Sequence record: PZ338878.1
Strand: one strand, 5' to 3'
DNA: 64,000 nucleotides
Source of the DNA: a phage
Shown here: positions 1 to 64,000 of the stretch, one piece after another
How positions within the stretch are numbered: the first letter of the stretch is position 1
Layout of the letters: the number at the start of each line of letters is the position of its first letter
Translations under genes and position numbers: made by a program
Notes under the pieces: model-generated
Database searches by the model: none
Told to the model about the DNA's origin: nothing
The model's input: only the letters and a program-made list of their open reading frames with translations

Positions 1-124
1 TACCTGCTAGTAAGTCTCGGTGAGTATTAACAATCATTGCAGGTTTGTTTGCATTTTCACGAGTAAATTCTTCGGATGTTTGTTCGAGGAATCCGATTAC
101 ATCCTCATATAGTTTTTGGGTCAT
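1..124 (-). CDS. hypothetical protein, N-terminal part only (ORF runs off window start)
   Basis: ATG at 124-122 (MTQKLYEDVIGF...) with GGAGGA just upstream; open to position 1. Confidence 0.4.
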   Translation of the reverse strand, partial: MTQKLYEDVIGFLEQTSEEFTRENANKPAMIVNTHRDLLAG

Positions 125-143
125 TAATCCTCCGTGGAAAATA

Positions 144-166
144 AAAGCCAGCATTAAGCTGGCTTT
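144..166 (-). terminator. rho-independent terminator hairpin after gene 214..1164
   Basis: AAAGCCAGC-ATTAA-GCTGGCTTT inverted repeat; T-run on minus strand. Confidence 0.5.
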
Positions 167-213
167 AGGGTGGATCTTTATTTTAAATCTTTTTCGTAAG
201 ATTGTCCTTGATC

Positions 214-1164
214 TTAGTCAAGGTTTTTGGTAATACGTGTACAACCATCAGAAGTCAAACCGTCAACTTGAGTTTCCCAAGTACCATGAATATTTCGGAA
301 CAATGTTGTTACACCTTTTGGTTCATTAATAATGATTGCCATAACAAGTTTAGGATCGATAACAGACATAATCTTTTCCTCAATACCCTCTGTAATAACA
401 TTATTGCGCACAATATTAATTGCATCTTCTTGTACAGTAAGAACACTTACGTTCTTAAGAGTATATACCTGCTGTGTAGTGTAAATGATACGAACATAAC
501 TTACAGAACGAGTAGGCACAGGTTTACGCGGTCGGCGAAAACGTGGTTTTGGTGAAGATTCAGTTTTACTTTCATCTTTTGAATAATACTCCTCAAACAG
601 TTTAGTAAATGTTTTTACATCAACTACAAACCGATCTTTCCGATATGGAGAATTCTTATGTGCACCATTAATACCACTGTTTTCATCGAAGAAAGTAATG
701 TTTTCTTCAGTTGAATACATTAGATAATGATCTGCATTTTTCCAATGTGGTTGTGGACAACGAGGATTACAAACTGAAAGCAGATAACTAATATCTTCTT
801 CCGTGGCATCAGTATCCAGGAAACACGTATTATGCACAGTCAGTTGTACTTTTTCAGCCATATCTTTTTCTTTATCCTCATTAGCAAGATATTCAGTACG
901 AATAATTTCCAGAAAACCTTCAGGTGTTACTTCCATAAATGTATATTCAGGATGAAGTTCCATATATTCAAATCCACAACCATCTAACTGCTGTAGAAAG
1001 TTAGGGTAGAAGAACAAATCATTAACACTGTGAATCAGATCATTGATTTCTGCTTCAGTTGTGTAGCCAAAACTCTTGTGAATTGCTTCGTTAAGAATAT
1101 GCAGGATACCCATCTCTTCTGCTGCTTTTTTAACTTCCAGTTTATTAGCGTAAAATGCAATCAT
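214..1164 (-). CDS. hypothetical protein (316 aa)
   Basis: long ORF in tightly packed minus-strand block. Confidence 0.55.
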   Translation of the reverse strand: MIAFYANKLEVKKAAEEMGILHILNEAIHKSFGYTTEAEINDLIHSVNDLFFYPNFLQQLDGCGFEYMELHPEYTFMEVTPEGFLEIIRTEYLANEDKEKDMAEKVQLTVHNTCFLDTDATEEDISYLLSVCNPRCPQPHWKNADHYLMYSTEENITFFDENSGINGAHKNSPYRKDRFVVDVKTFTKLFEEYYSKDESKTESSPKPRFRRPRKPVPTRSVSYVRIIYTTQQVYTLKNVSVLTVQEDAINIVRNNVITEGIEEKIMSVIDPKLVMAIIINEPKGVTTLFRNIHGTWETQVDGLTSDGCTRITKNLD

Positions 1165-1181
1165 TATGTTCTCCTTCTAAA

Positions 1182-1616
1182 TTAGTTTAAAATTTCTTTT
1201 GCAATGGTAGAAGCAAGTTTTCCATCATATTGATTCGGATACTCTGCTTTAAGGTGTTTCATCATATCTGGCATTTTCTTGCCTGTCAAGGCAAATTCTT
1301 CAGCAATAGCTCGAAGATCATCTTCAGATAGCATTTCTGGTAAATATTTTTCCAGAGTGGTGATATCACGCATAGCTCGCTCACACTTGCTAAGGGAAGC
1401 ATTAACTTTCTTAAGTGAGTCTAGTTCCTCTTTAGCGTGTGCAATACCAATCTTAACAATGTTAATCATAATATCGTCTTCTGATTTGTTTAGATTTGCC
1501 TTTTGAGTACGAGCAAGGTCAAACTCACCAATAATATTAGTTAACAAAGCAAAAGCACCCTTATCGGTTGTACGTGCTAAGATACGATCTGCTTTCATTT
1601 GTGTCACAATAGACAT
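1182..1616 (-). CDS. GatB/YqeY-domain-like protein (144 aa)
   Basis: sequence resembles YqeY-type helical domain; motif-level only. Confidence 0.4.
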   Translation of the reverse strand: MSIVTQMKADRILARTTDKGAFALLTNIIGEFDLARTQKANLNKSEDDIMINIVKIGIAHAKEELDSLKKVNASLSKCERAMRDITTLEKYLPEMLSEDDLRAIAEEFALTGKKMPDMMKHLKAEYPNQYDGKLASTIAKEILN

Positions 1617-1628
1617 TCTATTCTCCTC

Positions 1629-2201
1629 TTATTTGCTAATGCTTTGAATTTTATTTACAACACGGTTTATTGCCAGTGAAGCCCTAGGCTCTGCAATACC
1701 TGTTGCATAGATATAAGGATGACCTTTTGGAGACTCCCTCATACCGAATGAACCTAATTCTAAACCATATTCATCCTCTACGTCAACCCCAATATTAGTG
1801 GGTACTAAATATGTTTTAACTCCATAATAAGTAGAGAAGAAACAGCGCATAGCGTTAGCATACTCTTCAATTGTAGCATCAGGGTAGAACTCAATCAACT
1901 CCAATTTCAAGAAAATATTAAAATGAGTATCATCTAAATTTTCTTCTGTACGGTAACATGGTGTTAGTGCCATATACGGATTACCTGCTGCAAATTCAAA
2001 ACCATCCTTCTCCATTTGCAGGAAAGATTGTTCTGCACTAGCTACATAGTATTTACCGTTAGGATGCCCTAATGGGCGATCCTCTTTATTTTCTGGTAAT
2101 GTGTACGCCAGTATATCAGCATCCACGAGATATGGAACTTCTAACATTTGTGCAAATCGACCATAGTAATCAATAGCTTGAGCTATTACTGCAACATTCA
2201 T
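1629..2201 (-). CDS. hypothetical protein (190 aa)
   Basis: ORF in operon context. Confidence 0.5.
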   Translation of the reverse strand: MNVAVIAQAIDYYGRFAQMLEVPYLVDADILAYTLPENKEDRPLGHPNGKYYVASAEQSFLQMEKDGFEFAAGNPYMALTPCYRTEENLDDTHFNIFLKLELIEFYPDATIEEYANAMRCFFSTYYGVKTYLVPTNIGVDVEDEYGLELGSFGMRESPKGHPYIYATGIAEPRASLAINRVVNKIQSISK

Positions 2202-2449
2202 GATCGACCTCCGCTGCGGAATGCACGTTTAGTAATGTTTGACATAGTGATCAAATCTTGAAGCGTCATATCAGGAAAATGCTGTTCAAGAACACCTTCA
2301 ACAGCGCCTACAATATCTGATAACTCAATAAGTTGCATCAGCTTGCAATCTTGATCAATAGCATCTTGAAGTTCATAAAGCTCTTCTTGAATCTTAGCAA
2401 CAGAACCATATTCCTCTTTACTAATCTCCTTCAAATGATACCCTGCCAC
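2198..2449 (-). CDS. hypothetical protein (83 aa)
   Basis: ORF overlapping neighbour by 4 nt (coupled). Confidence 0.45.
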   Translation of the reverse strand: MAGYHLKEISKEEYGSVAKIQEELYELQDAIDQDCKLMQLIELSDIVGAVEGVLEQHFPDMTLQDLITMSNITKRAFRSGGRS

Positions 2450-2459
2450 TTTAACCCCC

Positions 2460-5234
2460 TTAGTTTACCAGTTTATTTATGTCTGGTAAAAGATTTATTT
2501 CACCTAAAAAATCACCTTCACCTTCCTCTAGCCAACTCTCATATGCTTGTGCATGATTATAGTTACCATCAAAAGAATCTGCAACAAATTTTTCTACAGT
2601 TTTTCGAGATGTGCCAGCGCCAAATACACCAAGTTTAATACCATTGATCGGTAAAGTAGGGCTTGTTGGTACTTTCTCTGTTGCAACACGGTTGATATCT
2701 ATAATCTCTTGTACAGTTGTATTCCATTGTAAGCATTTAACACAACGGGTATGCGCTACATACAGTAAGTTTCGCTCTGCCTCTTCTAGTCCTACCCATT
2801 CACCAGTCTTTTTATCATAGTTGGAAGGAAAATCATTAGCAACAATAACCTGATCCCACTCCAAACCTTTAGACTTATGTGCTGTAGTCAGTGTGACTTT
2901 TGCTGTAGGAGAATTTCTATGCGTTCTAAGTGTATGTGCTATAGTGTTTGCCTTGCCAGAAACTACGATGTTTAACAAGCGTTTAGCATCTGGATCAGCC
3001 TCTGCACACTCAACAAATTCATTCCAGTCTGCGTAAGGTAATACAGTTTCATGTTTTACTTTCTCAATATCCCCTCTCCGAAGAGCATTAACACTATCCA
3101 CCATAGAGATAAAATCCCTGGTATCTACGTTAATAATAATTTCTTCCCCATCTGCAATACGATCCATTGCCTCCATAAGCAAGGTTAAATTCTTGCGAAA
3201 GATGATAGTGTAAGGTTTTGTATAGTCTACAACATCTGATTTGTAGCTACCTACTACAGTATCAAAGCCTTTACCAACCAAAGGATGACGCAAAGGTTCT
3301 TTATCACTTAAAATCATATTCGCAATGTTTGCCACTTTGGGGCCAAAACGGAAGCAAGCAGTTAATGGAAGCTCTGCCCCATACTTAGCTGTTTCAATCA
3401 TCATATTAGAGCTACCTCTAAATTGATAAATGCAGTTGTGGCTAAGAATTTCATTGCCAAAAAAGTTAGCAGTATCTTCTACTTCAATATCATAATAGAT
3501 ACCCTCACTATCTACAATGTCCACAATCTCTTCTGCCGTTACAGTATCACCATCTTTTACTAACACAGACATGCCTTTAAACAAACCCGCTGCCGGAATT
3601 AAATTATATTTGGGAGTGTTCACAGAGGACATGCATTCTTTTAAAGATGCAAACGGAACTATTTCAAGGATCTTTTGTGCAAAACTCAATGCTTCACGAT
3701 AAGAATTGAAATATTTACGTACACGGTAACGACCTTCCAATTTAGCAACACTTACGCTTACACCTGCTTCAATGAGTGAGGCATAGATTGGCATTTCACT
3801 TTCTGTCCACTCAAAGCTAACTTGTGTTCCTTTACAACCTTGTGCTCGCAAAGTCACTGTTAACATTTTTCTTGCATCTACTGCACAATTGATGCTGTGC
3901 CAATGTGGATAAGCAAAATGATAGTCTTTATCCTCTAAAAGTTTAAAACCATTTTGTCCGAATTGTTCAAAGATATTGTTGATCCTTTCTTGATTAATAC
4001 CGCGTGAACTTGCTTCAAATACACAAGTAGGAATGCCATATTGTAAACTGTATGCCATTTCTTTTTCCATAGCAGCTTCACGGTTTTCAACAATATCCAA
4101 CACCCACAACTTCTGTGCTTTTTCAGAACGTGTACGTTGCCCCAGTTTAGAAAAACCTTCTTTATCATCGAATTTGTTAGTGATCCCTACTCGGAAACCT
4201 AAATCTTTTCTCCACATTAGGTATACCACCATCTGATCATCTTTCAGAACATAAGGTGAAGCCCAAATACGATGGTTATGTGTCATATCTAAAGTCTTAC
4301 CTTTAGCAGTAATAATATTCCTACCTTTTGTACGTGTAGATAAAGTCTTATTTGTTACTTTTCTAAATGTAACTTTACCGTTAGAATAAGACTCTACCTT
4401 ATCACCGATTTGCAGGTCTTTCATTGTAACCTGACCATTTTCGGTATTAAGTACCGTGTTTTCTGACACACATTGGAATTCATCACCAACTACCACAATT
4501 TGTTTGGCAGATTTAGCATTCCGCAGAATAGACAAGAATGCAGGGTTAACATCCTGGAATTCATCCCCAAAAATAATGTCATAACCAAGATCAGCACCAG
4601 ACAATTCAAACAATTTTACATAGGTGTCATGCGTCATCAAAGTATCTGTGTTAGGATCAATGCGCTCTCGCCACAATTGTTTTGCATACTTAACTACTTC
4701 TGTAATTAGTTTGTGTTCGTTAATACCTTTTCTTTTAATATCTGCAAGATGTACACCAGGAAAATGTTTACGGCTGATAAAAGGATCATCCGAAAATTCA
4801 AACTTACCTACGGTTTGCTTGATCATTAAACCAATCATAGCACGAGTTAAAAGTGTTTTCCCTCGTTTATCAATAAGATTATTAATCTTAAATTTCTTTG
4901 CTATCTCACTACCTGTACCTGCAACGTTAACATACTGTCCTTCTGGTCGTGACAGTTTTGCACGTAAACGATGATCCAGGAATTGATAGCAAATGGAATG
5001 CAATGTACGGCATTCTACATTTGGTGGCATCTTACGCCGTGCTTCTTCTGCCATGCTTTTATTGAAAGCTAAGTAAAGAATGCGATCTTCTGTACTGTTA
5101 GCCAGCAAATAAAGTGTTGACGTTTTTCCTGATCCAGATTTAGCTTGGATAGTTAAAAACCGATGATCTGGAAAAGCCTCCTTAATAGCTGTTTGCTCTT
5201 CTGTTGGAGTAAAACTCAACTCTTTCTTAGCCAT
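2460..5234 (-). CDS. SF1 UvrD/PcrA-like DNA helicase interrupted by an intein
   Basis: Walker A AKSGSGKT; DEFQD; helicase motif III split as VVGDEFQ / CIYQFRGSS; start taken at MAKKELSF (RBS GAGAGG) rather than track start. Confidence 0.8.
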   Translation of the reverse strand: MAKKELSFTPTEEQTAIKEAFPDHRFLTIQAKSGSGKTSTLYLLANSTEDRILYLAFNKSMAEEARRKMPPNVECRTLHSICYQFLDHRLRAKLSRPEGQYVNVAGTGSEIAKKFKINNLIDKRGKTLLTRAMIGLMIKQTVGKFEFSDDPFISRKHFPGVHLADIKRKGINEHKLITEVVKYAKQLWRERIDPNTDTLMTHDTYVKLFELSGADLGYDIIFGDEFQDVNPAFLSILRNAKSAKQIVVVGDEFQCVSENTVLNTENGQVTMKDLQIGDKVESYSNGKVTFRKVTNKTLSTRTKGRNIITAKGKTLDMTHNHRIWASPYVLKDDQMVVYLMWRKDLGFRVGITNKFDDKEGFSKLGQRTRSEKAQKLWVLDIVENREAAMEKEMAYSLQYGIPTCVFEASSRGINQERINNIFEQFGQNGFKLLEDKDYHFAYPHWHSINCAVDARKMLTVTLRAQGCKGTQVSFEWTESEMPIYASLIEAGVSVSVAKLEGRYRVRKYFNSYREALSFAQKILEIVPFASLKECMSSVNTPKYNLIPAAGLFKGMSVLVKDGDTVTAEEIVDIVDSEGIYYDIEVEDTANFFGNEILSHNCIYQFRGSSNMMIETAKYGAELPLTACFRFGPKVANIANMILSDKEPLRHPLVGKGFDTVVGSYKSDVVDYTKPYTIIFRKNLTLLMEAMDRIADGEEIIINVDTRDFISMVDSVNALRRGDIEKVKHETVLPYADWNEFVECAEADPDAKRLLNIVVSGKANTIAHTLRTHRNSPTAKVTLTTAHKSKGLEWDQVIVANDFPSNYDKKTGEWVGLEEAERNLLYVAHTRCVKCLQWNTTVQEIIDINRVATEKVPTSPTLPINGIKLGVFGAGTSRKTVEKFVADSFDGNYNHAQAYESWLEEGEGDFLGEINLLPDINKLVN
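3435..4472 (-). mobile_element. intein (346 aa) inserted in helicase motif III
   Basis: begins Cys (CVSENTVL), block-B-like THNH, ends SHN followed by Cys (CIYQFRG); flanking exteins reconstitute VGDEFQ-IYQFRG. Confidence 0.75.
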
Positions 5235-5235
5235 T

Positions 5236-5712
5236 TCAACCTCTCTTAATTTGTTTAACAAGCATAGGAACAAAATCTCGTTTTAAAATTTGTTCAATAA
5301 TATGATCAGGTAGCTGTTGGAAATTATAATTAAATGCTACTGTCTCACCTTTAGGTGTTTCTACCCGCACATATAGCATGTTACGAAGTTTATCCACTTG
5401 TGCTGTATATTCTAAACCACGTAATTGATGCATTGCAAACATCAAATCATCAGTTTCAGTTTGGAATCTATCCCTTGTTTGCATCAAGGATAAGGCAAAA
5501 GGTAGATTTTCCCTAAGAGCCACCTTCTTAGGCACTAATGAAGGGAAATACTCCCCAATAACTTCCTGTGTAAGCTGAATACACTCTTTTTCAAGCTGGT
5601 TTTGTTCCTTGAGTTCACAAACACTTTTTTGTAAAGTGTTAACCTCTTTTTGCAAAGCTGCTAGTTGAGTATTTAACTTTCTTTTTTGATTACGACCAAA
5701 ACGTTTAGACAT
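5236..5712 (-). CDS. hypothetical protein (158 aa)
   Basis: ORF in operon. Confidence 0.5.
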   Translation of the reverse strand: MSKRFGRNQKRKLNTQLAALQKEVNTLQKSVCELKEQNQLEKECIQLTQEVIGEYFPSLVPKKVALRENLPFALSLMQTRDRFQTETDDLMFAMHQLRGLEYTAQVDKLRNMLYVRVETPKGETVAFNYNFQQLPDHIIEQILKRDFVPMLVKQIKRG

Positions 5713-5720
5713 ATCTCCCC

Positions 5721-6236
5721 CTAGTAAAACCCCTTAACAATTTGTATTAACTCGGCACAACGGTTGACCAACTTTTCATCGTACAATACACGTTGTGGCA
5801 TATGTTGTATAATATACTCCATTTGCTCATGCCATGTCCACTTTTCTTTTTTGTCTGGGATAACATCACTAGCACGAGAATTATCTTTTAATGTTTGTAT
5901 AATCCAATTGCTTGGAAAGTGCTCTCCACCTTTCTTAAATGGTTTATAGTGGCCTAGAGTGAATTGAGAATCCCCTGTTAGAGCACCCAATTTATTTAGA
6001 TGGATAATCAAACTACGAAACACGTAGTATTCATAGATGTTATCCACCGTATAGCAAGCATAATATTTCAAGATGCCCTTATCTCGCGGATACTTACCAA
6101 CATCCAGATTACACCAGTTGACATTTTCTGGATCATAGTTGTGTTCCTTAAGCCATATTTCTCTTTCATCAAAGTCTGGGTATATTACCGCCCTGCTTAC
6201 AGAGTCAACAAGTGGAGATTGAGCATCAAAAAACAT
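5721..6236 (-). CDS. hypothetical protein (171 aa)
   Basis: ORF in operon. Confidence 0.5.
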   Translation of the reverse strand: MFFDAQSPLVDSVSRAVIYPDFDEREIWLKEHNYDPENVNWCNLDVGKYPRDKGILKYYACYTVDNIYEYYVFRSLIIHLNKLGALTGDSQFTLGHYKPFKKGGEHFPSNWIIQTLKDNSRASDVIPDKKEKWTWHEQMEYIIQHMPQRVLYDEKLVNRCAELIQIVKGFY

Positions 6237-6257
6237 TATATTTTCCTTATTGGTTTA

Positions 6258-6623
6258 TTAAACGTTTTCTAAATCTTTTAAGGCATTACCCAACGTTAGA
6301 ACAATAACATCGTTTGCTGCCTCTTCCCCATTGATATTGGTGAAATTTGGTGTGACAAAAGTAACCATATAAAACTCGTCCACCTGGAAGACAGCAATAA
6401 CACCGTCCATCTTAACATCTTGACGAAAGGAAAAACCAATCATCTTCTCTTGCAAAGGCATATCCCCTTCCTTCATTACTGCCAGGGAGTTTTCAGGAAT
6501 GTTATATTTATCTGCTCCGATGTAGATGTACGTAATGTTATCTTTATCGTGATGATACAGGGTTGCTTTTTCCATATCTAAACCTGACAGATCAAATACG
6601 TTAATTTCTTGTGTAGTCTTCAT
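6258..6623 (-). CDS. hypothetical protein (121 aa)
   Basis: start moved to ATG 6623 (MKTTQEINVF) with GGGAGGA RBS. Confidence 0.5.
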   Translation of the reverse strand: MKTTQEINVFDLSGLDMEKATLYHHDKDNITYIYIGADKYNIPENSLAVMKEGDMPLQEKMIGFSFRQDVKMDGVIAVFQVDEFYMVTFVTPNFTNINGEEAANDVIVLTLGNALKDLENV

Positions 6624-6987
6624 AAATATCCTCCCAAATCCAATAATCATCTGTGTAAGTAGGATGCCTTTTATCCCACTCTGTTCTAGCCCAAGCAACC
6701 GCTGCTACCAACACATCACCATGACAAGGTTGAGGTGAGCAGAAGCAAACTAAGTCTTTCCCTTCTAATTCTAACAAATCTTCAAGAGTGATTTTACCAC
6801 AACGAATTTGTTCCCACAACCACTCTTTATATCTTTGTATAGTTGATCCTCGTGGTTCATCATCCTTTAACTTAAAAGGATTTGCAAACTTTGAGGCTTT
6901 TAACCCCATATGAGGCATAGCTCTGCCAATGTACACTGCACCTTCAGGTATTACTTTACCTAAATGGTAGAAATTTAATACTTTCAT
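6601..6987 (-). CDS. DUF4326-like protein
   Basis: VYIGR...GNPF and CFCSPQPCHGDVL motifs; ATG start at 6987, upstream start in track is TTG. Confidence 0.45.
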   Translation of the reverse strand: MKVLNFYHLGKVIPEGAVYIGRAMPHMGLKASKFANPFKLKDDEPRGSTIQRYKEWLWEQIRCGKITLEDLLELEGKDLVCFCSPQPCHGDVLVAAVAWARTEWDKRHPTYTDDYWIWEDIYEDYTRN

Positions 6988-6988
6988 A

Positions 6989-7339
6989 TTAACCCAAACA
7001 CATCTGTGCAATCAAGCCCTGTATAAATTTATTAGCTTCTTTACTGTCGTAATCAGTTTCTTCTGGATATCCATCTTCATCGTACACAACTGTACCTTCA
7101 ATATACCCTGCCTCAATTAAGGCACGGATCATATCAAATTGCCAGCATGAGTTACCAAATGGACGTTTACCATTAAAACACTCTTCTTCTCTCCATAACG
7201 TAGAGAGTAGTTGTCGGAAATATTCCCGTACAGTGACAGTACCAAGATCTGAATCCTCAAACATAACATCCAGGGCATCAGGATTGCTTTTCTCTACATA
7301 AGGAATATATTTAACACCATTAATAGTTACATCAAGCAT
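6989..7339 (-). CDS. hypothetical protein (116 aa)
   Basis: ORF in operon. Confidence 0.5.
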   Translation of the reverse strand: MLDVTINGVKYIPYVEKSNPDALDVMFEDSDLGTVTVREYFRQLLSTLWREEECFNGKRPFGNSCWQFDMIRALIEAGYIEGTVVYDEDGYPEETDYDSKEANKFIQGLIAQMCLG

Positions 7340-7702
7340 TTATTTCTCCTTATCATCATATTCTAGGAACATATCTGCACGATATGCTTTACGCTCTTCA
7401 AACTTAGCAGGATCTACAACAATAAGCAATACAAGGTTAACATCTAAATACTTCTTAACAAATAGAAATAAATCTTTTCCACAGTTAAAACCTACACCAG
7501 TATAGGCATCCCCATATTGATCTACTGATTTAATCTTCTTACTAACCGTACATTCTATGCTATTCTTTTCTTCTTGGTATAAGGCTTTCCCACCCCAATA
7601 TGTAAAGAATTTAGTACCGTCAGCACCAAGTTTAAAACCTTCTGTTGCATGTCCAGCAAATGAAAGTAAACATAACCAAGTGATCATCAGGTACTTTAGC
7701 AT
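7340..7702 (-). CDS. putative secreted protein with N-terminal signal peptide
   Basis: MLKYLMITWLCLLSFAGHA hydrophobic leader; start at ATG 7702. Confidence 0.5.
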   Translation of the reverse strand: MLKYLMITWLCLLSFAGHATEGFKLGADGTKFFTYWGGKALYQEEKNSIECTVSKKIKSVDQYGDAYTGVGFNCGKDLFLFVKKYLDVNLVLLIVVDPAKFEERKAYRADMFLEYDDKEK

Positions 7703-7703
7703 T

Positions 7704-8186
7704 TTAACCACCCAATTGCAAATGTTTAGAAAGAACAATATCCCACTGATCACCACAACCGTTATCTATGCGGAACATAATGTACGTATCATCTTCTTCT
7801 ACAACATATAACACCTCATAGGAATTACAACAGCCTTCCCAATTTTTAACAGCCTCTGGTGTATCATGTGTAAAAATTTCATTACCATCATACGACCAAA
7901 ACAAAGGGGTGAGGTTTTCGAAGGTCAGTGAAGTAGGGTTCACTTCATCTTTAACTGCTTCCTCATACTCCTTATGCGTTTGTACTGCTTTAGTTAGTGT
8001 ACTCATGTCTATCTCCTTTTCTCCTTCTTGACTATGGAGGATAGCGAACTCTCTAAACTCCACTTCACGCCATGTTTTTAAGTAGTGCTTTATAATTTTA
8101 TCAACATCTGCCTGTTCAACATTACTTTTCAAGCAATAGTAATCATGGTCTTCGCCCATTCTACCCCATATGCTATACCTTGTCAT
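7704..8186 (-). CDS. hypothetical protein (160 aa)
   Basis: ORF in operon. Confidence 0.5.
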   Translation of the reverse strand: MTRYSIWGRMGEDHDYYCLKSNVEQADVDKIIKHYLKTWREVEFREFAILHSQEGEKEIDMSTLTKAVQTHKEYEEAVKDEVNPTSLTFENLTPLFWSYDGNEIFTHDTPEAVKNWEGCCNSYEVLYVVEEDDTYIMFRIDNGCGDQWDIVLSKHLQLGG

Positions 8187-8454
8187 CTGATTGATCCTTT
8201 ACATTGCTCTTGGTATACACAGGAATAACATCGTCGTGATCTTTATTACTTTCATCTGTTAAAGCCCAAAACAACTTACCTGCTGGATGTTTAAAGATGT
8301 AGGCAATAGGTTCCTCTTCCTGTGCTTCTTTGCTACGGATACCATCCCGCCAGGCAAGCCAAGTGTAGATCATCACTTCTTGACGTTCTTCTTCGTTAGG
8401 CCACATATGTGGTGGGAAGGTTTTATCAAACCATTGCTTAAATTCTTCGGTCAT
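8173..8454 (-). CDS. hypothetical protein (93 aa)
   Basis: ORF, GGAG RBS. Confidence 0.5.
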   Translation of the reverse strand: MTEEFKQWFDKTFPPHMWPNEEERQEVMIYTWLAWRDGIRSKEAQEEEPIAYIFKHPAGKLFWALTDESNKDHDDVIPVYTKSNVKDQSDDKV

Positions 8455-8464
8455 AATCTACTCC

Positions 8465-8629
8465 TTAACGTACAAAGTTAACCTCTGCTTCTTTCAGCTT
8501 TGACACTTCTACATAACCACCATGATCATCTTTAATCCATTCTTTTCCTTTACGGATGATAACAGGGTATGTAGAGTGAGTAAGTTTAGGTACAGATCTT
8601 TTTGTTTTAGTGATAGAAATGTTTTGCAT
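8465..8629 (-). CDS. small hypothetical protein (54 aa)
   Basis: hand-translated MQNISITKTKRSVPKL...; AGGAG RBS; below ORF-track size cutoff. Confidence 0.35.
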   Translation of the reverse strand: MQNISITKTKRSVPKLTHSTYPVIIRKGKEWIKDDHGGYVEVSKLKEAEVNFVR

Positions 8630-8689
8630 AGTAGTCTCCTTAGTAAATTTTACATAGAGTCTAGATTATTTAGTAGATAGAGTCAATAA

Positions 8690-8956
8690 CTAATTACTGT
8701 TAGATCTGTATTCTGTCTTCCATTCACAATGGTAAACTTCAACAGGTTCTAACTTCCAGTGTTCAGGAACTAATTCAGGGCAATATCTACAAAAGAGAAA
8801 TAGATAGATAATTAAGACAGGTATTAAATAGTAAAATGGTATACGATCATAACCATACTTACGAGATAACATGTAGACATATAGATAGGGTATAACAATT
8901 AATCCTATAACTATAAGTAAGAAGAGAAGTATAAACCTTAGTGTAGTAACATCCAT
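8690..8956 (-). CDS. small membrane protein (88 aa)
   Basis: two hydrophobic segments; AGGAGA RBS. Confidence 0.5.
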   Translation of the reverse strand: MDVTTLRFILLFLLIVIGLIVIPYLYVYMLSRKYGYDRIPFYYLIPVLIIYLFLFCRYCPELVPEHWKLEPVEVYHCEWKTEYRSNSN

Positions 8957-8983
8957 AGTATTCTCCTATACAGTAATATACTC

Positions 8984-9014
8984 TGTTCCTGCCCCTCCAT
9001 GAGTGGCAGGAACA
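8984..9014 (-). promoter_or_regulatory. intergenic hairpin immediately 5' of RBS of gene 8690..8956
   Basis: TGTTCCTGCC / GGCAGGAACA inverted repeat, 11-nt loop. Confidence 0.35.
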
Positions 9015-9033
9015 ATATCTATAGAGAATACTA

Positions 9034-9088
9034 ACTCGCTTCGCTCGTCACCTTTCAGGTTTAGGGTAGCATGTTTTTCTGAAAAAGT
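9034..9088 (+). repeat. conserved intergenic element, copy A (second copy at 36198..36250)
   Basis: CTCGCTTCGCTCG...TAGGGTAGCATGTTTTT...GAAAAAGT shared with copy B. Confidence 0.5.
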
Positions 9089-9120
9089 CAATACTCTCCA
9101 CAAAACTTTACAAAATACTT

Positions 9121-9393
9121 TTACATAGGTACAACAGAGTCTGTTTTGAAGTCGTACATATGATTTACACCTGTGATTTTTGACATAGAGATTGCACGTT
9201 TAACACCTGCAATTACCTGGTCTGTCTTCTTAATCTCTTCACGGAACTTACGTACAGTTAGAGAGAAGAAACGATGATCCATCCATTGACGGTTAACACG
9301 ATCACGTTTGAAGTGACGGAAATCTTCAATCTGTCTGTTACGCAAACGGCGCAGTACATATAATAATTCATAGTAAGGGTGTTTATTTTTCAT
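9121..9393 (-). CDS. hypothetical protein (90 aa)
   Basis: ORF. Confidence 0.5.
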   Translation of the reverse strand: MKNKHPYYELLYVLRRLRNRQIEDFRHFKRDRVNRQWMDHRFFSLTVRKFREEIKKTDQVIAGVKRAISMSKITGVNHMYDFKTDSVVPM

Positions 9394-9396
9394 AAT

Positions 9397-9825
9397 TTAT
9401 TCTCCAAATCGAAAATCGTCAATATCATCAAACCATACACAATGGCGAGTCCTTTCTTTTTCTGTTGCAGACATTGTTTCAACAGCTTTAGGACTAAGCA
9501 CAACAGGAATGTAACGAACAGGTCGTTCATAATAGTAGCCATACTTTTCTGTATTAGCTGCCTCAAAGACTTTACGGCGTTCTTCAAGATCTTCTATGGT
9601 GAATCCTACCATATAACCATCATGTTTGCTACCCCATCCTTCCTCACTTTCAACAATCGGGATATAAAAGCCGTTACGCGTCCCTGACGCTGGTTTTTCT
9701 TGAGCCTGAAGGCAAGCCTCCCATCCTGCTTTAAAGACGTTATAGAGCGATTTACGCACGTTATGAGTGCCGCTTTCGCTTGCTGGATAGATTTCATTAA
9801 ACTTGTCTTGGATTTGTTGTGTCAT
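9397..9825 (-). CDS. hypothetical protein (142 aa)
   Basis: ORF. Confidence 0.5.
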   Translation of the reverse strand: MTQQIQDKFNEIYPASESGTHNVRKSLYNVFKAGWEACLQAQEKPASGTRNGFYIPIVESEEGWGSKHDGYMVGFTIEDLEERRKVFEAANTEKYGYYYERPVRYIPVVLSPKAVETMSATEKERTRHCVWFDDIDDFRFGE

Positions 9826-9968
9826 ACCCGCCCCTTAGTGATTATTTGACCAGCTAAACAAATAGCTTGTAGTACAATAAAGAAGTAGCCTAATTTTACA
9901 CTACCCAATACCCAGAATGCAATGTTTGCAAACAAACAAAAAGCAATATTAAGTCTAAAGAATAACAT

Positions 9969-10169
9969 TTAATCCCCTTCATATTTAGGTAAAGGCATAT
10001 ATGCCACAATAGGAGGGTAATCAAAGTGAAAATGATGGTTCACCACAATAATCTTACCAGACATACTTTTATGCACTTCACAATACCCTTTTCCACCATC
10101 TTCCATTACCACCACATACTCACCTAGTGGGATATCGTATGGATCTTCTACTTTTACCCATTCTGTCAT
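9969..10169 (-). CDS. hypothetical protein (66 aa)
   Basis: start moved to ATG 10169 (MTEWVKVED) with GAGGAG RBS; track start is GTG. Confidence 0.45.
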   Translation of the reverse strand: MTEWVKVEDPYDIPLGEYVVVMEDGGKGYCEVHKSMSGKIIVVNHHFHFDYPPIVAYMPLPKYEGD

Positions 10170-10321
10170 TTTGTAAACTCCTCGTAGTAAGGTAAAGCCT
10201 TGATCAGTTGTTCTGAAGTGCCATTTTGCACCCACGTAACACCATTGTCAACAGAAACATACCCTTTTTTGTCAATAAATTTACGCAGACAGCCAGTGAA
10301 CTTATTTTTGTAGATAACCAT
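10166..10321 (-). CDS. small hypothetical protein (51 aa)
   Basis: hand-translated MVIYKNKFTGCLRKF...; AAGGAG RBS; ATGA overlap with downstream gene. Confidence 0.4.
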   Translation of the reverse strand: MVIYKNKFTGCLRKFIDKKGYVSVDNGVTWVQNGTSEQLIKALPYYEEFTK

Positions 10322-10333
10322 CTTTACTCCTTG

Positions 10334-10687
10334 TTACATCCACAGGTTATGAAAATACTTAGCAAATAAAATGCGACCTTCTAAACGATCTTGCCGCTGT
10401 TTTTCATTAACTTCTTCTGGTGGAGTTGAGTCCTTAAAAGAAGACTCCATTTTTTCAAGAATTTCTAACCAGTGTTCTGCTGCTCGTTCTTCCATATAAG
10501 GTAGATAGTCACCTTTAGCGTGTGGGTACATCCGACGAAGTAACCCACTAGGAATTTTAACATTGTTTGTGGCTATCACTTTTGCACGATACGCAGAAAG
10601 TGCATTGTAGATCAGTTTACTTAGTGTCACATCCAGATCAAGAAGATCACTCTCTTCAAATTGAATTTCATCGTGTACAATTTTCAT
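10334..10687 (-). CDS. hypothetical protein (117 aa)
   Basis: ORF. Confidence 0.5.
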   Translation of the reverse strand: MKIVHDEIQFEESDLLDLDVTLSKLIYNALSAYRAKVIATNNVKIPSGLLRRMYPHAKGDYLPYMEERAAEHWLEILEKMESSFKDSTPPEEVNEKQRQDRLEGRILFAKYFHNLWM

Positions 10688-10971
10688 CGTGCCTTCTCCC
10701 GATCTGCATCTAATTTCAACAAGAAAGCTGTATACTCTTCCGAACCTTGGTGTAAAAACATGTGATAAGAGCTTACCAGTTTCTTCGTTGTCGTATAACG
10801 TTCCATTTCCCCAACAACACCTCCACCTAGTGTGTAGAGCACAATACCTTCAACTCCAACATAGTTTACTACTTCAACCAAGTCTGTGTTATCCCAATAG
10901 TAGTTAGGTGACACAATAAGATCGCCCACTGCCAGTTTAATGTTTGCTACTTCGTCTTGTGAATAATACAT
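10684..10971 (-). CDS. hypothetical protein (95 aa)
   Basis: ORF. Confidence 0.5.
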   Translation of the reverse strand: MYYSQDEVANIKLAVGDLIVSPNYYWDNTDLVEVVNYVGVEGIVLYTLGGGVVGEMERYTTTKKLVSSYHMFLHQGSEEYTAFLLKLDADREKAR

Positions 10972-10983
10972 TTGGTTCTCCTC

Positions 10984-11277
10984 TCACATTAAGACACGTT
11001 TTGTGTTGATGGGTGCATTATCAAACATGTTAAGAACATTATCAAGCAGTTTTACTAATTCATTTGTAATTTGTTCCCTTGAACGGGAGGAAGTGAGCAC
11101 TTTGCTTTCACCAACAATATGCATAACTTTTATAGGAGCGTCTAAAATGATGTTGTGCTGATGATCCTCTTCAAAAGAAGCCAACCATTTCTCATTGTTA
11201 CCGTGCAAGGCTACAATCACACCAAAACCGTTAATTGTTTCAGAAATATTCTTAGTTGCTAAAGTAATGTTCATCAT
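10984..11277 (-). CDS. hypothetical protein (97 aa)
   Basis: ORF; first gene of minus block. Confidence 0.5.
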   Translation of the reverse strand: MMNITLATKNISETINGFGVIVALHGNNEKWLASFEEDHQHNIILDAPIKVMHIVGESKVLTSSRSREQITNELVKLLDNVLNMFDNAPINTKRVLM

Positions 11278-11333
11278 CTACCTCTTTTGTTACGATACAC
11301 ACAGAGTACCAGAAACTAATTTCAGATCAAGTA

Positions 11334-11361
11334 TTGACATACTGTTTTATTGTGCTAATCT
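11334..11361 (+). promoter_or_regulatory. candidate sigma70-type promoter in divergent intergenic region
   Basis: TTGACA, 16-nt spacer, extended -10 TGcTAATCT. Confidence 0.4.
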
Positions 11362-11393
11362 TAATGCATACACAAATGAGAGGAGATAAACGA

Positions 11394-11945
11394 ATGCAAA
11401 ACACCGATCTGACTTGGGTAGAAGCCAAAGAAGCAATGTTAAAAGGCAAACGTGTTAAACATAAATACTTTTGCGAAGGGGAATGGTTTGAAATGCGTAA
11501 CCGATCCCTTGTAGACGAAAAAGGAAATAACATGGAACAATGGTTCAAAAATGAAATTTGGCAGGGAACAGGTTGGTCTATAGTTGAAGATCAGCCTAGC
11601 TCAAGCGCACTGTTTAGCCCTATTATGTATCGCGTCATCGGTGCTTTAGTTGTTGATCACGGAATTGCAGTGGAAAAAGAATGCTGGGAAGAGGTATCTT
11701 TTTTCAACCTGGCTTCTTATGCAAAAAGCCATATGCACTTGTTTGAAGAAGGTGATGAATTTGTTCTTCGTATGCGATATGGCAAAGAATTCAGATTACC
11801 ACTTGATAATGATGTAGACACTGTTGTAAAATGGTTAGCAGAGCATTATGCTTACGATGCAATTTGTGGTCGCAGCTTCGGCAACGAACGCTGGGACATG
11901 ATTTGTGAAAAATATGATTTTGAGCCGGAATACGGAGTTTTATAA
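11394..11945 (+). CDS. hypothetical protein (183 aa)
   Basis: start at ATG 11394 with AGGAG RBS. Confidence 0.5.
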   Translation: MQNTDLTWVEAKEAMLKGKRVKHKYFCEGEWFEMRNRSLVDEKGNNMEQWFKNEIWQGTGWSIVEDQPSSSALFSPIMYRVIGALVVDHGIAVEKECWEEVSFFNLASYAKSHMHLFEEGDEFVLRMRYGKEFRLPLDNDVDTVVKWLAEHYAYDAICGRSFGNERWDMICEKYDFEPEYGVL

Positions 11946-12196
11946 TGTTAAGTATCAAACCTAAAATGATAACAGCAGATGAAGCAGACTTTATTTTCAA
12001 ATGTGGACGTGTATGGAGAGAATTCACAAAAGGGAATGAAGTGGTTGTTGTTGTCGAACACAAGATATCTATCCAGGATCTGTTTGGACAATATGTTGAT
12101 GTTATTAAATTAGGTATTGACAAGGGTTTAGTTGAGGTGTTAACATTAGATCAAGTTGAAGCAGAGCACCTCGATAAAGTGGTGGTTGAATTTTAA
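11945..12196 (+). CDS. hypothetical protein (83 aa)
   Basis: TAATG overlap with upstream gene. Confidence 0.5.
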   Translation: MLSIKPKMITADEADFIFKCGRVWREFTKGNEVVVVVEHKISIQDLFGQYVDVIKLGIDKGLVEVLTLDQVEAEHLDKVVVEF

Positions 12197-12216
12197 AATA
12201 CAGACGGGAGAAAGGT

Positions 12217-12390
12217 ATGAGTTTCTTTGTTACAGTATTTATGGCTATCTGGATTGTAGTCTCACTCGTTCTTTTCCTGGTGGGTTGTCTGGAAGAGATT
12301 AAGAAAGCGGTTATTTGCGGTTTCTTTGGTTTTATTATCTCTCCTGCCTGGATGTGGTTCTTCATTATGATTGGTTTCCTTAAAAGGTAA
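12217..12390 (+). CDS. small membrane protein (57 aa)
   Basis: hand-translated MSFFVTVFMAIWIVVSLVLFLVG...; GGGAGAAAGG RBS. Confidence 0.45.
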   Translation: MSFFVTVFMAIWIVVSLVLFLVGCLEEIKKAVICGFFGFIISPAWMWFFIMIGFLKR

Positions 12391-12404
12391 GTGAGGAATA
12401 AAGA

Positions 12405-12842
12405 ATGAGTAAAACAAACGCAATCGCAGATAAAGCAACGGATGTACTTCTGAACATGGTTAACGTCACTATTCAAACAATGAGTGATGTTGTGGAGTTT
12501 GGAAAACAACAAATTCCAGAAGTAATCCATCAATTATTAGTGTGGAAAGCAGTATCCGCAGGTTTATGGCAACTTTTTAGTATTTGCTTTATGCTTATTA
12601 CTTTTATTGCTGTGCGGAACATCGTAAAAGCAATTAAAGATAAAGAATGCCTGTGGTCACGAGATCGTTATGGTGAAGTATCTGCTTTACCTATTGTTGG
12701 TCTTGTTGTCTGTGCTTTCTTTTTCTTTTTAGGGTTTGTTATTTTCTTTTCGAATTTTGATTGGCTAAAAATCATTATTGCACCAAAAGTGTATCTGATT
12801 GAATTTGCTGCTGATTTAATTCGTTCATCTCAACAAAAATAA
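12405..12842 (+). CDS. membrane protein (145 aa)
   Basis: several hydrophobic helices; GAGGA RBS. Confidence 0.5.
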   Translation: MSKTNAIADKATDVLLNMVNVTIQTMSDVVEFGKQQIPEVIHQLLVWKAVSAGLWQLFSICFMLITFIAVRNIVKAIKDKECLWSRDRYGEVSALPIVGLVVCAFFFFLGFVIFFSNFDWLKIIIAPKVYLIEFAADLIRSSQQK

Positions 12843-12853
12843 AAGGGGTTAAA

Positions 12854-13981
12854 ATGAAATACACGATTTATGGTGATATTGTAAGTGTAAATAAAGATAT
12901 GGGCGTGGAATCTAACTACCTTCCACCTGGATTCTATACTGTTAGTCGTGATCCCCTTGGCAATTACTTTTTAAGCCGTGGTAATCTAACAGGTGTACCG
13001 GATGTTCTGTATGGTGAAACAGAAAAACGAGCAAATCACGTTATTCGTACATTCCATCGCCGTAGTGCACAAGGTAAAAACACAGGCTTGCTTCTGACAG
13101 GAACTAAGGGCAGTGGTAAAACTATGTTAGCCAAACTCATTAGTCGTGACCTTGTAGAAGAAGGTATTCCAACTATTATGGTTACTCAAGCCTACAGCGA
13201 TGCTAATTTCATTGAACTTATTAGCAAGATCACCGACAAAGCAGTGATTATTTTTGACGAGTTTGATAAAGTGTATGAGAAGAAACAAGATCAAGAAGCA
13301 CTTCTCACTTTGTTAGATGGTACTGGCAGTGGTAATAAACTGTTTATTCTGACTAAAAACAGTGGTTTTATCTCTGAATTCTTTTTAAATCGTCCTAGTC
13401 GTGTGTTTTATAATTTTAATTATGATAAAATCTCACTAGAAACTATGATTGACTACTTAGATAAAAACCTGGATAACAAAGCACACTTTGATAATTTCCA
13501 AAGACTTTGGGATGTAAGTTTAGAGTTGTCCTTTGATGTGATCCAAGGTATAGTAGAAGAACTTAATTTCTACCCTGATTTATCCTTTAAAGAATGCATC
13601 TCTATGATGGGCGTTTCTTTAGGTGGTGGTAATAAATGGGATATCAGCAGCGTTGTTATTAATGGAAAACTTCAGAAAGTTAGCTGGGTATCTAGTTGGC
13701 ATAACTTCACACCTGCAATCTTTTTAGGTGGTTCGTGCACACTAGACGTGTACTTGTCATCTCCAAGTGATGCAGACTCTAAAGAAGCCCTTGCTAATAG
13801 CTCTTACGTGGTTTTTGATGATGAAGGAGATGCTCGAATTCCATTGAATGCGACAAAAATGAAAGCAGATCTTATTACAGGCGGTAAAATCGTTGTGTTT
13901 AGTGACGATCCAGAAGATTCTTTCCGTATTGTTCTGGAACCAACTATCACCAATGGTGCAACTTTGGCAAGTGTGTTTTAA
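12854..13981 (+). CDS. P-loop (AAA-type) ATPase
   Basis: Walker A GTKGSGKT, Walker B VIIFDEFDK. Confidence 0.7.
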   Translation: MKYTIYGDIVSVNKDMGVESNYLPPGFYTVSRDPLGNYFLSRGNLTGVPDVLYGETEKRANHVIRTFHRRSAQGKNTGLLLTGTKGSGKTMLAKLISRDLVEEGIPTIMVTQAYSDANFIELISKITDKAVIIFDEFDKVYEKKQDQEALLTLLDGTGSGNKLFILTKNSGFISEFFLNRPSRVFYNFNYDKISLETMIDYLDKNLDNKAHFDNFQRLWDVSLELSFDVIQGIVEELNFYPDLSFKECISMMGVSLGGGNKWDISSVVINGKLQKVSWVSSWHNFTPAIFLGGSCTLDVYLSSPSDADSKEALANSSYVVFDDEGDARIPLNATKMKADLITGGKIVVFSDDPEDSFRIVLEPTITNGATLASVF

Positions 13982-13997
13982 GTAAGCTAGCAAATAA

Positions 13998-14020
13998 AAA
14001 CCCGCTCCGGCGGGTTTTCT
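13998..14020 (+). terminator. rho-independent terminator or attenuator
   Basis: AAACCCGC-TCCG-GCGGGTTTTCTT. Confidence 0.6.
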
Positions 14021-14055
14021 TGTATTGATGCCAGATTTAATAAGAGGAGTAATAG

Positions 14056-15453
14056 ATGACAGCACCAAAATCATGGGAACAATATAAAGAAGAATTAACA
14101 CCCCTTGCTAAAAATCACAATATTCAAATCCTGGGTTATGTTGGGGAATGGAAAGGGAGCAAGACTAAACTTAAACTATCTTGCCCTGATCATGGAGAGT
14201 GGGAAAGTACCGTAATCACTAACTTTAAAACTAGAGGCGGTAAATGTTGCCCCGATTGCAATGGTCATAGAAAAGTAACAGAAGAAAAGGAATGTATTTC
14301 CCTTGTTGATGTTGCTAAAGAAAGAGGGTTTACTTTTATAGGTCTTGCCGAGGAGTGGCGAGGTGTACGAACAAAAATTCGCATAATTTGCCCTAAACAT
14401 GGAGAGTGGAACACCACAAATATTATTAGTTTTAGGAATGGACATGGTTGTCCGACATGTGCAAGTAATAAGCCGTTAACATGGGAAACAGAATTACCGA
14501 TCTTGGAAGAGATAGCACAGAAGAAGGGGTATCAAGTGTTAGGGTACGTTGGAGAATGGAAAAGAAATAAAACAAAACTTGATTTGTTGTGTCATTGTGG
14601 TTATAAATGGGATACTACAAGTATTAACAGTTTTAAACGTGGTAGTGGTTGTCCTTTATGTGGGTATAAGAATACAGGTAAGTCACAAACAATATCCGAC
14701 GATCAACATATTGCAGATTTCTTTTCTACTGGTGTCTTCCCTGAAGGCACTATCTTCACTAACACAGGAGCACGGGGGAAAGGATGTGGGCATATTATCT
14801 GGATGGTTGAATGTCCTGTTTGCTCTCATGATGAATATGTTCAAGCAGGTGTTTGCAATGGTAAATTTTACTCTAAAGGATATAACCTTAAACGAGGACA
14901 CATGCCGTGTCGTTGTGGAAACTATCATTATACAGAAGACCAGATCACCTACAAAGTGAGAAAGGAAGTAGAGAGTAAAGGGTATATTTGGGTAGGATGG
15001 ATCAGTAAACCTAGTGCAAAAGGCAAGTTTAAATATTGGTGCAATAAACACGGGGAACAAATTGGAAATGCTGATAGTTTGATACATAGGGGAGCTGGGT
15101 GTCCACAGTGTGCTGGTCATAGTCAACAGCAATTATATATTAATATTGTTAAAGATAATGATATTATAGTTGCTCTTAAGTTTGGTATAGCTAAAGATAG
15201 CGATAGACGATTAAACCGTCAAAATAACCATAATATGTTTTTTATGGAGCGTATTTGTTTATATGATTTTAGCACAGTGAAACAATGTAAGGCTGCTGAA
15301 AGAGCTATAAAGAAAAAATTAAAAACTGGTATTTTAACGGAAAGAGAGTTGAAAGACGGTTATACAGAAACAGTAAGTGTTTCTGATTTGGAAAATCTTC
15401 AAAAAATTATTACACAATATGGTGGCAAGTTAGTATACAGTAAGGAGGTGTAA
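14056..15453 (+). CDS. multi-repeat zinc-ribbon protein with C-terminal T5orf172-like (GIY-YIG-related) domain
   Basis: tandem GEWxGxxTK...CPxHGEW...GCPxC units; C-terminal LKFGIAKDSDRRLNRQ resembles T5orf172 motif. Confidence 0.6.
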   Translation: MTAPKSWEQYKEELTPLAKNHNIQILGYVGEWKGSKTKLKLSCPDHGEWESTVITNFKTRGGKCCPDCNGHRKVTEEKECISLVDVAKERGFTFIGLAEEWRGVRTKIRIICPKHGEWNTTNIISFRNGHGCPTCASNKPLTWETELPILEEIAQKKGYQVLGYVGEWKRNKTKLDLLCHCGYKWDTTSINSFKRGSGCPLCGYKNTGKSQTISDDQHIADFFSTGVFPEGTIFTNTGARGKGCGHIIWMVECPVCSHDEYVQAGVCNGKFYSKGYNLKRGHMPCRCGNYHYTEDQITYKVRKEVESKGYIWVGWISKPSAKGKFKYWCNKHGEQIGNADSLIHRGAGCPQCAGHSQQQLYINIVKDNDIIVALKFGIAKDSDRRLNRQNNHNMFFMERICLYDFSTVKQCKAAERAIKKKLKTGILTERELKDGYTETVSVSDLENLQKIITQYGGKLVYSKEV

Positions 15454-16005
15454 ATGCGGATTACTGATAAGTATGTGTTCTTCTTCTCGGCAAAAGATGA
15501 ATTTAGCAACTGGTATCTATCATCTTTTATTGAACCTTTAGCTCCCAAGTATAATAATTCTATTACAAGTTCTGTTGAATTTACTTGTGTGGAACAATAT
15601 ATGATGTGGAGAAAAGCATGTTTGTTTTATGATTACAACATTGCATCTTCTATTTTAACCGGAGATCTAAGATATACAGGAGAAAAAGAACAGGCATATT
15701 ATAAGCGACTAGGTAGATTAGTTAAAGATTACGATGAAGCTACTTGGACTTCTTTACGGGAGAAGATTGTCAAGCGTGGTTTGTATCTTAAATACACACA
15801 AAATGAAGATCTCAAAAATAAACTTATCGCTTACGCAGATAAGGAGTTCGTAGAGGCAAGCCCTTATGATTCTATTTATGGTATCAAAATGGGGATGTGG
15901 GATCGTGATGTTGAAAACAAGGATCGTTGGAAAGGACAAAATCTTTTAGGAAAATGGCATACAGACCTTGCTGTTTATCTAAAAACACAATCTGATATTT
16001 CCTGA
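15454..16005 (+). CDS. NADAR-family (YbiA-like) protein
   Basis: FFFSAKDEFSNWY and EQYMMWRKA motifs; ATG directly follows upstream stop. Confidence 0.6.
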   Translation: MRITDKYVFFFSAKDEFSNWYLSSFIEPLAPKYNNSITSSVEFTCVEQYMMWRKACLFYDYNIASSILTGDLRYTGEKEQAYYKRLGRLVKDYDEATWTSLREKIVKRGLYLKYTQNEDLKNKLIAYADKEFVEASPYDSIYGIKMGMWDRDVENKDRWKGQNLLGKWHTDLAVYLKTQSDIS

Positions 16006-16224
16006 TATTTTGAAAATTTTTATTTTTATAAAAAGGGGTGTGGGTTTCATGTACGGAAATCCACCCTCTGAATAATATATCCAGAGTAAATATTATTCTG
16101 TACTCTGTTAATAAAGTATTTAATTTGTTTGTTGGACTATGGTATCTGATCTTTAAAAGACATACTATCTCTTAACTACTACTTATAACAGAACAGTAAA
16201 ATCATTTTTATAAAAAGGACAAAA

Positions 16225-16425
16225 TTATTTAAAGTTTTTACAGATTTTTGGCTACAAATTTTGAAAATGAAAAGTTCAAGTTTGGTCAAAATTATTTAAA
16301 GTTTTTGTATGTATTTCTATCCAGATTTTGAAAATGAAAACTTCAATTTTTTAAAAATTCCCCAGTTTATTTAAAGTTTTTTTGCCTTTTTCCGTAGAAA
16401 AATCAAAAATGAAAAGTTCAATTTC
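16225..16425. repeat. three tandem ~70-bp direct repeats
   Basis: TTATTTAAAGTTTTT at 16225, 16291, 16367; TTTTGAAAATGAAAAGTTCAA at 16258, 16325, 16401. Confidence 0.7.
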
Positions 16426-16444
16426 GTGTTTTTATAGGTGTGTT

Positions 16445-16557
16445 AATGAGAATCATTTTCGTTTGTAAATGAGAATCATTATCATTTAACTATGTAAGTG
16501 ATAATCATTCTCAGTAAGAGAATGAGAATCATTAGCAAATGAGAATTTTTCTCATTT
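16445..16557. promoter_or_regulatory. array of Fur-box-like hexamer repeats
   Basis: AATGAGAATCATTATCATT, GTGATAATCATTCTC, AATGAGAATCATT close to Fur consensus GATAATGATAATCATTATC. Confidence 0.45.
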
Positions 16558-16818
16558 ACAGAATAACGCGCAGGGGCGGTGTTTGTCTCGCGCTCCCGTG
16601 TCCCCTCGCCATACAATAAGAATAGCATAACCAACAACAAAAGCAAGCGATTATTTTTATCTTTACATTTCTTTACAAATTTATTTTAGACGAGCTACCG
16701 GCGATCAACCTTCCAACCAGGGCCGCCTGGTATGTTAGCCCCGCCTTTACGCCGTGGGGGTGGCGTTTCCTCTTCTGTATGTAAAACAGTATAAGCCCGA
16801 TCCCTGGGCTTGTCAATA

Positions 16819-17085
16819 TTATTTTTTGTTTTCTTGCCAGGATAGGACACCTAACCAAAAATACATGTCGCCCCGCGCCCCTGGCGGGATCTTGCTTTCC
16901 CCGCCGCCACTGCAAGCCCATAAATAACCGTCAGCGAACGGATCAAAGTGATCTATCTCTTCCACCTTATGATCGCCCAGGTTGAGAACGGTTTCAACCT
17001 TTAAGCCCGTTGCGCTTGCTACCTGGTGCACCGTGCCGCCTTGCCAGCCCAATGATTGCATGAGATGTAAAGGAGTATTTGTCAT
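16819..17085 (-). CDS. hypothetical protein (88 aa) in G+C-richer segment
   Basis: ORF; composition differs from surroundings. Confidence 0.35.
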   Translation of the reverse strand: MTNTPLHLMQSLGWQGGTVHQVASATGLKVETVLNLGDHKVEEIDHFDPFADGYLWACSGGGESKIPPGARGDMYFWLGVLSWQENKK

Positions 17086-17196
17086 GGTATCGCCCTTTCT
17101 TTGATGTGCGCCCTGGTTGGCGCGGTAGAAAGATAATAGCCGTTTCTTTTATAGATAGCAAGCAAAAAAGAAATGAAAAAAAGATTAAAAAAACGG

Positions 17197-17256
17197 TTGA
17201 CGTTCCTCACCTGGTAGCGTAGTATTCATCTTGTCGAGGGGCGGCAATAGTGCCGC
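17197..17256 (+). promoter_or_regulatory. promoter + 5'-UTR hairpin cassette
   Basis: TTGACG N17 TAGTAT; hairpin GGCGGCA-ATAG-TGCCGC. Confidence 0.6.
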
Positions 17257-17280
17257 TCATAACAGAAGAGAGAAATAATC

Positions 17281-17553
17281 ATGGCATCATATAGCGCATC
17301 AATGATCGTAATGGGTATCACTGGTAAACCTATGCGCGGTGGCGGATCTTTCGCTAACATCAACATTGACGGGCGTTTATCCCTGGACGCAGCGATCACA
17401 GTGGCACGGGAAACATTTAAAAAAGAATGTAATTTCAATAAACAAGATTATCTCGGTTTTGCTATTGAAAAAACCGCGCGCTTTGTGGATTATAAAAGCC
17501 CGAAAATGATCGACACTACACTAAAAGCGCAAGATGTAGCGTTTTTGCTTTAA
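17281..17553 (+). CDS. hypothetical protein (90 aa)
   Basis: RBS + ATG after cassette. Confidence 0.55.
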   Translation: MASYSASMIVMGITGKPMRGGGSFANINIDGRLSLDAAITVARETFKKECNFNKQDYLGFAIEKTARFVDYKSPKMIDTTLKAQDVAFLL

Positions 17554-17556
17554 GGT

Positions 17557-17618
17557 TTGACACTGAAAAATAATTGGGTAATATATACGACATAAGGCGG
17601 GGAAATGGTTTCCCCGCC
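17557..17618 (+). promoter_or_regulatory. promoter + 5'-UTR hairpin cassette
   Basis: TTGACA; hairpin GGCGGGGAAATGGTTTCCCCGCC. Confidence 0.6.
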
Positions 17619-17640
17619 AAATCAAAGAAAGGGTAATGCA

Positions 17641-18003
17641 ATGAGCAAGCAAATCAATACTATCATGTTTAATCTGGTATCTTTCCGCGATGACGTGAAA
17701 AATCTTTCGCGTGATGCAGTGGATGCACGGATCGAAAGCTATCGCACACAGATCGCAACGTTACCGCTGAAACGTGATCAACATGCCGCTAATATGATGC
17801 TTGATGCTATGATTAAAAAGATGATTCAATGTGATCTTACCCTGGCTTATGAATATGCTGGCGATCTCTTTGTAACATACAGCAAGCCCGTACCAGGCAT
17901 GAGCACCACGGAAGAATTGCATGCCTTAAATCTGCGACAAGATGCATGGGATAACATGCGCCGTGTTATGGTATGGGTAGAAAGCGGTAAAATTTACGAA
18001 TAA
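17641..18003 (+). CDS. hypothetical protein (120 aa)
   Basis: start at ATG 17641 after hairpin; track start 17605 lies inside hairpin. Confidence 0.55.
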   Translation: MSKQINTIMFNLVSFRDDVKNLSRDAVDARIESYRTQIATLPLKRDQHAANMMLDAMIKKMIQCDLTLAYEYAGDLFVTYSKPVPGMSTTEELHALNLRQDAWDNMRRVMVWVESGKIYE

Positions 18004-18009
18004 AAACGG

Positions 18010-18064
18010 TTGACATTGCACTAAAACCTGATAAGCTATCTTAAAGCGGGAATTGTTCCCGCTT
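18010..18064 (+). promoter_or_regulatory. promoter + 5'-UTR hairpin cassette
   Basis: TTGACA; hairpin AGCGGGAATTGTTCCCGCT with compensatory end pair. Confidence 0.55.
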
Positions 18065-18081
18065 ATATAGGATAAAACTTT

Positions 18082-18228
18082 ATGAAACAATATGTAATGA
18101 GTATTCATACCAAAAACGGCGCTACTGTTACGACTCCGGCACGGTTTGCACTTGTAAACCGTTGCAAGAGACTAAAACGAGAGCTAAAAAATAACCGTGC
18201 AACGGGCTTTAAACGCTGGGGAGGATAA
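18082..18228 (+). CDS. small basic protein (48 aa)
   Basis: hand-translated MKQYVMSIHTKNG...KRWGG. Confidence 0.4.
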   Translation: MKQYVMSIHTKNGATVTTPARFALVNRCKRLKRELKNNRATGFKRWGG

Positions 18229-18230
18229 TC

Positions 18231-18491
18231 TTGTTTTTTCTAAAAGTTTTTGATAATGTGATCGCTTTTGAACATGCTACAACGTTCGACCTGGCGAGAT
18301 ACGCTATCAGGTTTAAAGATAATGTTTATCCCCGTGCTGGCGGCGGTTACACTATTTTTAATCATCGCAACGCGCAACTGACTGATGTAACTAATCCAGA
18401 TCCTGGAGTGTATCGGATAGGCTGGCTACCGTCAAAAGACGCTGCAAGCATGTTTAAGGTATGTAAACTACTAACAGAAGAGGCGAACTAA
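18231..18491 (+). CDS. hypothetical protein (86 aa), TTG start
   Basis: GGAGG 6 nt upstream of TTG. Confidence 0.4.
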   Translation: MFFLKVFDNVIAFEHATTFDLARYAIRFKDNVYPRAGGGYTIFNHRNAQLTDVTNPDPGVYRIGWLPSKDAASMFKVCKLLTEEAN

Positions 18492-18492
18492 C

Positions 18493-19047
18493 ATGGGGCG
18501 TGAATATGTGATCCAGTCCTGGGTAAAGCATGATGTAAATGATCCGCGCATAATACCAGATGACATGATCGATCACATGGTAGGGTATAGCGGGGAGCAG
18601 ATAGGAAATCGAGCGGCAAAGAGCAACGGCAACACCAGGACGCGATCCGTTCGCCCTGGATGGCTGGCGAATGGTAACGCTGACATTGCAAGCGCCGCAG
18701 ATCCAAGCGATGACGCTAAAAATAATCCCTTATACAACATTGATCCGGCTTTTAAGGTATTGGAAGAGTATCCCGCTAAATTAGCCGCACTAGATAAGGC
18801 ATACGAAGAAAAGCGCATGGCCTGGACTGTATACAACACCGCTAAAATGGTGCTAGATGCAAAACTAATTAAAGCCCAGGAGAAGATCAATAAACTTGTT
18901 ACCATAGCGCAAGAGGAAGACCAGGGCGACCAGGAGGAAGAGGAAGAAATCATGCCTACTCTGGAAGAGGAAGAGATCCAGCCATACATGCCGACGGAAG
19001 AGGAAAAAAGACAAGCCTTAAAAAATTATGAAAATTGCATTGTGTAA
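18493..19047 (+). CDS. hypothetical protein with acidic C-terminus (184 aa)
   Basis: ORF, RBS. Confidence 0.5.
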   Translation: MGREYVIQSWVKHDVNDPRIIPDDMIDHMVGYSGEQIGNRAAKSNGNTRTRSVRPGWLANGNADIASAADPSDDAKNNPLYNIDPAFKVLEEYPAKLAALDKAYEEKRMAWTVYNTAKMVLDAKLIKAQEKINKLVTIAQEEDQGDQEEEEEIMPTLEEEEIQPYMPTEEEKRQALKNYENCIV

Positions 19048-19050
19048 GGG

Positions 19051-19155
19051 TTGACATATGCAAACAAGCCCCGTAATATGTACCACATAGAGCGGGGCAA
19101 CTTCTCAAAGGTGAAATAAAAAATCAGTTGACACCTGAAATCAGTAAGCTATAAT
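19051..19155 (+). promoter_or_regulatory. tandem promoters (first with degenerate hairpin)
   Basis: TTGACA at 19051 and TTGACA N16 TATAAT at 19128-19155. Confidence 0.5.
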
Positions 19156-19192
19156 GCTTATATAGATTGAAACATTACTAAGGAATAAAAGC

Positions 19193-19372
19193 ATGGCTAT
19201 TATTGCAAAAACTGAGATCGTAGGTTTAGATTCTATCCTCCTGGCATATGAGGAAGCTATAGAAATGTATGTGGTTTCCTATGGTGATTATATCCGTGAA
19301 TATAATTCTATTGATCTAGCTTTTGAATGCTATATTCGCCAGGTAAATAAAGCATACGATGATTATCGTTAA
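19193..19372 (+). CDS. small hypothetical protein (59 aa)
   Basis: hand-translated MAIIAKTEIVGLDSILLAYEEA...; RBS AAGGAA. Confidence 0.4.
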   Translation: MAIIAKTEIVGLDSILLAYEEAIEMYVVSYGDYIREYNSIDLAFECYIRQVNKAYDDYR

Positions 19373-19391
19373 AAGTTTTAGTCTTGTGCTA

Positions 19392-19421
19392 TTGACAACG
19401 AACGATAGTACAAGCATAATA
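19392..19421 (+). promoter_or_regulatory. sigma70-type promoter (no hairpin)
   Basis: TTGACA ... CATAAT. Confidence 0.45.
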
Positions 19422-19467
19422 ACTTTTATCGGGAACACTCCTAACTAATCAAAAGAGATTAAAGATT

Positions 19468-19833
19468 ATGGCTAAAAATATCAATGTTTCTGCTTATGCT
19501 ACCCTGGCTAACACTGCTAAAATTGAACTATCCAGCATTGAAGCGGTACATATTAGCGCCCGTCGCTGGTTTCAAAAGTCTTATGGTAATACTTATTTCT
19601 CTTTGATCGTTGACGTTGAGATCGGCGGTAAACTGATTGAAGTCGTTAACGTTCCGTTTCAATATGGTTATGGTGATCATTTTGATACCGTTGCCCTGGA
19701 AGAGTTTAGCAAGGTTATCAACCTGGAAGGTAAAGAGTTTTCAAATTATGCCTACCTTTCCCGTTTTTGCCGTGATAATGGGATCGCTGTATACAGTCAT
19801 GCAAGCGATGTTAAACGCAAAAAAGATTTATAA
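19468..19833 (+). CDS. hypothetical protein (121 aa)
   Basis: ORF, RBS. Confidence 0.55.
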   Translation: MAKNINVSAYATLANTAKIELSSIEAVHISARRWFQKSYGNTYFSLIVDVEIGGKLIEVVNVPFQYGYGDHFDTVALEEFSKVINLEGKEFSNYAYLSRFCRDNGIAVYSHASDVKRKKDL

Positions 19834-19838
19834 AAGTA

Positions 19839-19900
19839 TTGACAGCACGAATAAAAAGAGTAAAATGTTTCATATCAGGACGGGGGAATGGTTCCCCGCC
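19839..19900 (+). promoter_or_regulatory. promoter + 5'-UTR hairpin cassette
   Basis: TTGACA N16 TAAAAT; hairpin CGGGGGAATGGTTCCCCG. Confidence 0.6.
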
Positions 19901-19919
19901 TATAACTAGGTATAATAAA

Positions 19920-20150
19920 ATGGCTAATATGTATATGACCGAAGTTAAAACCGTAAAAGATACTACTACCAATAAAACTACTTACTTACAGCGGATCTGC
20001 GGTGTATGGCAACGTATTAGTAAAGCAAAGTATTATAAATTAACATCATATGCTAATCGTTCGGATTCATTCCGTACTGAAATAAAAGGTAATAAAGTAC
20101 ACCAATACGGCACTTATTATTATTATAGCCTAGACGCGATTGCAATCTAA
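19920..20150 (+). CDS. hypothetical protein (76 aa)
   Basis: start at ATG 19920 after hairpin. Confidence 0.5.
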   Translation: MANMYMTEVKTVKDTTTNKTTYLQRICGVWQRISKAKYYKLTSYANRSDSFRTEIKGNKVHQYGTYYYYSLDAIAI

Positions 20151-20169
20151 GCATATTTTTAAAAAGCAC

Positions 20170-20230
20170 TTGCAAACTAGGTTTAAAGGCGTATAATGTT
20201 TTGCATAGAGAGCGGGAATAGTTCCCGCCT
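20170..20230 (+). promoter_or_regulatory. promoter + 5'-UTR hairpin cassette
   Basis: TTGCAA N16 TATAAT; hairpin AGCGGGAATAGTTCCCGC. Confidence 0.6.
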
Positions 20231-20252
20231 CACTGAAAAAGAGATTAACATC

Positions 20253-20492
20253 ATGGCTAAATCTAAAATGTACAACGGTCACAAAAACAAAACTCATTGG
20301 AATGTAAGCCTTTGGATTAATAACGATCCAGGTTTTTATAATATGGCAAAAGAATTTATAGCCGTGAACAACAATAAAGATAACGCCGCGCGTGAAATGA
20401 TGGCACTACTTAACGAAATGGGCCAAAATACTACGCCAGATGGCTATAAATTCAGTAAAACCAGTATCCGCGCCGCTATGGTAGGAATGTAA
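20253..20492 (+). CDS. hypothetical protein (79 aa)
   Basis: start at ATG 20253. Confidence 0.5.
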   Translation: MAKSKMYNGHKNKTHWNVSLWINNDPGFYNMAKEFIAVNNNKDNAAREMMALLNEMGQNTTPDGYKFSKTSIRAAMVGM

Positions 20493-20501
20493 TAAAAACA
20501 G

Positions 20502-20561
20502 TTGACAACGTTTTTTAATCTGATAAGATGTATCACATAGGGCGGGAAATGGTTTCCCGCC
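20502..20561 (+). promoter_or_regulatory. promoter + 5'-UTR hairpin cassette (consensus copy)
   Basis: TTGACA...CTGATAAG...CACATAGGGCGGGAAATGGTTTCCCGCC. Confidence 0.65.
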
Positions 20562-20583
20562 AAATCAAAGAAAGGTTAACATT

Positions 20584-20811
20584 ATGGCTATCGTTATTGT
20601 TCGCGTATCCGGAACGGTTGGAATCTCCCAGGTAGTAGCAGTTATCACAGAAAAGAAAGGGGATGATCTTCACTCCTCCTTGAATAGCTGGGCGGTCGCT
20701 AACTTTGGGCAATGGTCGAGCGTTGAGTACATCGAATCCTACCAGGTGCCAACGATTAGCCTAACCGATCTAAATGTTGATCGCTTGTTGTGCCTGGATC
20801 AATTAAACTAA
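20584..20811 (+). CDS. hypothetical protein (75 aa)
   Basis: RBS AAAGG + ATG. Confidence 0.5.
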   Translation: MAIVIVRVSGTVGISQVVAVITEKKGDDLHSSLNSWAVANFGQWSSVEYIESYQVPTISLTDLNVDRLLCLDQLN

Positions 20812-20819
20812 AAATAATA

Positions 20820-20877
20820 TTGACAAGATAACTAAAATCAGTAAAATGTAATGCATAGGGCGGCAATAGTGCCGCCC
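20820..20877 (+). promoter_or_regulatory. promoter + 5'-UTR hairpin cassette
   Basis: TTGACA N16 TAAAAT; hairpin GGGCGGCAATAGTGCCGCCC (compensatory G/C swap). Confidence 0.6.
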
Positions 20878-20898
20878 CTAGTGAGAGAGATTATCAAA

Positions 20899-21114
20899 AT
20901 GGCTAATATCCGCACACTGTTAAAAAATGCAAGTCAAGTTTTATTTTCAGATGACGAGTATTTCAACAAAGACATTACAGGCGTGAAAAATTTAAAAGAC
21001 GTGAAGGATGTTATCGGTATCCGTGGATCTTTACGTAAAGGTGACATATACGGTAACAAGGTGCAATATAAATTGTCAAAAGATTATGATTTTACTTTGA
21101 CAATTATTTCATAA
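20899..21114 (+). CDS. hypothetical protein (71 aa)
   Basis: start at ATG 20899; track start lies in hairpin. Confidence 0.5.
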   Translation: MANIRTLLKNASQVLFSDDEYFNKDITGVKNLKDVKDVIGIRGSLRKGDIYGNKVQYKLSKDYDFTLTIIS

Positions 21115-21120
21115 AACTAC

Positions 21121-21181
21121 TTGCAAACCTGGTAAAATAAAGTAAACTATATTCATTAAGGCGGTGGAATAGCCCACCGCC
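21121..21181 (+). promoter_or_regulatory. promoter + 5'-UTR hairpin cassette
   Basis: TTGCAA ... TAAACT; hairpin GGCGGTGG-AATAGC-CCACCGCC. Confidence 0.55.
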
Positions 21182-21204
21182 TAACAAAGAGAAGAGGAAA
21201 CATC

Positions 21205-21375
21205 ATGATCACTTTCGCCACCCGTGAAGCCGCTCGCAACGTTGCACGTAAAGTTAACGCCGCCAACCTGGGCGCTACGCTTAAAGCCCCGGTAAAAGAT
21301 GAATCAGGAAAATGGATCTTTCCTGGTCTGCGTCACGCTGATAAGCTGGGAACATTAACGTTAAAAAACAAATAA
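21205..21375 (+). CDS. small hypothetical protein (56 aa)
   Basis: hand-translated MITFATREAARNVARKVNAANLG...; RBS AGAGGAAA. Confidence 0.45.
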   Translation: MITFATREAARNVARKVNAANLGATLKAPVKDESGKWIFPGLRHADKLGTLTLKNK

Positions 21376-21381
21376 TATCCG

Positions 21382-21440
21382 TTGACAGTAGCATCATTTA
21401 TAAGTAAAGTAACAACAACGGCGGGAAATGGTTTCCCGCC
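21382..21440 (+). promoter_or_regulatory. promoter + 5'-UTR hairpin cassette
   Basis: TTGACA ... TAAAGT; GGCGGGAAATGGTTTCCCGCC. Confidence 0.65.
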
Positions 21441-21460
21441 ATCAATAAAGAGATAAGATT

Positions 21461-21820
21461 ATGAAATCAGTAAAAGCAATTAAAACTTACATTGTGTCGG
21501 CTATTTCTTTTGATGGTACTACAACCGAAAAAGAAAAGATCACCGAACTGATGCGCCGTTTTAACTCTGAATACTGGTATCCCGATAATCAAAAACGTTA
21601 CAATCATAACATGACCAAGGCGATAGCCTCATGGTTACAAGGTTTACCGTCAGAAGTCAATATTGCTTTTGATTATAATGAGATCGATCACTTGTTAATT
21701 GAATGGAAGTGCATAAAAGAAACAAGCAAAGAAACAACCGTTACCCGTGAGCGGGAAAATTATTGGTTATATATTGCAAGCATGATCGTAATCCTGGCAA
21801 AACAGCATAACGTGGCGTAA
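21461..21820 (+). CDS. hypothetical protein (119 aa)
   Basis: ORF, RBS. Confidence 0.55.
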   Translation: MKSVKAIKTYIVSAISFDGTTTEKEKITELMRRFNSEYWYPDNQKRYNHNMTKAIASWLQGLPSEVNIAFDYNEIDHLLIEWKCIKETSKETTVTRERENYWLYIASMIVILAKQHNVA

Positions 21821-21834
21821 TTAAGAGGAAAAAC

Positions 21835-21972
21835 ATGAACGCATCACAGCAGATCGAAAAATTCAACCGCAGCAAGGCGCGTAAAAATTGGAACGAAGAG
21901 ATCACCAAAAAAGGCGATAAGCGGAACAAAACAAAAAGAGATCGCAGTACAAAAAGACACTGGAACGAATAA
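21835..21972 (+). CDS. small highly basic protein (45 aa)
   Basis: hand-translated MNASQQIEKFNRSKARKNWNEEITKKGDKRNKTKRDRSTKRHWNE; RBS AGAGGAAAAAC. Confidence 0.4.
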   Translation: MNASQQIEKFNRSKARKNWNEEITKKGDKRNKTKRDRSTKRHWNE

Positions 21973-21977
21973 CAAAA

Positions 21978-21996
21978 AGGGCGCAATAAGCGCCCT
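21978..21996 (+). terminator. rho-independent terminator
   Basis: GGGCGC-AATAA-GCGCCC + TTTTA. Confidence 0.6.
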
Positions 21997-22090
21997 TTTA
22001 GCTTATATAGAGGCTTGTTACCCATAGGCAATGGTAACGCCAGGGCAAGCCTATAAATCAACGTTAGACAGCTTTACAGGAGCTTTAAAA

Positions 22091-22273
22091 ATGAAATTAA
22101 ACGAAATAAGCAAGGCACTAGCCCAGGGTCAAAGGTTATGCGCCCGATATCGTGATCAATATGGCTTCATGACTAGCGGCGTGATCCTGGGGATTGAAGG
22201 TAATAAAATTTTTATTGACACGTTGAAAAACGTTGTATATAGTGACAATATAATCTCAATAAAACATATATGA
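22091..22273 (+). CDS. hypothetical protein (60 aa)
   Basis: start at ATG 22091. Confidence 0.45.
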   Translation: MKLNEISKALAQGQRLCARYRDQYGFMTSGVILGIEGNKIFIDTLKNVVYSDNIISIKHI

Positions 22274-22281
22274 GGCAAGAA

Positions 22282-22683
22282 ATGAAAAAATTATTGATCG
22301 CTGGTTTAATCTCTTTTGGCATGGTTGGAACATCTAGCGCGGCGATATCCTCCACAGTAGCAGAATTAAGCGCCGTTGATGCAATGGAAAACGTCATGAT
22401 CATTAATAACGCGATCCCCGATGAAATCATGGAGGATTCTCACATGATCGCTTATGGTGCTGTTACACAATTAACGGCAAAAATAGATAAATCTATTGTT
22501 AATGGCTTAAATGAAGATGTACCATGTGAAATTATTACCAGTGTGCTAACGACTCAAAATTTTACGCCGTGGCTAAAAAGTATTCAAAAGGTACACAGCA
22601 CCGCCGCAGATCGTAGCAATGAAAAACTAGTGTCAGCACTTGCAACGTATACCCTAGCAAAATGCACCGAAATAAAAGATTGA
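22282..22683 (+). CDS. putative secreted/periplasmic protein (133 aa)
   Basis: signal-peptide-like MKKLLIAGLISFGMVGTSSAA. Confidence 0.5.
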   Translation: MKKLLIAGLISFGMVGTSSAAISSTVAELSAVDAMENVMIINNAIPDEIMEDSHMIAYGAVTQLTAKIDKSIVNGLNEDVPCEIITSVLTTQNFTPWLKSIQKVHSTAADRSNEKLVSALATYTLAKCTEIKD

Positions 22684-22706
22684 CAACATAGAAAGCACGT
22701 TATAAG
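22680..22706 (+). promoter_or_regulatory. sigma70-type promoter (no hairpin)
   Basis: TTGACA N15 TATAAG. Confidence 0.45.
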
Positions 22707-22730
22707 ATACACACAACAAAGGAGAACTAC

Positions 22731-23033
22731 ATGAACGGCATAGCTAAAACGTTTTTTCTTTTTTCTGGTGTAAATGATCCATCAATAAAAGTCGATAGCG
22801 TAAAAGAAAACAATACTATCACCGCTAAATTGTTTCAAGATGAAACAAATAACGTGCTAATCATTAATCTTAAAGAAATAACGAAAGGTTATTATACTAT
22901 TGCTTACCATGCGATCTATCATGCTGGTACTAGCGAGGAAGTGCAAACAAGCAACAACGAAAGCGCGGCGCTACCTGGTGATCTGGTGCTGGGCGTTATC
23001 AGTTTAATTGTCAATGATTTTTTTAAGGAGTAA
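22731..23033 (+). CDS. hypothetical protein (100 aa)
   Basis: RBS AAAGGAGAA. Confidence 0.5.
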   Translation: MNGIAKTFFLFSGVNDPSIKVDSVKENNTITAKLFQDETNNVLIINLKEITKGYYTIAYHAIYHAGTSEEVQTSNNESAALPGDLVLGVISLIVNDFFKE

Positions 23034-23037
23034 AACC

Positions 23038-23133
23038 ATGCCCTATTTACATTTATTTTTCGGGATCTTATTGTCAGGATCTTTTTTCTTCTGTATACTT
23101 GTTTCTATTGTAAACCACGTTTTAAGACATTAA
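23038..23133 (+). CDS. small hydrophobic peptide (31 aa)
   Basis: AAGGAG 7 nt upstream; MPYLHLFFGILLSGSFFFCILVSIV. Confidence 0.35.
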   Translation: MPYLHLFFGILLSGSFFFCILVSIVNHVLRH

Positions 23134-23142
23134 GGAAACAGC

Positions 23143-23262
23143 ATGAAAATTATTCCCGTACAGTATAGCGTAATAAATCCAGCATATGAGGAAGGAAGGA
23201 AAACAAGCATGGCTTTATGTTGTATTACTACTATAGCCATGTTATTATATATTGTGTTTTAA
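23143..23262 (+). CDS. small peptide with hydrophobic C-terminus (39 aa)
   Basis: RBS AAGGAAA; hand-translated. Confidence 0.3.
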   Translation: MKIIPVQYSVINPAYEEGRKTSMALCCITTIAMLLYIVF

Positions 23263-23362
23263 TAGGTTTTATAGTTGTACGCTTTAAAGGCTTTACAATT
23301 TTTTGTTATGCTTTAAAATATATCTTGAAAACGGCAAAGGCCGCAAACAAAAGGGTAAAATT

Positions 23363-23686
23363 ATGAAATCTGTGATCGGTGTTTATTTGGATAACTCTGA
23401 TTTTTTCTATCATCGTGCGCGTTTCCTTGATGCGATTGAAATGATAGAATCAGGCTTTAAAGAGTATCGCCTTGCACATGATGACCTGGAAGCATTACAG
23501 GGTAATAGTGTTTTTACATTGCAAGCTAAAGCACTATGCAAAAGCCGGATCGACATTGCAAGCAAAAAGATAGAACGCGGCATGTCCTGGTTGCGCACCG
23601 CAGAAATCAACATGGGGCAATGGTACGGCGAAAACTTAGAAAATAAACTCACTTTTGTAAATGTAGAAAATATTAAAGATTATTGA
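23363..23686 (+). CDS. hypothetical protein (107 aa)
   Basis: start at ATG 23363. Confidence 0.5.
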   Translation: MKSVIGVYLDNSDFFYHRARFLDAIEMIESGFKEYRLAHDDLEALQGNSVFTLQAKALCKSRIDIASKKIERGMSWLRTAEINMGQWYGENLENKLTFVNVENIKDY

Positions 23687-23749
23687 TTGACAGCACACCT
23701 GATAAGTAATATATTGTATCTCATAGAGCGGGGAAATGGTTTCCCCGCC
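23687..23749 (+). promoter_or_regulatory. promoter + 5'-UTR hairpin cassette
   Basis: TTGACA ... CTGATAAG TAATAT ... GCGGGGAAATGGTTTCCCCGC. Confidence 0.65.
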
Positions 23750-23768
23750 TTAACAGAAGAGATAAGAT

Positions 23769-24053
23769 ATGAAAATCACAAAAGCACTTTTCAACTATGC
23801 AGCACGTCGCGGATTATGCTTATCCGTTGAAAATTTAGGAAAAGAAGATTTTTTGTGCTTTTGGGAGCTTGAGAATGATAATGAGTGGATCTTCTCTTAT
23901 TCTATCTGCAAAGATCAAAACGGTTGCTTGTTAACCTGGCGCGGTAATATCTATTTGCCGGAAGAAATAAAACAAGAATTACCAGGCACGATCATGACTG
24001 AGAAACAGCTTAAGGAAGTGATCAATTTTGTAGGGCAAAACATTAAAAAATAA
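23769..24053 (+). CDS. hypothetical protein (94 aa)
   Basis: ORF, RBS. Confidence 0.55.
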   Translation: MKITKALFNYAARRGLCLSVENLGKEDFLCFWELENDNEWIFSYSICKDQNGCLLTWRGNIYLPEEIKQELPGTIMTEKQLKEVINFVGQNIKK

Positions 24054-24054
24054 T

Positions 24055-24114
24055 TTGACAGTAGGCAAACAACGTAGTAAAGTTTATCACATAGGGCGGG
24101 AAATGGTTTCCCGC
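24055..24114 (+). promoter_or_regulatory. promoter + 5'-UTR hairpin cassette
   Basis: TTGACA N17 TAAAGT; GGGCGGGAAATGGTTTCCCGCT. Confidence 0.65.
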
Positions 24115-24137
24115 TCACAGCAGAAGAGAAACAAATC

Positions 24138-24308
24138 ATGATCCCGACTATGTTTTACGTATCGCGCAAAGGTCACAATATTTTTTGGTCTGAAGATTTA
24201 AATGAAGCCATGACGTTTGCCCGTGATCGTGTTGCTATCGGTGGCGTTAATATTACCGTAACCGATGAAAACGGCATTGAATACTATAACGGCGACGATG
24301 AAGAGTAA
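24138..24308 (+). CDS. small hypothetical protein (56 aa)
   Basis: hand-translated MIPTMFYVSRKGHNIFWSEDLNEAMTFA... Confidence 0.45.
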   Translation: MIPTMFYVSRKGHNIFWSEDLNEAMTFARDRVAIGGVNITVTDENGIEYYNGDDEE

Positions 24309-24316
24309 TTAATAAG

Positions 24317-24337
24317 GCGGGGGGAGTATTCCCCGCC
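24317..24337 (+). promoter_or_regulatory. 5'-UTR hairpin (no own -35 seen)
   Basis: GGCGGGG-GGAGTATT-CCCCGCC. Confidence 0.45.
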
Positions 24338-24366
24338 ATCAATTCACAACTAAAAGAGAAATCATC

Positions 24367-24561
24367 ATGGCGCTTAAAAAACTAACAAGCAATACTCGTT
24401 GGGATGAAATTGACGGGGAAGTATACATTTTCGCCCGTAAACCAGGTGATCAAAAATGGTCAAAGGCTTTTACTTGTCACCCTGCAACAATAGATCTAAT
24501 AAAAAGTAAAGGTTTACGTGAAGCAGTAGCGAGAAGTTTACTGATCCCTTGTAAAAAATAG
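24367..24561 (+). CDS. hypothetical protein (64 aa)
   Basis: ORF, RBS. Confidence 0.5.
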   Translation: MALKKLTSNTRWDEIDGEVYIFARKPGDQKWSKAFTCHPATIDLIKSKGLREAVARSLLIPCKK

Positions 24562-24562
24562 T

Positions 24563-24622
24563 TTGACAATATGCGGTTATCTGGTAATATATACCACGTA
24601 GGGCGGGAAATGGTTTCCCGCC
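24563..24622 (+). promoter_or_regulatory. promoter + 5'-UTR hairpin cassette
   Basis: TTGACA N16 TAATAT; GGGCGGGAAATGGTTTCCCGCC. Confidence 0.65.
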
Positions 24623-24640
24623 AGAATAGAGAGAACTAAA

Positions 24641-24745
24641 ATGATTATTCTTACCATGATGTGCGCGGCGGTTATTATTCCTTTGATAACGCTTATTGTT
24701 TCTGAGATCGATGATCTTCTCTTTGAAAGAAGTTTAAAAAAGTGA
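24641..24745 (+). CDS. small membrane peptide (34 aa)
   Basis: MIILTMMCAAVIIPLITLIVSEIDDLLFERSLKK. Confidence 0.4.
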   Translation: MIILTMMCAAVIIPLITLIVSEIDDLLFERSLKK

Positions 24746-24808
24746 TTGACAACGGCTAATAAGCTGATAATATGTATCACATAGGGCGGGGCAATAAGGC
24801 AACGCCCA
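24746..24808 (+). promoter_or_regulatory. promoter + degenerate hairpin cassette
   Basis: TTGACA ... CTGATAATATG ... ATAGGGCGGGGCAATAAGGCAACGCCC. Confidence 0.5.
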
Positions 24809-24825
24809 CTAATGAGGGTAGCATC

Positions 24826-24930
24826 ATGTTAGAGAAAATTTTCACGGTTGTAATAGTGGGCCTGGCGTTATCGGTTGGAGTGATTGCAACTATGGCTAAC
24901 ATGATTCTATCTTCCCACGGTATCGGCTAA
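24826..24930 (+). CDS. small membrane peptide (34 aa)
   Basis: MLEKIFTVVIVGLALSVGVIATMANMILSSHGIG. Confidence 0.4.
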   Translation: MLEKIFTVVIVGLALSVGVIATMANMILSSHGIG

Positions 24931-24931
24931 G

Positions 24932-25156
24932 GTGAAACAAGTGATCACGAATAAGACAGGTAAAACAGAATTTTTACGTAACTTGCAGATCGGCAAGCCT
25001 GAGATCTGGTATTGCACTAAAACACCACGTGACGAAATGAAAGATTTTACCGCTACTTTACAACGTGTTAAAATATCTATCACACAGAAAAAAGCCTTGA
25101 TAGTTGCAGAAAACGAGATCCCGCAAACTATTATCATTGTTGAGCGTACAGCATGA
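24932..25156 (+). CDS. hypothetical protein (74 aa), GTG start
   Basis: ORF from track; weak RBS. Confidence 0.35.
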   Translation: MKQVITNKTGKTEFLRNLQIGKPEIWYCTKTPRDEMKDFTATLQRVKISITQKKALIVAENEIPQTIIIVERTA

Positions 25157-25539
25157 AAACAGAAAACATTAACGAAATGATCAACGGCTATAAAGAAGCC
25201 TTTATTTTTGCCGAACCAGCGACGGATCACAATGGGGAATATATTGAGAATCTAGACGATTATGATTTTTCTTCTAGCGCCCTGGAACGTATTACCAGCG
25301 ATGTGACCGCCTTTTGTAGTGCCAATGTTGCCGCTATCTCTGAGGCAATGAGCGACGGCGCTACAGCAAACCAGATCGGGAATGATTTACATTTCACCCG
25401 CAACGGGCACGGCGTAGGCTTTTGGGATCGCCCTGAAATATACACCACTAACACGGCGAACCGCCTAACAAATGCCGCTAAATTAATGCCATCGGTGCAT
25501 GCTTACATTGGTGAAGATAATTTGATTTATATTGAATAA
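25153..25539 (+). CDS. hypothetical protein (128 aa)
   Basis: ORF overlapping upstream by 4 nt. Confidence 0.5.
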   Translation: MKTENINEMINGYKEAFIFAEPATDHNGEYIENLDDYDFSSSALERITSDVTAFCSANVAAISEAMSDGATANQIGNDLHFTRNGHGVGFWDRPEIYTTNTANRLTNAAKLMPSVHAYIGEDNLIYIE

Positions 25540-25545
25540 AAAGTA

Positions 25546-25604
25546 TTGACACCGATCCCCAATATGGTATTATTTACCACGTAGGCGGGAAATGGTTTCC
25601 CGCC
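25546..25604 (+). promoter_or_regulatory. promoter + 5'-UTR hairpin cassette
   Basis: TTGACA N16 TATTAT; GGCGGGAAATGGTTTCCCGCC. Confidence 0.65.
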
Positions 25605-25627
25605 AGGTAATCAAAAAGGTAAATACT

Positions 25628-26017
25628 ATGCGCAACCTGGTTTCTGTTTCTAACGTTGAAAAATTCCAATCCTTGCAGGGTATCGTTAACAACGTAGCGC
25701 CTTTTTTAGTCAATGGCTTGATTGCAAAGATGAAGAATAAGCATCATGCGGCATGGTCTGCTTACTGCTTTGATAATGATGAAAAAGCGGCTGAAATGAT
25801 GTTAGATATGCTGTTAGACAGTGTTGAATCATCTTTACCGGAAAACATCGCAGAAGAGATCACCTATCGTTATAATATGGCGATCACTTACCAGGAGGTT
25901 GCGCAATTTAATATGATGGACGATGACGAACAACAGGATCAAGAAATGTTTTGGGAGTATGCTGATCGTCAATCGGCTTTTGATGAAAAATTAGCGATGT
26001 ATTATAACGAATATTAA
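25628..26017 (+). CDS. hypothetical acidic protein (129 aa)
   Basis: start at ATG 25628. Confidence 0.5.
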   Translation: MRNLVSVSNVEKFQSLQGIVNNVAPFLVNGLIAKMKNKHHAAWSAYCFDNDEKAAEMMLDMLLDSVESSLPENIAEEITYRYNMAITYQEVAQFNMMDDDEQQDQEMFWEYADRQSAFDEKLAMYYNEY

Positions 26018-26033
26018 TACACGGTAAAAGAAA

Positions 26034-26052
26034 GGGGCGCACTAAGCGCCCT
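26034..26052 (+). terminator. rho-independent terminator
   Basis: GGGGCGC-ACTAA-GCGCCCC + TTTTTT. Confidence 0.7.
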
Positions 26053-26479
26053 TTTTTGTATTCTTTTTTCACGATGGAAACAACACGTAAAGAATAGGCG
26101 TAAAGGTGGCGTAAAACCAGCTAAAACCGATTGTAACCGTTTAAACAAGGTAGGGATGATTAATCACCTTACCAGGATGAAAAAGCCGTTATAAAGCTAT
26201 TTAGAGCGTTTAAAGCACACAGGAAATAATTTGCTTTTTATCTTGCCTTTTATTCTGCTTTTGATTATTATTATGGAACGGGCGGCACCTGGGGACAGGG
26301 GAAGATAATCACCGGACGACCCCGCTATATATTGATAGCTAATAACTATCAAACAACAAAACATCAAAGGAATAAACTATCAAATCTTTACAATTCTACC
26401 TATTGACCGATAAATCATAACAGTTTAATATTGTTTTTAGAGGGTAGAACATACCCAAAACGAAAACAGGAAAAAGAAG

Positions 26480-26716
26480 ATGAAAGAAGTCATGATCCTC
26501 AAAAAATCACCTATTTTACGTGGTGGCTTTATCGCTTACTCTGATGATCTGTTAATTGCAACGGTTGCAAAAATACTAAAATCAGAAGAGGATAGTAAAA
26601 ACGGCGTTTATCGTATCTGTTTCACCCGTGGAAAATTACAAGGCAAGATCGCTTATGCTTTTGATTTACAAGATGTAAATGATAAAATCTGCGCTGTTAT
26701 TGATTATGCAAAATAA
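26480..26716 (+). CDS. hypothetical protein (78 aa)
   Basis: RBS AGGAAAAAGAAG. Confidence 0.5.
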   Translation: MKEVMILKKSPILRGGFIAYSDDLLIATVAKILKSEEDSKNGVYRICFTRGKLQGKIAYAFDLQDVNDKICAVIDYAK

Positions 26717-26728
26717 TTAACTTTCTTA

Positions 26729-26760
26729 TTGACACCGGATCACGCTTACATTATTATTTA
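26729..26760 (+). promoter_or_regulatory. sigma70-type promoter (hairpin absent or degenerate)
   Basis: TTGACA ... TATTAT. Confidence 0.45.
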
Positions 26761-26803
26761 TCACGTAGGGCAAATCATTTTAAACGGTAAACGAGGAAAC
26801 ACC

Positions 26804-27187
26804 ATGAGCAATATCATCAACCTGGCGGCTACTGTAAACGGCAAAGACTTTAACGGCGCTGTAGACCGTGATCCTATGTGGTGCTTATCAGTGTTCAAAG
26901 GTGACTTGGTTGAAGTTAGAACAACCGAAGGTTATAGCGACGATTATAAATGCGAGATCCATTTACATAACTGGTACACGGGTAAAACTTATGCGCTGAA
27001 TCACGCGTTTATCGGGAAAATTGAATATCGCGAAATGATCGACGAAGAAACGGGGCAAGATTTTAGCGATTATGTTTATATTCGTTCCGAAACATTAGCC
27101 GAACGGTTGATCGAGAAAATGAAAGCAAAAAATAAAATTAATTTAGCTCATTGGCTTGATATAACAAACGATCCAGCTTATAAGTAA
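26804..27187 (+). CDS. hypothetical protein (127 aa)
   Basis: start at ATG 26804 with GAGGAAA RBS. Confidence 0.5.
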   Translation: MSNIINLAATVNGKDFNGAVDRDPMWCLSVFKGDLVEVRTTEGYSDDYKCEIHLHNWYTGKTYALNHAFIGKIEYREMIDEETGQDFSDYVYIRSETLAERLIEKMKAKNKINLAHWLDITNDPAYK

Positions 27188-27202
27188 ATAACATTTCACA
27201 CC

Positions 27203-27221
27203 AGGGCGCACAAAGCGCCCT
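27203..27221 (+). terminator. rho-independent terminator closing the small-gene array
   Basis: AGGGCGC-ACAAA-GCGCCCT + TTCTTTTT. Confidence 0.7.
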
Positions 27222-27433
27222 TTCTTTTTACCTAAATAAAGATGATAGCTTTTACCTATCAAAAACGTTCACCGAAAAAAGTGAATAGATCGCGGTATCG
27301 AGCTAATCAAGGAGCAGATGAACAACCATACCATGAAGATCATAAGGCGTTTACAACGTGTTTTAGACCGCTTATTTTTAATTTCTCCATGTAACTATCT
27401 GGCAAAAACAGCCTTTTTCTTGTCTTTCCTCTT

Positions 27434-27508
27434 AAATGATAATCATTCTTATTTATAGCTGATTATTTATGCAATAAACTGCATAATGCAATAATGATAA
27501 TCATTCTT
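27434..27508. promoter_or_regulatory. two Fur-box-like sites
   Basis: AAATGATAATCATTCTT and AATAATGATAATCATTCTT. Confidence 0.4.
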
Positions 27509-27517
27509 AACTTATGA

Positions 27518-27800
27518 CCATCTAACCTATAAAATAATAAGCTATCTAACTAAATTAAAACTAATTATCTCACCTTTATTTATAATTTACTGTTATTATC
27601 TCATTGATAACCTTATATTAAACAACAATAACTAATATAAATCATTACTAAGCTAAATATAATCTATCTAACCTTTAAAACTATAACTATAATCTATCGA
27701 ATTGTTGCACAAAGTAACTATTAAATTGTTAGTAACATTACTAAATAATTAATATCCTATCTATTTATGATCTAATCTTTACCTTACTATCTATTACCTA
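27518..27800. repeat. iteron-like short repeats in AT-rich non-coding DNA
   Basis: recurrent CTATCTAAC(C/T) / CTATCTATT motifs. Confidence 0.4.
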
Positions 27801-27859
27801 AATAATCATTTCATACCGTAATAATTTCATATAATAATTATAACAAGAAATATAATTAG

Positions 27860-28045
27860 CAAGCGTATCATTAGCAGCCTATGCCGGACACATAGGCGGC
27901 TAATAATAACGCAACTACACACCTCACATAATAACTATCACCGATAGTTATTATCTGTGCTTATGTAGCTTGCAACAATTGCAAGCGCAACAATATACAT
28001 GGTATATTGTATTCCCTTACATTGTTGCGGTGCGTTATTATTAGC
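27860..28045. repeat. cluster of nested palindromes
   Basis: GCCTATG-N7-CATAGGC; ATAACTATC-ACC-GATAGTTAT; GCTTGCAA-CAA-TTGCAAGC; CAATATAC-ATG-GTATATTG; flanking GCTAATAATAACGCA inverted repeats. Confidence 0.6.
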
Positions 28046-28420
28046 TAATGTTTGGAACATTGGCTATAATATAAGCTACCCAATAATAAGTTATGCAATA
28101 ATAAACATAGTGAATAATTACCCTGATGATCATAATGCGCCACCTTCCAGGGGCGCTATGTGAACACAAAGAAATCTTTCTTGTCAAGAAAAATATTACC
28201 ATTATTGCGCAAAATTATTTATATATGAATAGACGGTTTTTCATACTATTGCCCCCCCCAAATTATGCCCCTTTTGTTGGGTACAACTATCCCTATTTGT
28301 TGCAATGTATACCTTATTTGTTGAGCATAGTTATAGCCTATTTGTTGAGCCTACTTTCTTAAAAGCGCAATAAATTAGAATTATCTTGATTTTTAGGGCG
28401 TTTTATAGTATAGAAAATAT

Positions 28421-28439
28421 GCAAATGATAATCATTATC
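28421..28439. promoter_or_regulatory. near-consensus Fur box
   Basis: GCAAATGATAATCATTATC vs consensus GATAATGATAATCATTATC. Confidence 0.5.
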
Positions 28440-28606
28440 AGCTATCTTCCACGGGTAGCACTATTTCACGCAGGATCATTTCATTTGGCAAGGTGTATAT
28501 AGATGTTTAGAAATGCCAAGCCATTGATTTGCTTAGAATTTATCTGTTTTGTTGGGAATAGTGCCTTTATTGTCCAGAAAATAATCAAAAGTCTTATAAG
28601 TCATTG

Positions 28607-28640
28607 AATGATAATGCAAATGATAATAATTCTCATTGAT
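28607..28640. promoter_or_regulatory. Fur-box-like repeat
   Basis: GAATGATAATGCAAATGATAATAATTCTCATTGAT. Confidence 0.4.
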
Positions 28641-28691
28641 ATTTGAGGGGGACGGTCGGCAGAAATCGGGGGGCGCTGAAAATCGCGTTAA

Positions 28692-28758
28692 NNNNNNNNN
28701 NNNNNNNNNNNNNNNNNNNNNNNNNNNNNNNNNNNNNNNNNNNNNNNNNNNNNNNNNN
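28692..28758. other. assembly gap (67 N)
   Basis: run of N in sequence. Confidence 1.
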
Positions 28759-29076
28759 AGGGGGTGTGTCGAAATAAATCGGGTATACCGGAAAATTTTT
28801 GTGGCATAGATATTTATTTGTCTATATTATGTACAAAGGGGTGTGTTAAAAATAATAGGTATATATAGAATAATTGATAGGGAAATCCTATACTAAATCC
28901 TTCATTAATGATGTTTCTATGTGGCTGTCCTTGTAACAGATGAAAAGACGCTGTATGATGTGTGAAAGACAGAATCAAAGATGCAAATAATACTTGCATT
29001 GAATAGAAATGTCTGTACACTGTGTTCCATATAATATGCAATACCGCGCATAACAAACTACTAATGAGAGGTGTAA

Positions 29077-29535
29077 ATGAAAACTGTATCTTTGTATCTT
29101 GCTAACACGGAGCGTGTACATAATCTGGTAAAAGAATGCGGTGTGAGTGTTCAATTTAACACAGGAAAGCCTTCCGTGGTGACAGGCAGCGAGATGTGTG
29201 TTATTGATTTCATCAATGAATATTTTCGTGGAAAACCTATCGCTCGGCACTTCATTCAAGAAATGCGAGATGTAGAGCAGGATTATGAATTCTACCCAGA
29301 AATTTGTGAACGTTATGAAACAATTCTTAGTTCTGTAGAAGATCCAGATACTAGTGAAACAGGTGCTTCCCACTTACTGTGGATGTTGAGTGAAATTCAG
29401 GATGGGTGTAATGGTATGTCTGAAACCAAACGCCATCGTTGGTTAGGCTATATTCAGGGTGTTATGGTTATGAAAAACCTTATTACAGTGAACGATGAAC
29501 GTAATGCTACACGCCCCGTCTTTAATGGAGCATAA
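29077..29535 (+). CDS. hypothetical protein (152 aa)
   Basis: RBS GAGAGG. Confidence 0.55.
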   Translation: MKTVSLYLANTERVHNLVKECGVSVQFNTGKPSVVTGSEMCVIDFINEYFRGKPIARHFIQEMRDVEQDYEFYPEICERYETILSSVEDPDTSETGASHLLWMLSEIQDGCNGMSETKRHRWLGYIQGVMVMKNLITVNDERNATRPVFNGA

Positions 29536-29536
29536 C

Positions 29537-29752
29537 ATGAAAAGCATTAGGGTGTGTATTGAAAATAATTGTGGCTATCTGGGGTTGACACACGTCACTT
29601 TCCCTCTTATATTAGATGCCGATATAGCTTACAGCGGAGTTGCTTATGTGTCATTCAAGACAATGAGCCAAGTACCTGGCTGGAATTGGGAAGTGGTTGA
29701 TGTTGTTGAAGGAGAAGATTATGTTTTCCTTCCACACGAATATACTGTTTAA
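29537..29752 (+). CDS. hypothetical protein (71 aa)
   Basis: start at ATG 29537 (MKSIRVC). Confidence 0.45.
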   Translation: MKSIRVCIENNCGYLGLTHVTFPLILDADIAYSGVAYVSFKTMSQVPGWNWEVVDVVEGEDYVFLPHEYTV

Positions 29753-29766
29753 AAGAGGAAAAGAAT

Positions 29767-29943
29767 ATGGATAAACAAACTACTGTGTACTTAGTAACAA
29801 AGAATACCCCAGGCTGGAGCCAATGCAGCACTGTTCCTTACAAGATCTGTGCAACACTCGAACTAGCACAACGTGCAGAAGCAGAAGTGAATGCCATGCA
29901 ATACAGCTATGGTGAGATCATTCCTTTTACTCTTGAACAATAA
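29767..29943 (+). CDS. small hypothetical protein (58 aa)
   Basis: hand-translated MDKQTTVYLVTKNTPGW...; RBS AAAGAGGAAAAG. Confidence 0.45.
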   Translation: MDKQTTVYLVTKNTPGWSQCSTVPYKICATLELAQRAEAEVNAMQYSYGEIIPFTLEQ

Positions 29944-29954
29944 GGAGTTGTGTA

Positions 29955-30407
29955 ATGTTTGAAATTGGTAAAGTGTATCGTTTTAAAAACGCATCTTATA
30001 TCCGTAAGTTTGGTAATGTGTCTGAGTGCAATAGCAAGATTGCTTTTTTCTTAGGTGATTCCTGTTTTCGTGTATTAGATGTGGATGACTGGTATGGTGT
30101 CACTTCTTTGCAATCCTTAGCAGGAGAACAAGAAATTATCACTCAAAACGAAGGCGATTTTCGTCAGTGTTACACATTGCTTGCAAAAAGTGAGTTTGAA
30201 TACTTTGTAGAAGTAGTAGAGGAAGCACCAAAAAGTAAACATGAAGAGAAATACCTGCTCGTAGTGGACGGAGTTCCAATCATGGAAACCATCTACCGTG
30301 AGGAAGTTGAAAAAGAGGCAAAACGTTACAAGCTGGATCGTACACAGAGTGTAGTTGAAGTATATTCTCTTATTGGTGTTGCAGATATTCATGTAAACAT
30401 TGTATAA
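29955..30407 (+). CDS. hypothetical protein (150 aa)
   Basis: RBS AAGGAG. Confidence 0.55.
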   Translation: MFEIGKVYRFKNASYIRKFGNVSECNSKIAFFLGDSCFRVLDVDDWYGVTSLQSLAGEQEIITQNEGDFRQCYTLLAKSEFEYFVEVVEEAPKSKHEEKYLLVVDGVPIMETIYREEVEKEAKRYKLDRTQSVVEVYSLIGVADIHVNIV

Positions 30408-30621
30408 TATGTGTAATGATAGATACATTCTTCGTGTATCTGATAAGTCTCCAATGTTTGACTGGCGGGGCTGGTGGCTACTGGCTCCGATGCAAGGTCT
30501 GACAGACGTGGAAAAGGAGGCTTATGTGTATACAAAAGAAGAGATAGAAGATAGCCTTTATTTGACAGATAACATTAAGAATGGTATCTTTGAGTGTAAA
30601 TTGAAAGGAGAGGAAGAATGA
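30400..30621 (+). CDS. hypothetical protein (73 aa)
   Basis: ORF; weak RBS. Confidence 0.35.
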   Translation: MYNMCNDRYILRVSDKSPMFDWRGWWLLAPMQGLTDVEKEAYVYTKEEIEDSLYLTDNIKNGIFECKLKGEEE

Positions 30622-30917
30622 CTGTTACAGAAAAACTGCGCTGTATTGCAAAGCAAAGTGGAGAAGGCTTGTGGTTTCCTATTGATGAAGTTATTCAGGA
30701 TTGTTATGATCAGGCAAAAACTGGCAAATACTCCAAGGCATTTAAACCATCTGTTTTCGGTTTGGATGACTATCCGACAAATGAACAAGCAAGGAAACGC
30801 CAAGTGGATTTGATTGATCTTGCTATGGAAGCACTGCGAGAGCGTGGACTTAGTAAGGTGTATGCTTTAAACACCAAAGAGGGTTTTGTAGATTCAGTGA
30901 TCGTAGACTGGCATTAA
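30618..30917 (+). CDS. hypothetical protein (99 aa)
   Basis: RBS GGAGAGG. Confidence 0.5.
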   Translation: MTVTEKLRCIAKQSGEGLWFPIDEVIQDCYDQAKTGKYSKAFKPSVFGLDDYPTNEQARKRQVDLIDLAMEALRERGLSKVYALNTKEGFVDSVIVDWH

Positions 30918-30926
30918 GGATAGATC

Positions 30927-31295
30927 ATGCAAGAGAATAATAAAGTGTGTAACATGAAAAGCAGCCCCTATTTGCTACAATTTTATGAGTGGTGGTTAGA
31001 ACAAGAAGATACAAACTTTAGCAAAAAGCATTATGGTCTTTGCACGTGTCTCGTAGACTTCTTATACAATATTGCTTGGATAAAAGACGTTGAGAATGTA
31101 GCAAACCTTCAAGCCTCTGTACGAGAGGAAATGAAGGAACAGTTTAAGAAAGCGGGTTTGAACCATTTACACCCATTTAATACAGATTTCTCACACTACT
31201 TTACGGAAACAGAGTTAGGCATTGCACACCTTAACAAAGAACGTGTACAATGGGTGATTGATCGTATTCGTGATATGGAGGAATACAATGGTTAA
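30927..31295 (+). CDS. hypothetical protein (122 aa); paralog of 32205..32789
   Basis: shared LLQFY, LHPFN, HLNKER(V/I)(Q/E)WV motifs. Confidence 0.55.
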   Translation: MQENNKVCNMKSSPYLLQFYEWWLEQEDTNFSKKHYGLCTCLVDFLYNIAWIKDVENVANLQASVREEMKEQFKKAGLNHLHPFNTDFSHYFTETELGIAHLNKERVQWVIDRIRDMEEYNG

Positions 31296-31497
31296 GTTTA
31301 AAACTTTCTGTGCAATCTCTGTTTGTCTTATTCTTGCATACGTGTTATTCTCTGGTATCATTCGTTTAGGTGAGTATATGGCAAGAGAAGCTCGTGAAAG
31401 TGAAGCTAAAAAAGAACAGTGTATTGTGTTCAAGCATCAAAGAGATACTGAAAAATTTCTTGAACAGGATTGTGGGCGCTATGTGAATTATAATTAG
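31288..31497 (+). CDS. small membrane-anchored protein (69 aa); paralog of 35645..35869
   Basis: N-terminal TM + shared C(I/T)(V/I)(F/L)KH...FL...C..YV.Y. Confidence 0.5.
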   Translation: MVKFKTFCAISVCLILAYVLFSGIIRLGEYMAREARESEAKKEQCIVFKHQRDTEKFLEQDCGRYVNYN

Positions 31498-31506
31498 GAG
31501 GGAAGT

Positions 31507-31755
31507 ATGTTAGATATTTTTACCTTTGATCGTGTTGGTACACCGATTACCGAAGAAGAACGTACCAAAATTGAACAAGAATTGGATGCTTTACGTGCGT
31601 CTCTTACAGACACAGCCTCACTACAACGTGAAGCTGCACATCTCACAGAGATCACTGGTATTCAGTGGAGCACGGAGTGGGTTGTAATTACAATTGAAGC
31701 GGATATTTGGGGACATGAAGAGACGCTACGTACCGGAGTAGTAACGGTTTGGTGA
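31507..31755 (+). CDS. hypothetical protein (82 aa)
   Basis: RBS AGGAGGGAAG. Confidence 0.5.
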   Translation: MLDIFTFDRVGTPITEEERTKIEQELDALRASLTDTASLQREAAHLTEITGIQWSTEWVVITIEADIWGHEETLRTGVVTVW

Positions 31756-31801
31756 TAGATGTTATTCTTTTGTGTTTCTTGATATATAAATAGGAGGGTT
31801 T

Positions 31802-32026
31802 ATGGTAAAACGTCTGGAATGGGATGCGTGTACTGCTCACGCTTGTCACTGTGATATTGTGGAAGATCCTAATGGAGAAATGGTGTATTATGAAGATTAC
31901 GAAGCATTGCACAATGCTGTGATTGCTTTGCTGGATGATATTAGCTCACGCTACCCAGGACAACAATTCACGTGTCCACATATTCAACTGTTAGCCAAAC
32001 TTACGGAGTATCCAAGTGTTCCATAA
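31802..32026 (+). CDS. hypothetical protein (74 aa); paralog of 36530..36793
   Basis: shared CDIV(E/P)DP(N/E)G motif; RBS AGGAGGG. Confidence 0.5.
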   Translation: MVKRLEWDACTAHACHCDIVEDPNGEMVYYEDYEALHNAVIALLDDISSRYPGQQFTCPHIQLLAKLTEYPSVP

Positions 32027-32193
32027 TATGGGCGTCCCTGAACAACTACTCTTTATTGTAGGATTAGTAGGCTTATTGGCGGCTGGAGCTAAAGCCGCTT
32101 CTCACACGCATCACATAATGTTAAGATTTCTATTCCTGCTCCCTTCTATCCTCGTACTACTAGTCATACTGATCGATAACATTTTTCACAATT
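32026..32193 (+). CDS. small membrane protein (55 aa)
   Basis: hand-translated MGVPEQLLFIVGLVGLLAAGAKAASHTHH... Confidence 0.4.
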
Positions 32194-32204
32194 AAGGAGA
32201 GGTC

Positions 32205-32789
32205 ATGAGTAAAATTATACCAAGCAGTTATGAATTATTGCAGTTTTATGTATATTATATAGACTGGGTTACTAGATCGAATGTTAAAGACAATGCGATG
32301 TTTAGTAAAAGCATCTGTTTAACAGAAAGTATCTTCCGTTATTGGCACACAGGCAGAAAGTGTACACACAGTGAAGCTATGCGCATTGTAGGTGAATACC
32401 TGGAGCAATTGCAAAAAGCAGAACTTCCTGTCCTTCACCCATTCAACGAATCTAAAGAAGAATTAGAACAAGAGTGCAGGGAAGGTAAGTGCCATTTGAA
32501 TGAAAAACGTATTGAATGGGTAAGGCAACGTTTAGCCGATGCAGGAAAGCCTCCTAGTAACTCTGACTACACGTGGTACGATGTAGAGGGTTTAGTTCAG
32601 GGTTTTGAGGCTTGTGCTATAGATAATACCAATTTTGCCAAAGTTTTATGTGAGGCTTATGATCTGGCAGATAAAATCCGAAAGCAAGGATGGAAACAAG
32701 AGCACAAAGAATCATATGAACGTCTTGACAAGATTTTCAAACAGATCTATTCTAACCACAAAGAGATGTTCCAAATGGAGGATGTGTAA
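32205..32789 (+). CDS. hypothetical protein (194 aa)
   Basis: RBS AAGGAGAGG. Confidence 0.55.
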   Translation: MSKIIPSSYELLQFYVYYIDWVTRSNVKDNAMFSKSICLTESIFRYWHTGRKCTHSEAMRIVGEYLEQLQKAELPVLHPFNESKEELEQECREGKCHLNEKRIEWVRQRLADAGKPPSNSDYTWYDVEGLVQGFEACAIDNTNFAKVLCEAYDLADKIRKQGWKQEHKESYERLDKIFKQIYSNHKEMFQMEDV

Positions 32790-32844
32790 TGAAAGAGATT
32801 ATGTTTTATTGAATTGCTAAAACACGTTAAATAAGGAGAGTGAT

Positions 32845-33249
32845 ATGTGGTCTGTTAAAATCAAATATAATGCTCAGTATTATGGTGGAAAACCTTACGA
32901 AGTTGTTATTTGTGATTGTATCTCTGAAGAAGTTGCACAGCTTTGTGGCGCTGGTGTTAGTGAAGCTATGAACAAAATGCATAATTCTACTGTGCGTTTC
33001 CTGGATCGGGATATTCCAGAAGATGTAAATGACTATGGTTACGAAGTTATTTACAGTGAAGGTAAGAAGCTCTCTATTGAAGATGCACTTAAAGCACTAC
33101 CTGCTATGTGCAACCCGACACCAGAAGCAGTTAAAGAGATTTTACCAGAATCCAACCCCGATGAATATGCTTCTATGGTTGCTTCAGATATGTGGAATCT
33201 CTGTCGAGAAACTATGATTAAAAATCTTGTGGAAATGGCACATGAGTAA
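32845..33249 (+). CDS. hypothetical protein (134 aa)
   Basis: RBS AAGGAGAG. Confidence 0.55.
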   Translation: MWSVKIKYNAQYYGGKPYEVVICDCISEEVAQLCGAGVSEAMNKMHNSTVRFLDRDIPEDVNDYGYEVIYSEGKKLSIEDALKALPAMCNPTPEAVKEILPESNPDEYASMVASDMWNLCRETMIKNLVEMAHE

Positions 33250-33460
33250 AACGCACTTTATACATCCGTTTGATCCAAAGAACAAGGCGGTTATACACCG
33301 CCGTTGGACTGAAACGCGCATTACAAAATGTCCTGTGCCAGCAGCACAGGAATATAACAAAACATATAAAGCAGAATTTGTGGAGTACACCTTTGTGAAT
33401 AACAAAGGGAAGGAGGTTTATGTTCCAGAATACTGCCTTTGGATAAAATGGGAGGAATAA
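33242..33460 (+). CDS. hypothetical protein (72 aa)
   Basis: start at ATG 33242 overlapping upstream stop. Confidence 0.4.
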   Translation: MSKTHFIHPFDPKNKAVIHRRWTETRITKCPVPAAQEYNKTYKAEFVEYTFVNNKGKEVYVPEYCLWIKWEE

Positions 33461-33627
33461 TGCAAACATTTTTTATCGACAAGTTCAACAAAAATATGAA
33501 CACGTGGATGGCAACATTCACTATGCAATTTGCGTCATTTAAAGAGGCTCAAGAATGGTGCGATCAACACAAGGATTTTGATTTTTACTATCAAATTAAT
33601 ACAAATCTTTCTCCAAAGGATAAATAA
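33460..33627 (+). CDS. small hypothetical protein (55 aa)
   Basis: GGGAGGA RBS; TAATG overlap. Confidence 0.4.
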   Translation: MQTFFIDKFNKNMNTWMATFTMQFASFKEAQEWCDQHKDFDFYYQINTNLSPKDK

Positions 33628-33628
33628 T

Positions 33629-33973
33629 ATGTTGGCTGATATTGAAATCCTTATGTACCGACAAGGTATGATCAAAATGTGGCTGGATTCTTTTAGCAAC
33701 ATATACTGCACAGTGCGATCAGCAGAGGAGCGTAAAACGCTTATTTTATCTGCTATTGTTGATAAACAACGTTTCTTCAAAGAAGTTTTGCAAACAGGCT
33801 TCTCCGATGCAGGAGTAGAGATTGCAACTCTTAGTCTTGGGGTGCTGTCTTACTTGGAGTCCGTTGTTTTATATGTCTTCTCTTTAGAAGAAGACTTGCA
33901 ATTTGAAGCATTAAAACTTATCTTAGATGCTGCAATTGACATAGAACAAAATCGAATTGATTCTTTTGAATAA
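33629..33973 (+). CDS. hypothetical protein (114 aa)
   Basis: start at ATG 33629. Confidence 0.45.
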   Translation: MLADIEILMYRQGMIKMWLDSFSNIYCTVRSAEERKTLILSAIVDKQRFFKEVLQTGFSDAGVEIATLSLGVLSYLESVVLYVFSLEEDLQFEALKLILDAAIDIEQNRIDSFE

Positions 33974-33989
33974 AAATAAGGAGAAAACT

Positions 33990-34448
33990 ATGCAAGAGGT
34001 TAAACATTATCCACATGGTCGTAGTTTTGTAGCTGTATGGCATGTTCCTGCTCGTAATGAACTATTTTGTGCATCTTTTCATTACAAAGATGGACAATAT
34101 TTCACCTATGACGAGACGATGGATGATTTTATCCCAGAGTGCGATCATGGGTATACACCAATGTTCTTTAAACGTATGAAAGCTCGTTTCTTCGTTACAG
34201 ATGTTGATGGTGAACCTACTTGGCACATCGAAGAAGATTGGCAAGATTCTGTAGATATTAAAGAAGCCCCAGAATGGGCTACACTGCTGGTACACGTCAA
34301 AACCCCTACCCTTGACGTTATGGCGTGGGTTAATCATGATGATACCCATTTCCAATACATAAATAGTAGCACAGAAATTTCTGGCGAGATTATTGGTCGT
34401 TGGAAGCCTACGAATCAGGTTGCTATTGTCGGGTATAAGACTGTATAA
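33990..34448 (+). CDS. hypothetical protein (152 aa)
   Basis: RBS AAGGAGAAAA. Confidence 0.55.
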   Translation: MQEVKHYPHGRSFVAVWHVPARNELFCASFHYKDGQYFTYDETMDDFIPECDHGYTPMFFKRMKARFFVTDVDGEPTWHIEEDWQDSVDIKEAPEWATLLVHVKTPTLDVMAWVNHDDTHFQYINSSTEISGEIIGRWKPTNQVAIVGYKTV

Positions 34449-34449
34449 T

Positions 34450-34644
34450 ATGAAAAATAGCGTAGATTGGGATGATTTATCCGATTTTGAAAAATGGTTC
34501 TTAGGCAGTGGTTGTTATGCAGATGGGGATCTCGAAAGAGATCCTTCTGGAAACTACATTATGCCATTAACCCAAGGTTTTTATGAGTGCTGGTGCGCAG
34601 CACAAAACAACGTACTGAATAAGGAGACAACACAATGCAATTAA
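34450..34644 (+). CDS. hypothetical protein (64 aa)
   Basis: start at ATG 34450. Confidence 0.4.
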   Translation: MKNSVDWDDLSDFEKWFLGSGCYADGDLERDPSGNYIMPLTQGFYECWCAAQNNVLNKETTQCN

Positions 34645-34874
34645 ACATCGGACAACCAATTTTTGATGAAGATACTGGTCAATATGCAGTGATTGTTGCT
34701 CGTATGAGTGGTGATGACTTTATTGTTTCAGAACTACTCGGATCAGATCCGCAACTGCGCGTAGTTTGTGACCTATATCTTCGAGACGAAAGTGATCGCA
34801 TTGCACTGAAAGAAGATGGTATGCTCTACTACACCTGGACTAGAGATCCTGGGGTAACGGAGGTAGAGGTATAA
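34635..34874 (+). CDS. hypothetical protein (79 aa)
   Basis: RBS AAGGAGA. Confidence 0.5.
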   Translation: MQLNIGQPIFDEDTGQYAVIVARMSGDDFIVSELLGSDPQLRVVCDLYLRDESDRIALKEDGMLYYTWTRDPGVTEVEV

Positions 34875-35173
34875 TGGTAAGGAACAGGGGTTTACATAAA
34901 AGAAGACACCTTACTTACTGGCATCGTAAAGTACATGAACCTGTATCAAAGAAAGAATGGCAATACCTGCCTTATGGAAAGGAGCGAAGAAAGTATTTGT
35001 TAGCTCATTTAAGGGTACATGGTTCGCTTCCTGTTAACAGTAAGTGGCAATTGCAAACAGCTTATGACGAAGATATGAAATATTTGTTAAAGAGAGGTAT
35101 TATTTGCCTTGTTAAGATAGGGCGATGGAAATCTCGTCAATCTTATATCGTACTTAAACAGGAGAAACGATGA
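34874..35173 (+). CDS. basic protein (99 aa)
   Basis: K/R-rich; RBS GGAGGTAGAGG. Confidence 0.5.
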   Translation: MVRNRGLHKRRHLTYWHRKVHEPVSKKEWQYLPYGKERRKYLLAHLRVHGSLPVNSKWQLQTAYDEDMKYLLKRGIICLVKIGRWKSRQSYIVLKQEKR

Positions 35174-35421
35174 ATATCAAAGATGTTGTAGCCTACGTAG
35201 AAGATGAAGTTAAAAACCATACAAGTTTACTGAAAGTAATGGTTGTGGTTAAAAATGGTGTTGGACAAGTAAACGTACAACATGTCTTATCTGACACTGT
35301 ATATAATGTGTTTGAATGTAAAGAAACACCTCATGGAGTACGTGTGGTTTATATTGATAACAATTTCAAAGAATGTGTGAGACATACTTTAGAAAATGAA
35401 CTAAGGATCACAATCCTATGA
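35170..35421 (+). CDS. hypothetical protein (83 aa)
   Basis: ORF, coupled. Confidence 0.5.
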   Translation: MNIKDVVAYVEDEVKNHTSLLKVMVVVKNGVGQVNVQHVLSDTVYNVFECKETPHGVRVVYIDNNFKECVRHTLENELRITIL

Positions 35422-35591
35422 GTTATTATGTTGTACCTTATGCCAATAAGTGGAGAGTAAGAGAAACTTGTTTTCTATTCTCCTGGTGGGCTACATTCGG
35501 AGATGGTTGTGGAAATGATACAGGAAAGCCTGTAGAGTATGACACAAAAGAAGAATGTGAACAGTGGATAAAATTAACACAAAGATGTTGA
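35418..35591 (+). CDS. small hypothetical protein (57 aa)
   Basis: hand-translated MSYYVVPYANKWRVRETCFLF... Confidence 0.4.
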   Translation: MSYYVVPYANKWRVRETCFLFSWWATFGDGCGNDTGKPVEYDTKEECEQWIKLTQRC

Positions 35592-35616
35592 CACGATCTT
35601 AACTTCTTGTTAGTAT
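35588..35616 (+). promoter_or_regulatory. sigma70-type promoter
   Basis: TTGACA N17 TAGTAT. Confidence 0.55.
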
Positions 35617-35644
35617 CAATGTGTACTAACGATAAGGAGGGTTC

Positions 35645-35869
35645 ATGAAGTTTGTAAACAAGTTGCAACAATTTTTGTTATCAACAGCAATCTTTTTGCT
35701 TTTGTTAATTGGTATTCTGTATGGTGCAGCTAACTTATACAAGCTACACAACAATGTAGAACATAATATAGAGAAGTGCACCATTCTAAAACACAATAAA
35801 CAAGCAGAAGATTTCTTAAAGAATAAGTGTTACAATTACGTTGATTATGAGGAGACAAACAATGATTAA
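35645..35869 (+). CDS. small membrane-anchored protein (74 aa)
   Basis: N-terminal TM; RBS AAGGAGGG. Confidence 0.5.
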   Translation: MKFVNKLQQFLLSTAIFLLLLIGILYGAANLYKLHNNVEHNIEKCTILKHNKQAEDFLKNKCYNYVDYEETNND

Positions 35870-36104
35870 AGAATTAGGCATGCGAGTATACAGTGAGTGG
35901 ACTCCAAGCAATGGCCCAGGAATTGTTGCAGCTAAGTGTATCAATGGTCGTATTGAGTACCTGGAAGGTTATGAAGATAATGAAGAGTTAGTAGATTATG
36001 CTAAATCTTTTATTGAAGATGATACAGACTTTATTGTATTATATGATACAGGAGAGTTAGAGTATGGATATGATGGAGATGGGGATATCTTTGAACTTCA
36101 ATAA
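35862..36104 (+). CDS. hypothetical acidic protein (80 aa)
   Basis: start at ATG 35862 with GAGGAGA RBS. Confidence 0.5.
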   Translation: MIKELGMRVYSEWTPSNGPGIVAAKCINGRIEYLEGYEDNEELVDYAKSFIEDDTDFIVLYDTGELEYGYDGDGDIFELQ

Positions 36105-36197
36105 GAGTAGTAAGTAAGATATAAAGAGTATATAGTTAGTTATAGAGTTAGTAACATTACATATACTCTTTCCATGTATAACATGGAATATTCTCTA

Positions 36198-36250
36198 CCT
36201 CGCTATCGCTCGGTATATAAGATTAGGGTAGCATGTTTTTTACGAAAAGT
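36198..36250 (+). repeat. conserved intergenic element, copy B
   Basis: CTCGCTATCGCTCGG...TAGGGTAGCATGTTTTTT...GAAAAGT matching 9034..9088. Confidence 0.5.
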
Positions 36251-36311
36251 AAAACTGTTTGTACCGATTGATAGCAGGTTTTTAATAGATTTCATCTATG
36301 AGGAGTAGAAA

Positions 36312-36530
36312 GTGTACAAATTATATAAAGCAAAAGATAAGTTTACGGGTAATACATCTGGTTTCTATGTAACACCTCGTGGTGTTGCTGTGTTCGATTG
36401 GATCTCTGGTACTCCAGATCGTGAAATGATCTCTCTTGTAAAACTGTCGGAACAAGAGTACACTTACGGTGACATTACAACATTCTATTCTCGTGCAGAA
36501 AATCCAAAACTGATCGCGGAGTGGGAATAA
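36312..36530 (+). CDS. hypothetical protein (72 aa), GTG start
   Basis: GAGGAG RBS upstream of GTG. Confidence 0.45.
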   Translation: MYKLYKAKDKFTGNTSGFYVTPRGVAVFDWISGTPDREMISLVKLSEQEYTYGDITTFYSRAENPKLIAEWE

Positions 36531-36793
36531 TGGTTACACGATATGGCTTAGAGGTGTACAGCCAAGGTGCTGCTGGTCAATGTGATATTGTACCAGATCC
36601 AGAAGGGGATTATGTTCTTCTTGCTGATTACAATAAGCTAGAAGAAAGACTTCTGGCTGTGTATGCTAAAGAGAACAAAACAATCTGCCCTTATTGCAGT
36701 GGAATGGGTTGGGTGGTTGCAGATGTTGGACAAATGTACGAATGTGTGCCTTGTAAAACCACAGGATTTATTGAAAAGGATACTGACAAATGA
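36530..36793 (+). CDS. hypothetical protein (87 aa)
   Basis: start at ATG 36530; CxxC...CxxC cysteines. Confidence 0.45.
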   Translation: MVTRYGLEVYSQGAAGQCDIVPDPEGDYVLLADYNKLEERLLAVYAKENKTICPYCSGMGWVVADVGQMYECVPCKTTGFIEKDTDK

Positions 36794-37038
36794 CTGTAGC
36801 AGATAAAATGAGAGAACTAGCAGAAAACGCAGAACTTAACAAAGCAAAGGATAGTCTACAAAGTATCTACTCGTATATTGAGAGAGCAGCTAAAGATGGA
36901 GACAGAGAAGTTGCTATATACACGCTTTATCCAACTTTTGTAAAAGTTAACTTGGATGCTGAAGGTTTTTCAACTTTTATTGATACAGAAACATCTCATT
37001 ACGACGAAAACTTTACTCGAATAGTTATTCGATGGTAA
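36790..37038 (+). CDS. hypothetical protein (82 aa)
   Basis: ORF, coupled. Confidence 0.5.
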   Translation: MTVADKMRELAENAELNKAKDSLQSIYSYIERAAKDGDREVAIYTLYPTFVKVNLDAEGFSTFIDTETSHYDENFTRIVIRW

Positions 37039-37054
37039 ATTTCTGATATTTATG

Positions 37055-37110
37055 CGCCCTGGCTACCTGGGCGTAATAAATTCAGCTTATATTTGATCCG
37101 CGCCTTCGGC
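37055..37110 (+). terminator. possible weak terminator / structured intergenic RNA
   Basis: GC-rich hairpins CGCCC...GGGCG and GCGCC-TTC-GGCGC in AT-rich context. Confidence 0.3.
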
Positions 37111-37143
37111 GCTTAGGCAAAGCCACGCCACACAGGAGGGTTT

Positions 37144-37554
37144 ATGTTCAAATGGTTAAAAGGGTTTCTAACATCTTTGGCAGAACCTAAGCAAGATGTT
37201 ATTAAAAGCTCTATCACAGGAAAACCGCTTGTTATAGTTACAGGCGGCTTTGGTCATGGGTTTTCTCTTAAACAAACAGATATAGGTTTACAGGGGTGTC
37301 TGATTAGCTTTAGAATCACTCAATTAGGAGATAATAGACAAACAATATTAGATCTTTTCAATGGGGAGTTTGATGATTATTTATCTAAGAGTGATAAAGA
37401 ACGTCTGATCGAGCATATAAAACACCGCTATGAGCGTGGTGGTTACTATTTAGAGACAAAACGTAATTCACAAGGTGATCTTGACATAGTTAGCATAGCG
37501 TGGGATAATGAATTTAAAACTAAACTTGGTAAACTTCTGGAGGAGTTATGGTAA
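37144..37554 (+). CDS. hypothetical protein (136 aa)
   Basis: RBS CAGGAGGG. Confidence 0.55.
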   Translation: MFKWLKGFLTSLAEPKQDVIKSSITGKPLVIVTGGFGHGFSLKQTDIGLQGCLISFRITQLGDNRQTILDLFNGEFDDYLSKSDKERLIEHIKHRYERGGYYLETKRNSQGDLDIVSIAWDNEFKTKLGKLLEELW

Positions 37555-37730
37555 ATATTAAAACAGGTGATATTGTACGTCTTGCCAGCGAAGAAATGTT
37601 AATGACTGTAATGGTATCTACTTACGATACTTGCGAAGTGGTGTGGTTTGATGTTAATGAGCAACTACAGAAAGCTACATTTGATAAACGTATGCTTCGT
37701 AAAGTTGAAGAAGTGAAGGAGGAAGAATAA
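37548..37730 (+). CDS. hypothetical protein (60 aa)
   Basis: ORF, coupled. Confidence 0.45.
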   Translation: MVNIKTGDIVRLASEEMLMTVMVSTYDTCEVVWFDVNEQLQKATFDKRMLRKVEEVKEEE

Positions 37731-37731
37731 T

Positions 37732-37944
37732 ATGGGAATGTTGCTTCGTGTTTTTGTGTTTCTTATGTTCTGGATTATCGTTGGTAACGGTATTGTATTT
37801 TTGATTTTTCCTGAAGTGATGACAGGTAATGAAAATAAGGCAGTGCCTTACATTATGCTTATCGGTTACGGTATTGGTACACTTGGACTACTGTTTGCTG
37901 ATTGGTTAATCAATACTTTGTTCTCTAAGTACAGGAACAACTAA
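37732..37944 (+). CDS. small membrane protein (70 aa)
   Basis: two hydrophobic helices. Confidence 0.5.
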   Translation: MGMLLRVFVFLMFWIIVGNGIVFLIFPEVMTGNENKAVPYIMLIGYGIGTLGLLFADWLINTLFSKYRNN

Positions 37945-37945
37945 T

Positions 37946-38218
37946 ATGTCGGAAAACTTACCTAATGTTTTCTTTTGTTTTGTAGATTGTGTTACACAAG
38001 AAATTATAGTTGACGAAGAAGGTATGTTTACTTATTTTGCATCTGAAGAAGAGGCAAAACTATCAGCTATGAAATGTATAAGCCAAATGTCAGTACCTGC
38101 TGTCAACAGGTTCGGTATTGCCCAGGTGTATAAAACAGTAACAGAGTTTACACCAGATCGAAAACTAACTTTTCTTAACGTTCACTTTGTTTGTAAGTTT
38201 AGTGAACTACGACATTAA
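37946..38218 (+). CDS. hypothetical protein (90 aa)
   Basis: ORF. Confidence 0.5.
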   Translation: MSENLPNVFFCFVDCVTQEIIVDEEGMFTYFASEEEAKLSAMKCISQMSVPAVNRFGIAQVYKTVTEFTPDRKLTFLNVHFVCKFSELRH

Positions 38219-38232
38219 AAGCAGGAGTAAAA

Positions 38233-38832
38233 ATGAAAGAATATTGGAGTGGTGAGAAGGGCTTGCTAAAGCCAGGGATGCTTTTGCGAGTAAAGAACAT
38301 GTTGATCACACAAGATTACATAATGCCTAATCCTGGAGCATTAGTAGAATTCCTTACTGCGCGAGATCAACCTGGGGTTGGTGAAATGTGGATTGTAACG
38401 TGGATATCTCTCGATAGTAAATTGCGCGTTGCTCCTATTGACCCAAAACACTTGGAATCTCCTTACGCCAGCGTTGATTCTCGGATCATAGATTTGGCTA
38501 GAGTTTATAAGGCTAGGACTGGTGTAGAATTAGATGTAGAAATTTTAAATCAATGTATTGACTTCTTACCTGAAAAAGTGCATAATGCACAACAAGAAGA
38601 TAGCGGTTTAGAAGTTATTCTTCTGAATGATGGGATGTTCTCTGGTCTGGCATCTGTAGATTTTCCAATAACATTAAGATTGTTACCTGGGGAATACGTA
38701 CTGGATGAAGATACTATTGCTATATCCTCTAAAATTTTAGAACTCATTCCAGGTGCAAGGTGTGTTGGTGATACATCTTCCTTGCTGTTTACTCTGAATG
38801 AAGAAGCCATTATAGTTAAAAAGGAGAAGTAA
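38233..38832 (+). CDS. hypothetical protein (199 aa)
   Basis: RBS AGGAG. Confidence 0.55.
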   Translation: MKEYWSGEKGLLKPGMLLRVKNMLITQDYIMPNPGALVEFLTARDQPGVGEMWIVTWISLDSKLRVAPIDPKHLESPYASVDSRIIDLARVYKARTGVELDVEILNQCIDFLPEKVHNAQQEDSGLEVILLNDGMFSGLASVDFPITLRLLPGEYVLDEDTIAISSKILELIPGARCVGDTSSLLFTLNEEAIIVKKEK

Positions 38833-38937
38833 ATGATGACGTTTATTGTTGGTGTTGTTGTTGGTTATTTTGGTCACAAGTATCAAGATGTTATCATCGC
38901 TAAAGTTGACGAAGTAATCGAAAAATTTAAACACTAA
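38833..38937 (+). CDS. small membrane peptide (34 aa)
   Basis: AAGGAGAAG RBS; MMTFIVGVVVGYFGHKYQDVIIAK. Confidence 0.35.
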   Translation: MMTFIVGVVVGYFGHKYQDVIIAKVDEVIEKFKH

Positions 38938-38988
38938 TTTTCTAAAAGGCTGTACTATTGTGCAGCCTATCTTTCAAAGGAGAGTAAA

Positions 38989-39162
38989 ATGTTCAAAGAT
39001 ACCAATTATAAATGTGTACATTGTGGTAAATCTTTTGGTGATCACCAAGCTAAGACGTTCAATTGTCCACGAAAAGGGCGAGGTAGCTTTAAAGGTTTTA
39101 ATCCATCCCACGTTTATTCTCCCAACTACGAGAAACCAGAAGAAGAAAAATTTGTAATCTGA
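38989..39162 (+). CDS. small zinc-finger-like protein (57 aa)
   Basis: AAAGGAGAG RBS; CVHCG...NCPRKGRG. Confidence 0.45.
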   Translation: MFKDTNYKCVHCGKSFGDHQAKTFNCPRKGRGSFKGFNPSHVYSPNYEKPEEEKFVI

Positions 39163-39171
39163 GGAGGCAAT

Positions 39172-39459
39172 ATGGAACTAGTACAAGAAGTTTATGAAAA
39201 ACTAAAAGAAGAGAATCTTGATTGGCCTGAACATGCTCTTATTGTCGTCAAAGATACTAATGGTGAAATAAAATTCTCAAGTGTAAGTGAAGATGATGTT
39301 GTTTTAAGTCCTACAGGATATTATATGAGAGGTGTTACGTGTCTATTCAACACCAAAGTGTATCCTGAAGTTAAACTTAGTTGCGGTGAACCTGATCATC
39401 CAGAAATCGTTACACGTAATGAATATGAAAATTATTATTTTGCTCGTGAAAGCAAATAA
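39172..39459 (+). CDS. hypothetical protein (95 aa)
   Basis: RBS GAGGAGG. Confidence 0.55.
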   Translation: MELVQEVYEKLKEENLDWPEHALIVVKDTNGEIKFSSVSEDDVVLSPTGYYMRGVTCLFNTKVYPEVKLSCGEPDHPEIVTRNEYENYYFARESK

Positions 39460-39467
39460 GGAAAACT

Positions 39468-39791
39468 ATGCAAAAAATAAACACCGGTTCTCGTCCTAAA
39501 CAGAAGCAAACAAAAGCAAGGGTATCTTATGTTGATAACTCTTGTTATAATTTCAAAAATGTTAAAGAAGTTATCATTGACGAAAAAGAAGGTTTGATTC
39601 ACATTTCATCTGAACGTTTGAAAGGTAGTGTTACTATTCGTGAGAATGTATCTGTACCTATGAAAGTCGTGGCTACACTCTGTGTTGATAAACCAGATGT
39701 TGTTAACTACTATGTGTTCCGTGATAACTGTATTGCATTACATAATAAGATTTTTAAATCTTCGCACGTTAAAACAAAACACATTGTATAA
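39468..39791 (+). CDS. hypothetical protein (107 aa)
   Basis: ORF. Confidence 0.5.
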   Translation: MQKINTGSRPKQKQTKARVSYVDNSCYNFKNVKEVIIDEKEGLIHISSERLKGSVTIRENVSVPMKVVATLCVDKPDVVNYYVFRDNCIALHNKIFKSSHVKTKHIV

Positions 39792-39796
39792 CACAT

Positions 39797-39819
39797 AAAC
39801 CCGCTTCGGCGGGTTTTCT
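39797..39819 (+). terminator. rho-independent terminator
   Basis: AAACCCGC-TTCG-GCGGGTTTTCTT. Confidence 0.7.
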
Positions 39820-39876
39820 TGTATATACGCTCTTTATCTGTTATAAACACTTTTACCATAAACAATAGGAGGTATT

Positions 39877-40098
39877 ATGTCTGTAGTTGTAGAAGGTAGT
39901 ATTGGTTTCTTAGTAGATAACCCTCACCCTTTCGTGGTTAAGGTTCATATTCAAGAAAAGGTAAGCAACAATACGTGGCTGTGCTTGTTAGATAGTAAGA
40001 TACACTCTTATACAGAGGTTTATCTTCACACTTGGCAAATTGGTACAATAACAGCAGAGGATGAATTGATAATTGAACTATATGAACGAGATCTATAG
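39877..40098 (+). CDS. hypothetical protein (73 aa)
   Basis: RBS AGGAGGT. Confidence 0.5.
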   Translation: MSVVVEGSIGFLVDNPHPFVVKVHIQEKVSNNTWLCLLDSKIHSYTEVYLHTWQIGTITAEDELIIELYERDL

Positions 40099-40179
40099 AT
40101 GACTTTACTAGAGAGTATTGTAGTGTTAATCATCTTTATCATTATTGTCATAGGATATTTTACAGAAGACTAAAATAAA

Positions 40180-40203
40180 GCCCCTAGAATCGCTTCTAGG
40201 GGC
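40180..40203. terminator. bidirectional terminator between convergent blocks
   Basis: GCCCCTAGAA-TCGC-TTCTAGGGGC flanked by A-run and T-run. Confidence 0.65.
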
Positions 40204-40273
40204 TTTTGTTTGCATTAGGTAGGGAAACGTATTACTAAAATAAAAAGTGCGTTAGAATGCGTTACAGGAGGTT

Positions 40274-40531
40274 TTAGGAATGCATAAAATCTTCTTCAGG
40301 GCAGGTTGAGAGATAAGAGATGCACGTTGGGACAACAACAACATTGTCTTTAAGGTTTTCAACCAAGCCTTTTGTAATCCCAGCCACTGCCCCGTTAATA
40401 TCTGCTTGACGGATACCAAAGCCTTGTTGTGCGGATAGGTAACAAAATCCCTCGCCTTTCTGTTGATTGTTATTGAAGTAATAAACGTAGTGCATCATAA
40501 AATGGTCTTTAACGATTTGTTCTGTGGTCAT
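40274..40531 (-). CDS. hypothetical protein (85 aa)
   Basis: ORF. Confidence 0.5.
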   Translation of the reverse strand: MTTEQIVKDHFMMHYVYYFNNNQQKGEGFCYLSAQQGFGIRQADINGAVAGITKGLVENLKDNVVVVPTCISYLSTCPEEDFMHS

Positions 40532-40550
40532 AATATTCTCCTATAAGAAA

Positions 40551-40566
40551 AGGGGCTTTCGCCCCC
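40551..40566 (-). terminator. terminator/attenuator hairpin after Sir2-like gene
   Basis: GGGGC-TTTC-GCCCC; T-run on minus strand. Confidence 0.55.
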
Positions 40567-40575
40567 TTGGTTAAG

Positions 40576-41388
40576 TTATTTAGTCAAATGATCTTCTATC
40601 ATTTTTATGAAAGCAGGATTGCTAAAAGCATCTGCGGCTTTTTCTCGATAAACAAAGACTCCTCTATCTTCGTAAAGAAGAGTTTCTTCGTAATTAATTC
40701 CTGGGTTAACAACAATCATTTTTGTACCCATATTAAGTGCAGGGAATAATTCCCAATTAAAATTGATAACTTGGTTTGAACATCCTACTACAACAACCAA
40801 ATCTTGCATGGTCAAAGTATCAAACAAGTGAGCCATATCTGCATACAAAGGTGCAGCCTCACCAAAAAATACAACATTAGGCTTCACCCAGTTATAATCA
40901 TCTATGTTTATGCTGTTGTAACCAATATCTACCAGTGTTTTGTAATCTCCAGGATGCATACGGTAAACTACTTCAGGAAGATATCCGTGCACGTGAATAA
41001 CCGAATCTCTGTCTACACCTGCTCGCTCTAGTAGATCATCAACGTTTGTTGTCAAGTTTACTACTTGGTTAGGATATTCCTTAAACCACTTTGCTATTTG
41101 AATATGTGCAGCATTAGGTTGTACATCTTTAAGCTCAACACGTCTTTTGTTATAAAATTCGTGTGTTTTGGCATACAAATCCATACCGTTTTCGTCTACA
41201 CCACCAACCACTGGAAGATCTGGAGATGTTCTCACACGATAACCTGCTTGGAAAGCTCCAATATTGCAGACCTCTTCTAAATCATATTCTTCCCATAAAG
41301 CACGACCACTATCTGTGTCTGTTCGGAATGTTCGAATCCCACTGTCTGCACTTAAACCAGCTCCACTAACAAAAATTACTCTTCGCAT
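40576..41388 (-). CDS. Sir2-family (sirtuin/CobB-like) protein
   Basis: GAGLSADSGIRTFR, TTNVDDL, HG, VVFFGE, VVGCS motifs. Confidence 0.8.
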   Translation of the reverse strand: MRRVIFVSGAGLSADSGIRTFRTDTDSGRALWEEYDLEEVCNIGAFQAGYRVRTSPDLPVVGGVDENGMDLYAKTHEFYNKRRVELKDVQPNAAHIQIAKWFKEYPNQVVNLTTNVDDLLERAGVDRDSVIHVHGYLPEVVYRMHPGDYKTLVDIGYNSINIDDYNWVKPNVVFFGEAAPLYADMAHLFDTLTMQDLVVVVGCSNQVINFNWELFPALNMGTKMIVVNPGINYEETLLYEDRGVFVYREKAADAFSNPAFIKMIEDHLTK

Positions 41389-41930
41389 TCAATATCCTCT
41401 TCGTAATCATCATACCAAGAAGATGCGTCGTAACGCTCTTCCTCTTCGAAATCCCAATTAATTTCTACTCCAAAATCTAAAAACAATTTAACAATGTTTT
41501 CTGTAGAATAGTATTTATCATAAGCGTTAGCTAGTTCCCAATACTTATCACTCAATTTTTTATAATTAGGATCATTGTAATCATGAGCTACTTTATCACC
41601 ATAATCATACATCTCTTCTTCAGCTTTAAGCATAGCTTCTGGTGTAAGAAGATTAGGGAACGGACGATTTCTTTCTTTTAACTTAGAAGCAATCCAGTTT
41701 GCAACATTCGCCACTTCACCATCTCGATTATCACCTAAACAACTTGCATAATCTCCATCTTCGTAAGTGCCTAAATCCCCACTGACTTCATGTACAATAG
41801 ATGAATACGATCCACACGTTTCACAATCTGAAAAAGTGTCTACTGTTGTAATATCAATAGATAAAACTGGTAAAGCCATAGCTTCTTTCACACAAGCCTC
41901 CTCATATAATAACATATCATCAAAACCCAT
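41376..41930 (-). CDS. acidic hypothetical protein (about 184 aa)
   Basis: start at ATG 41930 after GGAGGA; D/E-rich. Confidence 0.45.
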   Translation of the reverse strand: MGFDDMLLYEEACVKEAMALPVLSIDITTVDTFSDCETCGSYSSIVHEVSGDLGTYEDGDYASCLGDNRDGEVANVANWIASKLKERNRPFPNLLTPEAMLKAEEEMYDYGDKVAHDYNDPNYKKLSDKYWELANAYDKYYSTENIVKLFLDFGVEINWDFEEEERYDASSWYDDYEEDIECEE

Positions 41931-41949
41931 ATATCCTCCAGACAAATAA

Positions 41950-41966
41950 AGCCCCTGGTTGGGGCT
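41950..41966 (-). terminator. terminator/attenuator hairpin
   Basis: GCCCC-TGGTT-GGGGC. Confidence 0.5.
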
Positions 41967-41984
41967 TTGGTTAAGTTTTACAGA

Positions 41985-42596
41985 TTATACCAGACTTTTA
42001 AGGTAGTTGTCAAGTGCTTCTTGATCACCTTGACAAACATAGCAACGGAAGTCTTGAGCAGAAGGTTCTTTGTCCTCTTCCCAATCCCAATAGACAGTAC
42101 CTTTATAGCGTGAACCTGGAAACTCGAAGTATGCTACGTGGGTAATATGGTGTGGGCCACCCCAAAACTCTGTAAAAGTAAATTGAGGATACGCTGCTTT
42201 AACTGTATTTTCAAACCAAGTTTTACGATCTAATGCTTCGTTTATAAAATAAGCATGGCGTTCCATTTCATCCCAATCTTTCCAAACGCATTTTTCATCC
42301 AGAGAAAAAACAAAATTCTCACTGTTAAAATCGTCTGTATCTGATTCCAAAATATCATAATCATGTGCGCTAGGTATCCACCATCCAGCTTCTAATAGTG
42401 CTTTCGCAGGTACAAAACCTTTTTCAGCGTATTGATCAAATTCTTTTACTCTACGTACAGTGCAGTATTCATCTTCACCACCAATGTCCAGCATACAAGC
42501 GCCTTTGCGTCTTGCTGCAAGACCATGTGTATCAAAAACTACAACACTACCTTCACCATCTTCACGATCTACTTGATATGCCACTTTTTGAGTCAT
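41985..42596 (-). CDS. hypothetical protein (203 aa)
   Basis: ORF. Confidence 0.5.
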   Translation of the reverse strand: MTQKVAYQVDREDGEGSVVVFDTHGLAARRKGACMLDIGGEDEYCTVRRVKEFDQYAEKGFVPAKALLEAGWWIPSAHDYDILESDTDDFNSENFVFSLDEKCVWKDWDEMERHAYFINEALDRKTWFENTVKAAYPQFTFTEFWGGPHHITHVAYFEFPGSRYKGTVYWDWEEDKEPSAQDFRCYVCQGDQEALDNYLKSLV

Positions 42597-42719
42597 ATTA
42601 CCCCCAATGTATATGGGAAATTAACCAAAAGATAAATTCCCAAAAACACCAACCAAGAAAAGTTAATGGAATTATAAAAGCTATCAGAGCAGTCTTCCAG
42701 CCTTTCCACAATGTTTCCA

Positions 42720-43709
42720 TCATTCCTCCATACACTTAAGAATATGTGCAATGACAGGTATAGTCCAACCATTACCTAACATCTTATATGCTTGTGTGTT
42801 ACTACTCACTTTAAAGTAATCATCTGGAACACCTTGTAAGCGGCAACACTCTTTAACCGTTAACTTTCTATAATGCACACCTTCACTCAATTTTTCAAAG
42901 GCATCCAGATATCTTCCAGGTGGAATGTAAGCTAATAGTACGTCTTTCGGCACAGTCGTGAGGCAACGAGTTTTTTCACTGTCCTGAACTTCCAAGCAAT
43001 GTACCAAACGATCAGTTTTAGATGTACTACGTTTGCCATTTTCATTAATTCTACGCCCATATATTGCTGCTGGATAAAAAACCAGTTGTCTGCGACTCTT
43101 TTCAAAATACTGTTCTATATTACCACCTTTGGCATAATTTGCATCTATGCAATACGCCTTGTCCCTGTCTACAATACTATCATCTTCAATAATATCTTGC
43201 AACACTTCATTGGTAATATCCCAAGGCTTTATTTCCCAATTGCACCAGTATAAACGTTGTCTATTCTGTGCCGTGAAATCTGCGGAGTTAATGAATACGG
43301 GATCAACACCTAAGTAACTTGTGATCACGTTTTCCCACTCTACCTTCATCTTAACGTTTTCAAGCATGAACTTAACATTAGGGTTAAACTTTTTAATATG
43401 TTCAAGAATTTCAACATATTCAAAGAACAGTTTAGATCGCGGATCTTGAAAGTTCAAACCCTTACCAGAAGAAGAGAAGCCTTGGCACGGGCTACCACCT
43501 AACAAAAGATCAATTTCTCCCCACGGGATATCCCATTCTCTCCATTTTGTAACATCCCCTAATTGAATAATGTCTGGAAAATTGGCTTGGCTTTCAGCTA
43601 TGGCAAATTTGTCCAATTCTGAGGCATAATATTTATCTACTTCAATACCTGCACTTTTTAGTGCAAGCATTCCTCCTGACATACCATCAAAAAGACTTAA
43701 AACTTTCAT
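42720..43709 (-). CDS. DNA (cytosine-5)-methyltransferase
   Basis: FDGMSGG (motif I), GSPCQGFS (IV), ENV (VI), QNRQR (VIII). Confidence 0.85.
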   Translation of the reverse strand: MKVLSLFDGMSGGMLALKSAGIEVDKYYASELDKFAIAESQANFPDIIQLGDVTKWREWDIPWGEIDLLLGGSPCQGFSSSGKGLNFQDPRSKLFFEYVEILEHIKKFNPNVKFMLENVKMKVEWENVITSYLGVDPVFINSADFTAQNRQRLYWCNWEIKPWDITNEVLQDIIEDDSIVDRDKAYCIDANYAKGGNIEQYFEKSRRQLVFYPAAIYGRRINENGKRSTSKTDRLVHCLEVQDSEKTRCLTTVPKDVLLAYIPPGRYLDAFEKLSEGVHYRKLTVKECCRLQGVPDDYFKVSSNTQAYKMLGNGWTIPVIAHILKCMEE

Positions 43710-44122
43710 TATTGCTTCTTCTCCTTAACACTAGCTGGTAATTCTGCCTTAAGGCAGAAGTTTAAACGGTAAGCCTCATTTTCATTTAAAAGTACAGATT
43801 CACACGATAACCAAAACAAGAGATCCTCAATACTAGGACTGTTAAGCCAACAGTGCAGAAGAGAATGTTGTTCTATATCAATGTAATTTAGCAACAAGCC
43901 TTGTAAGGCGTAACTAGTTCCTGTCGCTTTTGCTTTTTCAAGGATGATATTGTGTTTACTAACAACCTTCTTTCTAAGACCAAACCATTTACTAACAACA
44001 ACAGTCTCTTCTTGTAGTTGTTTTCTTATTTTCTCACATTCTTTAACTACAATCTGCATCTTATCCACTGCTGATTGAAGTTGTTCTTTTGTTGGGTTTA
44101 CAAAATAGTCACTATAATACAT
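43709..44122 (-). CDS. hypothetical protein (137 aa)
   Basis: ORF. Confidence 0.5.
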   Translation of the reverse strand: MYYSDYFVNPTKEQLQSAVDKMQIVVKECEKIRKQLQEETVVVSKWFGLRKKVVSKHNIILEKAKATGTSYALQGLLLNYIDIEQHSLLHCWLNSPSIEDLLFWLSCESVLLNENEAYRLNFCLKAELPASVKEKKQ

Positions 44123-44181
44123 GCTAATCTCCTCTTCTGTTTTTGTGTAGTTTATTCGAAAAAACTAGTGTTGTCAACAAA

Positions 44182-44201
44182 AAACCCGCCGAAGCGGGTT
44201 T
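44182..44201 (-). terminator. rho-independent terminator
   Basis: AAACCCGC-CGAA-GCGGGTTT; T-run on minus strand. Confidence 0.6.
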
Positions 44202-44204
44202 ATA

Positions 44205-44462
44205 TTATTCTACAGGAATTTCTTCACCAAGAGAAACTTCCAAACGGAATGCTTTACTTTCAATACATTCACTACCTTTTAAGAAATCGAATTGCACTAT
44301 AGACTGACTTAATAGAATAGATAGAATCACATCGCAATCTTCACTAGGAGCTAGATGTTTGTATTCTTCCTTCAAGGTAACATCATAAAAACATAAATCC
44401 CCTACCCCTAGTTCATCCCATCCTTCCCACGCATCTACAAAATTAAACTCTAGACCTTTCAT
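44205..44462 (-). CDS. hypothetical protein (85 aa)
   Basis: ORF. Confidence 0.5.
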   Translation of the reverse strand: MKGLEFNFVDAWEGWDELGVGDLCFYDVTLKEEYKHLAPSEDCDVILSILLSQSIVQFDFLKGSECIESKAFRLEVSLGEEIPVE

Positions 44463-44983
44463 ACAACCTCCTCGTAATTGTTATTGTGTTTTACTGTCTC
44501 AACATACAATAAAGATTCCATCTGTAAGACATTACCAGAAATAATAAACCCATAAGCCATTTCAGATGTATCTATATCGTATGCCCCATCTTCCGGTTTA
44601 GCAAAGTGTAAAACTATTTCATCTGGGTTTTCTTCATCCCATATTTTAGAAATTTTCCGAACCAGAATATTAGCTAAAATAGTTGACATTCGGGATAAAG
44701 CCGTATCCTCGTATCTTTTAAAACCTAACCAATAGAGGTTAAGAATTTCTACTTCTTCTTGTGTTAAGTTTTTGTCTAAAGTAATCAGATCTGTAGTGCA
44801 CGGCGTTTTTGTTGAACCTACTGTTACAAAACCTGGAGTGTTATGAAAAACAATCTTAACTTTATCACGTATGAAGTTTAAACCTTGTGCCTCAACTATA
44901 TATTGTATTGTAGGTACAATATCGTTTGTTACATCAATAAAGCTATCTTTGATGACGCTTATATTATTTCTGGACAAGACCAT
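44459..44983 (-). CDS. hypothetical protein (174 aa)
   Basis: ORF. Confidence 0.5.
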   Translation of the reverse strand: MVLSRNNISVIKDSFIDVTNDIVPTIQYIVEAQGLNFIRDKVKIVFHNTPGFVTVGSTKTPCTTDLITLDKNLTQEEVEILNLYWLGFKRYEDTALSRMSTILANILVRKISKIWDEENPDEIVLHFAKPEDGAYDIDTSEMAYGFIISGNVLQMESLLYVETVKHNNNYEEVV

Positions 44984-45542
44984 TCTCCTCTAAAATAGGT
45001 TTAATAAATTCGAAGATTTGTTTTTTACTTTTACCTCGAATATTAAAACAAGGAACATTAAACTTTTTAGCCAACATCCAAGCTGTTCTTGTACCACCCA
45101 AAGGATCTCCATTTTTATCTGTATTTGCACAAGCTAAAAGAAAACAAGACGGTTTTGGATTCTCAAGATCTTTGCCAAGAACTTGGTGGATATTCCTTTG
45201 ATGCAATTTTTTAGCACCTTGAGATAATCTGTCCCAAGCCGGATGCAATTCTTTTGCATATTGCAAGGTTAGAGCATAGTTTACACTATCTGGTCTGTCA
45301 AGAACAATAACCTCTCCCTCTATCTCATTACCTTTAAACGAAGGCCAAGGAATGTATATTTCTTTCTTTGTATTGTTTCCACTATCATATACCCCGCATT
45401 CAAATGCGGAATCTGCACCTTCTGCTTTACCAGATCGTAAAATGAACCATGTAGATAACCATTTTGCAACAGCTACCATAGTGTCCCATTCTTCGTCTGT
45501 AATATCTCTGCTACCAACACCTGTGTAGAATAAATCGCTCAT
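44964..45542 (-). CDS. SLOG/DprA-like Rossmann-fold protein (193 aa)
   Basis: TGVGSRDI...RSGKAEGADSAFECG resembles DprA/Smf motif; start at ATG 45542 with AAGGAG. Confidence 0.4.
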   Translation of the reverse strand: MSDLFYTGVGSRDITDEEWDTMVAVAKWLSTWFILRSGKAEGADSAFECGVYDSGNNTKKEIYIPWPSFKGNEIEGEVIVLDRPDSVNYALTLQYAKELHPAWDRLSQGAKKLHQRNIHQVLGKDLENPKPSCFLLACANTDKNGDPLGGTRTAWMLAKKFNVPCFNIRGKSKKQIFEFIKPILEENGLVQK

Positions 45543-45552
45543 GGTTTTCTCC

Positions 45553-45873
45553 TTAACAAGTAATATTGGGAATAATACTGGGAGTAACAATTGGAGTAAT
45601 AGGGTACGTAAACCAAGGGCTTCCAATTTCCCAAGGACTATAAGGTGTACGAGGATCAAATGGAGGCGTTACTTGAGGCTTTTTCCAAATCTCCTCTAGT
45701 TGTTTCTTCCATTTATCCCTTGCTGTATCGTTATCTTCATCCAACTGTTCGTCATTATCTTTTATTTCTGATTTTGGAAATAAAAGCTCTTTGACTAACT
45801 CAACGTCTTCCGTTTCAATAGTAGTTTCTTTCGTAATATTCCCTACCGTCTCTTTAATTGTGACTTTATACAT
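45553..45873 (-). CDS. hypothetical protein (106 aa)
   Basis: ORF. Confidence 0.5.
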   Translation of the reverse strand: MYKVTIKETVGNITKETTIETEDVELVKELLFPKSEIKDNDEQLDEDNDTARDKWKKQLEEIWKKPQVTPPFDPRTPYSPWEIGSPWFTYPITPIVTPSIIPNITC

Positions 45874-46619
45874 TAGTCCTCCTCTAAAGTAGAATAAAAT
45901 TGTAACGTATTTGAATCATTAAAATATGCAAAGGTTAAATTACCATTGAAGCAAGATCCTGTATCCATATATACCCTATTACTGCTAATTACAGGTTTAG
46001 GAACATAAGAATGCCCGTGAAATACATAATCTACTCCTGAAACTCTAGGAAGAAGAATCCCTTCAAGGGCGCAATCTATCATATCACGATCCCACATTAA
46101 AGATTCTGTGAATCGAGATACTTGTTCTTTATTCATATTCGAACAAAATGGCAAAACTTCCGTCACTGGTAGATGTTCCAAAACTGAAGGATATCCTCCG
46201 TGAATAAAGCCTAGTTTCATATTACGATAGTTGACAACAAGTACAACAGGTAAGTCTTCTAGCATCAAAGCAAGAGCAGTTGCACCTTCTTCTCCACACT
46301 CGTTTAGAACTGTATGGCCTCCGTTCTGAAACCAACATTCGTAATATCGCCTATCACCTTCTAGCAACCCTTTAATCATCATATCTTCGTGATTTCCACG
46401 AATAGCATAGCGATTTAGCTTTCTGGTGAATTCAACGGTACAACGAAAATTCTGCTTGCCGCGATCTGTAAGATCTCCTAAAGATACAACAACATCTTGA
46501 TCTCGGATACCTAAAGTATTAACACCTTTCTGGTATAAATCAAAGCAACCATGTAAATCACCAATAATAAACAGGTCTTGATCATCTTTTACACTAATTT
46601 CTTGATATACTAGCATCAA
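45873..46619 (-). CDS. Ser/Thr protein phosphatase (calcineurin-like metallophosphoesterase)
   Basis: GDLHG, GDLTDRG, GNHE motifs. Confidence 0.85.
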   Translation of the reverse strand: MMLVYQEISVKDDQDLFIIGDLHGCFDLYQKGVNTLGIRDQDVVVSLGDLTDRGKQNFRCTVEFTRKLNRYAIRGNHEDMMIKGLLEGDRRYYECWFQNGGHTVLNECGEEGATALALMLEDLPVVLVVNYRNMKLGFIHGGYPSVLEHLPVTEVLPFCSNMNKEQVSRFTESLMWDRDMIDCALEGILLPRVSGVDYVFHGHSYVPKPVISSNRVYMDTGSCFNGNLTFAYFNDSNTLQFYSTLEED

Positions 46620-46942
46620 CTCTCCTCAAAATCCATAAGTATAAAGATATTAACTTTACCTTCTATATTATGTTCTACAACGAGATCTGCAAATTCTTTG
46701 TAGGCTTTTTCTTCTATTTGTTCAATGTGAGACGCTACATCTTTGTATATAGCGTCACCATCTACTTTAACAAGGAGGAATAGAGATCTTACCTCAATCT
46801 CTTTATTTTTGCGGGGTAGAAAATCGACGGCTTCTTGTATACGCCAGCCGAGATACCCTGGAGTCCTTTGAATATCCTCCAAATGACTTTCTAAGATCTC
46901 CCTTCCTTTGTCTATTAAAGCCTGTTCTGTCGTTATTTTCAT
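46616..46942 (-). CDS. hypothetical protein (108 aa)
   Basis: ORF. Confidence 0.5.
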   Translation of the reverse strand: MKITTEQALIDKGREILESHLEDIQRTPGYLGWRIQEAVDFLPRKNKEIEVRSLFLLVKVDGDAIYKDVASHIEQIEEKAYKEFADLVVEHNIEGKVNIFILMDFEES

Positions 46943-46952
46943 CCCCTTCTCC

Positions 46953-47525
46953 TTAATGTGTTAATGAAACTGCGTAACTAAACACAGGTTCAGATATTAC
47001 ATCGGCTACAGTAATAAAAACGTCCTCATCTTGCGTTGTTTCTACACGACATACAGTTACACCATTTACTACAAATTCAACGCAATGTGGAATATCTTCA
47101 CAAACGAATGTAGTGTAAGTAACACCCAAAGCATCATACAAAGATTTAACAGTATTTGCAAGTGCCGCAGTTTCTTCTTTTTCTGAGACAATGAATGCTG
47201 TAACAACAAGATTGTTTGCATAGTTTAGACTGTCCTCTATAGCCAATGATTTACAAGGTAGTAATGCAAAATATTTACCTGGTTTAATCAGACCTGCTTC
47301 CCATTGATTCAAAATTGCCTGGGATGGTTTAGTAATATAAAACAGATTTTCACTTGGGTTATCAATATTACTTCTGGCGATACAACGTGAAGGATTATTA
47401 ATATCAAACACATGATCAAAATCTACACAAACTGGTAAACTGAAAGGTGTAAATTTTTTACCTAATAATCCTACTGCTGACAATATGTTTGCTGTGCTTA
47501 TCTTCCCGTTAAAAGCTAAACGCAT
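46953..47525 (-). CDS. hypothetical protein (190 aa)
   Basis: ORF. Confidence 0.5.
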   Translation of the reverse strand: MRLAFNGKISTANILSAVGLLGKKFTPFSLPVCVDFDHVFDINNPSRCIARSNIDNPSENLFYITKPSQAILNQWEAGLIKPGKYFALLPCKSLAIEDSLNYANNLVVTAFIVSEKEETAALANTVKSLYDALGVTYTTFVCEDIPHCVEFVVNGVTVCRVETTQDEDVFITVADVISEPVFSYAVSLTH

Positions 47526-47536
47526 ATTTAACTCCT

Positions 47537-47740
47537 TTAACTAGCAACCGTAACTTCCGAACTTTCTTCTTTCGTACTGTCTACGATATGCCTGGTGGCA
47601 ATATACGAGACTTGCCAGTTACCATCTGGTGTAGTCTCAATAAGTACCCTATCTACTTCGAGAAAATGCAAAAATTCAACCATCGCTCGCTTCGATAGGA
47701 ATTGTTTTTTAACAGTCTCCTCAAAAGATTGAACTGCCAT
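47537..47740 (-). CDS. hypothetical protein (67 aa)
   Basis: ORF. Confidence 0.45.
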   Translation of the reverse strand: MAVQSFEETVKKQFLSKRAMVEFLHFLEVDRVLIETTPDGNWQVSYIATRHIVDSTKEESSEVTVAS

Positions 47741-47749
47741 GTTTCCTCC

Positions 47750-48412
47750 TTATTTAATATTCAATTTTGCACAAAGACGTTGTACCGCTTTGGCATCGAA
47801 CAAACTCCCACGAATAGTTCTCTTTCCTGATTCATTCAGATGCTTTGCAATCGTCATATATGGCGTTTTACAAGCTCTGTATGCAACTAAAGAATCTTTT
47901 AAAGAAAGTGCAAACTCTTTTGAGCGTTTTGCTTCTTCCGTTTTCGTATAATCTGTTCTTTTGTATTTAGGGTTTGCTGCACCAAGAAGCGTTCCCTTCG
48001 CTTTTGCTACCTTAAGGCTCTTCTTAACACGATCAGATATTGCACGAGCCTCTTCCTCTGCCAGAACTGCTAAAATATTTATTATCATATTTTCAGCGGA
48101 GGGCATAGTTGCTATCCGTACATTAATCATCTCTAACAAGGTTGCAACAGAAGCTGTGTTACGTCCAAGACGGTCAACCTTAGCAACAACAAGTGTAGCA
48201 CCTGTTTCTTTGCAAAGATTAACAGCTTTTACAAGCTCTCTACGTTGCTTCCAATCGCCTTTACCAGAATAAAACTCTGCAAAGCTACCTACAATAGTAT
48301 AATTTTCTTGTGAATCCAGGAAGCGTTGGATATCTGCTTCCTGTGATTCTATACCATACTGGTTGCCTTGTTGTTTCTTCTTAGAAAGTCGATGATACAG
48401 TACAAACTTCAT
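47750..48412 (-). CDS. serine recombinase (resolvase/invertase family)
   Basis: N-terminal YHRLSKKKQQ (catalytic Ser), VAKVDRLGRN. Confidence 0.8.
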   Translation of the reverse strand: MKFVLYHRLSKKKQQGNQYGIESQEADIQRFLDSQENYTIVGSFAEFYSGKGDWKQRRELVKAVNLCKETGATLVVAKVDRLGRNTASVATLLEMINVRIATMPSAENMIINILAVLAEEEARAISDRVKKSLKVAKAKGTLLGAANPKYKRTDYTKTEEAKRSKEFALSLKDSLVAYRACKTPYMTIAKHLNESGKRTIRGSLFDAKAVQRLCAKLNIK

Positions 48413-48469
48413 AATACCCTCCTGTTCTGTTGCAGGAAGTATGCACTACCTCAATGTTAAAGTCAACAG

Positions 48470-48673
48470 TTAAGTAGTGGTAATATCATCTTCTTGAATA
48501 TCAGGGTCAACTTCTGCAAAGATAGCCTCTACAGGAATTTCTTCACCTGCTATTCTAGAAAGAAGCACTGAACCAATAGCTTTTGCGTGTTCTTCGGATT
48601 CCGCATAAACATTAGTTCCTGTGTCTTTTTTCTTAGTTTCGTTAAAATATACCAGATAGTAATTGTATGCCAT
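48470..48673 (-). CDS. hypothetical protein (67 aa)
   Basis: ORF. Confidence 0.45.
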   Translation of the reverse strand: MAYNYYLVYFNETKKKDTGTNVYAESEEHAKAIGSVLLSRIAGEEIPVEAIFAEVDPDIQEDDITTT

Positions 48674-48924
48674 TATTCATCCCAATCGTTGTTTCGAGCA
48701 CTTTCAAGAACCTTGACAACTTCTGCGTACTCTACAGCTAAACCAGCACACACTTCAGCTTGTTTTGCAATTGCTTGCTTAAAGAACATAGCGATTGCAA
48801 CACTCTGTGTTGTGTGAATGTTATCTGCTTTAGTTGATACATGAAGATCAAAATCTTCTTCATCAAAGGTGAGTTCCATAGTAACAATAAATTTCTCGGT
48901 CATAAAAATGCTCCTCTTAAACAA
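48673..48924 (-). CDS. hypothetical protein (83 aa)
   Basis: ORF. Confidence 0.45.
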   Translation of the reverse strand: MFKRSIFMTEKFIVTMELTFDEEDFDLHVSTKADNIHTTQSVAIAMFFKQAIAKQAEVCAGLAVEYAEVVKVLESARNNDWDE

Positions 48925-49426
48925 AATAGAAAGGTTGAGTTAAACCCAGCCTGTTTTTTGGGTCGTAGACGTACCAAGCATATGCTGTCTTGTCAGTACC
49001 ACCTGCAACAAAAGATGGTCGTTCAGAAAGAACAATCAAATTTGTTGGCGGGTTCTGTTTATGGAATTCCCTTCGTTTAATAGACTCTAGGAACCCAAGA
49101 CGCAACAAGTATATGCAAACGTCTGCTTCTTTTAAGCTCTTTTGCAAGAACTCAAGTGCAAGTCTGAATGGTGGATTTGTGATTATAATATCCGGCTTAG
49201 TATGCCATTCGTGGTTAAAATAATCCTTCCCTTCTTCTAACTCACAATATTCTGATCCTTCTGGAAAATGTTGATAAATTGCAGCAGCAGCACCTTTACA
49301 CGGTTCTGCAAAAATAAAACCTTCTTCTTTAAGGTTATTAAAATCTATTACACTAAATAATGCATTTATACATTTTTGTGGAGTAGGATAGTAATCAGTT
49401 GGTGGACGATCATACTTATTTGCCAC
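48917..49426 (-). CDS. phage Dam-type DNA N6-adenine methyltransferase
   Basis: DYYPTP near N-terminus and IITNPPF catalytic motif. Confidence 0.7.
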   Translation of the reverse strand: MANKYDRPPTDYYPTPQKCINALFSVIDFNNLKEEGFIFAEPCKGAAAAIYQHFPEGSEYCELEEGKDYFNHEWHTKPDIIITNPPFRLALEFLQKSLKEADVCIYLLRLGFLESIKRREFHKQNPPTNLIVLSERPSFVAGGTDKTAYAWYVYDPKNRLGLTQPFYFV

Positions 49427-49844
49427 TACTTAAAATCTCCTCTTTTGTGATTTCAGGGTTTTCTTCAAAAACCATAATATCTCTTAAGAACGTTAATTCT
49501 TCCATAGATACTGGTATTGTATCTTCTTCTGTTTTTCGTTTACATAAGTCGTCAAGAAAGTTTTTAACGCTTTCTGACACATCGTAAAATTTCAACAGTT
49601 GATAATCACAGGAGGAGATCCTATCTAGTTCTAACATTCTTTCTAAGATATTTTCTGTGTTGCCGTACAACACACGAACTTCTCCGAAAGGGTTGACTAA
49701 ATATTGTGAAGTTCTGAACCATCCCTTTTTAGATACAGTGTAACGCTGTTCTGCTAAACTTTCAATAAAATTTTTAGCTCTTTTACAGTTTTGTTCTAAA
49801 GAGTAATAGGCTTTTTCTACAAAGATTACAGGTACTGGTAACAT
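49416..49844 (-). CDS. hypothetical protein (142 aa)
   Basis: ORF; GGAGGAG RBS. Confidence 0.5.
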   Translation of the reverse strand: MLPVPVIFVEKAYYSLEQNCKRAKNFIESLAEQRYTVSKKGWFRTSQYLVNPFGEVRVLYGNTENILERMLELDRISSCDYQLLKFYDVSESVKNFLDDLCKRKTEEDTIPVSMEELTFLRDIMVFEENPEITKEEILSSGK

Positions 49845-49857
49845 ATCTCCTCCTAAT

Positions 49858-49875
49858 AACCCCCGTGAGGGGGTT
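49858..49875 (-). terminator. terminator/attenuator hairpin
   Basis: CCCCC-GTGA-GGGGG. Confidence 0.5.
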
Positions 49876-49884
49876 TATGTTAGA

Positions 49885-50538
49885 TTAATTATCAGAGGAC
49901 ACTTTATCAAGTTTTTCAGAGACTGTCAATACTTTTTCTTGTGATTCTTTCATTTCTGCTAAAATACTTTCAGCTTCATCACTATCAGGATCACCAGTCA
50001 ACAGCATACTAATTAGTTGCTCCTTGCTGAAGTTCAGAATATCTTCCGCTGTTAGTTCCAGTTGTTCTTCGATCTCTTCAACAAAAGTTTCACCGCCTGA
50101 AAAAGCATCTCGTAGTTTTGCAACTTCCATCGCTTCTTCTGGGGTTGCCCCAGCGTCTAAAGCTGCTAAAGCAAAATCTGCCCCACTACCAACAGCATAG
50201 TAATCTTCAGTTAAAGGATATGCTCGCGTTGGATTATTACCCTCGTGCATATAAATTTTACCGTCTGGGTGAACAACCAATGCCACAAACTCTTCATCTT
50301 CTTTATCAGGATCTGACTGGATCACCAAACCTGGGATTGTCTCTTGTGCTGCCTGGCACTGTAAGTTTTGTTCGAACCAAGAAAAGAAAGTCAGGATAGA
50401 AGACAGACGTCCTGCACCACCAACAAGGTAATCCCCAATTTTACGCACTTTCTTGAAATTTAAAGTGTCTACTCGATTACCTACTGTTACTTTACCGTCA
50501 GATAGAATTTTGTTATGTGTTGCAATAATTGTTGTCAT
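49885..50538 (-). CDS. HslV-like proteasome-type (Ntn hydrolase) peptidase with acidic C-terminal extension
   Basis: N-terminal MTTI, KKVRKIGD, GGAGRLSS, AVGSGADFALAA parallel E. coli HslV. Confidence 0.7.
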   Translation of the reverse strand: MTTIIATHNKILSDGKVTVGNRVDTLNFKKVRKIGDYLVGGAGRLSSILTFFSWFEQNLQCQAAQETIPGLVIQSDPDKEDEEFVALVVHPDGKIYMHEGNNPTRAYPLTEDYYAVGSGADFALAALDAGATPEEAMEVAKLRDAFSGGETFVEEIEEQLELTAEDILNFSKEQLISMLLTGDPDSDEAESILAEMKESQEKVLTVSEKLDKVSSDN

Positions 50539-51029
50539 TGTACTTCCTCCTGTAGTGTTTTAAGGACTGCTTTACCACCGCTTACATACTTACGTAGGTA
50601 ATCAATAGCTCTTAGTGTTTCTTTATCCACAAGAATTTTATTAGTTCTTGTTAGTGGATGATTTAGTAAATCACTGCAATTTCTTACTAACATAGACTTC
50701 TTGTGAAAGATACTGCTAAGAAAAAGAAGTTTAGAATCTTCTTCATCAATCAGGAGTAATTCTGAATTAGATCCGGCTACATTTATTATACACTCAAACA
50801 AGCCTTCTTGACTATCAGATAATTCCTGGTAATATTTAGTTAGCCAATCCTCTCCTTTTAACCAACTAAAAAACATCTGAACTTTTTGCAAAGTTGTCAT
50901 GTTCTCTAAACGAAGAGATATTTCTTTTTCAATCTTGTCAATATAAATCTGTCTAAACTCATTCGGCTTAACTAAGCCAGCTTGATAGCATTCATCAATA
51001 CCATTGCGATCAATCTCAATTAGCGTCAT
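50535..51029 (-). CDS. hypothetical protein (164 aa)
   Basis: ORF. Confidence 0.5.
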   Translation of the reverse strand: MTLIEIDRNGIDECYQAGLVKPNEFRQIYIDKIEKEISLRLENMTTLQKVQMFFSWLKGEDWLTKYYQELSDSQEGLFECIINVAGSNSELLLIDEEDSKLLFLSSIFHKKSMLVRNCSDLLNHPLTRTNKILVDKETLRAIDYLRKYVSGGKAVLKTLQEEVQ

Positions 51030-51065
51030 TTAACCTCCATAACAGGCATCCTTGCCTTGTAATTA

Positions 51066-51818
51066 TTAATATACTTCCGTGATGAACTGAGACAAACGGG
51101 AACGTTGGTTATCAGCAGTTGTCATTTCAACATAACCAATAAAATCTACAATAGCTTCCCTTTCTCCTTCTTCGTTAATAGGAACAACACGATCTAACAA
51201 ATCACCTAACCCGTTAGCTCTTCGTTTAATTGCATATGTTTGATTAACATCACCCATAATGACAATTCGTGTATTAAGACCTGCTCGCTCAAGGAGAAGT
51301 TTTACTGTGTTTGGTGACATAAGTTGAACTTCATCAATAAGAATAATGCTGTTATCCCACGTAGCACCTAGTGCATAGTTTGGAATATTAAGTTCAATTT
51401 TGCCACTTGCAATATCGTTTTCCAATTTATTTGCAGTCATAAACTGTTGGAAAATTCTTTTAGTTGACTCGTAGTGTGCTGCTAGTTTATCAGTCTTATC
51501 TCCAGATAAGAAACCGATTTGGTCATCACCTACTTCTGTCGGGTTTTTAAGGAAAATCAACTTTCTGAAGTCACCAGCTTTAAGCATTTGCAATGCTTTC
51601 CATAGTGCTGTTGTCGTTTTTCCTGTTCCTGCTGGGGCATTAACAATGGTTAAATCATTCCAAACCATGCTTCTTACAATAGCTTCTTGATTCCCAATAG
51701 GGGTAAATTCATCAAGACGGTAATCATCATTTCCTACTGCTTTAGCCGCATAACGACTGGCACGTTTGTCATCATTGGCTGCTGATTGACGACGAGCCTT
51801 TGCGGTTTTATTTCCCAT
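51066..51818 (-). CDS. phoH: PhoH-like ATPase
   Basis: Walker A NAPAGTGKTT and PhoH-like layout. Confidence 0.8.
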   Translation of the reverse strand: MGNKTAKARRQSAANDDKRASRYAAKAVGNDDYRLDEFTPIGNQEAIVRSMVWNDLTIVNAPAGTGKTTTALWKALQMLKAGDFRKLIFLKNPTEVGDDQIGFLSGDKTDKLAAHYESTKRIFQQFMTANKLENDIASGKIELNIPNYALGATWDNSIILIDEVQLMSPNTVKLLLERAGLNTRIVIMGDVNQTYAIKRRANGLGDLLDRVVPINEEGEREAIVDFIGYVEMTTADNQRSRLSQFITEVY

Positions 51819-51834
51819 GTTTGCACTCCTTATA

Positions 51835-51854
51835 AAAGGGGCTTTCGCCCCTTT
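51835..51854 (-). terminator. rho-independent terminator after lysozyme gene
   Basis: GGGGC-TTTC-GCCCC; T-run on minus strand. Confidence 0.6.
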
Positions 51855-51856
51855 GT

Positions 51857-52357
51857 TTAGTTATAAGCGTCTAATGTTCCAGTTTTAAGCACCTGAATTA
51901 CACGCTCTGCGCGATTAGGCGTTTGGCGATACCATTTACTTTTACGTAAATTTATAGAGGCTTGAGTATAATATGAATTACTCACTAAAGTCAAGCTATT
52001 TTTGAAAGATTCTGCACCTTTCAATCCCATTTGAAATACCATATTAATAATAGCCATTTTACGATTAGGACTTACTTTATCGTAAATAGGAGATAATATG
52101 GTGCTTGAATGGATTTGTTGTATCGCTTTCTTTACGTCACTCTCAAAGATTCTTCTAGCTTCCGCTTCAGTAATAACCCCATTGGTTTTTCTACCTACTA
52201 AGTTATCAAGAATGCGTATAGCTTCTGCTTTATCTTTGAGTTTTGTCAGAAGGTGTCCAATACCAACTGTCCAATACCCTTCGGTATCAGTATATACAGT
52301 TAGCTTTAGTCCTTCATCAAAACGTAACATATCAAACACATCAACTACTTTAGCCAT
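51857..52357 (-). CDS. T4-type lysozyme (endolysin, GH24)
   Basis: MLRFDEGLKLTVYTDTEGYWTVGIGHLL and WYRQTPNRAERV closely parallel T4 lysozyme. Confidence 0.95.
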   Translation of the reverse strand: MAKVVDVFDMLRFDEGLKLTVYTDTEGYWTVGIGHLLTKLKDKAEAIRILDNLVGRKTNGVITEAEARRIFESDVKKAIQQIHSSTILSPIYDKVSPNRKMAIINMVFQMGLKGAESFKNSLTLVSNSYYTQASINLRKSKWYRQTPNRAERVIQVLKTGTLDAYN

Positions 52358-52369
52358 GTTTTCCTTATA

Positions 52370-52513
52370 TTAGTCGCCCTCCCCATGATCTAGCTCTTGA
52401 AACAGTAGGTGTTCAGGAGACATTTCACGTTTAGGCTTCGTCTTTTTAGTTTGGGACTTAAGCTCTGTTGCCAAAGCACGAGAAAAGATCTTACGTTTCT
52501 GTTTACCTTTCAT
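52370..52513 (-). CDS. small basic protein (47 aa)
   Basis: hand-translated MKGKQKRKIFSRALATELKSQTKK...; GGAG RBS. Confidence 0.35.
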   Translation of the reverse strand: MKGKQKRKIFSRALATELKSQTKKTKPKREMSPEHLLFQELDHGEGD

Positions 52514-52517
52514 ATTG

Positions 52518-52784
52518 TTACTCCGCAATCTGAGCCATGAATTCACGTAGTTCAGAAAAACCTCCTACGTGGGTTAGATGTTCACCATCTTCCACAAAAA
52601 TTTGAGGAAAGGTACGTGGCAGAACACCTGTTTTCTCTAAAACCAGATTCTGAATCTGATCTAAAGAATAGTCTTCATCTAAGGTAAGATATTTAAAATC
52701 CTGTTCACGCTGTTCCAGTAGAATCTTAGCGTTAGTGCAGAAAGGACAATTTGGTTTACCGTAGATAATAAAATTCATTTTCAC
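52518..52784 (-). CDS. glutaredoxin-like protein (RNR electron donor)
   Basis: CPFC active-site motif; 88 aa. Confidence 0.8.
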   Translation of the reverse strand: MKMNFIIYGKPNCPFCTNAKILLEQREQDFKYLTLDEDYSLDQIQNLVLEKTGVLPRTFPQIFVEDGEHLTHVGGFSELREFMAQIAE

Positions 52785-53611
52785 TCCTTGTTTAAAAGTA
52801 TAGTTAAAGTTCTTACAATACCGCTATCAACACTTCGCGGATTTAAAGTAGGATCTGTTTTTAAATAAGATGTTGCTGGTCTGACTGCTTTAGAATTATA
52901 GGTTGAAGCAGATACAGGATTAACTGTAACAGATAAATCTATAACAAGAAATATCTTACGTGCAAAATCATACCAAGAAATATAATCTGCACCTGCATAG
53001 TGTACAATTTTACTATTTACACCATCTTTTACAAGTTTAAAAATTGTTTCTGCAAGATCAGGTGCATAAGTAGGACATGATAAATGATCACATACTACAT
53101 TAAATTCTTTTTGACCACCGTTGTAGCGTTCCAACATAGTTTTCAAAAAGTTATGTCCAAATTCACTATAAACAGAAGCTGTTCTGATAATAAGTGCTGT
53201 AGGACAAACTGCTTGTACTAAAGTTTCACCTAATTGTTTACTGTAACCGTAGGTGTTCAAGGGGTTTGTTTTACTATCTTCTGTGCCAGCAACATGCCCA
53301 TCAAAAACATAGTCTGTTGAAATATGTACAAACTGTATCAGTAAATCATTACATGCTTTGGCAATGTTTGTTGCACCGTATGCATTAACATTTATACAGG
53401 TGTTAACATCTTCTTCAGCTTTATCTACTGCCGTGTAAGCTGCACAATTCACAACAACGTCAGGCACGTGCTGTACAAGACTATTCATAACATCTTTAAA
53501 GTTGGTAATGTCTATATCACTTGCTTCAATCAAAATAACATCTTCGGGCGCAACTTTTGCCAAAGACTGTCCTAATTGACCTTTTGAACCAAAGATTAAA
53601 AATTTTGTCAA
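52781..53611 (-). CDS. rmlD: dTDP-4-dehydrorhamnose reductase
   Basis: N-terminal Rossmann GSKGQLG; size and operon position. Confidence 0.75.
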   Translation of the reverse strand: MTKFLIFGSKGQLGQSLAKVAPEDVILIEASDIDITNFKDVMNSLVQHVPDVVVNCAAYTAVDKAEEDVNTCINVNAYGATNIAKACNDLLIQFVHISTDYVFDGHVAGTEDSKTNPLNTYGYSKQLGETLVQAVCPTALIIRTASVYSEFGHNFLKTMLERYNGGQKEFNVVCDHLSCPTYAPDLAETIFKLVKDGVNSKIVHYAGADYISWYDFARKIFLVIDLSVTVNPVSASTYNSKAVRPATSYLKTDPTLNPRSVDSGIVRTLTILLNKE

Positions 53612-54162
53612 AATATGATCTCCTTTAGTGTTTTGGCTTGCTGATCTTTTTGTGACAAGATAGGTTTAAAATTAATATCATTAAAGATTAAATCAAAACC
53701 CCAATCTATATTGATATCTGGATCATTCCACACAAGACTACACTCTGAAGTCGGATCGTAATATTCTGTACATTTATATTCAAAATCAGCAATGTCGCTA
53801 ATCACAACAAAGCCATGAGCGAAACCAGGAGGAATCCAAAATTGTGTTTTATTCTTTTCAGATAAAAGAACACCTACCCATTCTCCAAATGTCGGACTAC
53901 CAACCCTAATATCTACAGCAACATCATAAACTTCACCACGAACACAACGTACTAACTTCCCTTGTGGGTTTTTCTTTTGAAAATGAAGCCCACGTAGAAC
54001 TCCTCGAATAGAACGTGAGTGGTTATCCTGGACAAAGTTTTGTTTACCTATGTATTGATCATATAAAGCCTGATTAAAACTTTCTAAGAAAAAGCCACGT
54101 TCATCTCCGTAAACGTCAGGTTGAATGATCAACAAATCTTCGATTTTTGTTGCTTGAATCAT
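53608..54162 (-). CDS. rmlC: dTDP-4-dehydrorhamnose 3,5-epimerase
   Basis: DERGFF motif; cupin-size 184 aa. Confidence 0.8.
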   Translation of the reverse strand: MIQATKIEDLLIIQPDVYGDERGFFLESFNQALYDQYIGKQNFVQDNHSRSIRGVLRGLHFQKKNPQGKLVRCVRGEVYDVAVDIRVGSPTFGEWVGVLLSEKNKTQFWIPPGFAHGFVVISDIADFEYKCTEYYDPTSECSLVWNDPDINIDWGFDLIFNDINFKPILSQKDQQAKTLKEIIF

Positions 54163-54174
54163 TTAATTCCCCCT

Positions 54175-55044
54175 TTATTTTAATTTAAGTAAATACTTAC
54201 CGTAGTCTGTTTTACTTAAAACCTCTCCAGAACTTTTTACAGAGTCTAAAGTAATCCATTCATTTTTAAAAGCAATCTCTTCTAGGCATGCAACCTTCAT
54301 ACCTTGTTGCTTTTCTATTGCATGAACAAATTGAGATGCTTCCATAAGACTTTCATGTGTTCCTGTATCCAGCCAAGTGAAACCTCTTCCTAGTTTACAG
54401 ACACGTAAAGTCTTTTCTTTCCAGTACATCTCATTTATATCTGTAATCTCTAACTCCCCTCTAGCAGAAGGTTTAACGCTCTTAGCTTTCTGTATAACAG
54501 AATTATCGTAAAAGTACAAGCCTGTGATTGCGTAGTTGCTTTTTGGTGCTTTTGGTTTTTCTTCAATACTCACCACTGTACCTTCAGAATCAAACTCAAC
54601 AACACCAAATCTTTCAGGATCATTTACGTGATACCCAAAAATATTAGCTCCACCATTCTTTTCAATATATTCTTTAGTAGAATCTAAAATGCTACCAAAA
54701 CTCTGACCAAAGAATAAATTATCACCTAGCACAAGTGCTACAGAATCTTCGCCAATAAAGCTCTCACCAATAATAAACGCTTCTGCTAAACCTTTCGGGC
54801 TTTCTTGTATTGCATACTGTAGGGAAATACCAAAAGAAGAACCATCACCTAAAAGATTTACAAAATTAATTTGATCTTCTGGTGTTGTAATTATTAGTAT
54901 TTCCCTAATTCCAGAAAGCATTAGGACAGAGAGTGGATAATAAATCATAGGCTTATCGTAAATTGGTAATAGTTGTTTACTAACCCCTTTAGTAACTGGG
55001 TAAAGTCTTGTTCCACTACCACCTGCTAAGATAATACCTTTCAT
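54175..55044 (-). CDS. rmlA: glucose-1-phosphate thymidylyltransferase
   Basis: N-terminal [14 protein letters not shown]. Confidence 0.9.
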
Positions 55045-55052
55045 ACTCCTCC

Positions 55053-56042
55053 TTAAACTTTATTTTCCCACCACTCTTTGTTATCTACATACCAATCAAT
55101 GGTTGAATAAAGTTTTTCTTCAAATGTGCCTTTAGCTTTCCACCCTAATTCCTTTTCAATCTTATAAGGATTCACTTCATATCTTAGATCATGCCCAGGT
55201 CTATCTGTAACCATCTCAATTAGGCTACAAGCATCTGTTTCAGATGGATACACCGCATCCATATAATCACAAATCATATAGATTACATCAATATTAGTTC
55301 TAGGGTTTCTGCTCCCAATATTATATGTTTCTCCAGATTTGCCTTTAGTTACTACTAGGTGTAGTGCTTCTGCGTGATCGTCAACGTATAACCAATCTCT
55401 TACTTGAAGACCATTACCGTAAACAGGGATTGGTTTATGCATCAAGATATTTGTTATCGTTTTAGGTATTAGTTTTTCTGGATGATGATATGCTCCAAAA
55501 TTATTTGAACAATTTGTTATAACTGTCGGAATACCATAAGTACGATGCCACGCTCTTACCAAATGATCGCTTGCAGCTTTAGATGCAGCATATGGACTAC
55601 TTGGTTTATAAGGATTCTGTTCTGTAAACGGATAATCCCCTTCTTCCATATCACCATACACTTCATCTGTTGAAATATGATGAAACATTTTAAGATTTGA
55701 TTTATCTCCCATTAAACGAACAGCTTCTAGAAGATTAAATGTTCCAACAATATTTGAATTTATAAAAACACTCGGTGATGCTATTGAATTATCTACGTGA
55801 CTTTCTGCTGCAAGATGCATTATATAATCTGGATTAACATCTGCCACAATCTTAGCAGTTAACTGAGCATTTGTCAAGTCAACACGACAAAACTTTACAT
55901 TAGGTGTTTCTGATAAATTTCTAGGGTCTGAAGCGTAACCCCATTTATCTATAACGTAAATATCATTCTTAGTATTTTTAGCCAGGAAACGAACTACTGC
56001 ACTTCCAATAAAGCCTAAACCACCTGTTACTAAGTATTTCAT
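55053..56042 (-). CDS. rmlB: dTDP-glucose 4,6-dehydratase
   Basis: TGGLGFIGS and YAASKAASD (YxxxK). Confidence 0.9.
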
Positions 56043-56236
56043 TTAGTCTCCTTCCAATTATTCCCTTCAGTAAAAATAATACCTTCATAAAACAACCATC
56101 TGGAACCTTTTTCAACAGGAACAGGAATCTCTTCTTCAGTAAAGTTATAAACCTCTCTAGCATCTTCTAAAAGTGATGCAAATGTTTTTGGACTTACTGT
56201 TACGCGAGGAGCATTGATCAGTCGATCTAGCATCAT
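56039..56236 (-). CDS. hypothetical protein (66 aa)
   Basis: start at ATG 56236 with AGGAGG RBS. Confidence 0.45.
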   Translation of the reverse strand: MMLDRLINAPRVTVSPKTFASLLEDAREVYNFTEEEIPVPVEKGSRWLFYEGIIFTEGNNWKETK

Positions 56237-56249
56237 TCTACTATCCTCC

Positions 56250-56576
56250 TTACCAAACGTGTTGAGAAATAATAGTTTCCGTTTCAATGTTATATTTTTC
56301 AAGAAGTTGTGCGTAGGCTTCTTTTGCATTCTTATTTAGTTGCTCAAGATCTACAGCTATACTTCCTTCGCCACCTTCTAAATAAATGCCATATATGCAA
56401 TAAGATGCATCAGCGTCATAGAAAGGTGAGATACGGCTTAAATCAAGACCTTCTTGTAAGAACCAATTAAAATCTCCATCAAATTCTTCTTCAATTCTAG
56501 GATCTTCTCCTACAGCCTCTTCCCATTTATTAAAAGGTGCACCCTGTAACATACGCCATGCAATATCAACTCCCAC
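56250..56576 (-). CDS. hypothetical protein (108 aa)
   Basis: ORF. Confidence 0.5.
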   Translation of the reverse strand: MGVDIAWRMLQGAPFNKWEEAVGEDPRIEEEFDGDFNWFLQEGLDLSRISPFYDADASYCIYGIYLEGGEGSIAVDLEQLNKNAKEAYAQLLEKYNIETETIISQHVW

Positions 56577-56712
56577 TATCTTCCTCCTCTTCTTTTTCTT
56601 CTGTATGAACGAAACCTAAGCCGTTACAATTCCAACAAGGAATAAATTGTTCCATACTAACAATAAAATTCCCAGTACCACCGCAGACAGGACAAATACT
56701 TACATCGCCCAT
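56566..56712 (-). CDS. small zinc-ribbon protein (48 aa)
   Basis: hand-translated MGDVSICPVCGGTGN...CWNCNG...; GAGGAG RBS. Confidence 0.45.
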   Translation of the reverse strand: MGDVSICPVCGGTGNFIVSMEQFIPCWNCNGLGFVHTEEKEEEEDSGS

Positions 56713-56714
56713 TA

Positions 56715-56897
56715 TTAAAGCTCCTCAATCTTTTCTAACATCTGTTTTAACTCATTCTCTGTTAACAGAATTTCTGTGATACCATCATAAGTTTCTACCA
56801 TCAGAGTAAAACATTTTTCTCCATCTGAACACACAAAAGCGCCACCTTCATCTTCTGTTAAGTCAGAATTAATATCTACATCAACAAAATCAATCAT
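56715..56897 (-). CDS. hypothetical acidic protein (about 60 aa)
   Basis: start at ATG 56897 with AAGGAG. Confidence 0.45.
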   Translation of the reverse strand: MIDFVDVDINSDLTEDEGGAFVCSDGEKCFTLMVETYDGITEILLTENELKQMLEKIEEL

Positions 56898-57108
56898 CTT
56901 TTTCTCCTTTGATAATTTCAAACTTGGCTACACCATTAACTATAATATGACCGCAAGACATAACTCCTAGCCAATGATCACCATTCTTTTTTAAACGTTT
57001 GCCGTAAACATCACAGAAACCATTCTGTAATTCGGAAGCCTCATAAGAGGCTCCCTTTTCGAAAACGTCTTTGAAGTCAGAAATTAATCCAACACAAAGT
57101 AGTTTCAT
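56890..57108 (-). CDS. hypothetical protein (72 aa)
   Basis: TAATG coupling to nrdB. Confidence 0.45.
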   Translation of the reverse strand: MKLLCVGLISDFKDVFEKGASYEASELQNGFCDVYGKRLKKNGDHWLGVMSCGHIIVNGVAKFEIIKGEKDD

Positions 57109-58193
57109 TAGAAGTCTAACTCCTCGTCATCACTTACATCTTTATTTGCTGAATTCAGTTTGTAAGCTGTAATTTGGATCTCCTGTGCTGCTGCTTGAAT
57201 TTGATCTGGATTTAACCAAACATCCATCCAAGGCAGTGGACTTTTCTTCGGTGCACGGAATTTATGTTTCATTTTCAGTCTGCGATAGATAGGTGCAGCA
57301 TTGAAGTAAACCCAAAGTTTGAACAACTCTGCGTTACCACCAACGATAACCCTTCCTTCACTAAACAGATAGTCACACCAATCTTCCTCTTGTCCAACTA
57401 CCGTGTCAAGAATTTCTGTCAGAACGTCGATATTATCTTCGTATACTTTTCTCCAAACAGGATCTTTCAGCAGTGCATCAATAATAGCATAATCCATTTT
57501 AACGTGCAATAGTTCATCCAACATAATTTTTTGAATGAGTTTAGCTGCACCTACAAACAGTTGCTGCTCTGCTAAAGCAAATGTTGCAGCAAAAGAGGAT
57601 ATGAATTGAATGCCTTCCAGACCGATAAGTGCAATCATTCCTTTCAGGATCAGTAGACGAAGGTTATCATCCTTCTCAATCAGACCTAGAGCATATTTAT
57701 GTCCTGCCTCTGCCAGATCACTCATTATCTCTTCAACTATACCCATCCTCTGGAAGATTCTTTCGTTCTCCATAATCTGATCGATAACTTCATTTGGATT
57801 AGGGATACACTGACGAATAATTTCAGAATATGTCAAAGCGTGTAAAACTTCCATTTCCGATTGCTTCATCATCATTGCACATGCTTCGTTGTTGCTTAAA
57901 AATGGTGCAAACAAAGTGATAATTGATTTAGCAAGTGAATCATTTTCCCATTGGAAAGATAGGTTTTTGATCATAACATCATAGTTGCTTTTAGAACAAG
58001 CTACGAAATCTTTTCGTGTCTGATCTAAGTCTACCTCGTTTTCATCCCAATCTTGCTGTTTTTGTAGTTTGTACAGACGATGCATTTCTGGGTATGTTAC
58101 ATTAATAGAATCAAAAATACCTAACTGTTCTCCCAAAAATACAGGATAGAAACCTTCTTTGTAAGTGTCGTTGTATAAATTAATCGCTGCCAT
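57108..58193 (-). CDS. nrdB: ribonucleotide reductase class Ia beta subunit
   Basis: EDWCDYLF, NPLPWMDVWL and acidic C-terminal tail parallel E. coli NrdB. Confidence 0.85.
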   Translation of the reverse strand: MAAINLYNDTYKEGFYPVFLGEQLGIFDSINVTYPEMHRLYKLQKQQDWDENEVDLDQTRKDFVACSKSNYDVMIKNLSFQWENDSLAKSIITLFAPFLSNNEACAMMMKQSEMEVLHALTYSEIIRQCIPNPNEVIDQIMENERIFQRMGIVEEIMSDLAEAGHKYALGLIEKDDNLRLLILKGMIALIGLEGIQFISSFAATFALAEQQLFVGAAKLIQKIMLDELLHVKMDYAIIDALLKDPVWRKVYEDNIDVLTEILDTVVGQEEDWCDYLFSEGRVIVGGNAELFKLWVYFNAAPIYRRLKMKHKFRAPKKSPLPWMDVWLNPDQIQAAAQEIQITAYKLNSANKDVSDDEELDF

Positions 58194-58515
58194 TTAAATC
58201 CTCCACAATATCACACATTGCTTTTATTGTATCAATGTGTTTTCTCTCCATACCATTCTCTATGTAAGCCTTCTCTAATGCGTTCCATACACTCTTTGTG
58301 AGTAGTACAGTAACCTCTCCATCATATCTTGCCCTGGTTAAAGCATACCAGGTAGCTTCTGGATCATTGGAAGCCCATATTTCAACACTGGAAAATTGAA
58401 AACCTGCAATATAATGGCAACACCAATCGAATGTAAAATCTTTACTATCTACCAGTGTATAATTTCCCCAGCGTCTTTGTGGTGTTGCTCCAGGTAATAC
58501 AACTAATGTAGGCAT
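58180..58515 (-). CDS. hypothetical protein (about 111 aa)
   Basis: start at ATG 58515 after hairpin and AAGGAGG. Confidence 0.45.
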   Translation of the reverse strand: MPTLVVLPGATPQRRWGNYTLVDSKDFTFDWCCHYIAGFQFSSVEIWASNDPEATWYALTRARYDGEVTVLLTKSVWNALEKAYIENGMERKHIDTIKAMCDIVEDLNGSD

Positions 58516-58530
58516 ATTCCTCCTTAAGAA

Positions 58531-58548
58531 AGGGGGACAAAGCCCCCT
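58531..58548 (-). terminator. attenuator/terminator hairpin between nrdA and downstream gene
   Basis: GGGGG-ACAAAG-CCCCC. Confidence 0.5.
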
Positions 58549-58555
58549 AGTTTCA

Positions 58556-60817
58556 TTACATCTTACAAGCCTCACAACCGGATTCTTCATCCTCTTGAGC
58601 GAGTGAGGTTGCCGATTTTGTTCTGCTATTTAGATAGTACAAAGATTTACCACCAAGTTTTGCAAACTGAAGAATATATTGCATTTCTGATTTAATGGAT
58701 AAACGACCACCTTCCATCTTAGAATAGTCAATCCACTTATCACATGATGCACCTTGATCTAAGAATTTAGTCAATAATCCATATGCTTCAGCCATATCTT
58801 TATCTGGCGTATCCCAAGCCGATTGGTAAATATCTTTTAGTTTATCATAGTCTGGCACAATAAACAGGACATTACCTTTTTGGCTTTGTTTATAAACTAT
58901 AGTATCACGTACAGGATACACAGAGTTAGTCGTATTACTTACAAGACTACTGGACTCATTCGGAGCAATAGCTGCTAATACACTATTTCGGATACCGCCT
59001 TGTGCAATGATATCTTGTCGTAAACCTTCCCAATCCATTTTAAGTTTAAAATTGCCAATATCGTCTACAGCTTTAGCGTAGGTGTCAATAGGCAACCATC
59101 CTTCAGGCCATTTGGTTTTATGCATCCATTCTGCATTACCCTTCTCTTTTGCCAAACGAAGAGAAGCTCTTGCTAACCAGTAATAATGCCTTTCTGCTAA
59201 TTCGTGAATTAGTTTTTTGCCGTAAGGATCTGAATAAGTAACAAAATTACTTGCCAGATAATGTGCAAGGTTTGTAATACCTACACCGATAGACCTACGT
59301 GCTTTAGCAGTGATTTCGTTATGTTTAAACGGATACTGCATTGTTTCAATAACATTATCAATAGTTAGAACGGTATAGTATGCAACATCTTCATATTCTT
59401 CTGGTGTAACACGACCAGCTACAATAGAAGACAGGAAGCATAATGCCAATTCTTGATCTTCTGTATTCTCACCTGTGAAAAGATCAGTCATATTGTGAAA
59501 TGCTTTCGTAGGTAAGAAAATTTCTTGGCACAAGTTTGACTGATAAATAACATCCTTAAACGGAGTATGCTTATTAGCATTATCCGCAAAGAACATATAA
59601 ATACGTCCTGTCTCTGCTCTTTGTGTAATAATTTCTGCCAGAAGATCTCGTGCTTTTACAAACTTCTTCTTAATACGTTTGCGACTAACTTTTTCATATA
59701 CTTCTTCAAACTCTTCCTCGCTTTTATAAAGCGCCTCATAGAGTTCTGGTGCTTCGTCATAACTAACTAGCATCCAATCTTTACCTTTTGCTGCACGGCG
59801 CAGGAAAGCATTGTTTACTACGATAGAGTAATCAAGTTTATCTACTCGTTTTTCACTAACAGTAGTTGGGTTTTTCAAACGTACCAAATCTTCAAAATCA
59901 GGTTCTAGTATTGTAAACGTTACTGTTGCACTTCCACCACGACTTGCTTGTTTTGATGCTCCAACACTTGTCTCCATCCATTTCAGATATGGTAAAAGAC
60001 CACCGTGAACGATACGGTTGTTCTTAACACCTTGTCCTGTAGCACGGGTTTGGAGGTTAACACCAATACCTGCATTATTCAATGTATATTCATGCGCAAG
60101 ATAGTTAGCAATTGCTAAAGATTCTGCTGTATCATCTGCTCTAAACAGACAACAAGAAGCACTACCTTTAATCTTAGTACGCAAAGTTGTTAAATAAGGT
60201 GATGGTAAATTAATCTTAAGATCACTTACGTAGGTATATAGACGTTTAATGTCTTCTACTCTGCGATCTTTTGGTTGGATTTCCATTACCTTCATTGCTA
60301 CACCAATGAATAAAAACTGTGGTGATTCAAAAACAACATCATTGATCGCATCTTTGACAAGATACTTATCAACCATCTGGCGTAGTACGGAATAACCATA
60401 AGTTAGGTTTTTATCGTGATTGACAATTTTACCAATCTCAATAATTTCTTCTTCTGTATAATCCATTTTTCCCCAATAGCCTTTACTTACAGACATATTG
60501 TAGAAATCCAGGAGGGAGGGGATATTATGATATCCCCCATGAGCCTGTTTATAAATCATACCAAGAAGTAACCGACCTGCCATATCACTATATGCCTGAT
60601 CTTTCTTATCAATACATGCTGCTATCATAGCTTTATGTAAATCACGAGTAGGCACACCGTCGTAACAACGTTTAACAGCTTCAAGTTCAATTTCAGACCA
60701 ATTTAATTTACCAGCAGCAAACTCTGACCATTTACGAAGTTTTTCTGGATTAAATTCTTCTTTCTTGCCGTTTGTTTTTGTTACATAACGGATAGATTTG
60801 CTTAGATACTGAGTCAC
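58556..60817 (-). CDS. nrdA: ribonucleotide reductase class Ia alpha subunit
   Basis: 753 aa; active-site NLCQEI; C-terminal CEAC pair. Confidence 0.9.
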   Translation of the reverse strand: MTQYLSKSIRYVTKTNGKKEEFNPEKLRKWSEFAAGKLNWSEIELEAVKRCYDGVPTRDLHKAMIAACIDKKDQAYSDMAGRLLLGMIYKQAHGGYHNIPSLLDFYNMSVSKGYWGKMDYTEEEIIEIGKIVNHDKNLTYGYSVLRQMVDKYLVKDAINDVVFESPQFLFIGVAMKVMEIQPKDRRVEDIKRLYTYVSDLKINLPSPYLTTLRTKIKGSASCCLFRADDTAESLAIANYLAHEYTLNNAGIGVNLQTRATGQGVKNNRIVHGGLLPYLKWMETSVGASKQASRGGSATVTFTILEPDFEDLVRLKNPTTVSEKRVDKLDYSIVVNNAFLRRAAKGKDWMLVSYDEAPELYEALYKSEEEFEEVYEKVSRKRIKKKFVKARDLLAEIITQRAETGRIYMFFADNANKHTPFKDVIYQSNLCQEIFLPTKAFHNMTDLFTGENTEDQELALCFLSSIVAGRVTPEEYEDVAYYTVLTIDNVIETMQYPFKHNEITAKARRSIGVGITNLAHYLASNFVTYSDPYGKKLIHELAERHYYWLARASLRLAKEKGNAEWMHKTKWPEGWLPIDTYAKAVDDIGNFKLKMDWEGLRQDIIAQGGIRNSVLAAIAPNESSSLVSNTTNSVYPVRDTIVYKQSQKGNVLFIVPDYDKLKDIYQSAWDTPDKDMAEAYGLLTKFLDQGASCDKWIDYSKMEGGRLSIKSEMQYILQFAKLGGKSLYYLNSRTKSATSLAQEDEESGCEACKM

Positions 60818-60828
60818 TTCCTCTCCTA

Positions 60829-61089
60829 TTAATTGTGCATGTTTAGAACATCTACATCATAACCGCCACGCATCTCATTATATAAGCCATTTGCGTATAG
60901 AAAACCTTCAAAATGATCTATACCTTCAAAACCTTTTGCCTTTGCTTTGCGGTCTGCTTCTTGTCTTTTTGGGGATAATCTTTTAGATGTATCAAGGATA
61001 ACTGTTACATTGCAACCTAATGTTTCATCAAAATAGACTTCAATTTCACAGCCTTCATATTTATTACTTTCTGTCATTTGGCCTCTCAA
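60829..61089 (-). CDS. hypothetical protein (86 aa)
   Basis: ORF. Confidence 0.45.
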   Translation of the reverse strand: MRGQMTESNKYEGCEIEVYFDETLGCNVTVILDTSKRLSPKRQEADRKAKAKGFEGIDHFEGFLYANGLYNEMRGGYDVDVLNMHN

Positions 61090-61500
61090 TTAGAATTCAG
61101 AATCATCATCTCGTGATGGATCATGTTCATTTCCGAAGTCTTCCATTTTGATATGAGAGCTACCCCAACCTGTAAAATCTTCTTCTCCAAAGTGCAAAAT
61201 ATCTACACCTTGATAGATTCGCTTATATTTATAGTCTTGTCGAACTGGGAAAGTATACAATGTAGTATTTGCAAACACCACACGTCGATTGTTGTTACTA
61301 CGAATATTAACACCACGTTCTACTGTATAATGTCCATCGGTAGACATACCAAGCATTACTAATGCTGCTCGCAATGTGGTGTTATGATACTCGTGAGGAA
61401 TTTTTCCTCCGTGCTTTTTAGCCATTTCTTTCCAGATCGGTGTAGCCTTAATGGTAGACATACTTACGGTCGCCCAAATGGTTGTATTAATTAGTGACAT
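61090..61500 (-). CDS. hypothetical protein (136 aa)
   Basis: ORF. Confidence 0.5.
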   Translation of the reverse strand: MSLINTTIWATVSMSTIKATPIWKEMAKKHGGKIPHEYHNTTLRAALVMLGMSTDGHYTVERGVNIRSNNNRRVVFANTTLYTFPVRQDYKYKRIYQGVDILHFGEEDFTGWGSSHIKMEDFGNEHDPSRDDDSEF

Positions 61501-61597
61501 AAATTCTCCTTCTCTCTTTTAAGGAGAGCATAGCTCTCCTAACGTTAGCCTATACTACACGAATCTCAATTAAAAGTCAACTATAATTTTAAGTTGA

Positions 61598-62569
61598 TCA
61601 CCATTTTGTATGGTTCGTCAAAAGTTGACGATGTTGAATCCAACCACAGAAGTTTCCACTCCACAAACGATGTTTACGATCCATATGTGTAATACCTTCT
61701 TCCCAGGAGGAAGGGAACGGAGGAATATTAATACCACCTTTCTGTTGTTTTAATCCTGACAAATCCATTTCTTTCATTGGCGTTGCCTGGTGTTCAAACG
61801 GAGATGCATGTACCTTTTGTCCAGACAGCAAACGAGAATAGATATCCAATGCTTTATCTTTAGTATCATTCAACTTACGATAACTTACCTGAGCGCAACA
61901 AGAAGCTGAAATAGCTTTTGCTTCATCTTCTGTCAACACTTTCTCGTTGGAGAAGGTTTCACCCAAGAAATAACGGATCATACCAGTTTCTGGATCTCGA
62001 TCACGATTAACGTAAGGTGTATGCCATTCCCCTGGGAAAAGAAGATATGGTTCAGAAGATTCATACAGTTTTTTAATTTCTTTAGCAAGAGCCTCAATAG
62101 TAGGATCTGCATCAGCATCTACGCGCAACCACAAGAAGTTTTCTAGCTCTGTAGTGGTTACTACAGTCTTCATACGCTGAAATGGTTCTAGTAGGCGGTT
62201 TGCAACCTGTTTATGATAACCAGCAAGGGAAAACTCTTCTGCAAAACGTGCAGCACTTAGCGCAGCCAAGTCCCACCATTCTTTTGCAGTATAACCTGCA
62301 TCAATCAGGGCATCGTGATCTGTGCCTTTATCTTGCATACCTGGTTGGTTAGCACCAAAACGATAAGGACGTGCTGGAGATTGCCGTACCATTTCAATCA
62401 GGGTTTTAACAGGGATAGCTCGACTTGATGCGGCATTACGAGAAAACAAACGATGCGTCATCAATTCAGAGTGAATGATTCGAGGATATTCAAGTTCAAA
62501 GGTAACAATATCCTTACCTTCGGATGTTTGAGAGTGTGCAATAATTTTTGCTGAAATAGAATTTGTCAT
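61598..62569 (-). CDS. ThyX-like (flavin-dependent thymidylate synthase family) protein, atypical motif order
   Basis: THRLFSRNAASSR (RHR-x7-S-like), NFLWLRVDADA, HASPFEH motifs; 323 aa. Confidence 0.55.
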   Translation of the reverse strand: MTNSISAKIIAHSQTSEGKDIVTFELEYPRIIHSELMTHRLFSRNAASSRAIPVKTLIEMVRQSPARPYRFGANQPGMQDKGTDHDALIDAGYTAKEWWDLAALSAARFAEEFSLAGYHKQVANRLLEPFQRMKTVVTTTELENFLWLRVDADADPTIEALAKEIKKLYESSEPYLLFPGEWHTPYVNRDRDPETGMIRYFLGETFSNEKVLTEDEAKAISASCCAQVSYRKLNDTKDKALDIYSRLLSGQKVHASPFEHQATPMKEMDLSGLKQQKGGINIPPFPSSWEEGITHMDRKHRLWSGNFCGWIQHRQLLTNHTKW

Positions 62570-62578
62570 TATTTCTCC

Positions 62579-63169
62579 TTAAGGTAGTAAAATACTTTCA
62601 ATTTCTTCCCACTGATTATCTAAACCAGTGATAATTACATTAGGAAGTTTCTTTAACTCTTCCAAATATGGATCTTCGTAAATAGTGTTGAAATATATTT
62701 TCAACGTTTCATCTGGAAACAGGACAAGATTTTCAGCCCTATCGTCAATAGTTACATCGCAAGGTAATAAGTATTTTTCTTTTGTTGCGAAAAAGCCATT
62801 ACCAGATGTTCTACTAAAATCCACTTTATCTAAAGATCGTGTTACGTGTCTATATTTAGAACTAAGGTGTCCACCCTTAGTGTGGCTCGCTATAGATATA
62901 TTAGCTCCATTTGCAATTATACGATGAACAACATCTGTACTATTAGGTACTACTCCCATAGTATCATATAGATGTTGGTTATCCCAAAAAGAGTAAGGAT
63001 CTACACCAAATTGCTTTTTAAAATCAGGGAAATATTTCGTAATATCATAGTGCACAGTCTTATGTGTCTTATCAAATTTGATATTAGATCTACTTACCGC
63101 ATTTAACCAATTTAACCATTCTATATCCGCTGGAGCTATTACTAAATCCCAATCACATACTAGACGCAT
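62579..63169 (-). CDS. HAD-superfamily 5'-nucleotidase-like protein
   Basis: CDWDLV (DxD) and TIDDRAEN motifs; start at ATG 63169 with AGGAG. Confidence 0.5.
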   Translation of the reverse strand: MRLVCDWDLVIAPADIEWLNWLNAVSRSNIKFDKTHKTVHYDITKYFPDFKKQFGVDPYSFWDNQHLYDTMGVVPNSTDVVHRIIANGANISIASHTKGGHLSSKYRHVTRSLDKVDFSRTSGNGFFATKEKYLLPCDVTIDDRAENLVLFPDETLKIYFNTIYEDPYLEELKKLPNVIITGLDNQWEEIESILLP

Positions 63170-63716
63170 TATTTCTCCTGTTATAACATTTTCTACACAT
63201 TGTTTCGTAAATGTCTTCTCCTCCAATAACAATCTGTTCTTTAGAGTCGATAAGTCTAGCATTGAAAATAGCTTTTCTTCCACATTTACAAATGCTTTTC
63301 AATTCTGTAATTGAATCTGCTATGGCTAATAACCGTTCAGAACCTTCAAACAATTCTGTAGCAAAATCTGTTTTAAGTCCATAGCAGAATACAGGAATAT
63401 CGTAATTGTCTACCACATCTCCAAGAATGTCAACCATATCTTTAGTTAGGAATTGTGATTCATCCACAAATACTGCATCTACTGGATTCTCTTTAAGTTG
63501 TGTATAAATTTCCAGCATATCTTCTTTTGTTTTAACTGGTTTTGCTTCCTCTTTAATACCTATCCTAGAAGCAATAGCACTACCAGATCTGGTATCTAAA
63601 GCTGAAGTTAAAAGAAGAACTTTCATATTTCTTTCTTTATAGTTCCAAGCTGTTTGTAGAAGATGTGTGCTTTTACCACTGTTCATCGGACTATATCGGA
63701 AATAAAGTTTAGCCAT
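63153..63716 (-). CDS. tdk: thymidine kinase
   Basis: P-loop SPMNSGKST; overall parallel to E. coli Tdk. Confidence 0.9.
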   Translation of the reverse strand: MAKLYFRYSPMNSGKSTHLLQTAWNYKERNMKVLLLTSALDTRSGSAIASRIGIKEEAKPVKTKEDMLEIYTQLKENPVDAVFVDESQFLTKDMVDILGDVVDNYDIPVFCYGLKTDFATELFEGSERLLAIADSITELKSICKCGRKAIFNARLIDSKEQIVIGGEDIYETMCRKCYNRRNNASSM

Positions 63717-63730
63717 ATTTTCTCCTCTAA

Positions 63731-63750
63731 CGCTCCCGTTTGTGGGAGCG
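63731..63750 (-). promoter_or_regulatory. hairpin immediately 5' of tdk RBS
   Basis: CGCTCCC-GTTTGT-GGGAGCG. Confidence 0.4.
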
Positions 63751-63761
63751 ATAATACTTTA

Positions 63762-63998
63762 TTATTTCTCTTCGTCAAGAAGAATTTTTACTATTTGTTT
63801 TCTTCGCTTACTTACTGTACTTTCTGGTGAAATTCCGCGCTTCGTTAGCCAATTTTTATCCTTTTTAGACTGGCATAAAGCTATCGCTTCCTTCTCCGCT
63901 TTTGCTTCCCTGAATGTCATATCGTGCTTGTCAGCATAAGCTAGGATAGCGTTACACTGCTTACAAACTACACGCAGGTCGTCTTCTGTTACATACAA
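63762..63998 (-). CDS. hypothetical protein (78 aa)
   Basis: ORF near window end. Confidence 0.45.
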   Translation of the reverse strand: MYVTEDDLRVVCKQCNAILAYADKHDMTFREAKAEKEAIALCQSKKDKNWLTKRGISPESTVSKRRKQIVKILLDEEK

Positions 63999-64000
63999 TA

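Follow-up and report, generated by a model that had tools for sequence, protein, structure and literature searches.

Among viruses, rhamnose is made by giant viruses (Mimivirus, chloroviruses), which combine its synthesis with their own glycosyltransferases to glycosylate their particles. These viruses use a UDP-linked, two-enzyme route, in contrast to the bacterial dTDP-linked, four-enzyme route encoded by the phage described here. The same four enzyme families and catalytic motifs occur in the rmlBDAC (rfb) and rffG-rffH genes of the Enterobacteriaceae. Mycobacteriophages glycosylate capsid and tail-tube proteins with glycosyltransferases of their own, those of Che8 (gp108-110), Corndog and Myrna being soluble, cytoplasmic enzymes (Freeman et al. 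2023, as summarized in PMC11256854 and PMC12363180). Unlike rml-bearing phages, they lack a full sugar-nucleotide pathway; conversely, glycosylated proteins are known for mycobacteriophages, not for phages of the subfamily Stephanstirmvirinae, to which the rml-bearing coliphages belong. The DNA glucosylation of T-even phages, by a dCMP hydroxymethylase together with alpha- and beta-glucosyltransferases, and the TET-TAGT hypermodification of cytosine resemble the present case in that a virulent phage has sugar genes located near nucleotide and replication genes.

The 64-kb stretch of phage DNA analyzed here (the window) shares 99.6% identity with a published phage of the genus Justusliebigvirus (phi92-like) and represents a further isolate of that genus. 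Its rml cluster is already known, and the preliminary description of the window correctly rediscovered a feature that had been annotated before: the cluster occurs in 56 GenBank phage records, labeled as rml genes, at 95-99.6% nucleotide identity, and Olsen et al. (2020) had noted it and proposed DNA glycosylation (PMC7552041). In phi92, PaulScherrer/Bas60, alia, phAPEC8 and ESCO5 the cluster is the same, with no material difference. Collections assembled for therapy and biocontrol often contain phi92-like and phAPEC8-like phages, and papers that followed the 2020 report have treated the genome's "rhamnose modification" as an established fact. New in the present analysis are the recognition of rmlC-rmlD as the widely kept part, a survey of E. 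coli hosts, a cluster of glycosyltransferase genes and a dehydratase-like gene inside the latter.

The genes rmlB-rmlA-rmlC-rmlD form four contiguous minus-strand ORFs running from 56042 to 52781, exactly where the preliminary description had placed them; the identities, order and flanking genes that it gave agree with NCBIfam cut-offs, motifs and Pfam. The features of the region are:

51066-51818, PhoH (Pfam)
51857-52357, lysozyme (Pfam)
52518-52784, minus strand, glutaredoxin (Pfam Glutaredoxin, 47.3 bits), sharing 4 nt with the end of rmlD
52781-53611, minus strand, rmlD, dTDP-4-dehydrorhamnose reductase, 276 aa (TIGR01214, 254.4 bits; cut-off 224.05)
53608-54162, minus strand, rmlC, dTDP-4-dehydrorhamnose 3,5-epimerase, 184 aa (TIGR01221, 260.9 bits; cut-off 155.75)
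54175-55044, minus strand, rmlA, glucose-1-phosphate thymidylyltransferase, 289 aa (TIGR01207, 470.6 bits; cut-off 360.65)
55053-56042, minus strand, rmlB, 329 aa (TIGR01181, 441.7 bits; cut-off 365.1)
56039-56576, minus strand, two small ORFs directly upstream of rmlB, annotated without function (PHROG 27883 and PHROG 15453)
57108-58193, minus strand, nrdB (Pfam Ribonuc_red_sm, 117.2 bits)
58556-60817, minus strand, nrdA (Pfam Ribonuc_red_lgC, 332.3 bits)
61598-62569, ThyX-like gene (Pfam)
63153-63716, thymidine kinase, tdk (Pfam)

Within the cluster, which has a GC content of 34.7%, adjacent genes lie 8 or 12 nt apart or share 4 nt. The outer neighbors of rmlB and rmlD each overlap them by 4 nt, the proximal small ORF at the start of rmlB. 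Judged by this arrangement, glutaredoxin and rmlD probably belong to one transcription unit; scans for promoters and terminators gave counts no different from those in shuffled sequence. The nrdA and nrdB genes, with a small ORF between them, encode a class Ia ribonucleotide reductase and lie upstream of the rml genes on the same strand. The cluster is thus placed between nrdAB/ThyX/tdk and glutaredoxin/lysozyme/PhoH (Pfam), and the order nrdB-rml-grx is kept in every relative examined. The direct coupling of the pathway to dNTP synthesis that had been claimed reduces to this shared gene order.

Enzyme identity was judged by the curated equivalog cut-offs of NCBIfam (TIGR models), with which Pfam agrees. 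All four products score above their cut-offs, and their catalytic motifs are intact relative to solved structures. RmlB (GGLGFIGS at residue 7, STDEVYG at 124, YAASK at 151) matches the S. enterica enzyme 1g1a with 392.9 bits; STDEVYG and YAASK align with it as in an SDR 4,6-dehydratase, and TDE and YxxxK are conserved, while several loops are shortened or missing (329 aa versus 361 aa in the enterobacterial enzyme). RmlA (GGSGTRL at 8, LGDN at 106, EEKP at 161, WLDTGT at 224), whose gene is preceded by a strong Shine-Dalgarno sequence (AAGGAGGAG), matches S. enterica RmlA (1iim) with 418 bits, its G-rich loop and catalytic Asp/Lys motifs in alignment. RmlC (RGLHFQ at 57, GKLVRC at 68, FEYK at 127) matches 1dzr with 219.7 bits and conserves the catalytic His, Lys and Tyr of the cupin 3,5-epimerases. 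These three proteins score best against Salmonella and E. coli structures (1g1a, 1bxk, 1iim and 1dzr). In contrast, RmlD is nearer to Firmicute structures than to enterobacterial ones, the closest being Clostridium 1vl0 and B. anthracis 3sc6 (~155 bits each), and it shares at most 46% identity with any cellular homologue found. Its gene begins with a TTG codon that overlaps the rmlC stop codon and follows an AAGGAG Shine-Dalgarno sequence, and the protein carries GSKGQLG at 8, STDYVFDG at 98 and YGYSK at 121, with the Thr and YxxxK present. By score and alignment RmlD is the least secure of the four assignments, lying only 30 bits above its cut-off, with its last ~25 residues unaligned to solved RmlD structures; owing to this narrow margin the exact sugar is uncertain, and C4 stereochemistry cannot be read from the sequence. 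The motif matches of the preliminary description, which had itself named their failure in HMM or structural comparison as grounds for doubt, are borne out by the HMM scores and the structural alignments. Within the genus the rml genes are under purifying selection, with dN/dS values of 0.03-0.27 (~0.03 for rmlB and 0.14-0.27 for rmlA).

The phage gene order, B-A-C-D, differs from the enterobacterial B-D-A-C and, unlike rfb, the phage cluster has no adjacent O-antigen glycosyltransferase, flippase or polymerase. When compared with 5426 complete E. coli genomes, it reached at most ~67% nucleotide identity, with no match covering 80% of the cluster; on the grounds of this low identity and the different gene order, recent capture from an E. 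coli host was rejected. A scan of contigs for RmlB peptide patterns yielded only relatives of 42-50% identity (Firmicutes, Patescibacteria, archaea), an artefact of exact-peptide seeding; since solved enterobacterial RmlB proteins score higher than these relatives, the scan says nothing on origin. Genes of the rffG/rffH type were matched in all of the E. coli genomes (5426/5426), and an rfbBDAC-type match was absent from about half of them, as estimated from evenly spaced rows of the match list.

Carriage of the complete pathway is not conserved but is one of several states of the locus, at which relatives carry BACD, CD, D alone or no rml genes. Only rmlC-rmlD is widely kept across the Stephanstirmvirinae, rmlD being retained most widely. 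In tblastn searches RmlD had matches in 157 phage records, 107 of them from Escherichia and 8 from Klebsiella phages, as against 139 for RmlA (88 from Escherichia phages). ESCO37, Klebsiella phage phi1_175008 and one metagenomic relative carry rmlC-rmlD alone at the same locus, and in relatives without rmlBA a homologue of the 108-aa upstream ORF directly abuts rmlC. One relative has only an RmlD-like reductase left, sited between nrdB and grx, and none of the 85 kb examined of Klebsiella phage KP13-16 encodes an rml homologue. The excess of RmlD over RmlA in phages, the relatives with rmlCD only and the universal host rffG/rffH all point to rmlCD as the core of the phage pathway.

The earlier suggestion that the phage itself uses the sugar gains support from its relatives. 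A glycosyltransferase, to be sought in the rest of the genome, was found in near-identical phages, in which four glycosyltransferase-like genes are clustered outside the window, ~15 kb beyond its start and ~70 kb from the rml genes, adjoining primase/helicase and DNA polymerase genes. The cluster, present in PaulScherrer by Pfam and PHROG matches, comprises two GT4-like GT-B paralogues, a GT2-like DxD GT-A and a fourth, PHROG-annotated glycosyltransferase. AlphaFold models reached a pLDDT of 88.8 for the GT-A, which carries an invariant FIFDDD motif, and 94.9 for the GT-B, and no transmembrane helix was detected in any of the cluster glycosyltransferases. By their confidently modelled folds and lack of membrane segments, these resemble the phage-encoded cytoplasmic glycosyltransferases of virion-glycosylation systems such as that of Che8. 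Homology to Che8 gp108-110 themselves was not significant (BLASTP E-values all at least 0.24). The GT-A is distantly homologous to the N-terminal domain of the 477-aa mycobacteriophage glycosyltransferases TChen gp98 and Sbash gp87 (26-27% identity, E ~1e-12), and a megavirus glycosyltransferase is among its closest viral structural neighbors. Structural comparison of the GT-B gave GT4 enzymes as its 50 best matches, including the protein O-glycosyltransferases GtfC/Gtf3, SdgB and GtfA/B; neighbors of the phage enzymes also include PglA, TarM, TarP, WrtF and Listeria RmlT.

The phyletic spread of the glycosyltransferase cluster equals that of RmlD (107 Escherichia phages), a co-occurrence that is confined to one clade and is thus confounded by shared ancestry. 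Moreover, KP13-16 carries the glycosyltransferase cluster with no rml gene in the 85 kb covered, so phage-made dTDP-rhamnose is not strictly needed by these enzymes. A link between deoxyhexoses and the glycosyltransferases is indicated by a divergent, 135.6-kb relative, in which a 356-aa NDP-hexose 4,6-dehydratase-like enzyme (TIGR01181, 171 bits) is encoded within the cluster, between a 0051-like gene and the GT-A gene. The same link is seen in two further phages: this dehydratase family adjoins GT-B homologues in Streptomyces phage KimJongPhill, where a dehydratase, a methyltransferase and a glycosyltransferase immediately precede the terminase, portal and head genes, and occurs near GT-B homologues in Arthrobacter phage Atuin.

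In the reading that we favor, with a probability of roughly 0.5, the rml pathway feeds the phage glycosyltransferases, which act on a cytoplasmic acceptor, probably a phage protein. During infection, RmlA, RmlB, RmlC and RmlD would convert glucose-1-phosphate and dTTP to dTDP-L-rhamnose or, should the divergent RmlD reduce C4 with the opposite stereochemistry, to the 4-epimer, dTDP-6-deoxy-L-talose. Each E. coli host makes dTDP-4-keto-6-deoxy-glucose of its own via RffH/RffG of the enterobacterial common antigen pathway; RmlC and RmlD would then be the indispensable phage contribution, since many E. coli are without the last two steps, and phage RmlB and RmlA would provide extra, dispensable flux. 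We infer that the dTDP sugar is the likely donor for the phage's own soluble glycosyltransferases, which would build a deoxyhexose-containing glycan on the acceptor, most likely a virion protein. The usual donors of GT4 enzymes, UDP- or GDP-linked alpha-sugars, count against dTDP-rhamnose in this role. As acceptor, a protein is more likely than phage DNA, given the protein O-glycosyltransferases among the GT-B neighbors and the precedent of virion glycosylation in mycobacteriophages. The more specific proposal, that a rhamnose-containing glycan coats the virion proteins of these therapeutic coliphages, is tentative, with the odds somewhat against it, and would to our knowledge be without precedent among phages of Gram-negative bacteria. 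A 2026 cryo-EM study of phi92, in which capsid and tail were resolved to 3-3.9 A and atomic models were built, mentions no glycan. If the sugar does decorate virion proteins, it may alter how therapy phages are recognized by antibodies, how they are cleared and how stable they are, as shown in mycobacteriophages.

The alternative assumed in the literature (PMC7552041, PMC10844046), and the leading candidate in the preliminary description, is that rhamnose is placed on a hydroxymethylated base, or one modified in another way, in the phage DNA, as glucose is in T4. We consider this improbable, and of the three uses then envisaged (DNA base, virion proteins, host surface glycans) it has become the weakest. 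The location of rml in a nucleotide-metabolism module, and of the glycosyltransferases beside replication genes, is consistent with it, as are a genuine C5-cytosine methyltransferase encoded by the phage (148.7 bits) and several large proteins without a Pfam match, among which a divergent oxygenase is possible. However, a Pfam search of ~60 non-structural proteins (40 + 20, from the window and the near-identical PaulScherrer genome) revealed no ThyA-type hydroxymethylase (Thymidylat_synt), dCTPase, Tet_JBP, 2OG-oxygenase or 5-hmU kinase-type gene, in contrast to the T-even and TET-TAGT systems, and the thymidylate synthase is of the ThyX type only. In favor of DNA as acceptor, the GT-A has as its sole Pfam match TAGT, a family of TET-associated glycosyltransferases (23.3 bits, E 6.7e-5), accompanied by a weak PHROG match to beta-glucosyl-HMC-alpha-glucosyltransferase (24.1 bits). 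Both matches, however, are sub-threshold, restricted to the DxD region and generic to the GT-A fold. The TAGT match, below the gathering score of 27.5, extends over only ~60 residues surrounding the DxD motif, and relatives of the GT-A score equally well against GT2; membership in TAGT was rejected on these grounds. The T4 enzymes AGT and BGT are missing from the top 50 matches of the GT4-like GT-B, and four glycosyltransferases exceed the needs of known DNA sugar modifications. The phi92-like Bas60-62 have been described as "exceptionally susceptible" to restriction-modification (PMC8594841), which argues against global DNA modification. The END-nuclease preprint, the second BASEL paper and the BME3 paper make no mention of DNA modification or glycosylation in these phages. 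Rhamnosylation might instead be confined to certain contexts in the sequence, for example the target sites of the Dcm-like C5-cytosine methyltransferase that the phage encodes, and could then evade the restriction-modification panels tested so far; there is a slim chance of such a rhamnosyl (or 6-deoxytalosyl) base, made via an unrecognized oxygenase or an atypical ThyX-like enzyme. If the sugar does modify DNA, both the modification and the route to it would be new.

Alteration of the infected cell's LPS core, O-antigen, enterobacterial common antigen or another surface glycan by phage dTDP-rhamnose, with or without the phage glycosyltransferases, is unlikely. Such a change could block superinfection or keep progeny from sticking to debris, and diversion of dTDP-4-keto-6-deoxyglucose from dTDP-Fuc4NAc would also reduce common-antigen synthesis. 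These phages recognize surface glycans, namely LPS core and the N4 glycan receptor (PMC8594841, PMC11990801), and rhamnose can enter LPS core glycoforms of E. coli K-12, according to work cited in PMC12548472. GT4 and GT2 enzymes, with neighbors such as PglA, TarM, TarP, WrtF and RmlT, are typical of polysaccharide assembly, and PHROGs places the glycosyltransferases in the category "moron, auxiliary metabolic gene and host takeover". Against this, the phage was not found to encode a flippase, polymerase, ligase or initiating transferase, none of the glycosyltransferases has a membrane-spanning segment, the short infection cycle of a virulent phage leaves little time for surface change, and no superinfection-exclusion phenotype has been reported. 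A different role, to which we give little credence, is that of a stand-alone metabolic set without a phage-specific acceptor, which sustains the host dTDP-sugar supply or controls the thymidine-nucleotide pool. Since dTDP-rhamnose is a known feedback inhibitor of RmlA-type enzymes, its accumulation might throttle host use of dTTP and glucose-1-phosphate. The subfamily-wide position of the locus between nrdAB/ThyX/tdk and glutaredoxin fits such a set, as do the relative with the RmlD-like reductase alone, the glycosyltransferases of KP13-16 without rml and the listing of RmlA and RmlB among auxiliary metabolic genes in virome work (PMC6969025). Phage RmlA, however, uses up dTTP, the opposite of sparing it; rmlBA has been lost repeatedly in nature and rmlCD kept, which fits a requirement for the end product and not for control of the pool, and the dehydratase-like gene inside a relative's glycosyltransferase cluster points to use of the sugar.

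Experimental handles on the proposed glycosylation of a phage protein, and on the alternatives to it, are provided by the rmlCD core, the defined four-gene glycosyltransferase cluster and the natural variants without rmlBA, without rmlC or without all rml genes.

Four adjoining open reading frames on the minus strand (52781-56042) each match the curated NCBIfam equivalog model of a different dTDP-L-rhamnose pathway enzyme with a score above its cut-off, and the four assignments are also backed by Pfam.

Scores of the rml gene products (52781-56042, minus strand, order rmlB-rmlA-rmlC-rmlD)
RmlB: TIGR01181, 441.7 bits (cut-off 365.1)
RmlA: TIGR01207, 470.6 bits (cut-off 360.65)
RmlC: TIGR01221, 260.9 bits (cut-off 155.75)
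RmlD: TIGR01214, 254.4 bits (cut-off 224.05)

In alignments to solved structures, the catalytic motifs of RmlB (including YAASK) were in place, as were those of RmlA (GGSGTRL, LGDN, EEKP and WLDTGT), RmlC (RGLHFQ, GKLVRC and FEYK) and RmlD (GSKGQLG, STDYVFDG and YGYSK). The genes are separated by gaps of 8 and 12 nt and otherwise overlap by 4 nt; Shine-Dalgarno sequences precede rmlA, rmlC and rmlD, and rmlD starts at a TTG that overlaps the stop codon of rmlC. The dN/dS ratios of 0.03-0.27, obtained from small substitution counts against two other isolates of the genus, indicate purifying selection. The identities and arrangement proposed in the preliminary description were thus borne out, as were the flanks, with glutaredoxin, lysozyme and PhoH downstream and NrdB, NrdA, the ThyX-type enzyme and thymidine kinase upstream. 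Together, the four genes very probably produce a dTDP-6-deoxy-L-hexose. Since RmlD lies only 30 bits over its cut-off and shares at most 46% identity with any cellular homologue found, the product could be the C4 epimer, dTDP-6-deoxy-L-talose, instead of dTDP-L-rhamnose.

The cluster is already known and annotated. It is 99.6% identical to that of Escherichia phage pEC-M2929-1AR.1 and at least 95% identical in 56 phage records of the phi92-like genus Justusliebigvirus (subfamily Stephanstirmvirinae), nearly all of which label the four genes rml. Olsen et al. termed the feature "peculiar" and suggested that, in the manner of T4, hydroxymethylated nucleotides are glycosylated (PMC7552041), while Maffei et al. 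(2021) described phi92-like phages as "exceptionally susceptible" to restriction-modification "despite ... a putative dTDP glycosylation machinery" (PMC8594841). A 2024 paper referred to "rhamnose modification in Stephanstirmvirinae phages" and remarked on the same sensitivity (PMC10844046). In view of the database annotation and this published discussion, the finding is a correct rediscovery; the literature search found no publication demonstrating the acceptor of the sugar in these phages. Added here are an rmlCD core with a series of gene losses, a structurally typed glycosyltransferase cluster and a dehydratase gene within that cluster. The analysis also moves weight off the DNA-modification idea repeated in the literature, and it bears on phages used in therapy.

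Relatives do not always retain the full pathway, and their gene content is graded from all four genes to none.

Content of the locus between nrdB and glutaredoxin
rmlB-rmlA-rmlC-rmlD: the window and ESCO5
rmlC-rmlD: ESCO37 (both genes 99-100% identical to those of ESCO5)
rmlC-rmlD: Klebsiella phage phi1_175008 (rmlC present though unannotated)
rmlC-rmlD: one metagenomic relative
rmlD: another metagenomic relative (contig of only 12 kb)
No rml gene: Klebsiella phage KP13-16 (nrdB followed directly by glutaredoxin)

In KP13-16, tblastn detected no rml gene in the 85 kb examined. The GenBank record of phi1_175008 has an unannotated 578-bp gap with an intact rmlC (5402-6004 of the examined segment), 76% identical to that of the window. 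The RmlD-like reductase of the rmlD-only relative (6340-7167 of the 12-kb contig) is 50% identical, and rmlC was not found on that contig; a lone RmlD cannot yield rhamnose from a host intermediate unless RmlC comes from the host. Database counts are in line with this series: RmlD is present in the records of 107 Escherichia and 8 Klebsiella phages, RmlA in those of 88 Escherichia phages, Klebsiella being absent among the genera listed.

The enterobacterial common antigen cluster includes a gene pair, rffG/rffH, whose products make dTDP-4-keto-6-deoxy-glucose. A blastn match to this pair was present in every E. coli genome searched (5426 complete), but rfbBDAC was matched in only about half of the rows in an evenly spaced sample of hits (a rough estimate, at ~65% identity), so that a phage must bring RmlC and RmlD for dTDP-rhamnose to be made in any host. 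These two would be the steps required from the phage, and RmlB and RmlA may only add flux, which would account for the graded gene content of the relatives.

Recent capture of the cluster from the host was rejected: each of the 5426 complete E. coli genomes matches parts of it, but nucleotide identity is at most ~67% and no match spans 80% of the cluster length. The E. coli operon also differs in gene order (B-D-A-C versus B-A-C-D in the phage), and the GC content of the cluster is 34.7%, versus 37.1% for the whole window. RmlD belongs to a separate clade of ~55 protein clusters at 50-70% identity, mostly from contigs of 140-157 kb; beyond this clade, bacterial homologues such as those of Bacteroidota share no more than 46% identity. 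Justusliebigvirus and Phapecoctavirus carry rml at the same position, and their Rml proteins are just 54-71% identical, whereas NrdA and NrdB are 84-87% identical; the shared position and greater divergence fit an old, vertically inherited and fast-diverging cluster.

No glycosyltransferase gene was found in the 64-kb window. The search for one, suggested in the preliminary description, succeeded only beyond it, in the near-identical relative PaulScherrer (Bas60), whose positions 65,834-130,426 correspond to the window. Four adjacent glycosyltransferase-like genes adjoin the primase/helicase and DNA polymerase genes there, ~15 kb before the window start.

Glycosyltransferase-like proteins of PaulScherrer
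Two GT-B paralogues, 314 and 337 aa: both match PHROG 7162 with more than 485 bits, and one also matches Pfam Glyco_trans_1_2 with 26.8 bits
228-aa protein: invariant FIFDDD motif
187-aa protein: glycosyltransferase according to PHROGs

A GT-A fold is confidently predicted for the 228-aa protein (pLDDT 88.8, in a model of a relative with 78% identity). Among solved structures, the viral glycosyltransferase STIV A197 matches it best, and the Listeria rhamnosyltransferase RmlT is also among the matches. The GT-B model (pLDDT 94.9) resembles the GT4 enzymes BshA, MshA and PglA, and also the protein O-glycosyltransferases GtfC/Gtf3 and SdgB, while the T4 alpha- and beta-glucosyltransferases were absent from its best 50 structural matches. 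No membrane-spanning segment was detected in any protein of the cluster. Beside it (PaulScherrer 51.5-59 kb, outside the window; 4505-7225 of the examined segment and beyond) lie a SleB-type cell-wall hydrolase and the tellurite-resistance-like genes TerD and vWA-TerF-like; farther on there is a single match each to TelA, TerC and CapR, and macrodomain, phosphoribosyltransferase and HAD genes are annotated in relatives.

The glycosyltransferase cluster is distributed like RmlD (107 Escherichia and 9-10 Klebsiella phages), but because all carriers belong to one clade, this co-occurrence alone is weak evidence. Stronger evidence comes from three independent contexts, which tie the glycosyltransferase family to 6-deoxyhexose synthesis. 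A divergent 135.6-kb relative carries within the cluster, between the GT-A gene and a 0051-like gene, a gene for a 356-aa NDP-hexose 4,6-dehydratase-like protein (TIGR01181, 171 bits, under the equivalog cut-off). In Streptomyces phage KimJongPhill, a member of the same dehydratase family adjoins a homologue of the GT-B protein; in Arthrobacter phage Atuin, one lies near such a homologue. The KimJongPhill block, which comprises the dehydratase-like gene, a methyltransferase and the GT-B homologue (1199-3758 of the examined segment) directly upstream of terminase, portal and head genes, resembles a virion-glycosylation cassette. We estimate a probability of roughly 0.55 that the rml product feeds the phage glycosyltransferases.

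As for the acceptor, the preliminary description had named DNA, virion proteins and host glycans; the candidate consumers in relatives lend its interpretation partial support, but DNA is disfavoured. Among ~60 non-structural proteins, the Pfam scan revealed neither a ThyA-type hydroxymethylase nor a TET/JBP enzyme or 2OG oxygenase, and the thymidylate synthase is of the ThyX type. The TAGT match (23.3 bits, under the gathering score of 27.5) and a weak match to beta-glucosyl-HMC-alpha-glucosyltransferase are confined to the DxD region, and relatives of the GT-A protein match GT2 equally well. Together with the restriction sensitivity of these phages (PMC8594841), this makes DNA the least likely acceptor, and an improbable one. 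A sequence-restricted modification may nevertheless occur, since several large proteins lack a Pfam hit and a genuine C5-cytosine DNA methyltransferase is encoded (42720-43709, minus strand; Pfam DNA_methylase, 148.7 bits). Two N6-adenine methyltransferases are annotated in relatives, one at about 48917-49426 of the window; with these methyltransferases the phages are still reported as restriction-sensitive. Remodelling of the host envelope, rated a little above DNA, is possible but unlikely, as no flippase, polymerase or membrane-anchored transferase was found in the phage, and the chance that the sugar has no specific acceptor appears smaller still than that of DNA.

A phage protein is tentatively preferred, although at less than even odds; it would be cytoplasmic, most plausibly a virion protein. 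Favouring it are the solubility of the enzymes, the protein O-glycosyltransferases among their structural neighbours, the presence of several glycosyltransferases and the proximity of the KimJongPhill block to head genes, and virion glycosylation has a precedent in mycobacteriophages (PMC11256854, PMC12363180). Against it, the phage glycosyltransferases have no significant similarity to Che8 gp108-110, mycobacteriophage enzymes implicated in virion glycosylation; a 2026 cryo-EM paper on phi92 (3-3.9 Å) reported no glycan; and KP13-16 keeps the glycosyltransferases without phage rml genes.

An unrelated phage, the Sphingomonas jumbo phage PAU, carries rmlB-rmlC-rmlA (4783-9864 of the examined segment). 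Two genes upstream of these lies the gene for a short protein of the ThyA family (Pfam Thymidylat_synt, 44 bits), whose neighbours are large proteins without a Pfam hit. PAU is a better candidate for a sugar-modified pyrimidine than the present phage.

Several other genes of the window are notable.

61598-62569, minus strand: atypical thymidylate-synthase-like protein of the ThyX type, 323 aa
2460-5273, minus strand: 937-aa ORF at the site of the annotated intein-containing UvrD/Rep helicase of PaulScherrer
40576-41388, minus strand: Sir2-family protein (annotation of relatives)
49885-50538, minus strand: HslV/proteasome-like protein (Pfam Proteasome, 24.4 bits)

The ThyX-type protein scores just 36.5 bits to Pfam Thy1 (residues 22-170) and, against PHROG 85, a phage family, 365 bits; it has THRLFSRNAASSR at the place of RHR...S, the normal ThyX motif. 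The PaulScherrer DNA polymerase, outside the window, likewise contains an intein. Relatives also encode nicotinamide phosphoribosyltransferase and PRPP synthetase, which suggests NAD-related host takeover or counter-defence. Finally, genes that group at the identity levels of coliphage Justusliebigvirus or Phapecoctavirus records also occur in records labelled as Campylobacter phages A145, A150, C3 and B15, Serratia phage KKP_3264, Acinetobacter phage vB_AbaM_ABPW7 and Pseudomonas phage PsgM04F, which may point to unreliable host labels or to a very broad host range.

Follow-up and report, generated by a model that had tools for sequence, protein, structure and literature searches.

The window, i.e. 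the whole 64,000 nt stretch of DNA that was analysed (record PZ338878.1), comes from an AT-rich phage (37% GC). An open reading frame on its minus strand, between positions 61598 and 62569, starts with ATG and on translation is the longest at the locus; it encodes 323 aa, as an earlier note made from the sequence alone had reported. The gene (thyX) and its neighbours are as follows.

61598..62569, minus strand: complete coding sequence of a rearranged ThyX-family protein, a probable flavin-dependent thymidylate synthase, 323 aa plus stop
62575..62580, minus strand: strong Shine-Dalgarno sequence AAGGAG, 6 nt upstream of the ATG
62579..63169, minus strand: upstream neighbour, HAD/NT5C-like putative 5'(3')-deoxyribonucleotidase (Pfam NT5C, 22.9 bits, below the gathering score)
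63153..63716, minus strand: thymidine kinase, tk (Pfam TK, E=1e-54)
58556..60817, minus strand: class Ia ribonucleotide reductase large subunit, nrdA (from the annotation of near-identical phages)
57108..58193, minus strand: ribonucleotide reductase small subunit, nrdB (from the same annotation)
52781-56042, minus strand, as thyX: rmlB, rmlA, rmlC and rmlD, ~5.5 kb from thyX

The Shine-Dalgarno sequence of thyX overlaps the stop codon of the NT5C-like gene. The latter is likely to start at M39 of an ORF of 234 aa; its product has a DWD motif, and that of a relative is annotated at 196 aa. Together tk, the NT5C-like gene, thyX, nrdA and nrdB would make up a nucleotide-supply module on a single strand. 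The rml genes to which the earlier note had drawn attention are indeed close by. Searches of the window, and of the complete genome of a phage that is 98.9% identical, found no gene for ThyA, FolA (DHFR), canonical ThyX, Dut or Dcd.

The protein has many relatives. Its family comprises 4970 representative clusters at 50% identity, and full-length matches (27-99% identity) are present in 1035 phage records; a genome scan with close sequences gave at least 16 loci, a figure limited by the search pattern that is not an estimate of prevalence. In phages ICP1 and JG004 and the N4-like phage SP5M the family gene is adjoined by genes for RNR or dCTP deaminase, and there are no rml or modification genes beside it. 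In N4-like roseophages it co-occurs with dCMP deaminase (PMC11934525, PMC2784036), and in a survey of jumbo phages ThyA was found to co-occur with DHFR and to be anticorrelated with ThyX (PMC7824862).

Fold and conserved residues

The Pfam profile PF02511 (Thy1) matched the protein with a score of 36.5 bits and E=5.4e-9, the match spanning only residues 22-170, which correspond to profile positions 59-186 of 191. PHROG_85 'thymidylate synthase' was matched with E=1.7e-108. The NCBIfam equivalog model TIGR02170 (EC 2.1.1.148) gave 35.5 bits, below its curated cut-off of 87.9. Both computational checks proposed in the earlier note therefore came out for ThyX: the score lies above the Pfam gathering score of 24.8 bits, although below the TIGR02170 cut-off, and an AF2 model of the single chain without ligands (pLDDT 95.3, pTM 0.92) has the predicted three-dimensional fold of ThyX. 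Similarity to the solved ThyX chains in the PDB is so low that phmmer and tblastn make no connection to them; the single sequence gave no match, and a 17-sequence profile reached only E ~0.7. The protein is also longer than a typical ThyX, as had been noted, exceeding the 191 positions of the Pfam model, the 211 of TIGR02170 and the 191-245 aa of the solved chains.

Conservation was assessed in an alignment of 107 diverse relatives that are 37-76% identical to the query; canonical residues are numbered as in Thermotoga maritima ThyX. The relevant elements are listed here.

62420..62458, minus strand: THRLFSRNAASSR, residues 38-50, counterpart of the ThyX signature R78-H-R-x7-S88-x-R90 (HHalign, conservation)
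62288..62380, minus strand: family-specific conserved loop, residues 64-94, P.RFG.NQ.GMQ... (G77 99%, M78 invariant)
62117..62140, minus strand: NFLWLRVD, residues 144-151, corresponding to canonical N169-F-L-x-L-R174 (N144 and R149 invariant)
61667..61675, minus strand: KHR, residues 299-301, a chance tripeptide (conservation)

Residues 38-51 read T38-H-R-x7-S48-S-R50-A51 on translation. The strict RHR-x7-S signature, extended by R90-Y91, is thus absent. T38 takes the place of R78 in 95% of the family, the counterpart of R80 is retained in 79% and that of Y91 is alanine in 100%; H39, S48 and R50 are each 100% conserved. The THR-x7-S-x-R that the earlier note saw near the N-terminus in place of RHR-x7-S is therefore real, and the change of arginine to threonine is a hallmark of the family. 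The NFL-LR-D block that it described is N144-F-L-W-L-R149-V-D151, with N144 and R149 100% conserved, and its PFEH motif is H254-A-S-P-F-E-H260 (H254 100%, E259 93%, H260 99%). All three motifs (THR-x7-S-x-R, NF.WLR.D and H.SPFEH) are kept family-wide. The tripeptide that it placed after PFEH is present at K299-H-R301. It is not conserved as a motif, the commonest residues at its three positions being D (30%), G (60%) and N (20%). A second RHR at this point is therefore ruled out, and on the alignment KHR is a chance match.

Of the catalytic and dUMP- or uracil-binding residues, the counterparts of H53 (H254), S88 (S48), R90 (R50), R147 (R125) and R174 (R149) are 100% conserved. Those of H79 (H39) and N169 (N144) are invariant as well, and those of N85, E58 and H59 nearly so. 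Titles of PDB entries list the ThyX variants H53D, S88A, R90A, R174A/K and Y91F. Other positions are replaced throughout the family, i.e. R78 by T38, R165 by T140, R74 by S34 (A or S in the family), Q75 by E35, E86 by A46 (A or S) and Y91 by alanine. Of these R165, R74, Q75 and E86 are active-site residues of ThyX (PDB 1O26). R78 is one of those that PMC3498832 names as key contacts of dUMP and as 'conserved in the ThyX family'. With R78 changed to threonine and R165, Y91, E86, R74 and Q75 replaced, details of the cofactor or substrate could differ, and this counts against an ordinary enzyme. Five residues are new to the family and invariant in it (M78, K120, H183, P185 and R314), and R314 or K120 may compensate for the lost arginines.

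The loss of the strict RHR signature and of two flavin- or phosphate-binding arginines, together with a score under the curated equivalog threshold, might suggest a catalytically dead ThyX relic, retained for the binding of dUMP or flavin or for regulation. We consider this very improbable. Seven catalytic or substrate-binding residues are 100% conserved between sequences that are only 37-76% identical to the query, and the family is very large. Moreover, the gene is the only candidate for a thymidylate synthase in the phage, and members of the family occupy the housekeeping locus in bacteria (see below). Inteins also target its motifs; in relatives they are found at five different insertion sites, all in or directly beside conserved motifs.

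Order of the segments

The succession of elements along the chain is that of the following list.

62528..62554, minus strand: N-terminal beta-strand, residues 6-14, leading through a tight turn into the strand that corresponds to ThyX beta3 (AF2 secondary structure)
62048..62515, minus strand: ThyX core, residues 19-174, corresponding to canonical 59-199, i.e. beta3, alpha3, the nucleotide loop, the long helices, beta4 and alpha6-alpha7
61934..62047, minus strand: linker, residues 175-212, with invariant W-H183-T-P185-Y and a small beta-hairpin at 188-201 (AF2, conservation)
61775..61933, minus strand: relocated segment, residues 213-265, two helices and H254-A-S-P-F-E-H260, corresponding to canonical 20-64 (HHalign, re-ordered constructs, AF2)
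61601..61774, minus strand: C-terminal tail, residues 266-323 (conservation)

In canonical ThyX the N-terminal strands are followed by alpha1 and alpha2 with H53...E58-H59, and only then by beta3 and the RHR helix. This is not the order found here. HHalign aligned query residues 19-174 with ThyX 59-199 (E=1.4e-6) and residues 220-265 with ThyX 21-64 (E=3.6e-6), i.e. out of order; the relocated segment was matched to ThyX in a further comparison with E=2e-7. In a control in which columns were shuffled the score was 13.7 +/- 3.4 with a maximum of 26, compared with 49.3 for the real alignment. The canonical equivalents of the relocated segment are alpha1, alpha2, the H53...E58-H59 motif and the start of beta3, and the AF2 helices 214-227, 237-248 and 256-260 correspond to canonical 20-31, 38-50 and 55-59. 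The C-terminal half alone gave no ThyX match in Pfam or NCBIfam, and the segment is detectable only in canonical order or by HHalign. Restoring that order in re-ordered constructs raised the Pfam score from 36.5 to 45-49 bits and that of TIGR02170 from 35.5 to 45-50 bits (at most 50.2), a gain of 12-14 bits, and extended profile coverage to positions 5-14. We note that even when re-ordered the protein remains far below the TIGR02170 cut-off (50 vs 87.9 bits), and this too is a point against assigning it as a ThyX.

The alignments thus place the three-helix segment (canonical ~20-59) after helix alpha7, and not between the N-terminal strands and beta3. This bears out the rearranged motif order proposed in the earlier note (canonical H-x-[ST]-P-F-E-H precedes RHR), as well as its term 'permuted', taken in a broad sense. 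In three dimensions the relocated helices would lie at the same place as in canonical ThyX.

That note had also raised the possibility of a pseudo-dimer, i.e. two fused and partly degenerate Thy1 domains in one chain. A length of 323 aa is ~1.5 times that of canonical ThyX, KHR resembles a second RHR tripeptide, and some relatives of ~630 aa have two matching stretches. However, a self profile-profile comparison with HHalign gave no off-diagonal match, i.e. no internal repeat; every ThyX segment occurs once, KHR is not conserved, the ~630-aa relatives carry intein insertions rather than tandem domains, and tail residues 266-323 have no significant similarity to ThyX. The pseudo-dimer was not borne out, and we regard it as scarcely credible.

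The ends of the chain bear on how the new order arose. The N-terminal strand 6-14 probably corresponds to canonical strand E9-17, judging from its identical length of nine residues and its position in the model, although the profile margin is weak: without this strand TIGR02170 coverage stops short of profile position 5, the difference being ~1.5 bits. With the helical segment clearly displaced and the N-terminal strand apparently still N-terminal, the evidence favours transposition of a segment, by that same small margin. A strict circular permutation would have arisen instead by tandem duplication and fusion with subsequent truncation of both ends; hairpin 176-212 would then be canonical beta1-beta2, and strand 6-14 an addition or a relic. 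Canonical 59-64 aligns to both ends (query 19-24 and 260-265), an overlap that is typical of permutants derived by duplication, and, as in the canonical enzyme, a hairpin lies before the relocated helices. The tail is marginally like canonical F77-R-H-R: compared with canonical residues 60-92 it scored 12.4 vs 7.1 +/- 2.3, with 3/100 shuffles as high and an ambiguous register. Against this, the profile scores gain nothing from the hairpin (48.8 vs 48.7 bits) whereas the N-terminal strand raises them to 50.2 bits with coverage to position 5, minimal bacterial forms lack the hairpin yet retain the N-terminal strand, and strand 6-14 fits E9-17. No similarity to canonical ThyX was detected for residues 176-215 and 1-22, which favours neither process, nor for the linker 175-212 as a whole. 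Strict permutation is rather doubtful, and transposition of the segment is somewhat favoured.

Residues 266-300 of the tail are variable and missing in the bacterial forms, and the conserved end is S-G-N-F-x-G-W-x-Q312-x-R314 (R314 invariant, Q312 97%, N306 92%). Hypothetically, G-W-x-Q-x-R might be a vestigial second beta3-alpha3/RHR in which R314 stands in for R78.

Minimal rearranged ThyX proteins of 264-290 aa are found in Actinomycetota and Dormibacterota, for example in Euzebya pacifica, Egicoccus halophilus and Kineosporia spp., and are named 'FAD-dependent thymidylate synthase' by NCBI. The bacterial clade gives the same two out-of-order HHalign matches, lacks hairpin 188-201 and scores 40-56 bits with TIGR02170. 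On present sequences the rearranged layout is common to thousands of phage proteins and some bacterial ones. In the literature searched the family is called only 'thyX' or 'putative thymidylate synthase' and the rearrangement is unmentioned; nor did searches there for a permuted or atypical phage ThyX turn up any account of it.

The literature and the curated models recognise a ThyX by its RHR-x7-S signature and by a fixed order of domains. Both rules are broken by a very large class (~5000 clusters at 50% identity, >1000 sequenced phages) in which the catalytic core is kept. The class escapes TIGR02170 altogether, and the Pfam match spans just two-thirds of the protein, so that several near-identical phage records label the gene 'hypothetical protein'. 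ThyX is a studied antibacterial target, and its gene also figures among the viral auxiliary metabolic genes; in virome surveys the number given for the rearranged class may be too low. With R78, R165 and Y91 replaced in nature, the class offers a natural experiment on which residues ThyX cannot do without.

Probable function and known systems

We think it probable that the gene product is a functional member of the ThyX superfamily, a flavin-dependent thymidylate synthase of the rearranged class that makes ordinary dTMP. The enzyme would form dTMP from dUMP, with methylene-tetrahydrofolate, a reduced flavin and NAD(P)H taking part, and so supply an AT-rich phage that lacks ThyA and DHFR. ThyX releases THF, not DHF, in keeping with the absence of DHFR. 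The rearranged gene of Euzebya pacifica and Egicoccus halophilus lies beside dapB, dapA, the RNase J gene (rnj) and ftsK, which is the classical actinobacterial position of thyX (M. tuberculosis Rv2754c-Rv2753c-Rv2752c). The rearranged class is thus also found at a housekeeping position in some Actinomycetota. This bacterial synteny and the lack of another thymidylate synthase in the phage lend indirect support to ordinary dTMP synthesis, the most likely function. For the biology of the phage the conclusion from sequence is itself an ordinary one: most likely it makes its own dTMP without DHFR.

The earlier note had suggested an enzyme making a modified pyrimidine, in keeping with the rml genes. 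A neofunctionalised ThyX-like enzyme might act on another nucleotide (UMP or dCMP) or give another C5 product such as 5-hydroxymethyl-dUMP, and in phi92/phAPEC8-like phages its product might enter a modification of thymidine to which the rml and glycosyltransferase genes are tied. Positions that contact sugar and phosphate differ family-wide (R74 to A/S, Q75 to E, R78 to T, E86 to A/S, Y91 to A), rmlBACD lies 5.5 kb away, four glycosyltransferases are encoded elsewhere in the genome of a relative, and the BASEL paper describes 'putative dTDP glycosylation machinery' in phi92-like phages. On the other hand, the counterparts of the uracil-recognising residues R90, R174 and S88 are invariant, and identical replacements are seen in the bacterial proteins encoded at the housekeeping thyX locus and in >1000 phages without rml genes, the members in ICP1, JG004 and the N4-like phage SP5M being examples; nor does the phage have any other thymidylate synthase. 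In PMC8594841 the Vequintavirinae and their relatives, and likewise phAPEC8/phi92-like phages, are reported as 'exceptionally susceptible' to RM systems, which argues against bulk modification of T. The marks of thymidine hypermodification would be a conserved linkage to modification genes and restriction-resistant DNA; no such linkage was seen in ICP1, JG004 or SP5M, and for DNA the reported sensitivity of relatives points the other way. The suggestion was thus not upheld, and we consider a changed substrate or product improbable. The sole plausible link to rml is that DNA synthesis and RmlA both draw on the dTTP pool.

The rearranged class (N4 gp30/rV5/ICP1-type together with the Nitriliruptoria/Kineosporia type) might differ in its biochemistry and so represent a second form of flavin-dependent thymidylate synthase, although we think this unlikely. 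If so, the moved H53 helices, the loss of R78, R165 and Y91 and the gain of K120, H183 and R314 would mean that the flavin and nucleotide site is rewired. Cofactor (FMN vs FAD, and the reductant), subunit arrangement or nucleotide specificity could change, and product or inhibitor sensitivity could be unlike those of ThyX enzymes studied so far. 

Canonical ThyX is a homotetramer with bound FAD, in which active sites are formed from three subunits, and the phage enzyme is presumably oligomeric too. Transposition of the segment would be a non-sequential rearrangement in an enzyme whose canonical active site spans several subunits.

The nearest known system is the protein's own family, the N4 gp30-like or PHROG_85 proteins, with which it has the rearranged order, the THR motif and the tail in common. 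These are encoded by rV5, phi92, phAPEC8, PVP-SE1, ICP1 (gp193), JG004 (gp130), PAK_P1-like phages and N4-like roseophages; a sub-clade of Stephanstirmvirinae and Vequintavirinae has VD.DADPTI in place of the.H.DAQPEI seen in most of the family. The chromosomal minimal forms of bacteria are 38-42% identical to the phage protein and keep T38, M78, K120, H183, P185, Q312 and R314, but are without hairpin 188-212 and tail residues ~266-303.

PolB of Streptomyces cacaoi (4P5A), a ThyX paralogue that methylates UMP and dUMP at C5 in polyoxin biosynthesis, is 17-19% identical. It has the canonical segment order and is encoded in an antibiotic biosynthetic cluster, whereas the context of the phage gene gives no sign of secondary metabolism.

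With canonical ThyX/FDTS (PF02511; TIGR02170; EC 2.1.1.148), exemplified by T. maritima TM0449 (1O26, 5CHP), M. tuberculosis ThyX (2AF6), PBCV-1 A674R (4FZB) and H. pylori ThyX (3AH5), the protein has the core order from beta3 to alpha7 in common. The expected chemistry and genomic role appear alike, bacterial members lying at the dapA-rnj-ftsK position of thyX. The alpha1-alpha2-HxxPFEH unit precedes beta3 in the canonical enzymes and follows alpha7 in the phage protein. The latter also has additional elements, namely the loop 64-94 (where canonical ThyX has a different, shorter segment), the WH183TP185Y linker and the C-terminal GN..GW.Q.R314 tail.

The gene and its family

The protein contains all three of the motifs that the earlier note had recognized (THR-x7-S-x-R, NFL-LR-D and PFEH). 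The tripeptide KHR, read there as a further motif, is also present, but it is not conserved in the family and is a chance occurrence.

The thyX gene and motifs in its translation
61598-62569, minus strand: rearranged thyX ORF, 323 aa, ATG start, AAGGAG 6 nt 5′ of the ATG
62117-62140, minus strand: N144-F-L-W-L-R149-V-D151
Phage thyX protein: T38-H-R-x7-S48-S-R50
Phage thyX protein: H254-A-S-P-F-E-H260
Phage thyX protein: K299-H-R301, tripeptide

The Pfam Thy1 profile is matched at 36.5 bits (gathering score 24.8), the alignment being limited to residues 22-170 (profile positions 59-186 of 191), and PHROG_85 'thymidylate synthase' is matched with E=1.7e-108. An AlphaFold2 model calculated from 107 diverse relatives reaches very high confidence (pLDDT 95.3, pTM 0.92). 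By these profile matches and the model, the protein has the ThyX fold. A sequential alignment covers just about two-thirds of canonical ThyX, and phmmer with the phage protein matched no chain in the PDB set at E<=10. TIGR02170, the curated thyX equivalog with a cut-off of 87.9 bits, gives a score of 35.5 bits. Curated models do not recognize this variant.

phAPEC8/phi92-like E. coli myoviruses (Stephanstirmvirinae) share 99% identity with the window, and their annotations label the gene either 'putative thymidylate synthase' or 'hypothetical protein'. Over 9 kb, this E. coli phage has 98.8% identity with records entitled Campylobacter phage A150, A145 and C3, while the homologue in those of C9 and A142 is just 52% identical in protein sequence and resembles rV5-like coliphage hits. 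The Campylobacter host labels of these unannotated GenBank records (MG065639, MG065645, MG065656, MG065661, MG065662) look doubtful. In Escherichia phage vB_EcoM-ECP26 the homologue is annotated as two 'thymidylate synthase' proteins of 245 and 97 aa (BFVD A0A4Y5TVX3 and A0A4Y5TVY4), the pieces parting downstream of the core. A frameshift or a sequencing error could account for this, or the gene may truly be split.

Rearrangement of the ThyX segments

A profile of 107 family members was compared with one of 30 canonical ThyX sequences, whose T. maritima seed is 100% identical to the PDB chain. Two independent, non-overlapping matches were found, in reversed order relative to canonical ThyX: residues 19-174 correspond to ThyX 59-199 (E=1.4e-6) and residues 220-265 to ThyX 21-64 (E=3.6e-6). 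The C-terminal part alone gave the second match with a score of 49.3 (E=2e-7), compared with 13.7 ± 3.4 and a maximum of 26.0 for 30 column shuffles. In artificial constructs with residues 213-260 placed ahead of residue 21, the Pfam Thy1 score rose from 36.5 to 48.5-49.2 bits and that of TIGR02170 from 35.5 to 48.7-50.2 bits, and the start of profile coverage moved from position 59/60 to positions 5-17. The DSSP maps agree with this. Canonical ThyX runs E2-5, E9-17, H20-31, H38-50, H55-59, E61-69, H70-77 and onwards; in the model the phage protein runs E6-14, a tight turn, E20-29, H30-37 and the core through H156-171, followed by H214-227, H237-248, H256-260 and E262-264. The rearrangement is thus real, as the earlier note had proposed in calling the enzyme permuted. 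The three-helix segment with the H53...E58-H59 motif has shifted from between the N-terminal strands and β3 to a position after helix α7.

The N-terminal strand appears to have kept its place, the construct that keeps residues 1-16 reaching TIGR02170 position 5 with the best score, 50.2 bits. The hairpin at 181-212 gives no gain in score in the re-ordered constructs and is absent from the minimal bacterial forms. For these reasons transposition of a segment is favoured, by a small margin in these sequence comparisons, over a clean circular permutation.

A pseudo-dimeric enzyme, the other architecture suggested, is ruled out. Comparison of the family profile with itself gave no off-diagonal alignment, and the relatives of about 630 aa with two matching stretches carry HNH- or LAGLIDADG-type inteins.

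Such inteins are found in many family members of 520-680 aa (P0133, P0139, P0140, P0142, P0165, P0203, P0205, P0234, P0236, P0238, P0247, P0248, P0251, P0257 and P0258). They occupy at least five distinct sites, each in or directly beside the most conserved ThyX motifs: before E-x-MTHR, after THR, inside SS|SR(AIP), after LR.H, and between H254 (the H53 counterpart) and SPFEH. The family is an intein hot-spot.

Active-site residues and nucleotide supply

Across the 107 sequences, which share 37-76% identity with the query (T. maritima numbering for canonical positions), the counterparts of S30, H53, H79, S88, R90, R147, N169 and R174 are invariant, those of N85, E58, H59 and L173 are 93-99% conserved, and that of R80 is 79% conserved. 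Family-wide replacements are R78 by T (95%), R165 by T (97%), Y91 by A (100%), Q75 by E (93%), R74 and E86 by A/S, and N163 by T/S. Peculiar to the family are the invariant M78, K120, H183, P185, S221 and R314 (phage numbering) and the near-invariant G77, Q312 and N306. The loss of canonical R78 is striking because R78, R80, S88 and R90 are key dUMP-contacting residues conserved in ThyX (PMC3498832). Tested as the vestige of a second β3-α3/RHR element, the tail G-W-x-Q312-x-R314 scored a marginal 12.4 against 7.1 ± 2.3, equalled by 3 of 100 shuffles; as a hypothesis only, R314 might make up for the lost R78.

In the greater part of the family, bacterial members included, the invariant R149 is followed by x-H-x-D-A-Q-P-E-I, a sequence nearer to the D-S-H-A-Q-x-E-I of canonical ThyX than is the V-D-x-D-A-D-P-T-I of the Stephanstirmvirinae/Vequintavirinae sub-clade (62117-62140, minus strand, in the window). 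This clade-specific change adjoins the counterpart of the flavin/uracil-contacting helix.

The gene lies in a same-strand module in the order thymidine kinase, NT5C-like nucleotidase, thyX, two small ORFs, nrdA, a small ORF and nrdB. The three small ORFs have no match in Pfam.

Neighbouring features, all on the minus strand
62579-63283: candidate NT5C/HAD-type 5′(3′)-deoxyribonucleotidase, 22.9 bits (just below the Pfam cut-off), DWD motif; true start probably M39 (63169), with a 17-nt overlap with the thymidine kinase gene end
61090-61500: small conserved ORF, 136 aa
60829-61089: small conserved ORF, 86 aa
58180-58590: small conserved ORF, 136 aa
52781-56042: rmlB-rmlA-rmlC-rmlD, complete dTDP-L-rhamnose synthesis set

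No ThyA, DHFR, canonical ThyX, dUTPase or dCTP deaminase was found in the window or in the complete genome of the 98.9%-identical phage PD06 (NC_052653.1). With a GC content of 37% in the window, thymidylate demand should be high. ThyX chemistry regenerates H4folate, and the absence of DHFR fits with this. A survey of jumbo phages notes that ThyA and DHFR occur together and that ThyA is anticorrelated with ThyX (PMC7824862). In ICP1, JG004 and an N4-like coliphage the homologue has genes for RNR or dCTP deaminase as neighbours, and N4-like roseophages have it together with dCMP deaminase, labelled simply thyX (PMC11934525, PMC2784036). From this gene context its function is predicted to be ordinary phage nucleotide supply.

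PD06 has an unusually rich metabolic set, with anaerobic RNR (nrdD/G, apparently split over several ORFs), PRPP synthetase, nicotinamide phosphoribosyltransferase, an orotate phosphoribosyltransferase-like gene, a Sir2-like protein, TerC- and tellurite-resistance-like genes and several DNA methyltransferases.

The earlier note had linked the enzyme to a modified pyrimidine. The rml genes lie 5.5 kb from thyX, and PD06 has four consecutive glycosyltransferase genes (43764-46940, outside the window). The linkage to rml is confined to phi92/phAPEC8-like phages, none of these genes being beside the homologue in ICP1, JG004 or the N4-like coliphage. Moreover, the BASEL study (PMC8594841) describes Vequintavirinae and their phAPEC8/phi92-like relatives as 'exceptionally susceptible' to RM systems, the 'putative dTDP glycosylation machinery' giving no protection. 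Given this susceptibility, the invariance of the uracil-binding residues and the bacterial orthologues at a housekeeping locus, a non-dTMP product is improbable.

Distribution and bacterial members

A phmmer search of a library of 50%-identity representatives gave 4970 clusters at E<=1e-3 and 1498 at E<=1e-30, virtually all of which belong to the rearranged class, since canonical ThyX was not reached at E<=10 even in the much smaller PDB set. By tblastn, full-length matches down to 27% identity were found in 1035 phage records, and the family is present in rV5-, phi92-, PVP-SE1-, ICP1-, PAK_P1/JG004-, N4- and phiCbK-like phages and in Flavobacterium and Cellulophaga phages. The phage gene belongs to a large class of ThyX set apart by its architecture: the H53-bearing helices are transposed, THR stands in place of RHR, and the tail is new and carries an Arg. 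No description of it was found in the searchable literature.

The class is not confined to phages. A minimal version of 264-290 aa, named 'FAD-dependent thymidylate synthase' by NCBI, occurs in Kineosporia, Egicoccus, Euzebya and MAGs of Dormibacterota and Actinomycetota, and in Actinomycetota it is chromosomal.

Bacterial loci with the minimal version (locus coordinates)
7001-7861: Euzebya pacifica CP031165.1 (L024), complete chromosome, between dapB and dapA-RNase J-FtsK
7001-7861: Egicoccus halophilus (L026), adjoining dapA-RNase J-FtsK
5989-6783: Kineosporia babensis (L020), among PBP, MFS and VWA genes

The dapA-RNase J-FtsK setting is the classical actinobacterial thyX neighbourhood (Rv2754c thyX, Rv2753c dapA and Rv2752c rnj in M. 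tuberculosis, and dapB-thyX-dapA in C. glutamicum), so that the rearranged form is the positional equivalent of the housekeeping thymidylate synthase. The minimal version gives the same two out-of-order HHalign matches to canonical ThyX. It shares with the phage protein the order of segments, the THR motif and the invariant residues specific to the family, and all that it lacks is the hairpin and the tail's variable stretch.
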